A DNA stretch of 42,884 bases from Phoronis australis (taxonomy: Eukaryota > Animalia > Phoronida). Below the pieces are notes generated by a model. That model was not told the origin of the DNA and did not search any database. It saw nothing but the letters and a program-made list of their open reading frames with translations. The stretch spans positions 1-42,884 of the forward strand of contig NMRA01001176.1 of assembly GCA_002633005.1 (NCBI GenBank), in the 5' to 3' direction. The position numbers and the translations under genes were made by a program. How positions within the stretch are numbered: the stretch's first letter is position 1; each line of letters begins with the position of its first letter. Shown piece by piece: positions 1 through 42,884 of the stretch.

Positions 1-364
1 CCGAACGATGTTGATAGAAACTGATTGCTAGAAACTTACCAAGTAATGTGTAGTCTCCGAATGGAACTGCGTAGTCATAGAGCACACACGGGGCTTCAGC
101 ATCCACACACTTTTTGTCAGTTAGTTGACCCTGTTGACCGCAATTGTCCACGAATATAGTACCCTTAGGTCTTTTGGGAATTTGTGGCCACCTGTCGAAG
201 ACTTGCACCAGGGAAATTAGCAGTAATAAGGTTTAGCGCGACGACGTATTTTGATAAAAATTCCATCTTTTACCAGTTGTTAACATGCAGACAGCTACGC
301 ATGCGCAATTCAATCACCACTAGTACAGCAGCGACACCTCGAGGAGAATTCTCCGAATAGCCCC
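1..364 (+). mobile_element. Right-end fragment of the same TIR DNA transposon family as 32098-35622
   Basis: Near-identical direct copy of about 35250-35622, ending in the same terminus GAATAGCCCC followed by AT. Confidence 0.8.
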
Positions 365-699
365 ATTACCTTCTGCACAAAAACTGGCCGCTGTCTTGAC
401 GCCATTACAACAAATGCAGATTTTAATTAATTTCACAGGCGTCGTTGCTGCCATTCATGATGCAGAAGGCATTGTTTTGGTAATTGTCTGAAATAAATAT
501 CGTTCGTGTGCTTATTTCCACTTCTTTTTTATTAATAGTATCACAGAAATTAATGGTTTCCAATCAAAAAACATCATGAAAAGGGCATATACAAGAGACC
601 GTATTTTTGGTCATGTCATTAGGGAAGGGGAACCCCCAAAGTTCGTTGTCGTGATCGGTGTTTTGCTTACTTTTAGAAACATATAATTCGCGTAGGCTA

Positions 700-1130
700 T
701 AGGGATTTTTCGTTGATAAGGCGACCCTATGGAAAAACCATGGGCGCTTATTCGAAGAATAATGCCAAACAAACGCTCAGGGGCGTTACAATATCTGGGG
801 TCAAGTGTCCAGATACTGGGCCGTTTATTCGGAAAATTTCTTCTTAAAAGCCCACTCAGCGTAAACTTTTTGTCCCAAATTCAGTTTTGTGGATTATTTA
901 TCATTCACATAAAGGAACAAGGTTTTGGCAAATTATGCATTTATTAACATAAAATTTTAAAGCAGTTTTAAGTAAAAAGTGTCAAAGTCAGCAAAACTAT
1001 GACTTTCCGTTGACACGCCCCCTTTTCCGAATAAACGCCCGGGCATTTATTTCGTGTTACTAAAACGCCTGAAAATTTCCATTTCCGAATACACGCCTAC
1101 GCCTACGGGGTTAACTACGGAAACTTCCTG
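700..1130. mobile_element. MITE, possibly Tc1/mariner-type
   Basis: Imperfect inverted ends TAGGGATTTTTCGT / ACGGAAACTTCCTG flanked by TA. Internal GGGCGYTTATTCG motifs appear inverted (CGAATAAACGCCC) near the right end. Confidence 0.45.
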
Positions 1131-3562
1131 TATCTATAAGACCAAAACGAGAATGTGAAACATAAATTGTGAATTTGATGGAACCTATGTTAGCGAGCAG
1201 TGCACAAAAACTGAAGAAACTCTCACACAACATGCAATCAATGAAAAACGCACAAAAAGACAGTCATCATCGAAATTTCCCATAGCTGGTAGTGGATAAT
1301 ATCTAGGAGCCCATTATCCCACGCAAAGACGACTTATTTCAGTTTCAATGATCTCCAAAACTGCGTTGTGTGGAGTTCTAAGGTAACTGTCAAATCAAAT
1401 CTTGTGCGCGCAAAATATGCGAGTTCTTTGAGAGGAGTCCTGTAGGTTTCAAGATTATGACAAACCTTCACGGCAAAAGTCATGTGCCGATCATATACAT
1501 GTAGCCCTGTTGTGCTTTAGGAGCCTTATTTATTTACAATTTAGTAACAGTAATACCGGACTTGTATCATTCACCGTGATAATGGTCAGAGTTTTTGACA
1601 CTAATTGTTGGCTTTAGCCAGCAACCAAGACTCTGCCTTCCATCATCGTCTATTATAGGAATAATTAATTGTGAAACAGTTTGTCGGTGTGAATTAGAGA
1701 ACATTATGTTGTACACAAATGACCCTGAAAAGAAAGATCACTAAACATATTTGTCAATCGTTTTGGTCATATTTTCTCACCATTAAAATAATTAATTATT
1801 TATCAAAGATAATTAATAGTCTTTATACAGATTTTTGTGCTTTAAATGCATTATTAGACCTCATTTTCAGTCATTGACCGATTTTGGATGATCATCAAGT
1901 GATAGAGTTTGAAAAGTACGTGCAATTCAGCCGGACGTCGATCATAATCATCTCTTTATCCAATACACAGTTGGCACTTTGACAACTTCGCAACTCTCTT
2001 ACTTACACGTCACAGCTAACAATGTCCTGGAATCTCAGTACCCTGTACTCTTTCACGTTGACAAATACGTGCGCTAAAATACTTTGGTATGGGTTTCGAA
2101 AATAATTTAAGAAAACCAGAAGGCAACAGTTTTGGAACCCAAACCCAACGATCTACATGTACGCAAACTTGGCGCTTGTTTCAGCCGATGCGTCATAAAA
2201 TATTTTCAGCACTCGCTTACATCATTTTCCTATGAAAAACAGCATATTGACCACAGTCAATGCCAGCATTTGTATAGTACAATGCCGACAATATGCCTTT
2301 GAACGTCTTTGCACTATCCGTTTCTAAAATTGAAAGTCAACATTTCAGAGTACTCTATACTGGCGCATACAAGGCTTGCTGTGAACACAGGCACACGTAT
2401 TGTCATCGACAAAAGCACACAATCTTGCCAGTGTAGAAATTATTACCGTGCGCTACTTGGTTTTATCATATAGGCAGAATACATTCCTTCTTTTGNTGTG
2501 TCTAGAGATTTGACCGAGCGTTTTCTAGATTATCACAGCTATTTAAAAACGTCCCGTTCAGCTCTCACTTGTGAAGCTTAATGTAACAAGTTGAAATAGC
2601 CCGGAATAACAGTCCTAGTTAGGAGGCAGACTGTTAGAGGATTGGTTTTAATAATGTTTTCATGTTTATAAAGGGGTGCACGAAACTATTACATTATTGT
2701 TTGAATCAAACCTGAGTAGCGTATAATGGTTGAAGGAAATCGAAGAAATGTTTGGTTGGCTTAAACCATTTAATCAGCCTTCAAAGTCAAATTAATGAGA
2801 CTGCCAATAGTCTTTAACCGAAAAAAACAAACCATGTAAACGTAGTACATCTACTCGTACGTTTCTCCAGCCGAATAACTGATAATATTTGAAAGAATGA
2901 AAGGGGTGTCCCTATATTCGGAACATCTCTTTAAAGCATGGATTTACTCAAATGGTTCGCGATAGACAGTAGGCGCACACGTCTAAATCTGGACATAGGA
3001 GTAGCTTCGAAAATAGGTACATTTGTACACACTTGCGTAACATTTAAAAATTATCCAAACGGTGTGACGTTATTTGTCAATTTTCGAATTTAGCCTCAAG
3101 TAAATTTTGGTAGTCATGCGCCCACAGACAGGTGATGAATAATTCCAGTGTCACTTCGATGACACGTTATTAGATTTTACGTAGGAATTGAATTGACGCC
3201 TAATATAATATTTCATTGTTTCTTTTCCGGCAACTGTATTGTAGCAAAATGTTCTCCGTTTTGTTAGATGTCTCCTACCACGTGACTGAGGGGAATGGAT
3301 CCTTTGATGATGTCGCATTAATTTACGTTCTTCTGAGTGCAGCTAGACTACTTGTTAATTAAAAACACATCAAACATCGCTCTTTGACTTACACTAACTT
3401 GACACTTTCTCAATCGCAATCCTGCTCAAGAAAACGAAATCGTGGTGAATACTGTTTCAAAAGAACAATGACCTCGGGGGGAATTCAGCGTTATGCGAAC
3501 GGTTATTTTGGAAGAGAGTACCCGTATTTGACGCATACCTTGAATCCCCCCTTCATTCAGAT

Positions 3563-3583
3563 ACGTGGCACAGTCTATAAATA
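3563..3583 (+). promoter_or_regulatory. TATA box with an adjacent ACGTGGCA (CREB3-like/bZIP) motif; putative promoter of the peptide gene
   Basis: TATAAATA at 3576-3583, 60 nt upstream of ATG 3636 (context ACCATGA). ACGTGGCA at 3563-3570. Confidence 0.55.
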
Positions 3584-3635
3584 CAACGCATGGTCATGTT
3601 TTGCCACTACTGGTGAACATCGAAATACTGTTACC

Positions 3636-3696
3636 ATGAGGACAGTGTGCGCTCTGATTCTCCTTGTCCTTGCAGCTGCAATCCACGCAAAACCAG
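3636..3696 (+). CDS. Secreted prepropeptide gene, exon 1 (signal peptide MRTVCALILLVLAAAIHAKP)
   Basis: Signal peptide with basic N-terminus, hydrophobic core and IHA|KP cleavage site. Phase-1 donor CAG|GTAAC at 3697. TATA box upstream. Confidence 0.85.
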
Positions 3697-4438
3697 GTAA
3701 CGAAACTTCGAGAAAGACATTGATTTTTTTTTCGTATATTTATTTCATCATTTTAAATTGTCATTTTCAATTTAATTGCACATATTTTGTATTTGTGGAA
3801 CCAATATGATGACATGGACAACTTGTGAGTGTAAGGTTTAAACTTACTGACAGTTTTGTTCGACTAGAGCGGCCGGTTTTTGTGGTCGGAGTCCTAGTGG
3901 GTAAGGACGACGACGACGACGCTGATATGGATGAGGAAGACGGAGACTACTTTGGTGATACAGGAAACGGTGATAAAACGATGATTGCAATCATTGTTAG
4001 TACCACAGTCACCGTCGTAGTTTTTTGTCATTACAAAGCTCATGATAAAATTATAGTATTGCTTCATATTATTACAGAAAATATCATTGAAGTCATTAAC
4101 AACACCTCGCCCGTCAAAAATAACATTAATTTGGTTTATATAACTTTTTGCTTGTTGTTAAAACTGGTCACAACCTTTTCCTTATACTACTGAGATGAGA
4201 AGTGAATCCCGGAATTGGGAAGATCTGGCATGTCGCTATTGCTTGAGGCTTTCCTCGCTGCATGAAGTGACCCGCCGTGTCAACTTATTGATCTTGGTCT
4301 GAAGAAAATAACGAACCATGTCGAATCACTTATCTGAATAAAGAGGAATTTGACACTGAAGATACTCGCTGTGGTGTATCGTCGATGTTACAAGGAAGCA
4401 TCAAAGTCTTCAGGCATAACATACTGTATCAGCAAAGT

Positions 4439-4775
4439 CAGTGGCAAATTAGGAGGGGGGGGGGGGGGTTAGGAATCGCGCGAATCCGAAGCGCGTAGCG
4501 CCGAGNNNNNNNNNNNNNNNNNNNNNNNNNNNNNNNNNNNNNNNNNNNNNNNNNNNNNNNNNNNNNNNNNNNNNNNNNNNNNNNNNNNNNNNNNNNNNNN
4601 GAAGCGCGTAGCGCCGAGCGGGGGGAGGTCGGGAGGTTGTTTCCCCCCTCCCGTGAAAGATTTTTTTGTTTTTGTAGCTGATTTCGTTTTTCTGGCGACA
4701 TTTTTTAAAAAGTTTTATTTTTGATCCTGTCGTGGCGGGGTTAAATCCCCTGAACCCCCCGTAGATCCGCCTCTG
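4439..4775. mobile_element. CAG(G/T)GGCGGATC-type MITE spanning an assembly gap
   Basis: Ends CAGTGGCAAATT / AGATCCGCCTCTG with 5-bp TSD AAAGT on both sides. Confidence 0.65.
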
Positions 4776-4916
4776 AAAGTGAAGAAGGGAATATAATTAA
4801 TAATATCAGCGAATAAGGGAAACATAACTATAACTGATTGTTTCAAAATAGAGTGACATGTCTTAAAATTAATTCTGACTTCATACTTTGACTTTTTCTT
4901 TTTATTGCTTCACAAG

Positions 4917-4934
4917 GTGCTCCCAGGACAAGAG
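4917..4934 (+). CDS. Secreted prepropeptide gene, 18-nt microexon 2 (GAPRTR)
   Basis: Long polypyrimidine tract and AAG acceptor (4915-4916), strong donor GAG|GTAAGA. Symmetric phase 1-1 keeps the frame. Confidence 0.65.
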
Positions 4935-6370
4935 GTAAGAAGTAATTATTTTCCTCTCTGTACATCGATGCTTTTCTAAATATATCTGATTTACTGTGGT
5001 ATATGTAGAAAATTGGTCATAAGTAAATCATGTTTTCTACCCGAAAGGTCTCGCTATATGTTGTCAATTAAGTGTAATTCACGGGAGAAACAAACTCTAA
5101 TCAGCCAATGGCGGGAAGGGAGTGTGCACGGTGGGCCAGTCAACAAGGCGCACTGAATAGTTGATGTTATTTCGCCTCCGCGAGCCCCGAGGAAGATAAT
5201 GTTACGTTTGAAACTTCATTTACCTCTAGAGATAAAGTGATACTCATTTGGGGGCAAATTTTGCCTTTTTGCAGTTTGGAAAGGGTGATGAGTTTGCGCC
5301 ACATTACTAGCTGGTCTCGACGAATGGTTCCAATCCATTTGTTGGACTAAATGTTGATTTTTGTAAGGCAACCAAGAGTCACGAACAAATTGCTTCTACG
5401 ACAAACCCCTTCCTCCACTGTGTGTAGAAAATTGAAACGAATGGCAGCAATCGTTAATAAGTAATAGTCAAGCTTCTGACTTTTAACTTATGAAACCACA
5501 TATTTCTAAAATTCTTGATGATCACAAAAGCATATTGTAAGAAAACAATTCACGAAAGTTTGTAGTCATGTGATCGTTTTTATCCCCATTTACACCGAGA
5601 TCATCTTACAGGAAACTTGCAATTTTGCTTTGGTTGATTCCCAGCCTTTATCACCCACAGGGACCGTCCTACTACCGAAGTACGGACCTTCCCTGGATGG
5701 GTGGAACGGACCTAAACATGCAAAGGGCTAGAAATAAGGACAGGCGTTCATATAAGTGCGATGGACTCGAAAAATGGGAAGGAAAGAATTTTACAGTCAT
5801 AAATTAAATGGACAAACAAGAAATGTCCGGGAAAGGACGTGTTTGTGTTGGAAAACATTATTTTTTTCACTAAAAGACGCGTCGTTTAACAAGCTTTCCG
5901 TGATATCACATGCACTACCCAGAGAGACAAAAACCCATAGGAAGAGGTCTGAACGTAGTACCCCGTTTTTTTCTTTTATTTAGACCCCGTTTTTTCTTCA
6001 GTAAGAGGTCCACATACTTAAAAATCTGAGCCCGCTGGGTGCGCGCATGTATCAGATAACGTCAACAATGGTGGGTTTTGTCAAATCGTGTACATTTTGT
6101 CCCCACAATACCCACAATATACGTCCTCTCGAAAAACTAAAAATAAAGCGGCTAAAAATGTACGTTCTGTCGACCAATAAGGAAACCTACTGATTTAAAC
6201 CGTTGAAGGAGAATACCACCCGATTTAATTAGTCTTTTTTACCGCCTTAATCGGTCTATATCCACATCACCTCTTATACGGTCGACCTCGCTTTGCCGAG
6301 AGGTGTCGCGCTAACCTGTGAAGAAGGTGACAAACGGCGCAGCGACGTCAGTGGTTCGTTTGCGGAGTGA

Positions 6371-6582
6371 ATGCCGCTATATTGCGGTGCATCGTTTCCG
6401 CTTGTCCGAACTATGAAGCTGCGAAGAAAGCGGGTATATCATTTTTTCGACTTCCTTGAGAGCCTGAAATGCTTAGGTACTGGCTCGCGGTAGTGAAGAA
6501 TGAAAGGCACGCTGTTAGTTAGAAGTATGAGGCCGTGAAACATATCCGTGTCCGTGGCCGGCATTTCGTCGACAGTGATTTC
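6371..6582 (+). pseudogene. THAP zinc-finger remnant of a transposase
   Basis: Reads MPLYCGA..CPNYEAAKKAGISFFRLP*EPEMLRYWLAVVK...HIRVRGRHFVDSDF, matching the THAP pattern (C..C.N, FFRFP, W, HF..DF) with stops and a frameshift. Confidence 0.75.
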
Positions 6583-7329
6583 TCTGACGAATTCGGCTTA
6601 CTAAAGAACTATACATACGTGCCGTTGCCTGTGCATGTTCACGGCGCCTCTCTAGTGTTTCTTGATCGGTTTATTCCGGTTCAAACTGATAGCCTGTGAA
6701 AAACAACGATCCGACCCGTGAAGTCTTTGTCAGATGAGCTCTTGACTAAGTCGGGATTGGCACCGGGCGAGTTGCCATGTAGACGTTTATTATTCTGCGT
6801 TCTGTTTCAAAATGAATTAGTCTCATCCTAACCAATGCTTATACAATGTATGAAACTGAAACAAACTGTGTCTCATTAGATATAATTTGTTATGCCTTTG
6901 CAGTATTCGTGAGCGCAAATGTTGAGAAGCCAGCAATGAATAAACCACTGTGTTACCGGCTTTTGATACCGCCAACAAAAGTAATTGACGGGGCACCGAG
7001 GCCGTGTGAGCGCATGCTAATTCAGAGTTTGATGACAGAAAGCTGTTGTGAAACAATTACTCGATTTTATATGCTATGGTCACATGTTAGGGGAATTTTT
7101 ATTTAGAAATACAAAGACTCAATTCAAATCATCGTTACTCTAAAACCTTTGCCCTGTCGGTCTATGGAAAGGGAACCCGATTTCGCGGCCCCCGACAAGT
7201 AAGTAGATTTTCAGTTTCGTGGCCAATTCACATAAATAATTACGTACACATTATTTCTTTGGCTCACTATTACAGTCTTTTCGTAACTGGAGGTTTAGTT
7301 TCAAACTCAAGCTGGTTTATGTTCGTGCC

Positions 7330-7443
7330 AGTCCCGGCGGCCGCGACGGGCCTGATCATGTTCCGAGCCACTGGCCGAGATAACGAGTCAGTCCGGACGC
7401 GCTGGGCCTGATCGGGTTCCAAGCCACTGGCCGGGATAACGAG
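7330..7443 (+). repeat. Two-copy GC-rich tandem repeat of about 57 nt
   Basis: GGGCCTGATC..GTTCC.AGCCACTGGCCG.GATAACGAG occurs twice. Confidence 0.7.
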
Positions 7444-8775
7444 CGTTTCGTGTGTTTAGAACTCAAAAAATCACAAGTGTAAACAACACAGATCTAGGTT
7501 CTCCTGAGTGTATTTCACGGAAGAATACTTCGTCTTTATCTCCAAACAGACCCCAAACTCCTGCTACGGACCTTGGTAAATTGGCCTGCCGAACTTTGTA
7601 GGCTACGGAGTGTCCAAACACCAATAAAGCCGTGACAGTGAAATAAAACAACACGTTTTTATAAGAACTCGGTGTAGTTTTAAGGGTTTTACATCGAAGT
7701 TTGATGATTTATTGGTGTTAAACGATGAATTCAGACGATAAGCTGACACCAGTAACCCGTGTTGTGAACTGCTGAATGGACTGCGCGTGAAACCAACGAC
7801 GTCACAGGATAATTTCAACACTTCAGTCTGCCGTCAGGTGTCAGGTAACACAACCGAACGTGCCGTTATCGAGTAGAACTACTCGATCTAAACTGATACA
7901 AAATGGGTTGTTTTTTGTGGCATTCTCCTTTAATGGCTATAAAATTGATCTCCACTTGTTCTCAGTAATTCACAAGTTAGCAAAGAACTGTCATTTTGTT
8001 ACTTTTTACTGCCAATTGTAACTTCTGTGTCGTCAGTGTCCAAGTCGGTGATGACTTTTTCATTGATGGACTTATCATTGTCACGTCTATTACCGTCTGA
8101 TCACTATGGGGGAAGACGTTGATAGCGGAGAACTTTCAGTTGAACGGACTGGTTCGACTTCTCGTAGCGACACCTATGGCATCGTGGGGTTGCCGTGTCG
8201 TCGGTGTCGGTGATGTCGAGTGCCAACTATTAGGCCGACAGATTCGACTGATTACTACCGTGTCGTCGATCGACTATGTCTCAACTAACTGCCTTGAAGA
8301 ACCATATAAGGTCTAAGCGCTGCCTCTTTGTCTTTTTGTTCTTTAGTGGACTAATCTACTCACATCGTCAGCTTCAGTTTATCGAGTACCTGAAATCCCT
8401 AAGATTGAATCATGGTCATTTTGGTTCATCTCTCCCCAAATACCTGTCCAATCAATTCTACACGAAGTTGTAACTGCAGTGTGTAGACACTAATCCAAAG
8501 AAGTCGTATAGCTGCAAAGTCTAGAGTAGGTACCATGCAAACATGGTCACATCGCGTGACCTGCTAGTAATTCCTTACAATTCAGAAATACAACCGCCTG
8601 ACTTGCATGTGTTTTGAAGGACTTGGCGTCCATGTTGTGGACATTTACAGTAATATGAATGATGATAACCATGTAGGACTCTGCAGGGTATCTACTGCAT
8701 GTATATACATCTCAACATCATTGCCGTATTCATTTTTCTTCTGAAACCAGGTTTTTCTTTACATTTCTTTTATAG

Positions 8776-8939
8776 CAGCTGCAAAGAATTTCGAATTACG
8801 GATTACTAAGAAAAGCGATGCCGGCATGGCTTCGGTGTATGAGTCTGAAGAAAACGCCAACGTCTTCCTGAACAGGGAAACAAGACGCTGGGGAAGTGAA
8901 GAGTTCCGAGAGTTTAGAGAAGGCTTTGGGCGTCGCTGA
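8776..8939 (+). CDS. Secreted prepropeptide gene, exon 3: gamma-carboxylase-type propeptide plus Glu-rich amidated peptide
   Basis: Polypyrimidine tract and TAG acceptor (TAGCAG tandem acceptor). Phase-1 reading gives AAAKNFELRITKKSDAGMASVYESEENANVFLNRETRRWGSEEFREFREGFGRR-stop (TGA 8937-8939). Joined CDS is 61+18+164=243 nt, 80 aa. Confidence 0.8.
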
Positions 8940-9789
8940 AATCGGAATAGATTTTGTCACCTTTCGCTGTGCTATTCATTTAATGAATGAAATAACATTA
9001 CAAAAATTACATGTACCTCAAAAATAATCTGGCAAATATTCTTGTATCATACTTGTGTGATAGTTTTGAGTTGTCTTGCCCTGGCTGTCACAAGATTTTC
9101 CAATGGAGCACACACTGTGTACTTTTAAGCAAAAATGTGTACTTGCATGCGTCATGCGCATTCAACTAAGTGCTAAATGATTATAATAGATTTAGGCATG
9201 GTTACTCAAGTGATCGTACCTTCTCGAGAATGGTCAGCAAATATTGTTCAGCTTGTTGGGCATGACAACTTTCGCCAATGAACGTCTACTCTAAAAGGAG
9301 GTGAATTATTAAGAGAATTGGAGAACCAGAAACAGAAAGGAGACAGGCGTAATGTTGACCCGGCGAAAGAAGAAAAGCACGATGTCTTCATTGACATCGG
9401 TGCTAGAGGAGGATACAGTAAGGTTTCTGGGAACGGATTTCTAGCAGGCCAAAACCATTTACCCATTAGGAAATTACTGAATCATTTCAAACTTAAGGGG
9501 ATGTTTTTGCCTCCATGAATTTCTTATCAAACCATGCCTACAGGTAAGTACTAAATGTCTACAGTTAACTATCAGAACAACTCTACGCACTACGAGTGCA
9601 GAATCAAAGCAGAACCGTTACAACTCTTGGCATCCATATGGGTGATCATTTGGGAGGATCTGTGTGCCTACTAGTATTAATCTCGAGTGCTTTCAACTGG
9701 AGCATAGATAGTTTGGGCACTGATTCACTAATTATTTAGTGAAAAAGAGTGAACATACAATCACAAACTGGTGTCATATGTTAGCAAAA

Positions 9790-11900
9790 ATGTTATGCAA
9801 AATTCCATTTTTGCGTACAATTTCCTTACGAAGCACTGCAGTCAGATAATTTTGACGTTTTACCCATGTTTCTATGGTCAACAAATTTTATAGTGCAAGT
9901 TTTTAGGTGAATACATTGTCAATTTGCATAATTTATGCAAATTAAGACCGCATTTATACACAATTCTGTTTTTGTTTATAATTTCCTTACCAGGCACTTC
10001 AGGCAGGTCATTTTGATGCTTTGAACCATGTTTCCATGGTCAATGAATTTAATAGTGAAAGTTTTTGGGTGCATACATCGTCAATTTGCATAATTTATGC
10101 AAATTAAGGCCGTCATTATTCAAAATTTTACTTGTTCTAATAGCTATGGAACCAATCATCACAGGTGAATTATCATTATTGCACCTATGTTTCTATGGTC
10201 AATTAGTTAAATTGACACCAGTTTGCATGTTGCTGCATGATAAATTTGCATAATTAATGCAAATTAAGGCCACCATTATTCAAAATTATTTGTTGCTTAA
10301 AGCTCCCTTACCAAGCACTGCACCCATGCTTCCATGGATCGTGAATTTAATGGACCTCCTTTGCTTGTGGATGCATGGTGAATTTGCTTAATATATGAAT
10401 AATATATGCAAATTAAGGCCGCCATTATTCAAAATTCTTCTTTTTCTTGTAGCTAAAGTACCGGGCACACCAAGAAATCTATTTTAACGTCTTTACCCAT
10501 GTTTCTGTGAAATCGGTTTGCAAGTTGTTGCATGATGAATTTTCATATTTTATGCAAATAATGGACACCACTATTCCAAGTACTGTCTCTGCTCTTAATC
10601 TCCATACGGGTGTTACATGTAGATTATTTTCGAATTTATCCCATGGTTGTGATAATTTAAGCAAATTACAGTTGCCATATTCAAAATTCTACTTGTGCTT
10701 ATAAGTGCTCTATCAGACACCAGAGGTTAATTATAAATATTTAAACCCATATTTCCGTAGTTAATGAATTTACCTGTTATGGAATGAAGAGAATCAGGAA
10801 GATGTCAGGAATGAGACTACTGGTCTGGGGAAGAGAAATAGCAAGAAATATATGTCCGCCCCCAAATTGTCACCAACAACAAAGGCATTCAAAGAGAATG
10901 TAAACGTAAACAGATCCCATTACCAGTAAGTCATGTGGTGGAATGTCACCTATTGCATAGTAGTGATGATTAGGTGTGACTGCAAAGGTCATATTTCACG
11001 AAATTCAAGTAGATACAATTGAAAAGCCAATTTTCTACCCCGCACAATATTTTGGACACATTATTAGTAGTGTGTTCACGTTCCGAGTGTTGAATTAGCA
11101 TTTGAAACGTCTTGTGACTGGTCTCCATTCGATAGGTTATTGTCCTGGGTTTATGCAATTAAACAATTTAGTCATCTACTACTGCATATACCCTGGGTAT
11201 CAGACAAAATTAGACATAGTAATGTAGTATGATAAATAATTATTATTTATATTTATGATGTAATAACAGATTACATTAAATTCATCAGTGAAAATACCAA
11301 AATAATTTACATGTGGTGCCCCCCGTAAGAAAGTTACGAGCAGAAACAGAACTTTTGATAATGGCTGCCTTTTTCTACATAAATTATGCTAATTTATTGT
11401 GCAATTTGCAAACTGATTTCATTTACCTAATTGACCATAGGAACATAGGTTAAAATATCATGAGAGTTTACTTGTGGTGCTTGGTGCAGCAGCTATAAGC
11501 ACAAGTAGCTATATGCACAAGTAAAATTCTGAATAAAAGCGCCCTTAATTTGCATTAGTTCTGCAAATTTGCATTAATTATGCAACTTTATCCTGCAACA
11601 ACATGCAAAGCGATTTCATTAAACTAATTGACTAAAAGAATATAGGTGCAAATATCATGATAGTTCGTCTGGAGTGCCTGGTAGAGTAGCTATAAGCACA
11701 AAAAAATTTTGAATAATGGCGGCCTTAATTTGCAAAAAGTATGCAAATTGACAATGTATTCACCTAAAACTTGCATTATTAAATTTGTTGACCATGAAAA
11801 CATGGGTAAACGTCAAAATCATCGGGCTGCAGTGCTTGATAAGGAAATTATAAGCAAAAATAGAATTTTACATAATCGCAACCTTAATTTGCATATTTAA
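9790..11900. repeat. Large foldback built from tandem units of about 170-180 bp
   Basis: Left arm repeats TTGCATAATTTATGCAAATTAAGGCCGCCATTATTCAAAATT-like units. About 11370-11900 carries their reverse complement, e.g. about 9820-9950 versus 11720-11860. Confidence 0.75.
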
Positions 11901-13839
11901 AAAATGCCCAACGGTTGCGAACGGTCACCCCCTTAAATGAAACCGTGTGAACATGCCCCACAGCCGCCATCTTGAAAGTGACTTCCGGTTCAATTTTTAT
12001 AAAAGTTTATTAAACTCAACAAACACGTGACCAGTTTGAAAGTAATTGGTTTGCAAATACGCCCTCTACGGGAGAAAACGTTTTTGGCCATATTTCGGGG
12101 TGCGCATGCGCCACGTCCAATATTTCCGCCATCTTTAATTGGAAGTCAACAATTTTCTGCACAATCGTAGCACATGCGTTTAAATATATTCGTACTAATT
12201 TTCAGCCATGTAGGTCGATAAATGCGGCCTCTACGAGTATTTGACTGTGAAATCGGATACAAAATGGCCGCCACGTCCGTAGAGAGCGAACAAACAAAAA
12301 AAACTCCTTGTCAGACCAACATACTTGACGGAATTCGAAGAATTCCGCCAAGTAATCATGGTCACTTAACCCTAGGCTACATGAAACTGCAAAGTAAAAA
12401 ACTTTATCCGGCAAAACCAGGTTCAACCCCCTGGCTCCCGGACTATTTACATCAACTGCTCAGAAGAGGATCTCAAGATGATTTTGCGTAAATTGACCTC
12501 AAATAGTTAATGGGAACAAGTTAAACCATTTAGTCGATACATACACAAAAGCTTTAAACAAACGGCAGGAAATTGTTTCAGAAACAAGACGTTGCAAGCT
12601 AATATACAAACAGCTCTCTCAATTACATAGTACAGTGACATTGCTGCAACACTGTGCAGGTCAAACACTTATCACAATATGATGTCGTTTCAACATGGAA
12701 ATATAGTCAATAACAGGTAGATATTATTTCTCGACATAAATTCAAGTTTTCTACTCGTATGACCACTATATTGTGCTAAAATTATAATTCAAACTAAAGA
12801 GAATGGCAAAAATAATAAATGCTCCTATTGAGTATTGACTAAAGTAATTACCACAATCACCTGCTAGGCAATACCTAGGTGCCCACCTTGTAGCTTAGCA
12901 ACTGAGTAGATACCAAATGATCTTAAAACACATCACAAACTCAGAACTAATACATACTCTAACTGCTAAATTTATAAAAGCCAACTATAAATGCTTGATT
13001 TTGTATCAGATTTTAAAGTTGATTTATTGGATGAGTCTGATCGTCTTCCTCGTGTTTGTGTTTTTCACGGCTTCACTCAGTCACGGGATCACACTGTTCA
13101 CAGCACCAATTATGTCGTACGTGAATATGACAGAGTTAGATGGAAGGCTGAAAGATGTAGTCAGTTCATGGACACGTTTGTTGGTGGGTTCCAAGTATTC
13201 TCTAGTGATATTGCGAATCTTGTTAAGAGCAGTAGGATTGAAGACGCAGTTCAGTTGTTAAACGAAATGTATAAATCAGCTGCGTGTGATATGATTTTGT
13301 ACTCTAGTGCCGCTGTTAAATTTGTGAAAACCCAACCATCATGGTGGGATGAGGGGTTAGAGGTATTGAAAACAGAGAGAAATTGTGCTTTGTCTGGTTT
13401 CCGGTACTGTAATAATCAGGTTGATTTTAATAAGTACAAAGAATTGCGACAAAATTCAAAGTGAATTTTAAGTCGAAAGAAAAGTTATTTAAAGATGGCC
13501 TGAGAAAAAAACTTAAAATGAAATTTTAAACAATCCCAGAGCGTTTTGGCAGCTAGTAAAATCGTGCTCTAGGAAAATGACGTCAGGTACTTCTATTTCT
13601 GTCGATGAATGGTTTTGCCGCTTTCTGTCACTCTTAAACCAAGAAAATCCTGATAATGGACTTATGCTTTGACAAGTAGAAACAAACTTGGCAAGTCATG
13701 ATGTGTATTGTAATGACTGTCTGGTAGACGACCCAAATCAACTGAATCATGATTTTAGCGAAAATGAGATTTTTGTTGCTCTTCGGGACCTACCGAACGG
13801 TAAAGCTTCCGGTGTTGACGACATGTTTATGAACTCTTT

Positions 13840-15170
13840 CAGCCCATTTCATCAAGGTGGCTTAAAGTTAAATCTGGTTTAAATTGGACTTAGACTAGGT
13901 TTCAAGATAAACCGCATTTCATAAAGGTGGTTTAACTTTTAGACCTGGTCTAAGTCAGTTTTCACTTCACCAACGAGGACTACATTCCTTAGACCTGTAT
14001 TAAGATCTTAAACCAGTTTTAACTTTAGACTTGGTCGGACCCTGGTTTAATACTGTTAAATATGTTAGACTTGCACGATATAGATGCAACTGAATGATGC
14101 CACGGGGTGCATGTACGACGCAGTTTTAGAGCGATAATGGACTATTTTCACAAGACTAAACGTAGCAGGGACAGATCCATATTTTTTAAAGGATGTGGGG
14201 TCGGATCAAGGAGTTTTAAAAGGGGGTGCAAGTTAACAATTTGAAAATTGTAGATTCGGTATCAAGAAAAAAATGGGGTTCGGACCCCTTGACCCCTTGG
14301 ATCCACCTATGGGTACACCTGTACGTGTTGCAGGGTGTCCTTTGGATTCCTCAAATTACGATTGGTTGAGCTGGGCCTCATCGCCGTAAACGCTACGGGT
14401 TTGACTGAAGGCGACCTCCATTTGTTTCCGATTTAAAGTTCCCGGGCAGGGGTCTTGCCCCCCTTTGGCCGTAAGAAATAAACACTTAACTGACGCGGAA
14501 ATAAATTTGGGCATTTACTGTGTTGCGGCTAGTCATGAGCATGTACTTTAATGTGTGTACGTGTGTTGGGCACAGACGTTACACAATGAAAAATGTCCAC
14601 TCATGATGTCCTGTATCTGCCACTGGGTACCTCGCATTTTTCTTTGCAGTTTTTTCAATGATGGAATTTTCTTTATAGCCTTCATCTTTTTGTGATGCAT
14701 TTCCCCGATTGTGGGAACTGTGCAGCCAATCTGAACCAATATCTCTCCAAGTCTGCTGCTTACGTTGACTTGATTTGGCGCCTGTTTTCTTGCTCTCAAT
14801 AACATTGCCTTTTTCTCTGATCAGTTTCGGGAGGGATCATCTTTCCTCCGGAGAAAAACTTTTAGATTTTTCACAAATGTCTGCACTAATTCTACTAGTG
14901 TGTGCCATTGTACACTCACATGATCAAGGTTTCATTGAAGCACTTCAATAGTTTCTTTGTTGGGTTAATCCAGATCAACGCAGTAGGGTGGCTTGGATAC
15001 TTTAAACCTGGTTTTACTAAACCCGCTCCCTGGTCTATCATAACCAGGCTTTCAGACTTTTAAACCAGGTTGCTGAAATGCAAGTTAGGTCTAAAATTAG
15101 ACCAGATTTAGGAAGACCAGGTTTAAGTCTTAAACCTGGTTTTGTTATATCACCTTCATGAAATCGACTG
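13840..15170 (-). mobile_element. Non-autonomous PIF/Harbinger-like element with a Myb/SANT-like remnant
   Basis: TIRs CAGCCCATTTCATCAAGGTG / CACCTTCATGAAATCGACTG, TTT / TTA flanks, subterminal AAACCWGGTTT repeats. Minus strand about 14730-14870 reads SFSPEER*SLPKLIREKGNVIESKKTGAKSSQRKQQTWRDI (MSANTD3-type). The LINE reading resumes across it. Confidence 0.8.
14166..14311. mobile_element. CAGGG.C.GATCC-type MITE nested in the Harbinger element
   Basis: Ends CAGGGACAGATCCA / TGGATCCACCTATG, same family as 4439-4775 and 24602-24762. Confidence 0.55.
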
Positions 15171-16539
15171 TTAAAGTCCACCAAAGATTATATGACACCT
15201 ATTTTGATAAACACTTTTAATAGTGCTCTGCGATCAGGGGAATTTCCTCAGTCCTGGTGTAACGCTATATAATGGCCGTTGCATAAGCAAGGGGACGTCA
15301 ATGATGTAAATAATTGTCGGTGTATTTCACTCCTGCATGTTCTCGGGAAAATTTTTACGAAACTTATAAACGTTCGTGTAACAGATCGGGCCAACGATAA
15401 CGACTTATTTAACGAAGCTCAGGCTTGCTTCAGAAAAGGATATAGCACAATAGACCAAATTTTTACCTTACAAGGAATTGTTCATAAGTATTTGGATGTG
15501 CGCAGGGGCAGATTTTATGCTACATACGTGAATTTTTCTCAGGCTTTGACAGCATTTCACATACATTTTTGTGGAATACGCTAAAATTGATGAAAAGTAT
15601 GTATTCAAAGATAAGAGCGGGTGTAAGAACTGAACGTGGTTAACTGAATTTTTCAGTAATAATATTGGTAATCGCCAAGGGTGTACGCTTAGTCTTTTTA
15701 TTTAGTATGTATTTGAACGAGTTTGTTGATTACTTAAAAGAATCTTTAAATAGCGGATTTTACGTAAATGAGAATGTACCTCAAATTTGTATGTTGCTAT
15801 ACGCTGATGATATGGTTGGTTGTGCAGAGACAGCATTTAAACTACAGCAACAAATCAACGTTCTGCATGAATACTGTCAGGATTGGGGTATGAAAATCAA
15901 CTTCACAAAAACAAAAATAACGGTATTTAGAAAGGCGGACCATTGAGAAAATACGAAAAATGGCATTTTGGAAATGACAAAATTGATGTCGTCTTATCAT
16001 ATAAGTACCTCGTTATTTGCCTTACTCCTAAGTAAGTTTGGACGGAAGCTACGGAAACTTTGTCTCACCAGGCACAGAAAGCAAATCTTTTCAATAAAAC
16101 GTTTTCAGTCAAAATGTGGACAACTTTCACCGAAAATTGAAATCGAAATTTTTGATCAAATGGTATACCTAATCATTAGCTATGGCAGTGGGATTTGGGA
16201 TTTAAAGAATATTCTAGTATCGAGCACGTCCAATTGAAATTCTGTAAGCAACTGCTGGGTGTTGGAAATAACTGGGAACTGGGAAGGTATACAATTTATG
16301 CAAAGCTGTTCGTTAAACTGATCAAGTATTGGTTTAAATTGTTGAAAAATGCCAGGATATCGAAATCCAAAATCTGTCCATGACAAGCTTGTCACATTGG
16401 ATGAGATTGGTAGGAAAAATTGGGCTGCATCTGTAAGGGATTTGCTGCAAAGATGTGGCTTTGGATTGGCACATGTATGGCACAATCAGGGAGTTGGCTG
16501 CGAAGCATCTTTTCTTGTCATTTTTGATCAGCGAATTAA

Positions 16540-17456
16540 AGATTGTTTTTTGCAGGACTGGAGCTTTTCTGTGGAGAATAGAATGTACAAAATCAAGTTT
16601 AACAACGGAAAGTGTGTTTGAAATTGTTAAGCAACAAGGGTTAGACGAAGATTTGGAATTTGTTATAATTTGGTTTCGGGATGGAATAGCGCCTGATCCG
16701 GATGTGCTGTTGTTATCATCGGAGACAGCCAAAGTTTACTGGACAAATAAATAATTATTCTCGGATGCGAATGTGCTTGTTTTACGATCACGACGTAAGT
16801 AAACGTCCGTTAATTTTGGTTCCGCCGAGTTTGCGGTGTGAAATTATCCGGGTTCATCGCGATCTTCTGTCTGCAGCACCAGGGCCAGGAAAGGATTCAT
16901 TCAAAAATCCGGTTAAAATATTATTGCCGTCAAATGCGGAATGACGTCATCCGGTTTGTTGAAAGTTGCGCTGTCAGTAATGAGAGAAAGGGAGTTGNAG
17001 ATTGTTTTTTGCAGGACTGGAGCTTTTCTGTGGAGAATAGAATGTACAAAATCAATTTTAACAACGGAAAGTGTGTTTGAAATTGTTAAGCAACAAGGGT
17101 TAGACGAAGATTTGGAATTTGTTATAATTTGGTTACGGGATGGAATAGCGCCTGATCCGGATGTGCTGTTGTTATCATCGGAGACAGCCAAAGTTTACTG
17201 GACAAATAAATAATTATTCTCGGATGCGAATGTGCTTGTTTTACGATCACGACGTAAGTAAACGTCAGTTAATTTTGGTTCCGCCGAGTTTGCGGTGTGA
17301 AATTATCCGGGTTCATCGCGATCTTCTGTCTGCAGCACCAGGGCCAGGAAAGGATTCATTCAAAAATCCGGTTAAAATATTATTGCCGTCAAATGCGGAA
17401 TGACGTCATCCGGTTTGTTGAAAGTTGCGCTGTCAGTAATGAGAGAAAGGGAGTTG
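16540..17456 (+). repeat. 458-bp tandem duplication separated by a single N (probable assembly artefact)
   Basis: 16540-16997 and 16999-17456 differ at about 3 positions, with N at 16998. Confidence 0.9.
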
Positions 17457-17950
17457 TTCGGAAAGCACGAACCACTTATGTAAAAAACCAAGCCGGTTGC
17501 CCAATGGCACGGGTTCATATTGAGTATTTAGGTCCATTGCCAGTGACGGAACGTGAAAATTATCATATTTTGGTGGTTGTTGACCAATTTACAAATTAGA
17601 TCAAATGCATTCCGGTACCTGATCAACGGTCGGAAACTACAGCCCGGGTGGTCGCTGATCAAATATTTTCGCGTTACTGGTGTCCTCTACAAATCTTCTC
17701 GGAGAGGGGTTCGAACTTTCAAAGTGAAGTGTTTAGATCGGTGTGTGCTCCATTATGTAAGCACCAACGGCTTACCGACCTAGCGCCAATGGTCAAACGG
17801 AGAGGGTAAGCCCGGCGGACCAAAATGAACGCTATTCTGTGCTACGTGCGCCACATTCTCGTGTGAGCCGGTCAACGGGGTTTGCAACGAACCAATTGAT
17901 GTTGGGTCGGCATGTTATGACGATGTAATGTTTGCAATTTGATCCGAAAT
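16590..17950 (+). mobile_element. Gypsy-like LTR retrotransposon integrase fragment (decayed)
   Basis: LILVPPSLRCEIIRVH, HQGQERIHSKIRLKYY..QMRNDVIRFVESCAVS (HHCC zinc finger), PMARVHIEYLGPLP, ILVVVDQFT, GSNFQSEVF, NGQTER. Confidence 0.85.
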
Positions 17951-18973
17951 TTTAAACCAGGGTTCGTCCGAGTTCGCTTTCATTAGTATCACACGCGATA
18001 GAATATTTAGGAATCATGCGGTCTAATTTATTAATTTGTTTAGGCAGCAAACAGCTGGCTTCTCAAAGAGAAACATGTTTGTAGTTTTTGTTAAGAAAAT
18101 ATTTTTTGAATTATCAAATCGTGCAGTTACTTAAGGCTCTTTTTATTAGAGAATAAAATAGTGTAGCGGGGATGTTATATGCACTATTGTGTGTATAGGT
18201 TTTGTGAATGGTCGCCGGTGTCGACCTGACGGATAAAGGCTCGGTTGTTTTGTCTTGAAATTCGAGAAATGAAACGGAAAACCCAGCATCGGGAGAAGCA
18301 GGAGAGTTGAATTGGTTAAAAACATATTTCGTGTTTATTATTGTCGTCGTAAATTACAAGCAGGGATGACGGTAAAGAATTTATAGAAAACTACTGAACA
18401 CATAACTAAATGCACGGCGACACACAGCAGACCAAAGGAAGGCGCAAAAACAACACAAGTACTAAATAATATACAGACTTCCAACCCAGTATCTAAAGCA
18501 CAATAAAACCAAGGCAATGTAAACAAGCAGTACAAACTACCACGGCAAAATCTACCTATTAGTAACTTCAATAATTTTTCGACTATTACAAATATATTCA
18601 AAAGTAACAAAGTAATGATCAGAAAACAAACTTGAAAAAACCCTCTGAACAATCATCGTATCCACAGGTTAGGAATCATGACGTACCCAGCAACCTGCGA
18701 CCAACACCCTCAAAATACCATCCATTATAATATCTAGTCTTTCATAATGAGATAAAATGGGTATACTCATGAGACAATTCCTACGCTAAAAGTTGAGGTT
18801 TTGTTAGAACGCGGTAAGCGAGCCTAAGTCAGACTGTGACTAACCAGTCACAATTGATTCATACTACTTACATGGCCGCGATGCAGAAGAAAATCTTCAC
18901 TGGATACTCCGGGAGTAAACTGCGCACGCTTTCTCGTCCACTGGGGTGCAAATACTCTTAGCATAAGATTTGA

Positions 18974-20798
18974 AACTCTAGCCCTGGAATGCTAACTCCG
19001 GCAATTGACCTGTACATGTATGTGTTCTATCATTAGAGTTTGGGACCTCGAGACAAGACGCGAGAGTTACATTTAGCAATGAGAATTTGCAGCTGCCTGC
19101 TCTACTGAGTTTTGTCAGAGAGTTGTAATTATTAAACTAAGCCTGATTTCATTGTTTCCTTTTCATTTTGTTGTTAATGTTGATCAAGCGAGACTCTTGA
19201 AGAACGGTTCCATACAATAAGCGACTTCTCGGTAAAATTAATCAACAAACCTGACAATTAGGCTACACTGGTAATTCTTTACAAGTATCTACCTGTGGCA
19301 ATGGGCGGCCTCTCATATCTTTTCAGCCCCAGTCATAGAACCACTTTCTATAACCTATCATTCTACATGACGAGTTTTCCAACAAGACATTTGTGGGTGT
19401 TACAATGATGTTACAGTATTTTGCGGAACGAACCTATCTAAGTTGCCCAGATGCCGTAGTATTTACCAACACTGTATACCCGTGGGAATTTTAAAAACGA
19501 AAAGTTTTCCATGTAAATGAACCCCTATCCGGTACTTCGTGTTGGTGACAGCGTACAGTGTATTTGCCAATTACGCTGCTCTTGGTAGACTGTCCCACAT
19601 TTTCATTTTTTCCGCCATTCCGCCACGCCATCTGAATGACACACAGCCAAATTTACATACTATTGCAGTTTTCACATTTTCCCAGTCGACTATAAAGAAA
19701 AAAAACTGCACGTTTCGTTGGATTTTGCGGAAGCTGGAATTTCCCAACTACAAAACAACGAAAATAAACGCTGTCGGGAATTTTTGGATGTTACGTCTCC
19801 CGTTCTACAAAAATACTGTCGGTACGTCTTCGTGTGTTGCAGTGAACATTTCACCCTTACGTTTTGGCTTATACCCAGATGTTCCGCTTGTTATCCTGAA
19901 GTCTCCTTTTTCAACCCAGTTGTACCGTTTTTTCGAACTTGAATGTTGACTGTGACAACTCTGCAACAGGTATTCACAATAACATTGTGTCTTTTTATGA
20001 ATATTTCTATTTTCCAGAGTCAACTTTCTTTAGTAACAAAACAATCGTAAAAAGGGTTCCAATGTCTCTTGGTTACGGTAACATACATTACATATGTCAG
20101 GATCACTAACGTTTACTTTCTGAAGAACAGAGTTCATTTCTAAGCTTTTTGGAAAGTCACACACTGCACCCAGTATGATGAGCTATTCACAGTGCATTTC
20201 AAAGCTACGTGTTTCTATATTTTTCATCTATCAGAAAATCTTCATCAGCAAATTTGGGATAGATATAGTTCGATTAGTAATTATCACATTTTTCGTAAAA
20301 GTCATTACATTCTGAAGTTTTACTGAATAGTTGAATCAAACGGCGCCTAAGGTCCAATTATTTATAATATATAAAGATTATGATATTGTACGAATGCCTG
20401 ACTAAAATATCCACAAAATGTGAGAGACCCATAATCTAAAACCATTGTTTTTATATGGTAGAAATCTTTTGACATTATTTTCCTAATGGATTAACTAATC
20501 ATTTATACAATCTCTGATAAATTTCCTTTATTATGTTACTATTACATGTTGTTTTTTTGCATTTTGGTAACACTCTTGGGTTTAGAATGAAAAAAATACT
20601 TTTAAACCAGTCAAGTTTGCGAATTAAATTGTCTTTTGCTTCTTAAATGATCACCAGGAACAGATGAAGGGCTTTAACGACAGTAAATTCTATAGCTATT
20701 ACACACACCGGGAAAAAACGAATGCGAACAACTCTCACGCGTGCGTGGCGCAACCTCAGAGGCCACGTAATCGATGTTGGCATTCCAGGGCTAGAGTT
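18974..20798. mobile_element. TIR-bounded element or inverted repeat pair, possibly Academ-like
   Basis: AACTCTAGCCCTGGAATGCTAAC at the left and GTTGGCATTCCAGGGCTAGAGTT at the right, with further weak inverted similarity inside. No clear TSD. Confidence 0.45.
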
Positions 20799-22253
20799 CT
20801 ATGGCCTAATGTAATTCCCACATGGAATCCAGGCAAATACTTTTATATGTAATTAATATGCCACAAAAGTGGGCCTATTTATTAGAAACAGTGGACTAAA
20901 GTGAACAAGAATATAATTTTTGAGAAAAGAGGGACAACTGATTGCTTCCTTAGAAAATACATACATAACACACTAGTATGGCGAGAACTTTCAACAAAAG
21001 TGTTATTTTCTAGGTTAACCTAAGATAGAGCATACGTTAAAAAATTGCGGGCACTACAAATGTATCATTATCCAGAAGCCATGCGATATATTTTGTTGTA
21101 CTTGTTCTATGTTTTATAGGCTATAATCACCAACAAAATCAAAATAATGGTGATTTAGTCCACAGCCTACAAGGGCTATATCCTACAGCGCTAGAATACA
21201 GGAAATCACCGACTGAAGTCAACAACAAAAGCAAAATGTTTGGTCAAAACCACATTCCATGCGATATATAATTAGAAGGAAAAACAATGTGAAAATGAAA
21301 CAAATAAGTCGAATTCAGCCTGGATATATTGGTCCGCTTTCTGGGCTAAATATTTGTATTTAATATATTATCATATATTCGTGTAGAAATAAATAAAAAA
21401 CTTCAGAAAGATTCATGACGAATGAAGAAAGGTGTGCCTACCAGCAATCACTTAAAATGAATCTGATTAAAACCAAGAGTTTGTGTTAAATCTCGTGTAA
21501 GCACATAGGAAATTTCAAATGCTTTATAAAAGCAGTTATCTTTTGACCAAAGGCCATTAAATCCATAGACAGGCTCGGCAAGCATTACTGCAATTAAAAT
21601 GACACCAAACACCGCTTTGATGATATCAACAAATCCTCGTTCTGTAACCTGCTAATGCATCATTGGCGTCAATCTTAAAGGATGAAAGCATGAATCAACT
21701 AAAATTCACACTCCGTATGCCATAGATTGGACATTATAGTTCTTGCTAAGTGGTCTTTTTCTCCAGTTGCCGTGTAAATCGCTGAATGACTAAGTTAGGC
21801 TTGGCCGTTTCAGACATTGAAGCAGTTTTTAAAATTTTCTCCAAACGTTTGTGGGTTGTCAAGGGCTAGAGAGCATTATTTTGTACCGTTGTTTTCAATA
21901 TCTGTTCATACATGTTAGTTCAAGATCGGGCTAGGTATCCTCTTAAAGAGACTGATCTAAGAAAATGTTTGTGGGCATTGGATGGTCATCAAACAGGTGT
22001 GGGCAAGCTGAGGAAGGACACAACTTGTAGGTAATAGGAATAATCTAATAAGTGGAAATTTTCAATTAAACTTTGTATAAGGGAACATAAGGAGATAATG
22101 TAATGAAAATCATCACCATGCCAACCATCACAAGGCGAAAGGGTTCTAACCAAACACAGTCGTACGAACAACACTAAGAACACTAAGAACACAACGGCTT
22201 AGCGTAACGGCACGTTTTCTTTGAAATACTTCAACAGTGCCCGCACCAGTTGG

Positions 22254-24414
22254 TTACATCTTGGTTGTTTCTGAATCATTTAACTCCGAGCAGTTGTTGT
22301 AATCGCTACACTCACTCTTAGAGGTCTTCCGTTGACCTGCGTTGCTGGATAACGAACTATTGGGGCTAGTTCTCCTTGAAACAAACTTACGGTACTTCAA
22401 AAAGATAGTTTTCGTGCATATAAAAGCAAAAAATATGAAGAGCCCTTGCAGGGAATTGAACGTGATGAACAGATACCATAACACGTGACTTCCAGTAAGA
22501 GCTCCTAAATAGCCAAAGATCCACGTGCTTCCCATAACAGTGGAAAGTTTAACTGTTATCAGAAACACGCGATTATTTTCACCTTTTTCTTGATATTCTT
22601 TCTGACTTGACGTTTGACTTTTATAAGCTGGATAATAGTTAACACAATGAAAGTGTTATTGATGAATATGAGAATCGCTAAAGGCATCGCAAACCCATAA
22701 AGAATTGCTTCGAATCCGGAAATCCAGCACATTTTCTCGTCTGCGTATCGGAAAGGTACTTCAGTGGCGAATTCCAAGACAATGCATGAGGCAATAATCA
22801 ATAAAGGACTCAGCAACGAATACATCGCGTACTTATAAATTGCATACGAAGATGGTTTTTGTGCCTTCAAAACGTTATGAAAGGTTTTGAAAACACAAAA
22901 ACACATACTGTTCATCCAAAAGAATGCGCACAACCACAGAAAATGTTCAACTACAGCCACTGTCTTACATAATGCTGGAATTTCAGTACGATCAATTGCG
23001 GCTAACATTATGAGTTGTGCCATAAAAAGTGTTATAGCGAGGTTCATCATAATTTGACCAGGCAGTGTTCGAAGTTCCTTGAAAAGTGCGTACGTCATCA
23101 CAAATATTGCAAGTCCACACAAACTGATCAGGCTTCCGGCAACCGTCAGTTTGTACTGAGCTTTGTTGTATTCAAAAAAACGTAAACCAGACCCATTCGT
23201 AAACGGATTGCAAACATACAATAAATTGCCTTGAATGAAGTAGTCACCTGGCTGAAACGACAAACCAGAGTTTACATATGCAATATCGTCCTTCACTTCA
23301 TACTCGTCATCTCTGTATCTGATCATTGGACACTTAAGATCGAAAGAATTATTGGCGGTATTGGTATGATTCAAAGACGTATTGCTCAACTTATTTATAT
23401 TCACAGTTTCATTTCCGCACGATCCATCAAGCATTCTCCATTTTCTCCGTGGGCAAACTAATGGACGACATTTCTTTGCCAGTTTGTCATAGACGCTGTT
23501 TTCAGAACAGGGCACAAATGGCCTACTTATCTTACGACTAAATTCGTCGCTCATCCCTGTGAAATCTATTAGATGCGAAAATCCCCAATATCCATCAATG
23601 GGGAGTGTCCGAGGGTCAACACAAAATAGTCTTCGCCATCCTCCACGAGTACAACGCCCGAATTTCAACTTCACGACATCATCATCAGTATCGGGGAAGT
23701 AGTCTGAGAAATACATGTATGACCAACACTCTACCGCGGTACGAGGGCAACTGTTCCTACATCCTGTGCTCTTAGGTTCCACGAGTACGTTACAGTTGTG
23801 TGTGAACGATGGTACCTTGTAAACTAACTTAAAACCGCTCGAGTTGTACAGTTTTCGTATCAGTGCCGTACCGGTAAGATTTTTCACAGTGCTATAAAAC
23901 AGCCGCTTTTGCTCTTCGTATGACTTCATATTGTGGATTTCAAAGCTGCTTCGCCAAAAGGCTCCCCCTTGAAGAAGTTGTGACACTTCCACACGATGAC
24001 AGATTGCGCAATAGATGTTCCGGAAGGAGTAGTACCTCCCATCTTTCAAATATCCGTTCACAGGCAAAACCTGGAACACGTCGTCATTGTTTTTAGAGTG
24101 GCACTTGTTAGTAATAATCGCGTCGTTAAAATCACCAGGACAACGCGAGATGAGTATACTTCCGAAAGACGCAGTGGCAAAATCTAACTCAAGACACTCT
24201 GTGTAAGGTTTGATTGATGAGAAATTCTTTGCACTTGGTTTGTAATCGTGACAACAATCACCGAAATCGGTACAGAACTGATCACAATAACACACTTGTA
24301 TCTGACGTTGTTCCCTATCTTCTACGAACGGCGATGAGCAAGAAATACCACAGGCCTGATACAACGATGGCTTAGAAGGCTGAGAATCACAGGGAACTCC
24401 GCACGTTTGGAACA
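22254..24414 (-). CDS. Family-B Methuselah/adhesion-like GPCR, large coding exon (somatomedin-B-like domain, Cys-rich ectodomain, 7TM) with one frameshift
   Basis: CYCDQFCTDFGDCCHDY (24242-24292), FRNIYCAICH, LRTLPGQIMMNL, CKTVAVVEHFLWLCAFFWMN, CWI, then VKLSTVMGSTWIFG and FNSLQGLFIFFAF in another frame. Acceptor TTTTCAG| before 24414. One extra base in the T5 run at 22584-22588 restores a single frame. Confidence 0.88.
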
Positions 24415-24601
24415 CTGAAAACAGCACACGTCATTGGGTATCTATTGCATGTAAGGTAGTGTTTACTTGATAGGTGTTAAACTACAAGTCATCTTCGAAT
24501 CACAAAACCAATGACGTTTACACCACAATAAGTGTAGACAAATGTTGCTCATATGTGCAGTCCTGCTCACATGTGTGCGCCTCTATCAATGTTTTGAAAG
24601 C

Positions 24602-24762
24602 CAGGGGCGGATCCAGGATTTTGAGTTAGGGGGTGGGGGCAGGGCAGAGTATTGGTCAGAATTTTGCCCGTCAAACATATGCACTCCCGAACTGCCAACT
24701 GGAAACTGTGAGAATTTTAGGGCGGGGCATGGCCCCCTTGGCCCCCTCTAAATCCGCCACTC
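24602..24762. mobile_element. CAGGGGCGGATCC-type MITE
   Basis: Ends CAGGGGCGGATCC / AATCCGCCACTC with 5-bp TSD AAAGC. Confidence 0.75.
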
Positions 24763-25199
24763 AAAGCGCCCATGCATAGACGACAATAGCCCATGAACAC
24801 ATCTGTTCCAAAGACGCAAGAATCATGACAAAAGCAAGATCCCACAAAACTATACAAAATCCGCTTCCGTTTATTGAAAAACACTCATTCCACATTTGCA
24901 AGCTTAACTGAATTTGACACGATTGTTAATTATAGTATTTTTTTTCATCATGCACTACCACCTAAAGTAGCTGCCATCGTCAGTGACCTGTCCCAGATGT
25001 GTGGCAGGTTGAATATCAAGCCTCCTCTTTGGTTCAAAGGTGGATTTTCAATTCTTTCATATATACCCTCCATGACTCCCCGTTCAAACTTATTTTTCTC
25101 CTCGTCGAGGATTTCTACATTGTCAAGGTCAAAGCTGATAGTAGGTTAATAGGCCTACGCTAGAGTCATAAGTGTCACGCTGATCCAGATTGGAGAAGA

Positions 25200-26010
25200 G
25201 GTAAAGACTTGTATCGCAGCGAAGTATGAAAGTGCTATGTAAGAAGTTTATCATCAAAACAACTCGATGAACACGAAACATCACTGCTCAAAAGAAGCCC
25301 GAATTCTGCTTCACCCCTGCTAGAGACTCGGATTTACCAATGACCGGTCATCGTGTGAACCCGATTGTCGCTGGCGACAATGACAGGACATTAGAGAGAC
25401 ACAGGATTCGTTACTCTCTGGAAAGGTGCAGATACCCAAGTTGGGTCTTCAGCAAGGCTACCAGTAGAACATCCAGACTGAAACTTAAGAACATTGACCA
25501 GGTCAACCATTAGTGAGGATATCTATTCCCTATATGTAGAAGACTTTCTGAACAATTATGATCTGTGTTAAGGACATTTGATATCACGACGTATTTCAAA
25601 CCTGTTGGCACTTTGAGACAAAGGCGTGCACGGACAAATAACACAAGGAAAAGACAGTTAATGTGGTCTATGGGATACAGTTTGGAGAGTTCCCAGAAAG
25701 ATATACAGGTGAAACTAAGCAGTCCTTTAAAGCACGATTGTCCTGACATCGTCAGCGGTGACACTGCCGTATTTCCCCACTGTCAGGTATCTGGTAACAG
25801 CTTTGACTTTGACGATGTACTTATGCTTGACAAGGAGAAAACGGGAACTCAAGTAGTGTATACACGAACGGAAGAGGAGGCTTGAAAGTCTACCTATCAC
25901 ATACCTGTTACAGGAATCTGACTAAAGTTTCCAGTCGAATTTCTCAAATACGACCGAATCCACCAGATGTTGCAGAGGTTTAAAAAAACCAGCAGGCGCT
26001 GGCAAAACGT
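25200..26010 (+). mobile_element. Decayed Penelope-like retroelement 3' part (GIY-YIG endonuclease)
   Basis: Across frameshifts: SEQL.SVLRTFDITTYFKPVGTLRQ, NVVYGI...ERYTGETKQSFKARL, TAVFPHCQVSGNSFDFDDVLMLDKE. Confidence 0.75.
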
Positions 26011-27181
26011 TGTCCTTTCATATCAATCAAGTTCTGTAACGACCCATCATTTACTGCATAATTCCTTGCACACTTCCAAAATACCATATTCTCGAAACTA
26101 GGTCAAACGAGACCAACATTTCATAGTGATACACACATTGCCAGGGAGCCTCATTGGTGACTCACTGAATGAAAGAACTTTGACTGGAGTCGTGACTTCT
26201 ATGTAACCTTTGACTTGGATAAGTAGTAAACAAATATACACGCGGTTGAGGTGTGTATGAGGGAACGAGATTCTCTACCATAAACAGGCAAGATCTCGAT
26301 TTAAAGATAAAAATAGTAAAAAAATGAAAAAATAAATAAAACTAATCTCCTACATGTACATGTACAGATCCTTAACATTTGATTTCACCACGCTGTCGTT
26401 AATCAAACAAGAACAAAATTATTAATACTTAACTCTAATCCCACCGAAAATTCGTAAGTACATTCAGTTTTACTATGTTAAAACAGCCGAGAGAAAGCCA
26501 TAAAATGGTAATTACCGACTAAGCTAGCCGTCCAGTTTGCCGACCCAAGCAACGACTGCAAAGGCGACTCGTGCAGCTGACGACTCCTTGCAGACCGTTG
26601 CTGATCGGCTTCTGGTTGGCTAGACGACACGTCGGACAAAATTCGTGACGTGTGCTCTAGGACGTCTGTGGGTGGAGGAGTTTGCTGACCAATTACATGT
26701 ACTTACACAAAGTGAAACATTTTTAGAAATTCCCACGATATATTTTAGCAACGTATATGATACAGGTACATGTACCTTCGCACGCCTGCTCTTCAGAGCT
26801 ATTACATCTCGACGGAATCCCTGCAGCGGTTGCTGCTGTTGGCTGTGTATCTGAAAAAATTCATGGCACGCTTTTATAATCACTAAGCGTGACAGCACGC
26901 CACATGTCCAGTCAACAACTCCTTGTTTTATTTGAAAAAAGTATAAAAGCTTGTGTTCCTGCCTACAGTATAAAGTGGGTATCCATTTAGGAGCAAAGGT
27001 GAATGTGTACGAAAATTGGAATTCGCTTGGTAAAATATTTGGTGGAGATCCGTGTAAAACAAGATTAGTGCCTTCCCGGAGGAATGAAATTGTCTCGTGA
27101 TCTGTTAATCGAGTAATCGATAATTTAACTGCGTCAACTTTGACGCGACCCCGTTTTCACCCCATTGGTTCACTATTTTTA

Positions 27182-28048
27182 GGATTGGTCTAAAACACCT
27201 CGACCCCCAAACCCCTCGACCCACAAACCCCCACGATCCACGACCCACAGCCCCCTCGACCCACGACCTGTGGCAATAGATGTATCTTTGCGCTTTCCAC
27301 ACATTTCATAATTATATTGCGTCGCTAAACGACCTTCCAATAAGACATACCTACATGCGAGTCTGCTCTGGCTCAAGTCTGGTGGTTAAAAACAGAAAGT
27401 GGCGTGAGAACGCTGATCCAAAATAGCGAATTGTGAGCGCGCTATCCTTGTCAAAAAAGGTCCACGAGCGGATAACAATGGCCCAGATCTACTTAGCTTA
27501 GGGAGAGAGTGCGTTAGCGTGAATGTACAAAATTTCACATTTATATTATTAGCGTTCTGTTACATACATGTACTCGTTTACAATATAATCCTTAATCACG
27601 TTGACATACATTTTTAGTTAATACTTTTGTTTCAAACTGTGATAACTGAAGAAATTACATATTCATCTGTTCTTCGCACTCGCCCTCCCCCGAAAAAGTT
27701 GGAACCTGCCATTCACTGAAGAGCAGACAAAACGATTACACCCTATCGGGAACGTCATTTAACTTGTAACGTTGGTCTTTGATTTGATTTGGGCGCGTTG
27801 TTTGTTCTGCTTTTGGATTACAAACTTGCCGAACCGACTCTCTTAATTGCAAACGAAAACGGGAAAAGCCAGCCGAGCTAGCGGCCCGACTCGTTGGTCC
27901 TGTAAGTCAATGCTTGTTCTATCCTCAGATTGAGTAGAGCTTGTATAGGCTGGTTCAGGGGGTTGTTGATCGTGGGTCGAGGGGATCTTGTGTCGAGGGG
28001 GTCGTGGATAGAGGGGGTGTGGGGGTCGAGGGTTTTTTAGAAAAATCC
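27182..28048. mobile_element. Mutator-like non-autonomous element
   Basis: TIRs GGATTGGTCTAAAACACCTCGACCCCC / GGGGGTCGAGGGTTTTTTAGAAAAATCC, subterminal CTCGACCCAC repeats, 9-bp flanks CTATTTTTA / CTATTTTTT. Confidence 0.7.
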
Positions 28049-29086
28049 CTATTTTTTATTCGCGTACTTATGCAGTAACGGCAGTCTTGTTGAAATCGTT
28101 GTCACGGATTTTCTTCAAATTGGCTGGTTTCAGTGTATTTATCTCGAACACAAATTCTCAAAGTCTTTTATAAATATCCAAAACGGTGTCTTTTCTGTAG
28201 CCTTCGAAAGGTAAAAAAACAATGAAGGTTTGTTTTCCTTCTTGAAGATTAGTTAATAGTTATTTAAGGACAAAATCAAGTTGGGCATCATTGATCCCGA
28301 GACCTACCGCCCGTCGACGTCTTTGTCAGGTTACCTGTTAGGCAAATTGTATTATACTCCTCTAGCAGACACGAAGGAGTTTGACGGGCCGATGAACAAT
28401 ACCTTCGACGTTCTAAGAACACGACACGAGAGGAAAACGATAATTGAAATGTCACTCCCGGCGATTGAATGTGTGTGGCTGCTGGGGTGGGCATTTTGAG
28501 TAAAATAATATTCAACACTGATTTGTTAGCTGTTTTTATACAATCATAATAAAACTGATAGTTGTCTCCACTCATAACTTGATTAATTCGTTCCTATTTA
28601 GGAACAAAAAGAGGTATTCCTTACACTTTTCCTTCTGGGAGAAATGAGTAAACCTACTTATGAGTAGCCATCCAAAATGAAAATTATAGTTTTCAACACA
28701 GGAATTAATGCTAAAAACAGCAGGAATTCAAATATCGTTTTAAGTTGTTCCCATGAAGTGCATTCTCGCAATAATAATGTTTTCGCATCAGATTCCAACC
28801 AGAGTGCCTGTATTGTTTGTTACTGTATATGTTTAGTTGTATATTGTGCTTTAACATACAATTTCGTTTCAGTAACAATTATTAAACTTCTGACAAGCCA
28901 CACACGTATGACGGTCACACAAATCTTTTGAAACTTATTATCGATCACTATATGTGAATAACATACATGTATGGCGTGTACGGAGGTTAATAATTCCTAC
29001 CAATATGAGACAATTTATAACAACGCAGTTACTGTTTCGTTGTTTCTATAAATGTAGTATTCTTCCTAAATAAAAGATACACTTAC

Positions 29087-29141
29087 CAAGAACATGAAGT
29101 GAGCTGTATAACAAAACTGTTGAAAACAGCACCATACCCAT
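29087..29141 (-). CDS. GPCR signal-peptide exon (MGMVLFSTVLLYSSLHVL)
   Basis: ATG at 29141, donor TTG|GTAAGT in phase 1 matching the phase-1 acceptor at 24414, giving ...SLHVLVFQTCG. The exon has its own acceptor TTTCCAG| before 29179. The joined, frame-corrected CDS is 738 aa. Confidence 0.75.
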
Positions 29142-32097
29142 AGCAGAACGTAGGCACACCAAAGACAAAGCTAATCAACCTGGAAATCACAATTTATTTT
29201 AGGTTATGTCGCTGAGTCAGCGTATTCACTCCTTGGCCCTTGGTCTAATCTACAAACACGAACTCGAAATTCGAGTTGCTCATTTTACTTTTCAGTTCTC
29301 TATCAATACGTTCTCGCAATACATGCATTCAAGCTATGAGTTCGAGTCTGAACGCCGTAGAATCTCGGAATTGTGACTCGAATCCAGAGGCCAGCCAGTG
29401 CATGTACAAACTTACTAATGGAAAGCCCAAACGGAAACATTCTAACTCAATTTTTCTATTCAGGAATTAACTTTAAAGTCAAAAACATCACTTTCACTGT
29501 GCTGGACCAAAAAACGATTCATAAGTAGCTTAATTCCTAAGTGAAGGTGACATTTATTGTTATTGTAGATGGAGTGATCTGTGATTTAAAAAGGGAAGTC
29601 CTAGTGATTTGTTTTATCTCCGATAACTGGAACTCTTGTTTTGAGCATAGTAAAACAAGTGCCTGAAACTTTTCGTTTTGTCATTCCATACTAATGTGCG
29701 CAATTCATAATATACTCAACCAAACAAGCAAATCCACTTATCGTGTCGGCCGAATCCGTCACGAGGAAGGAAATATCGGGAGTTACTCGTTCACTTTCAA
29801 CGATAATGGTAGCTAAAGTGGAAAATGGGAAACTGTTATAAACCAATTCACGTTGATTATTGACTGAGCTTTTTACTTAAATAAAGTAATTCACTAGTCA
29901 GATAGAACGCTAGAAAATATCTATAAATCAAATAAACCAATCTTATATACACTTCTACAATAAACAGGGCGTGTATCTTAAGGATATCTCAAACCTTCTT
30001 CGAAAAAATTGTTCGTTTTTACAATTATATTTAACACATGTCTACAGAAAACCTTATCTTCATTCTCGGAAAACTTCAAATACGAAATATATACCGTGCA
30101 GCGAGAAAAATGACATAGCAGAACCACCTTCAACTACGTGGAAATTCGTTTACCTTTTATCCACGATCAAAGTTACAGAGCTGTGAATGAAATCGAATTA
30201 CCCGCTTACTTTGAGCACATTCACAGTAATTTCATTTACCGAGTTGCCATAAGATTGAGTTAACGAGGAGTACATACATGTATCATGGGAAGATGCAGCG
30301 GAAAACGAAGACGAAGCGACCGTTGATAACGTTATGACAAATGCATGAAGTCGCTGCGCAGCGTCTGGCATCACGAAAACAAGGTGTAAAACAATATTAG
30401 TCCTCACCCAAATTCATTAATTTCACCAATAATTTTATATTTAGCTGTTTCGATCCCGTGCTGACGGTGCGCTTTAAATCACAGGAACCCGATTTCTATT
30501 CGACATTTTGAGGTTGTTTTTTTAAGTCTCCCCGGTGCGTGCTTCGGCACGTGTTGCGCACTACAATGTAGGGCTACTGTTGACCTATTTCAATACATCA
30601 AGAAAGAAGCTCCTCCACTGACGTGTTTTCATTTGATTCATCGTCACCCGACTTAATAAAATTAGTGAGAATTAAGTATCAGTCCACGGATCCACCAAGC
30701 ACAGTAAAGGCAGCAAGCGGCAAGGTGGGAGGTTAACCATTCAGAACCATGTTTAGTCTAATAAATCATATTAGGGATAAGAGAAATTGGGTAAAGTATG
30801 ACATTGCAGTCTTCTGGAGGACAAAATGAGGCAATTTGTTGATGCGTAATGAACCATTTTTGACTATGTTTTCTACTGTAGTTTCTGCTTCAAACTGAAT
30901 GATTTCGGACACCGACACTAAAATACCGGATACCATGGAAACACCGAAAAGGTTTCAGTGGAGATATATTTCATGCTTGTGCAAAAGAGAAAACCGAAAA
31001 CAATAACACGGGCATGTAGAAGACTCCATTCCCTTGAAAGAAATACAAAAAAAAAAAAAAACAGTGTCAGCCCTTCTTGCAGTCGTCGGAAAACGTGTCT
31101 GAATTTCAGTTTTCAGACGGCACATTGGTGTATTTATGTTTAACTAGTTACTATTTGTGCGCCGTTTGAACGCATTAAAGTGACGTAAATGTAAATACAA
31201 CAATTTAAAGAATTGGTTTGCTTGAATATTTTTAATTGTTTTTACGGACACAAAAAGTTCTCACCAACATATAAATAACATTAGATTTGTTAATCCAACT
31301 CATTGGATACCAAACTAAGGCAACAATGCGTTAGTTAAATGATGGCTGATCTGCCTGAATCATCGATACAACCCTCGAGATCTAACACACTTTGTACACA
31401 TCCACTGAACACAGGGGGGGGGGGGCAGGGGGACCCGAGAGGGGGGCTAACCCGACAGAGGTCTGAAAAATGACCAAAGACGTAAAATCAAGGCTCAACG
31501 TCTTGCGATGTATGGGCTACCTCAGGTGGGAATCAACAAACTCCAGACCCGGGTCTGGCCTTGAGGAATAATTTTTAGAGCATGTCATTCGTGCATACAT
31601 ACCTTTATTCAAGCATTGTGATTGCTTAAAACTCGGGTCCTATTGCTTATCAAACCTTTTTTCAAATGTCTGAAAGTATATGATGTGCATTCAGATTGTT
31701 AAAAAACGACAACATAAATGCAGAGAGAAACAGTTGATTAAAATGAATGCCACACCAAAAGTGTTAGCAATATCCTGTCTTTGAAAATTGCATTTGGTTA
31801 AGTTCATTAGTTTTGTTATGCGGGTAGGACAGCAACAGGTACCCGAAACAACAGAACTCTTGTTCAGGGCTGTCGTACGGTGGTCCTCAAATCTTTGCTT
31901 TCGCTTCGGTTCCAGTAAAGGTAAGCGCCACTTAATGGCCAGTATGTTTACCAAAGTGAAACTATGTTCCATTGACATAGACAATAAGTAGTCATCATAA
32001 CTTTTCATAATAACCACCAAATGCGTTCAATGGCTTTACGTGACTTCTGCCCATCATGACCTAGTTTCGAGAGAAGCGAGTAAGTTATGTCCGCAAT

Positions 32098-35000
32098 GGG
32101 GCTATTCGGAAAATCTACAATAACTAGAGGGCGTGCGTGTACTAGTGGTGATAGATTAACAGCCTCGATTTCGCGAGCCCTTTAAATACATGGTGAAATG
32201 GCTTGCAGCCGTGCCAACTGAATCTGAGACTGCGTAAAAAGGGTGCTCTATGAGAGGAAGTAAGCACGACCTCATACAAAGGTAAGGTTTGTGCTTATTT
32301 TAAGGATTATTCCATGATTATTCTACCGATGCCTGTTAACTGAGGTACTCGCCGATGTCGACTTCGCGGCAATCAGTCGCCAGTCTGGTTAATCTTTGTT
32401 TGTTGTGATATGTGATACGATACTTGACGTAACAATCGGAATCTTTTCGTACATCAAAGCATTATTTTTGTTTGGAATAATTTCTAACAGTTTATCAGTG
32501 ACAGTTACATCAATCAATGCTGAATGGTTATCTGTCAACTCGATACAGCTTAATGAGTTAAGATTACAATCCAAGCCCAATGGCAAAGGGTACATGAGTG
32601 ACAAATATCCATTGCATTAGACTATTTGTTTACTCCCTATCATATGTCTTCTGGAAATCTATTACACGTTGAAATGGAAATCTATCACGTCTGTTTTCAC
32701 ATAACATTTGTTTTTTAGGTTTGAGGGCTTATACCGTTCAGAGGAGATATGCATCGCTTCTGCACCGTGCCTGAATGGACAAAATTGGTTTTTAGCATTT
32801 GGCTACAGCTAACCCACAAGATCTTCCCATCCAGTGCAGATCTGTTGCCAAAGCCTACTTTCAATATTGGAGACAAAGCCTTTGAAAAGGACCAGCTATT
32901 TTTAAAGAAAGGTAGGTGAGTCATTTTGTTAATTTACTTATTCAGGTCCTTAACGAGGGATTGGCATAGGGGGTTGGGGTTGTAATATTTGGTACAACTG
33001 AATGTGTGGAAATAACAGGTATACATGTTTGGGGAAAAGAGCATGGTGAGGTAATTCTTAACCTTCATAAAGTCCCTTCAGTTGATTTCATGAAACTGTT
33101 TTGCTTCTTGTATCAATTGTAAACCCATGAAAATATATTACATTTTTTGAATTCACAGTGACTGAATAGTCTTAACTCATGCCTTGAAATGTTGCAAGTC
33201 GTTATAAATTCAAATGACTGCCATTTTTGTGAAAATTGCATTTTTGATGGTGCCTTACGATTTGTAATTACTCTTAAACAACAGAAAGATTATCCATCAT
33301 TTTTAAATGACCCAAGTCTTCATATCTTCTATTAGAAGAAAAATTAAAAATCTGAGAAACAGTTCCCTTAACCTTAGACTAGAAGTATGCTTGACAGATC
33401 CATGAACCTGAAATCTGAGTTTAAAATTGCTGAAAGTATCAAAATTAAAAAGGCTTGAAAATGGGTAACAAAGGTTTGAGGTTGTCTCAAAAACTTGTAT
33501 ATTTTGCAGAAAAATGATGCGTTTAAAGAATTGTTATGGCTAGGAATAAAAATAAAGTCACAGTTTTATGCAATACTTATTATGTACACCCTTGGTTTCT
33601 GAAAATAGTAATTATTTAATTTTATGTGAAACTGTAGAGCAGTCACCATATATTTTTGAAAAACAGGGATAACATTTTTGATCCAATCTGGAGTACTTAA
33701 TTATTCATATTTCAATATTTGTTCCAGGTTCAGTGACATTTTAAGGCCACTTCAAGCTGTATCATAGCCAAGCTTTGTTACTCCGTTCTCTTCCCACAGC
33801 ACTTCCAAACACCAGCAGTGCTGTATGGCACAATGTACAAGTCAGTGGCCCTGGAGAAATGTGAATCGCAGAACTAAGTTACCATAAGACAATGTGCCAG
33901 TGGAATGTCTGTGTATTCAGACGAACTATATCTACTGCTACACAAATAAGCCTTGTTGGTCAGGATGCCCTTCCATAGGCAATGCGTCATGTGTCGACAA
34001 TACCTTATTTCCTTTCCTGGAAGAAACATGAGGGACTGAAGCTGAAGAAGACCAAGTGACACTCTCACTGGTCTAGTTCAGGGTCTGATTTTGGGCTCAA
34101 AACGATTCAAGTGATATGCTGATGTGTTTACCTTCAAGCGTCTAATTGTGGATGTTATTGAGGCTGAATGAGGTTACATGAAAGAAAGCCACGTGTTGAA
34201 ACTGGACCTTTTTTTACAAGCGCTTCTATAGGCCATTGAAACTAGATCCTAGTGAAATGAAAGCCAAAAGCTGAGTGACATTAAATTTTCCTTTCAGAAG
34301 AAAGGCTTTATACTATTGGTAAAAACTTTTCAATTTGGTACACATTATGGGGAAATGACATTCAGTGACTGCATCGATTGTCTTATTGTATGTTTTCAAT
34401 TGTAGCTAGATGGGTAAGAATCTGCTATGCACAAGATTCGAGAATAAACAATTATTAGTGTATTTAAAAACAAATGGCAAACTGAAAAAGCACAGAAAGA
34501 AACAACACTATGACGGAGTCCGTAATCAGGCATATCAGGTGCTGAATTTCTGAATTATGTTCAATTCTCTCAGGTTACTGCTGAAGGATTGCCTTTCACT
34601 TTGTCCAAAGGTAAAATAGATGGTCGGGCGGTTGGTTTCAGTTGTTTTTTCTCACCTGTAACACAATAGTCAGAGAAATATTAGCAAATTTTAAAAGAAA
34701 AGACAAGACAAAACTACTTTTGTAAGGCAGAACATACTTGACATTTCATTTTCATGTTTATGTGTAGTAGAAACTAATAACCTTTGTACCCAAGTCTTAT
34801 TTAATATCTGAATTAAAATATGTGAAACAGGCTAAAAGTGATTTAACAATGTGTATTTTTCATGACACTTAAAATGTGTTTCTGATCTCAACAAATAAAA
34901 TTCATTCTAGGTGTCATTTTTTTCCAATGCAATGAATGTTATTCATGTTAATTCGATAATTGATCAGGTAGTCCTGGGGGTGGGGTCCACGATAAAATAA

Positions 35001-35622
35001 GGAAACTCACTCATCTAGGGAGTTTTATTGAAGACAGCATAGTTTTGAAGAGAAGCTGCTGTGAAAAAGTCACCCTTGACTTCTGTACATCACGTACCAT
35101 ACACCTCTTATTTTGGGAGCACTCCCACCCAGGACAATATGAATATGTGCTGCTAGCCTACCCGGCATCGGGTGAGTTTCCTAAAAGTAACACTTGGTTC
35201 CACTCAATAAACCTGTTATTCAGTTGGTTAACTGGTGGGGATAACATCACCGAACGATGTTTATAGAAACTAATTTCTAAAAACTTACCAAGTAATGTTG
35301 TGTAGTCTCCGAATGGAACTGCATAGTCATAGGCATAGAGCACACACGGAGCTTCAGCATCCACACACTTTTTGTAAGTTAGTTGGCCCTGTTGACAGCA
35401 ATTGTCCACGAATATAGTAAACTTAGGTCTTTTGGGAATTTGTGGCCACCTGTCGAAGACTTGCACCACGGAAATTAGCAGTAATAAGGCTTAGCGCGAC
35501 GACGTATTTTGATAAAAATTCCATCTTTTACCAGTTGTTTACATGCAGACAGCCACGCATGCGCAATTCAATCACCACTAGTACAGCAGCGACACCGTGA
35601 GGAGAATTCTCTGAATAGCCCC
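32098..35622. mobile_element. 3.5-kb TIR DNA transposon with AT TSD (ISL2EU-like termini) and decayed internal coding fragments
   Basis: AT|GGGGCTATTCGGAAAAT ... GAATTCTCTGAATAGCCCC|AT, subterminal GTACTAGTGGTGAT / ATCACCACTAGTAC. The right end has a second copy at 1-364. Confidence 0.7.
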
Positions 35623-37199
35623 ATTAAATTTCTTCGATCGAATATCAAGTTAAATAAAGATTGCAAAGCCGTCAAAATATTGTGACATTAATATTAAGTT
35701 GTGATTTTGCAAAGAATAAACAAACTAGTAAAATCTTACAAAAACAATTAGGCTAAAAAGTTGAACGGAACTCAAAAAAGTGGAACTTTTGTAAGCCTAT
35801 TGTGCAGTTTTGCTCAATCACTCATCGTTGAGATAGAAGATAAAGTCGCACATCAAAATACGCCCTCCCAAAATTGGAATAAAAAAGACAAAAGACAGGA
35901 AATTCGTGATCCATAGGTCTCCCAAATTGGTCCTTATACTTGAGGCGCTGTGGGTTAGCTGATCAGATAACCACGTTGTTTGAAAAAGACGCTTGAAGCT
36001 CCACTAAAGCATTCCAACCTTGTTTAATGAATGCTGAATTTGCAGTCGAATTCAAAGTTCCTGTTTACTTCATAAGATTGCCACGAGGTGGTGTATTTCG
36101 TGGTTGCTTTATTTGTAAGTAAACTAACAAAAATCAAAGTGACTGTCGTTAGGGTTCCACAATGTTTATCGACGATCTTGAAGCTAGGATTTTCATGTCA
36201 TACTGTTGGATGAAAATATTGTATGCTACATGTATGTATACAACGGATTACAGAAACGCATTATTACATAAGTCAGATGTTAGTTTAGAAATCTGTTTTG
36301 TTGAAATGGTTAATTTTTTGTGTTCATCGTAATGGTGGGCTCATGTGGAGTGCAGAATGATGTTGCTCAACTTAAATTGCGAGTCATTTCAGCCGCCATC
36401 TACAGCTGTGTCATTTAAGCTGATGAGAAACTAGGATGGTAATGAACTAGGGAGGGGAGATCTTTTACGGTTGCACTGGGGGTCTTGCTAGAAATTGTTT
36501 AGCAAATACATAGTATACCGTGAAACCCATGGACAGTAACGGTATTTACTCGTAAAATCTGTAACAAACTTTTCAATCGCATAAAATCGGTCAATTGTTT
36601 TGTGTTTCAATGTTTGTGAAGAAAAAAATAATGCGCAGCGGATGCATACACAATAAAATGCTGACACATAGGTAATTTAAATCGGTCTCAATATTTTCTA
36701 CATGTAGTTTGCCATACTTCTGTTTTTCTATTTTAGACATTTGTCCTCCTGTCAAGTACTTAGAAATTCATTTTGTAAATTTTTATAATCAAATCTGAAT
36801 GACTTATTTGTGATGCCTACATTTTAGTTTGGTATTCATACTTTCTAAGCCAAATAGCCACATTAAATTTTATGTTTAATTTTCTCATTACCACAATTTT
36901 AGAAATCGGGAATGGCTTTTTATGCTGAAGAAGTGGCTTCCGCTGAAGTTGAAGACCTGCCGATTATTAGAAAAGGTTGGGTATGGGGGGCCAACCCCCC
37001 TCCCGACCTCCCCCCATTCGGTGCTATGCGCATCTACAATCGTGGTTCAGTTTGCGCAAATGCTTCCAGCCGGACAAAATGTTGGGCCCCCCCTTGTGAT
37101 ATCCTAGATCCGCCACTGTTCTTATATCCTACAATGAGGCAGCAAAGGAAAACGATGATAATCATGCAACGACTTTCCATGGACAGCAGTGNAAAAAAA

Positions 37200-37839
37200 A
37201 AAAAAAAAAAAAAAAACAACGCGACCAAATCAAATCAAAGACCAACCAACCTTACAAATGTTGTTCCCGGTAGAGTGTAATCGTCTCGTCTGCTTTTCAG
37301 TGAATTGCACATTTAACTTTTTACGGAGAGTGCGGGGAACCGACAAAATTGTAATTTCACCAGTAAATACAGTTCGAAAAAACAAACCAAACTGTTAACT
37401 AAAAAGTAATTCAACTTTATATGAAGTATATTGTAAACGAGTTTTACAATATAATGCAAATAATTAAAGTATGAAATTATGTACATTCTCGTTATCGTAC
37501 TGTTTCCCTAAGATTACTATGGAACTGGGTCATTGATAGCCGCTTGTGGAACTATTTCCGTGACTCTGATAGCGCGCCCAATGCGCTATTCAAGACCATC
37601 GGCGTTCTCACGCCACCTTTTGATTTTAATCACCAGACTTCAGCCAGAGCAGAGTCGCGGGTTGGCATGTCTTATAGGAAAGTCACCCAGCCACGTAATA
37701 ATATAATAATAATATGTAAAGAGCGCACAGATACATTGCCACAGGTCGTTGGTCAAGGTTCTCGTGGATCGAGGGGTTGTGGGTCGAGGGAGTCGTGGGT
37801 CGAGGGCTGTGGGGATCGAGGGGGTTTCAGAACATTCCA
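37200..37839 (-). mobile_element. Second, inverted and diverged copy of the 27182-28048 element, truncated near the N at 37192
   Basis: Reverse complement matches about 27190-27810 in blocks, e.g. CTGCTCTGGCT.AAGTCTGGTG, GTGGCGTGAGAACGC, TTGGTCTTTGATTTGATTTGG. Confidence 0.75.
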
Positions 37840-38891
37840 CAGAAAATCTTTTTTCAATATACAAGATACAACAATCATGAAATCAAAATAACCAACGTTT
37901 GTAGAGTTCATGTCTGTAACCCTATTCACTGGAGAGAACATAAGCGACTTTGCACAAAAATAGAGCTATGTATGGCATCTGGGACTATGCTAGTGAAACA
38001 TTCAGGAGTAAAAAACTCGATTGAAAAATGCAATAGATATTCAAGACAGACTGATTATACTGTGCTGGTGCAGCGACCCCACATATTTGAAAAATTCTCA
38101 TTTTAGTACATTTTGCATGGGCGTACCTAGGGGAGGGTGGGGCTCGGGGGCTCGACACAAAATTCCACAAAGGACACAGGAAATCGTAGGCCTGAACCTA
38201 GTGGACCCCGTTTTTCTTTTTTATGTCCTCGTTGATTTTATTTAGTAAAAGGTCCCCATGCCGAAAATTTGAACCACCCTATATTTCAGGCTGTGTGTGC
38301 GCATGATTTGAGGTTTCAAAATGTATAACTCATCAACAGGCAATGAAAGTAACATGTTTTATCAATATTTTGCCAAGTTTCATTGTCATAGCAGCTTGGG
38401 CAGATTTGACATAGCAGTGTATTAAGCATAACCGCAAAATGGCATAACCGAGGGGGTAGTGTAGCAAAACTACTAAATGAGGGTGGTAAATTGGTACATG
38501 TATCTTCTTTTAAGACATCTGTATAACAATATATTGGTATCACTAAACAATGCCAAGTGAATAATAGTTCAATAGTTTTCATTCAACGACAAAACTACAA
38601 AGCTAAAATTGGACATTTTTTCAGCGTGAAAACCTGGTTGCGAAGCCGAAAAATTGTTTCGGCCTATAACTTTGGTGATAGAGCGTACCAATTTTGGGAA
38701 ATCTTTTACTACTGTTTATACATGTAGATCCCATAAGACTACCTATTTGTCAAATTCGGTGGAAATTGGATGATCCCCACCTTGCCGATACATGGCTGGT
38801 GCTTTCGTGGACTAGTACTGAAGTTAATTACGGACTTCCAATCCAGTTGACATAAAGATTGAATGTTAAAATATAGCTAACTAGGTAAATA

Positions 38892-39912
38892 TAGATTATT
38901 ACATGGCGAAGTTGTTATCCCCCGTTATCTAGAGCCCGAGTGAATTTTCGAGAATTATTGCCCGAGGGGCGTTATACCACATATTGCAATGAATCGATCT
39001 ACCTTTTTCGACTCGCCTCGGCTTTGTAACTACTTCCTATGTCAGAGGCCCAGGGTCGGAGGTCGTGACCTTTTAAGAAAAGCCGAGCTATTTTTGTCAA
39101 ATAATGCTTTAATCAAAACCAATTGAAAAATAAAACAAACTAGAAATAAAGTGAATCTATAAATTAAGGTTTAGCAACTAATATAGCTTACTACACATTT
39201 TATCACGCTAAGCTTGGACCGGGAAAATATCGTCTGCTAAAGTAGGTTACCACTAATAACTGACTATAAGGCTCAAGTCAAAGTATCCGACGACACGATA
39301 CCCGCATTCAAATTGGAGATCGGTGATTTCCAAGTGAGAGAACACGAGACAAAAATTTCACTTACTTAAAATATCGTTTTCATGGAAATTATGCGTCTTA
39401 TTTTTCAAAGCGTATAAATGTCGGTGCAATGCCCTTTGCTGAACATGCGATTGTTGCGCGTGCTCATTTAAGTACTCTATTTTCAGGTTCGATGACGTCA
39501 GCCGCTGAGTGGCGTAGTGGTAAAGTCGGCGACTCGAAATTCTTGAGGCCCTGGTTCAAATCCGGCCTCGGTTTCCCGCCAAAATGATATCTCACCAGTG
39601 AGATAACTTTATGGGTTATTACACGGTTGTATCTGCCATTCCAGGCTAATATTGTGGGTCTTTGACATAGAAAGTAGTTACAAAGCCGAGGCGAGTCGAG
39701 AAAGGTAGATCGATTCATTGCAATGTTTCTCGTTCAGTATGTGGGATAAATAGATTATTACATGTTCTCAATCGTTATCCCGCTTATCTAGAGGCCTCAT
39801 GGATTTTGGAGAATTATCACCCTCGGGGCTAACGCTCCTCGGGCAAAAATTCTCCAAAATTCACTCGGGTTCTAGATAACGGGGTGTTACGACTTTGCCA
39901 TGTAATAGTCTA
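38892..39912. mobile_element. Composite palindromic element with nested inverted repeats
   Basis: Ends TAGATTATTACATGGC / GCCATGTAATAGTCTA with about 80 bp of inverted match. Inner inverted pair at about 38983-39050 and 39655-39723. 39751-39912 is itself a hairpin. Confidence 0.75.
39501..39573 (+). pseudogene. tRNA-like sequence (pseudo-tRNA or SINE head)
   Basis: A box TGGCGTAGTGG, B box GGTTCAAATCC, T stem CTGG/CCGG, loop CTCGAAA (CGA). Acceptor and anticodon stems are mismatched and there is no long Ser variable arm. Confidence 0.6.
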
Positions 39913-40569
39913 CATGTATAGGTAGCTTTCAGATTTTTACGACTCGTAACGTTTCCGGCTTGTTCTCGGCTTCGGCAAATCGATTTAAATTGTATTTATG
40001 TACACGAATTCTCGAAAACGGGTCTGTGAATTCCATTGACACTTTCAAAGTTTAATGTTTGTTTACCAATCTCCAAAACGGAGCTAGGATTTTCCTTTTA
40101 AATGGCTAGTTTTTTTGAAGGCCCGCAGCCAGCATTCCGTGAGGGTGGTCGGAATTCAAGCTAGATCGGTAGACCTTTGATTATTGCAATCGTCCACACT
40201 GTAGGGTTTTCGGTAAGGCCCTTGACTCTTAATAAGGGGGCGGGGGGGTAGGAGGGGAGTGAAGTTTTTATACACAAAGATGATTCTCAGCTCATGTTCC
40301 TGAGATAAGATTGAATTCGTAATATCAGAAATGAGGATGTCGTGACGGTTGCAAAATACGGGACTCAGATTCGGATATAATGTGGTCCAGAAAGACAACG
40401 TTCTCGCTTTACCTCCTGTTAAACTTTCAAATTAAACTGCTTAAATAAGTGATTACATTTCATTGCATACTCGGACGGAAATATTTAGTAGGAGAATGAT
40501 TGACGAAACTTTTGTCTGGTTGTATATTTGCGTGTTACTTAAGTTGCTTACATCGCTGGATATGGGAAC

Positions 40570-41900
40570 AGCTCGCTATTCCTAAGGTTCACTATTCTGA
40601 AGGTTCATTACTCCAAAACTATCTAAAACTTCGAGTGTAATTTTTATACATTTACATGCAAAAATAATTGATATTTCGGTTATTGTGAGGCAGCGGTGTA
40701 CATACCGACGACAACGCCCGAGTACTGAAGCACTTATTGTTTGAATTTCGTGCGCATGTGAAATTGCCCGCATGTCTCAAGTTACGAATACGGCAAAATG
40801 AGTACGAACTTCCATTTTGAAAAGAAAATAATAAATTTTCAACCACGATATATTCATGAAATCCAAGTCAAGATCGCATCATTTCACAGCGCGACTGAAA
40901 ATGTCGCAGAATGTGTTATTGTGTTTTGACATCATTTTGGTTAAGTCGTTGTATTACATCACTTTCTGTTGTTGTTTACTACCACTTTCTTAGAATAGGA
41001 AATTACTAATGCTACCTATTCCTAGAACTGTTTGTTATTGAACGTAGTACATCCCGTATATTTTCATCTTGTTTCATTGGTTAATTCGCGTTTCTCTGGT
41101 CTCTATACCTGTACATATTATTTTTACTTGTATTCAGTAGTAGTAGTTGTAACAGTTGTTTTTCCGCATTCAGATGTTTTCTCTTCATGTAACGTTTGCA
41201 GTCTTCAATATACTAGTCAACACTCATCTCTTGTTCTTTCCTACGAACCACCTCTGCGTACCTACAGTAGCCAAACCGCATTTTCCCCGTACGCCATAGA
41301 AAAAATTTGGGCCGCTGCGCCTCAGCCTCACCCAACGAAACCTCGCGCACGGCAGGGTTGAAACTAAATGTAGTTAGTACGCTACCCTGTCTCTGACAGT
41401 CTTCATGAAGTCAGGGACTTCCATTCAGTCTTCTTAAATTTAAAATCGACGTTGGTCCCTGCTGCCCTGACTCGAGACCAGGCGTGCGTTTAGTAACTTT
41501 AGGACCTAGCTAAAATCTAATCAGTCACGTGTTCTAATTTAATATACACGGGAATATCTCACGTAATATCGCGAAGACTTGTTTTTAACGAGATCCTATC
41601 GTTACTGAATGGGAGGCAGATGTTATTCCTGCTTGAGAGTGTGTCGTTAGTTAGATTCAAGAATCACGATTGGCAGTGAATTGAACTAAGCTCATTTGTA
41701 ACCAATGTGATCATTTTTTAGAAATATTCAGCCCTTACACCCTTTAAATGGCTACTAAATCATGATTGACACAAACACAATACTTTTTTCATGTCAATTC
41801 TGATTCATTACCAGTAGTGAACTTTTGGAGGTATCGGATTAGTGAACCTTTAGAGTAGTGGACTTCCGGAGTAGTGAACCTTCGGAATAGTGACGTAACA
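40570..41900. mobile_element. Element bounded by inverted arrays of a 16-bp unit
   Basis: Left end CACTATTCTGAAGGTT-type repeats, right end AACCTTCGGAATAGTG-type repeats (about 41812-41893). Confidence 0.5.
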
Positions 41901-42884
41901 TTGGAAATATTTCCCATAAAGTTTGTTGCTAGTATAAAGTCAGTGAGACTGTGCACAATTGACACTGGTTGACAGGAGAAGACTTTCTTCATTGACCAAC
42001 GTTTTTATTAGTTCTAGACCTACCTTTCCCCAATAATGTGAACATGCTTGTTGAGGTTTCCTCAGTGCAAGAAAACACGGTAGTTACACGACTGGTTTTT
42101 GAGCAACGACGGAGGTCTGCCTAAGTATAATGAACTTACTGTCGTCGTGTACTGAATTTAAAAGAACGGAAGCACACACAAGTGTATATGCATGCATGTC
42201 GATACACCAATCCACAATCAAAGTGGACACTGAATGAACAACATATTTGACGATCACTTTCAATTCGAAGTTTGAAAATGCCTGAACCATACGAAAATAG
42301 CAGATAACAATAACCTATATTCTGCTGAGTAATAGAAATTTATTAACATCGTTTTTGAAGTAAATTGCGTTTTCATTGAAAGGGGTTTCATTAAAATCTA
42401 CCAAAGGGTCATATTGGTATGAATATCCCTTTTTAAAATGAAATTTGACTTTAAAAGGCGGTAACTTAAAAATAATAATGGCACATAAATATAAAACATA
42501 TTTTATAATTTTTGGTCTGTTTTTATTCAGATAATATATACTTTTACTAGTTAGCGTAGTCAGGATTTTTACATGTACGAGTTAGAAGGGAGGCCACTAA
42601 ATAAGGTTTAAGCAGCGTCAGTAGAAATATTTAACATACATAAGTGATGTACGACAATACATTTTGTGTTGTTCAACAGTGAAACACTTGATTTGTTCAC
42701 TTCAAATGACAAGAGCAGTTACACTGGAAAACATGGAAACTATTGAATACCCACTTCACAGCAGGCACAATTTAAGTAATTCGGTAGTAAGTTACATCAC
42801 GAGATAAAATGGTAATTCGAAGTCCACAAACAGGAAGAGAGGATGCTGGCATCACCCATGGGGTGGGGGGGGGCTTGGGGCTCG

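Follow-up and report, generated by a model that had tools for sequence, protein, structure and literature searches.

Within the window, the whole stretch of 42,884 nucleotides analysed here, a three-exon gene on the forward strand encodes a product of 80 amino acids in which a hydrophobic N-terminal stretch is followed by RETRR, a single peptide of 13 residues and a terminal Gly-Arg-Arg-stop (Table 1). The exons have GT donors and AG acceptors and are joined in phases 1/1. An earlier note, made from the DNA letters, had proposed this gene with its canonical splice sites and 80 residues; the model retranslated identically and the RNA junctions agree with it. The gene is real, transcribed and spliced. 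The CpG observed/expected ratio of the window is 0.91, and we read the window as non-vertebrate.

Table 1. Features of the gene, in window coordinates
Feature	Position	Strand	Description
TATA box TATAAATA	3576..3583	+	From sequence; RNA 5' ends about 40 nt below
Exon 1	3614..3696	+	Short 5' UTR and CDS 3636-3696 (61 nt); phase-1 GT donor
Exon 1 product	3636-3696	+	Predicted signal peptide (18 aa) and 2 further residues; from hydropathy, putative cut site
Exon 2	4917..4934	+	18-nt phase 1-1 microexon; basic N-terminal pro-region
Exon 3	8776..9019	+	CDS to 8939 (164 nt), stop 8937-8939, 3' UTR
Exon 3 content	8776..9019	+	Remaining pro-region, candidate docking site, mature peptide
Candidate GGCX recognition site	8835..8870	+	V-17, Y-16, A-10, N-9, F-7, L-6 (factor IX numbering)
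RETRR	8874..8888	+	R-4/R-1 furin-type site and dibasic RR; from sequence, predicted cleavage
Predicted mature 13-mer WGSEEFREFREGF	8889..8927	+	Glu 4, 5, 8, 11; Phe 6, 9, 13
Gly-Arg-Arg-stop	8928..8939	+	Amidation signal from sequence; putative amidation
Polyadenylation signal	8991..8996	+	AATAAA in RNA, AATAAC in window

Three raw stranded RNA runs (X2, X3 and X4) were chosen by species label, and most of their reads agree with exon 3 to at least 99%; the transcript lies on the forward strand. Reads joining exon 1 to exon 3 number 400, 527 and 956 in X2, X3 and X4, and the letters of the microexon stand inside 397, 520 and 950 of them, respectively. The 4934/8776 joint (GT..AG), counted apart, is crossed by 51, 79 and 96 reads, while 4, 3 and 10 reads use a minor acceptor that lies 3 nt further downstream. 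Both junctions for which the earlier note had proposed an RNA-seq check, 3696/4917 and 4934/8776, are seen in all three runs. When 3760-8700 was scanned for in-frame exons with strong splice signals, the microexon was the sole result. RNA 5' ends accumulate at 3614-3621, chiefly at 3618 and 3621, and transcription probably starts near 3606. The 3' ends fall at about 9010-9024, and an assembled contig, X1, carries the polyA; AATAAA stands at 8991-8996 in this contig and in all RNA reads counted (13/13, 35/35 and 46/46). Exon 3 is expressed at 46-140 reads per million.

Three other constructions of the gene were discarded. An upstream in-frame ATG in the ORF at 3363-3809 does not fit the RNA, whose 5' ends fall at 3614-3621; a hidden exon inside the N gap at 4506-4600 is contradicted by reads that link exon 1 straight to the microexon; and the intron-containing X1 contig has an in-frame stop (8742-8744 in the window) that rules it out as a separate coding isoform; it probably reflects an assembly that ran through unspliced RNA.

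The RNA also carries variants. A one-base insertion behind 8889, which the earlier note had no means of seeing, shifts the frame and ends the mature peptide after three residues; it is present in 79/227 reads of X2, 135/402 of X3 and 0/647 of X4, that is, in about 35% of reads in two of the three runs. In the pro-region, the X1 contig, whose depth is 2262, has two amino acids replaced and 5 residues inserted in frame, compared with a single silent change. These differences, which are too few to test, leave the docking residues and the mature peptide intact.

The precursor is likely secreted, judging from a hydropathy above 3 across residues 3-16. The arrangement described in the earlier note, namely a signal peptide (by hydropathy), a basic site and a Gly followed by basic residues, is present in the sequence and is that of PAM-amidated precursors; a Gly-Arg-Arg end is converted to an amide by established PAM/carboxypeptidase E chemistry. 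No cysteine occurs downstream of the signal peptide. The mature 13-mer is predicted to form an amphipathic helix: single-sequence AF2 placed a helix over residues 40-50 of the 53-aa exon-3 product at low confidence (pLDDT 59), and Glu 4, 8 and 11 are spaced i, i+4, i+7. This spacing is weak evidence, because 109 of 715 random Glu placements (15%) give an i, i+3/4, i+7 triad.

The pro-region contains a candidate recognition site for gamma-carboxylase (GGCX). Cryo-EM work describes docking through hydrophobic residues at -17/-16, Ala or Gly at -10 and hydrophobic residues at -7/-6 (PMC12647623, PMC13187478), the conserved propeptide positions are -16, -10, -6, -4 and -1 (PMC7395276), and the docking site of MGP is ANxF with a Phe six residues upstream (PMC8006282). 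Here the pro-region is in register with the cleavage site: Val occupies -17, Ala -10, Phe -7 (as in MGP) and Leu -6, in keeping with the Leu/Val/Ile of that position, and Arg is found at -4 and -1, with one extra Arg after. The stretch ANVF is of the MGP type, with a Tyr six upstream. In human GGCX substrates, however, Phe-16 is invariant and -15 is hydrophobic (PMC12647623, PMC13187478), whereas this pro-region has Tyr-16 and Glu-15; in the literature on docking, no mention of GGCX tolerating Tyr at -16 was found. The Glu residues of the mature peptide lie 10, 11, 14 and 17 residues past L-6; in factor IX the distances are 12 and 13, and the linker has been described as 'just enough' (PMC12647623, PMC13187478). 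The earlier note had written the product as a 13-residue amide with four Gla; four Gla can only be an upper bound, since the first Glu may lie too near the docking site.

How readily such a pattern arises was estimated from shuffles of the 44 residues that precede the final RR of the pro-region: 199 of 400,000 shuffles contained the four-position pattern, with two registers allowed and the pattern picked after the sequence was seen. A genome scan reads many precursors, which tempers this rarity. A loose docking pattern has 8 matches in the window, and this pro-region is the only one to precede more than one Glu. Among 177,635 PDB sequences, the top match is the factor IX propeptide with the start of its Gla domain (9bvk_P), at E 0.76 for a 53-aa query and 0.32 for a 33-aa query, values not significant alone; 9l21_B ranks third, and a porin nearly equals factor IX (E 0.58-1.2). 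The factor IX alignment is in register with the cleavage site, and between -12 and -4 it is identical at 7 of 9 positions. With the pro-region by itself as query, nothing was returned. As for the earlier note's claim of a GGCX substrate, the docking positions in register, the top-ranked factor IX match, the helical Glu spacing and the lack of a named family speak for it indirectly, while Tyr-16, Glu-15, E values of 0.3-0.8 and the lack of any homologue in which conservation might be seen leave it qualified.

Homologues were sought with the 53-aa exon-3 product, not the whole precursor, as query. No candidate came from a word search among 5.8 billion proteins 29-93 aa long, Pfam gave 0 families at E up to 10, in line with the earlier note, which had recognised no named family, the ESM Atlas gave no usable match, and none of 595 pattern matches in metagenome contigs was confirmed. 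HMMER against 1.84 billion representatives gave two matches, both rejected: P0005 is an unrelated repeat protein whose score adds up five repeats at 25% identity, and in P0006 (6954 aa) no stretch passes alone, the ground on which it was set aside with its sequence unread. Four sequence words are absent from the papers searched, and no paralogue was found in the window or, at 80% likeness, in the RNA reads. A search for an animal GGCX seeded with six bacterial HTTM proteins and covering 798-2275 aa found none at E 1e-20. The species' proteome seems absent from the protein collections searched, and thus these blank results do not prove the gene unique; the best database matches of a neighbouring GPCR are only 23-28% identical.

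Judged by its sequence, the precursor is outside the Gla-domain, MGP/osteocalcin and conantokin families, although it resembles each of them. With factor IX-type propeptides (PDB 9bvk/9bvr, 9l21/9l25/9wf3) it shares V-17, A-10, N-9, L-6, R-4 and R-1, the furin-type site and a Glu pair shortly past the cut. It differs from factor IX in Tyr-16, Glu-15, a first Glu two residues nearer and a product that stops after 13 residues with an amidation signal, and from Gla-domain proteins (PF00594) in lacking the Gla domain of about 45 residues and the Cys loop, as the negative Pfam search indicates. MGP/osteocalcin (MGP/BGP) and GRP/UCMA are likewise small secreted precursors with a furin site; the ANxF motif with an aromatic residue six upstream is common to MGP/osteocalcin and this gene, and osteocalcin and conantokin-G have the Gla spacing of Glu 4/8/11. 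Unlike MGP/osteocalcin and GRP/UCMA, the gene has no ExxxExC core, no cysteine in the mature peptide, three exons rather than 4-5, and an amidation signal. Families of the MGP/BGP/GRP type are reported absent from lamprey and amphioxus (PMC8006282) or from invertebrates (PMC13204790). The conantokins (Conus B-superfamily) are also Cys-free, short, amidated, single-copy products of signal/pro/mature precursors, with an adjacent Glu pair followed by +3 and +3 spacing. They differ from the present peptide in its Trp-Gly-Ser start, its vertebrate-type docking site and the lack of any sign of a gene family, and no sequence match joins them (exon-3 product against Pfam, signal peptide not included). 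Conus docking sites differ from the vertebrate type.

We consider it rather probable that the precursor is a GGCX substrate yielding an amidated helix with three or four Gla, most likely a secreted ligand. The signal peptide would be removed after residue 18, and in the ER the propeptide cleft of GGCX would grip the V-Y...A-N-V-F-L segment and carboxylate the downstream Glu, probably Glu5, 8 and 11, with Glu4 borderline because the linker is short. Convertases would cleave after RETRR and at the C-terminal RR, a carboxypeptidase would trim the ends and PAM would convert the Gly into a Phe-amide. Ca2+ could then bridge Gla 4/8/11 on one helix face and lock the peptide into an amphipathic helix whose opposite face carries Phe 6/9/13. 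Because of the C-terminal amide and the single-copy layout, we favour a putative ligand of a receptor or channel, be it a hormone, a neuropeptide or a defence peptide, rather than a protein of a mineral matrix. More tentatively, it is possible that this non-vertebrate has an endogenous peptide hormone that depends on vitamin K and unites factor IX/MGP-like docking with a neuropeptide-style amide.

The signal, RR and GRR require no GGCX, and they would equally suit a conventional precursor with a single copy of an amidated neuropeptide or hormone, in which the spacer is acidic, the motif arises by chance and the Glu residues remain unmodified, an explanation we regard as somewhat unlikely. Acidic spacers ahead of basic sites are common in such precursors; Ser-Glu-Glu would presumably be a possible phosphorylation site and the Tyr amid acidic residues a possible sulfation site. 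The violation of the human docking rule at -16 and -15 and a factor IX match at E 0.3-0.8 favour this explanation. It requires, on the other hand, that a pattern with a chance frequency of about 5e-4 should fall in register ahead of a furin site and a peptide rich in Glu, and it must accommodate the 7/9 identities to factor IX from -12 to -4, the lack of a Pfam family and the absence of the four sequence words from the papers searched.

Two further explanations are sub-cases of the favoured carboxylation chemistry, and we hold both to be improbable. The peptide could be an osteocalcin/MGP-like regulator of mineral or calcium surfaces in a shell or skeleton, as suggested by the ANxF motif, by the i, i+4, i+7 spacing, through which mineralisation proteins expose Gla along a single side of a helix, and by a short exon next to the signal exon, loosely as in the exon order and phases of MGP/BGP; the missing ExxxExC core and cysteine, a product of merely 13 residues and a C-terminal amide typical of ligands argue against it. 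Alternatively, a venom or defence peptide may have converged on conantokins, which lack Cys, are rich in Gla and often amidated, and come as one peptide per signal/pro/mature precursor; a tolerated loss-of-function variant fits a dispensable gene and the depth of X1 is high. Against this stand the unmatched Pfam models, the lack of the N-terminal Gly-Glu of conantokins Pr1 and Pr3, and the lack of a paralogue in the window or the reads, while toxins usually occur as gene families. The frameshift, abundant in two of the three raw-read runs, and the excess of X1 coding differences over silent ones would also suit a decaying, dispensable, still-transcribed remnant of a longer Gla-protein gene; the clean GRR-stop, polyA site, efficient three-exon splicing, exon 3 expression and the sparing by X1 of docking residues and mature peptide (on few changes) make this very improbable.

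GGCX and VKOR are found across invertebrates, as the earlier note held for GGCX, and GGCX knockouts in flies have no phenotype (PMC5578492). In the literature consulted, the proven invertebrate substrates are cone-snail toxins. Short calcium-binding amidated Gla peptides are known mainly from cone-snail venom. Kulman et al. 2006 reportedly described vitamin K-dependent proteins of Ciona intestinalis as non-vertebrate GGCX substrates, of the Gla-domain kind and not short and amidated. The gene is a small, expressed candidate for what invertebrate GGCX modifies. Were its product carboxylated, an invertebrate peptide ligand would be under vitamin K control, and the docking code of vertebrate type would be older, or would have been reinvented more widely, than one gathers from the MGP/osteocalcin literature. 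If the hormone reading is true, the peptide would found a class of GGCX substrates not yet described, and it might represent a living outgroup of the MGP/osteocalcin lineage, for which no outgroup has been reported so far. The combination of docking motif, furin site, Glu-rich peptide and G-R/K provides a search pattern for more candidates, and the natural frameshift variant could act as a ready loss-of-function control.

The candidate precursor gene is transcribed and spliced as three exons, which are joined through GT/AG ends in phases 1/1 and give an ORF of 80 residues; the gene model of the earlier note, with its canonical splice sites, holds with its coordinates unchanged. Because skipping of the 18-nt exon 2 would also preserve the frame, reads were needed to decide its inclusion, and about 18-19% of each of three raw stranded RNA runs (X2, X3 and X4) was sampled. 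The 14 inner letters of the microexon stand between exon 1 and exon 3 in 397/400, 520/527 and 950/956 reads, respectively; on alignment, the shared GT and AG went to the flanks, and the microexon is thus exactly 4917-4934. Junction 4934/8776 was also seen separately (51, 79 and 96 reads), so that both junctions proposed for an RNA-seq check, 3696/4917 and 4934/8776, are supported with the microexon included. The first mates map to the minus strand, so in a library of the usual kind the RNA is the plus strand. The exon-3 region collected 585 reads of 12.75 million, 880 of 11.31 million and 1542 of 11.05 million, about 46, 78 and 140 per million.

Precursor residues 3-16 are strongly hydrophobic by hydropathy and end in Ala-x-Ala-like small residues, which suggests an 18-residue signal peptide. 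The precursor continues with a basic pro-region and an acidic segment; after RETRR comes the 13-mer WGSEEFREFREGF, closed by Gly-Arg-Arg-stop. Precursors laid out in this way are processed to C-terminal amides by convertases, carboxypeptidase E and PAM, the amidating enzyme. It is very probable that this precursor is secreted, cleaved and amidated.

A putative docking site for gamma-glutamyl carboxylase (GGCX) lies in the pro-region. When 177,635 PDB sequences were searched with the exon-3 product (53 aa) and a 33-aa piece, the top match was 9bvk_P, which comprises the factor IX propeptide and the first part of its Gla domain, with weak E values of 0.76 and 0.32, respectively; its companion factor IX match 9l21_B had E 0.73, a porin was close behind, and the 22-aa pro-segment alone had no PDB match. 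The score is weak, yet the register of the alignment is informative, placing on factor IX numbering V-17, Y-16, E-15, E-12, N-11, A-10, N-9, V-8, F-7, L-6, N-5, R-4 and R-1. Three docking subsites have been described: residues -17 to -15 are hydrophobic and Phe-16 is invariant, -10 is Ala or Gly, and -7/-6 are again hydrophobic, MGP carrying Phe-7 (PMC13187478). Docking positions are also named as -17, -16, -10, -7 and -6 (PMC12647623), and -16, -10, -6, -4 and -1 are given as conserved, with disease variants at -9 and a warning that non-conserved propeptide residues also matter (PMC7395276). Against these rules, the first subsite is matched in part only, by V-17, as Y-16 and E-15 depart from it, and the other two are present. 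Moreover, the MGP docking site is ANxF with a Phe six residues upstream (PMC8006282), and the pro-region has ANVF with a Tyr at that place; the available text of PMC4555119 and bioRxiv 2025.02.09.637231 contains nothing on Tyr-16. Shuffling of the pro-region residues, with two registers allowed, gave an aromatic at -16, Ala/Gly at -10, a hydrophobic at -7 and L/V/I at -6 in 199 of 400,000 trials, and in 72 of 400,000 when -17 was added; since Tyr was admitted at -16 after sight of the sequence and the scan covers many precursors, these counts raise the odds and settle nothing.

Glu residues occupy positions 4, 5, 8 and 11 of the 13-mer; on a helix wheel 4/8/11 fall on one face and Phe 6/9/13 on another, and an AF2 model makes the stretch helical at low confidence. 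Gla, the product of GGCX from Glu, is found at i, i+3/i+4 on a single helix face in mineralisation Gla proteins (PMC12312033), and conantokin-G, spaced i, i+4, i+7, i+11, folds with divalent ions (PMC3832412). The exact Glu pattern occurs in 6/715 placements and a triad of such type in 109/715, and the pattern may simply mirror the Phe-Arg-Glu repeat. The Glu residues lie 10, 11, 14 and 17 residues past L-6, those of factor IX at 12 and 13, and a linker of 7-8 residues is just enough for reaching the first Glu (PMC12647623). Owing to this shorter distance Glu4 may escape carboxylation, and three or four Gla are predicted.

Judged from sequence features, the precursor is probably carboxylated by GGCX on Glu of the 13-mer. 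The Gla-amide of the earlier note is partly supported: the precursor layout and two docking subsites favour it, and the partial first subsite and the possible loss of Glu4 weaken it. Among carboxylated cases, calcium would most likely fold the peptide into an amphipathic helix acting as a ligand; a venom or defence peptide and a mineral-binding role are the lesser alternatives. The main rival, an amidated neuropeptide with unmodified Glu, would share the amide and owe its docking-like motif to chance, as the partial subsite allows and the rarity among shuffles disfavours; we consider it possible but doubtful. By analogy, the precursor would join the workings of a vertebrate VKD propeptide to those of a product in the style of the conantokins. 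The earlier note did not recognise the peptide as any named family, and in fact the exon-3 product has no Pfam match, which places it outside the Gla-domain family and the conantokins (PMC4278219, PMC3914837), and the peptide lacks the ExxxExC of MGP/osteocalcin. MGP/BGP are reported missing in lamprey and amphioxus (PMC8006282) and GRP in invertebrates (PMC13204790). GGCX occurs in invertebrates, its fly knockout being without phenotype (PMC5578492, PMC7564532). Anemone Sym32, an earlier motif-based proposal of an invertebrate substrate made without proof (PMC3141003), serves as a caution here.

Variation bears on whether the gene is a decaying remnant, which is unlikely. The assembled contig of a further RNA run (X1) differs from the window at 16 of about 516 letters; its coding part shows a single silent change, two amino-acid substitutions, of which one falls at -3, and five residues inserted in frame. 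These spare the key docking residues and the mature peptide and are too few for showing constraint. X2, X3 and X4 carry C3676T (Ala14 to Val, inside the signal). An extra G in the four-G run 8889-8893 is found in 79/227 (X2) and 135/402 (X3) reads, about 35%, and in 0/647 (X4), X2 and X3 being possibly one animal. Lying behind 8889, it cuts the mature peptide to three residues and counts against a vital role. No other frequent exon-3 difference is listed, which points to a recent allele or near-identical copy; a segregating null allele is likely.

Protein, Pfam, ESM Atlas and metagenome-contig searches gave no relative of the exon-3 product, and carry little weight because these collections appear to be without this species; the only two matches of the full HMMER scan were rejected as artefacts of long or repetitive proteins. 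The window contains no paralogue, and RNA reads searched to a likeness of 80% gave none either. None of four sequence words occurs in 8.1 million PMC papers and 0.36 million preprints, and topic searches there gave no such peptide among the entries listed; neuropeptide catalogues usually sit in supplements, which, like subscription papers, lie outside that scope.

Features of the gene and its surroundings
Position	Strand	Feature	Reading
3576-3583	+	TATA box
3618/3621	+	Cluster of transcript 5' ends
4488-4618		Intron 1: 95-N gap, identical 18-nt flanks, within G/C-run repeat
6200-7936		Intron 2: 1.7-kb element, 20-nt terminal inverted repeats; deep, divergent reads on both strands	Likely non-autonomous DNA transposon
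8776-8778	+	Minor tandem acceptor 3 nt downstream; 4, 3, 10 reads (X2, X3, X4)	One Ala lost
8991-8996	+	AATAAC; AATAAA in all RNA reads	Allele or assembly error
~9010-9024	+	Transcript 3' ends; polyA next in X1 contig
15273-17806		Broken reverse-transcriptase and integrase zinc-finger fragments
16540-17456		459-nt tandem duplication around single N at 16998	Possibly assembly overlap
22257-24430	-	Somatomedin-B + 7tm_2 adhesion-type GPCR, one long ORF, DUF8401-like cluster; frame change near 22560-22655, 7tm_2 matches either side; no start Met found	Pseudogene, assembly error or upstream exon missing
1-368 + 35250-35626; 27198-27814 + 37203-37805; 9793-11895; 38875-39927		Dispersed direct/inverted repeat copies, 162-nt tandem-unit region

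Observed/expected CpG in the window is 0.91 at 39% GC, which indicates an animal that is not a vertebrate. The window has no microsatellite of at least six units, and cone-snail DNA differs from it in microsatellite content. Among bacterial loci from a search for GGCX relatives, the carboxylase-like HTTM gene adjoins in three Bacteroidota genomes (L122, L123, L125) the gene of a predicted lipoprotein (about 370-390 aa, C-terminus DADGD/DNDGD), which we take to be imelysin-like, and at L126 and L127 a ribF-like gene.

Follow-up and report, generated by a model that had tools for sequence, protein, structure and literature searches.

A three-exon gene encodes a small precursor

The window analyzed here (the whole stretch of 42,884 nucleotides) is animal genomic DNA of approximately 39% G+C with long introns, repeats, and LINE and LTR fragments, a composition and content that point to an invertebrate source. 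Its forward strand carries a small gene whose three exons were predicted from sequence (3636-3696, 4917-4934 and 8776-~9024) and then borne out by RNA reads. For this purpose four public RNA runs labelled as one species (X1-X4, of which X1 consists of contigs and X2-X4 of raw reads, about one-fifth of the reads in each raw run being used) were aligned to positions 3000-10000. The features of the gene and its predicted product are as follows:

3576..3583 (+): TATA-like box ahead of exon 1, putative in function, at a distance of 42 nt from the 5' read cluster at 3618
3618..3696 (+): exon 1, with a short 5' UTR, ATG at 3636, 61 coding nt, the signal peptide, and a phase-1 intron with a GT donor
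3636..3689 (+): signal peptide of ~18 aa with a hydrophobic core at residues 6-15 and a predicted cleavage site
4917..4934 (+): exon 2, an 18-nt micro-exon of phase 1-1, from RNA reads
8776..9024 (+): exon 3, with spacer, propeptide, mature peptide, stop and 3' UTR, from RNA reads
8776..8831 (+): pro-region spacer, altered in the X1 contig by 15 inserted nt that keep the frame and by an Ala>Thr change
8832..8888 (+): putative propeptide for gamma-carboxylation recognition, with its basic processing site (an 18-mer plus one Arg)
8889..8927 (+): predicted mature 13-mer, with Glu at 4, 5, 8 and 11, three Phe and no Cys
8889..8893 (+): G run with a +1 frameshift allele (one extra G after 8889), which places a stop two codons past Trp and loses all four Glu
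8928..8939 (+): Gly-Arg-Arg amidation signal and stop (8937-8939), from the sequence, amidation being predicted from standard peptide processing

In X2, X3 and X4, respectively, 397, 520 and 950 reads link exon 1 with exon 3 by way of the micro-exon letters, and 51, 77 and 96 reads show the GT..AG joint of exons 2 and 3. A minor tandem acceptor 3 nt downstream (8776-8778), use of which costs one codon, accounts for 4, 3 and 10 reads. At the 5' side, read ends in the RNA runs cluster at 3618/3621, while at the 3' side loose poly(A) ends occur at 9024 in the X1 contig and at 9009 in 4 reads of X3. First mates fall almost entirely on the minus strand, which under the usual stranded library corresponds to plus-strand RNA, and exon 3 is covered by 46, 78 and 141 read pairs per million in X2-X4. 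Because these reads are splice-joined, stranded and abundant, the three-exon gene is real, spliced and well expressed.

The spliced frame encodes 80 aa, comprising in order a signal peptide, the spacer, the propeptide, Arg-Arg, the 13-mer WGSEEFREFREGF, Gly-Arg-Arg and a stop. A hydrophobic, signal-like segment suited to secretory entry starts the product of the spliced mRNA, and together with the dibasic site and the Gly-basic-basic end it completes the hallmarks of an amidated precursor, the processing itself being predicted. In an AlphaFold2 single-sequence model of 8826-8927 (34 aa; mean pLDDT 84, pTM 0.44), helices span residues 8-22 and 24-32; a Foldseek search with this model returned 0 matches, the model being too short for much weight.

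The surroundings of the gene are rich in repeats. Intron 1 contains an assembly gap (an N run at 4506-4600) with G+C-rich repeat flanks, and intron 2 a multi-copy element (6200-7920), both strands of which occur in many divergent RNA reads and which is probably a transposon relic. Just downstream of the gene, at 9790-11900, an array of ~150-200-nt repeats with a palindromic core is arranged in two opposite blocks, forming a long imperfect inverted repeat. Broken pieces of reverse transcriptase and a zinc-binding piece of an integrase lie at 15273-17600, and a 300-nt direct repeat occupies 16530-16829 and 16989-17288. On the minus strand, 22254-24430 holds an intronless GPCR with somatomedin-B and 7tm_2 domains, the frame of which shifts near 22580-22620, ahead of the last two helices, consistent with a pseudogene, an allele or an assembly error; it has no homologues at E<=1e-10, and the clusters it falls into in the Atlas come from molluscs, arthropods and cnidarians. 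A tRNA-Ser(CGA)-like element called by ARAGORN at 39503-39576 (+) is unconfirmed by Rfam, which returned nothing; it lies between inverted repeats and is perhaps SINE-derived.

The propeptide resembles docking sites of the carboxylase GGCX

Translation of 8832-8885 on the forward strand yields the same 18-mer as the original prediction, which had aligned it without gaps to the factor IX propeptide at 9 of 18 identities. That count holds against PDB chain 9bvk_P, shown from -17 (V, E, N, A, N, L, N, R, R), as do the aromatic at -16 (Tyr), Ala-10, Leu-6, Arg-4 and Arg-1 when residues are numbered back from the Arg at 8883-8885. In this numbering the 18-mer carries V-17, Y-16, E-15, A-10, N-9, F-7, L-6, N-5, R-4 and R-1. 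The second Arg at 8886-8888 means that a dibasic cut would make Trp residue 1 and shift the numbering by one.

In place of an HMM, we used as docking consensus the pattern given in two cryo-EM papers on human GGCX substrates. These papers place a small residue at -10 (PRS2), a bulky residue at -7 with Leu at -6 (PRS3), and Val at -17 (PMC13187478, PMC12647623), and one of them terms Phe-16 invariant among GGCX substrates and -15 hydrophobic, with Ala there reducing stimulation (PMC13187478). Against this consensus of human substrates, PRS1 (hydrophobic -17 to -15, Phe-16) is fitted by Val-17, with Tyr-16 aromatic but not Phe and Glu-15 a misfit, while PRS2 (Ala or Gly at -10) is filled by Ala-10 and PRS3 (hydrophobic -7; Leu, Val or Ile at -6) by Phe-7 and Leu-6. 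The 18-mer therefore fails the strict docking pattern, with strict matches to five of seven published features (V-17, A-10, N-9, F-7 and L-6). In prothrombin peptide studies Tyr at -16 was reportedly tolerated, and an acid at -15 is said to have raised Km. Positions N-9, R-4 and R-1 are those of known factor IX mutations (PMC7395276).

The site had been described as of coagulation-factor type. The match is no closer to that type than to matrix Gla protein (MGP), with which the 18-mer shares an ANxF motif and Phe-7: in the MGP docking site, the Ala of ANxF has an aromatic residue six positions before it (PMC8006282), and Phe occupies -7 (PMC13187478). A likeness to the propeptide of Gla-rich protein (UCMA) was also suggested in the original prediction. 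Downstream of the site, Glu residues lie within reach at +5, +6, +9 and +12 (factor IX numbering). In the structural account, the Glu in the GGCX catalytic cavity is +6 in factor X and +7 in factor IX (converted from Glu46 and Glu53; PMC13187478), and relative to factor X the first Glu of the present peptide is one residue closer to the docking site.

How readily such a pattern arises by chance was estimated from shuffles in which the basic site was held and the 41 upstream residues were permuted. The core pattern, relaxed post hoc to allow Tyr at -16 and any residue at -15, recurred in register in 7 of 200,000 shuffles and in either register in 17 of 200,000, while the whole pattern including the Glu pair was recovered in 0 of 200,000 full shuffles. 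Since the core pattern had been relaxed after seeing the sequence, we added feature-count scoring, four rules of which gave 24, 194, 470 and 3,065 per 300,000; the first of these is for 6 of 7 features with any aromatic and Asn-9 counted, and the last for 4 of 6 features with Phe only and Asn not counted. Hydrophobic-background shuffles gave 143 and 1,523 per 300,000. Without the basic site the core pattern is common, with 9 occurrences in 85,764 six-frame residues of the window and 36 in 92,342 residues of background ORFs, which are mostly bacterial and include repeated homologues. With R-x-x-R added, the site at 8832-8885 is the sole match in the window, and none of the 786 background R-x-x-R sites matches. 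The probability of a chance match in a single precursor is thus about 8e-5 to 1e-2 depending on the scoring rule, which is better than chance and indecisive genome-wide: with hundreds of small precursors per genome, values of 1e-4 to 1e-2 would leave room for chance matches.

Database searches and predicted complex

A search of the PDB returned the factor IX propeptide-Gla chain as the best of 177,635 sequences (E 0.76), and a second placed factor IX chains at ranks 1 and 3 (E 0.32 and 0.73) with a porin between them (0.58; 0.58-1.2 across the PDB searches). The factor IX alignment extends into the Gla domain as far as its first Glu-Phe. No other vitamin-K-dependent chain in the PDB was matched at E<=10, nor did the 20-aa propeptide alone match any PDB entry at that threshold. 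The top rank of factor IX is suggestive, and the PDB scores fall short of significance.

Exon 3 matched no Pfam family, PF00594 included, and as a query it found no homologues among proteins of 29-93 aa and no usable match in the Atlas. Two matches among 1.84 billion representatives were rejected as repeat proteins whose scores were the sum of weak stretches. None of 595 candidate stretches from metagenome contigs was confirmed, and a tblastn search for paralogues within the window found none. Two further leads were set aside as chance: Cas10d, the only PDB match for the mature region, and 120 loci sharing 17-base matches, which are prokaryotic. No true homologue was found in these searches, which counts against the docking reading. 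Four words of the peptide were absent from the literature searched, a collection that omits most subscription journals, and no earlier report of such a peptide was met in that same collection.

For a partner enzyme we used P0008, which is GGCX-like, comes from the snail Physella acuta and aligns to residues 34-611 of human GGCX (E 1e-176). Of the propeptide-contact residues, Tyr415 and Tyr425 are conserved in it, and Ile, Ile and Ser stand in place of Leu426, Val430 and Phe431. These three substitutions alter the surface (residues ~453-471 of P0008) that in human GGCX faces propeptide positions -17/-16, so a different set of residues may be tolerated at these positions by enzymes of invertebrates. 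Predictions of P0008 with the 34-aa peptide scored 0.50, 0.47 and 0.55 against 0.00 in three controls, a result graded as 'weak support', with contact agreement of at least 52%, partner pLDDT of at least 49 and no interface given. In calibration, 51 of 78 solved pairs and 2 of 108 mismatched pairs attained the pass mark; passes at 0.60 or below comprised only 5 of the 78 solved pairs and all 4 passing mismatches, peptides lie outside this calibration, and a pass in this range is wrong in more cases than it is right, save where the pairing already had good prior odds. The pass may also reflect memory or likeness, given that solved human GGCX-propeptide complexes exist and that the enzyme is from another species. 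On balance the predicted complex may raise the odds of the docking reading a little.

Taken together, the original claim of a GGCX docking site survives in qualified form: two of the three subsites are filled, the precursor is expressed and the complex prediction passes weakly, but Tyr-16 and Glu-15 depart from the consensus and the sequence scores by themselves are at chance level.

The predicted product is not a Gla domain

Placed on an ideal helix, the 13-mer has its four Glu on one face and its three Phe on another, an arrangement equalled on both counts by 0.66% of 100,000 shuffles. The Glu are spaced i, i+1, i+4 and i+7 and are followed by the Gly-basic end, such that conantokin-type Glu spacing on one helix face and an amidated end are both predicted. 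The families of larger Gla proteins do not accommodate it. Gla domains have approximately 45 residues with ExxxExC and a disulfide, whereas the present peptide has 13, is Cys-free and has no Pfam match; MGP and osteocalcin have an ExxxExC Gla core and four exons, against no Cys and three exons here; and GRP/UCMA has a Glu-rich mature peptide of 67-74 aa and five coding exons, against 13 aa and three exons. By these defining features the product is not a Gla domain, MGP/osteocalcin or UCMA. Among peptide hormone families, allatotropin, CCK/sulfakinin and TRH/EFLGamide (GSEFLamide) were rejected, since their termini do not fit.

A common frameshift allele and a divergent contig

The frameshift in the G run is carried by 79 of 227 reads in X2 and 135 of 402 in X3 (~35%, a share below one half), by 0 of 647 in X4, and is absent from the X1 contig. 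The reads that carry it start at 35 places in X2 and 53 in X3, and no compensating change is listed at a 2% threshold. That X4 is free of the frameshift argues against a sequencing slip, and an allele that is heterozygous or pooled is the likeliest source. The allele retains the whole propeptide. Because a form that removes the Glu residues is common, the 13-mer is probably dispensable in at least one copy. The new end created by the frameshift also reads Gly-Lys-stop, which is again of amidation type.

The X1 contig (8509-9024) is approximately 3% divergent, with 16 other letters over 516 bases at a depth of 2262. It is unspliced at its 5' side from 8509, has a poly(A) end and carries 6-nt and 15-nt insertions, exon 1 being uncovered in X1; it may represent a divergent allele, a sister species or an intron-retaining form. 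Its changes comprise the 15-nt in-frame insertion and Ala>Thr in the spacer, a silent change at Glu-15 and Glu>Ala at -3, with the docking positions and the 13-mer unchanged. This pattern fits with constraint, the changes being too few to test selection.

Discussion

In this work we describe a small, well expressed gene whose product we think is probably a vitamin-K-dependent, amidated mini-peptide that combines conantokin-like Glu spacing with a vertebrate-type propeptide. The established parts of this reading are the gene structure, its expression and the anatomy of the sequence; the steps of the mechanism would run as follows. The signal peptide would bring the precursor into the ER, where V-17/Y-16, A-10 and F-7/L-6 would sit in the propeptide clamp of GGCX, with an affinity probably below that of factor IX owing to Glu-15. 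The tethered enzyme would carboxylate the Glu pair 5-6 residues on and then the next two Glu, up to four in a processive manner, after which a proprotein convertase would cut the propeptide off at Arg-Arg, and a carboxypeptidase and PAM would convert Gly-Arg-Arg to an amide. With Gla at i, i+1, i+4 and i+7, Ca2+ could staple an amphipathic helix that presents three Phe on its other face. Within this reading, a Ca2+-switched, helical signaling ligand of conantokin-like action appears the likelier role, favored because of the amide, while binding to mineral or anionic membranes in the manner of osteocalcin or MGP would be a lesser though substantial prospect.

The evidence also has to be weighed against a simpler account, in which the gene encodes the precursor of an ordinary amidated neuropeptide or hormone, with an acidic spacer that resembles a docking site by chance and a 13-mer that is modified only by its amide and has a receptor as its target. 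Precursors of this kind usually carry a signal peptide, a dibasic site and Gly-Arg-Arg, the Tyr among the Glu could be a sulfation site, and no database score rises above chance; the strictest fair score was reached by as many as 3,065 of 300,000 shuffles, the core pattern alone is frequent, and there are two departures at PRS1. This account would nevertheless have to treat as coincidence a match that is in register with the processing site and has a Glu pair at the right distance (0/200,000), the four Glu in 13 residues that share a helix face, and the weak GGCX pass against controls at 0.00; the absence of the four peptide words from the literature searched also weighs against it, and we regard it as rather unlikely. 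The alignment to factor IX, which reaches no further than the Glu-Phe at the start of the Gla domain, would suit a different history, namely the shortened descendant of a Gla-domain gene that kept only the signal peptide, the propeptide and the first Gla loop. Such a product might still bind GGCX, the 13-mer being a relic under weak selection or the propeptide serving as a decoy or tuner of the carboxylase. The frameshift allele, which keeps the propeptide and loses the Glu, points in the same direction, as does the lack of a homologue in the searches made. High expression, the clean amidation signal that directly precedes the stop codon and a 13-mer unchanged in the X1 contig are in keeping with a working peptide, and no Cys or remnant of ExxxExC precedes the stop; we consider this descent improbable.

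Returning to the vitamin-K-dependent peptide, its fullest form would be an endogenous, gamma-carboxylated and amidated 13-residue signaling peptide that couples a docking site of vertebrate type with a Ca2+-stapled helix of the conantokin kind, is a natural substrate of an invertebrate GGCX, and possibly models a minimal ancestor of Gla domains, MGP/osteocalcin and conantokin-like peptides, a proposal that we advance tentatively. GGCX is conserved in animals without a clotting cascade, invertebrates included (PMC7564532), and fly GGCX knockouts show no apparent defect (PMC5578492), which raises the question of its original substrates. If the reading is true, this would be a rare natural GGCX substrate in an invertebrate, where the enzyme is largely an orphan, and a vitamin-K-dependent peptide signal outside cone-snail venom; it would also mean that a vertebrate-type docking site can serve a product without a Gla domain, and it would bear on whether an invertebrate enzyme with an altered surface tolerates Tyr-16/Glu-15. 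The common natural null allele would in that case allow a test of genotype against phenotype, and as the 13-mer can be made with and without Gla, the question is directly testable.

The original prediction had further suggested an ancient shared recognition signal, which is partly known already from tunicate Gla-domain proteins and the Commissureless pattern. Tunicate Gla proteins have vertebrate-like propeptides. The occurrence of Gla-domain proteins in tunicates is documented (PMC9643190), and an F/A/L propeptide pattern was proposed for Drosophila Commissureless (PMC5578492). That an invertebrate has a docking site of vertebrate type is therefore not new in itself; the novelty would lie in its serving a Cys-free, amidated 13-mer, a use not met in the literature searched.

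Comparison with known systems

With amidated invertebrate neuropeptide precursors the present precursor shares the signal peptide, an acidic spacer, the dibasic site and Gly-Arg-Arg, but it matches no known family, and its C-terminus is unlike those of allatotropin, CCK/sulfakinin and TRH/EFLGamide. With the propeptides of factor IX, factor X and PRRG/TMG proteins it has in common V-17, A-10, N-9, a hydrophobic residue at -7, L-6, R-4, R-1 and a Glu pair after the cut; in contrast to these Gla-domain proteins, it has Tyr-16, Glu-15, an extra Arg and an amidation end, and no Gla domain.

MGP, osteocalcin (BGP) and UCMA resemble it in being small secreted precursors with clustered Glu and a docking site, which is putative in the present case, the ANxF motif and Phe-7 being a likeness specific to MGP. 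In MGP and BGP, as in the present gene, the signal peptide lies on exon 1 and is followed by a very short exon 2. The precursor differs from all three in having no ExxxExC core, three exons rather than four or five, a far shorter and amidated product, and no sequence match. Neither lamprey nor amphioxus data yielded MGP/BGP (PMC8006282), and UCMA is reported as absent from invertebrates (PMC13204790).

The predicted product also has a likeness to the conantokins of the Conus B1 superfamily, although there is no sequence match, Trp is at position 1 and the propeptide is of vertebrate type. Conus carboxylation recognition sites differ from those of vertebrates, and conantokin-G forms a Ca2+-induced helix. 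The likeness lies in a short and mostly Cys-free peptide with Glu-Glu near the N-terminus and then Glu at +3 and +3, and it extends to conantokin-E2, which as printed in a review table (PMC9897318) has the same Glu spacing and Gly-basic end.
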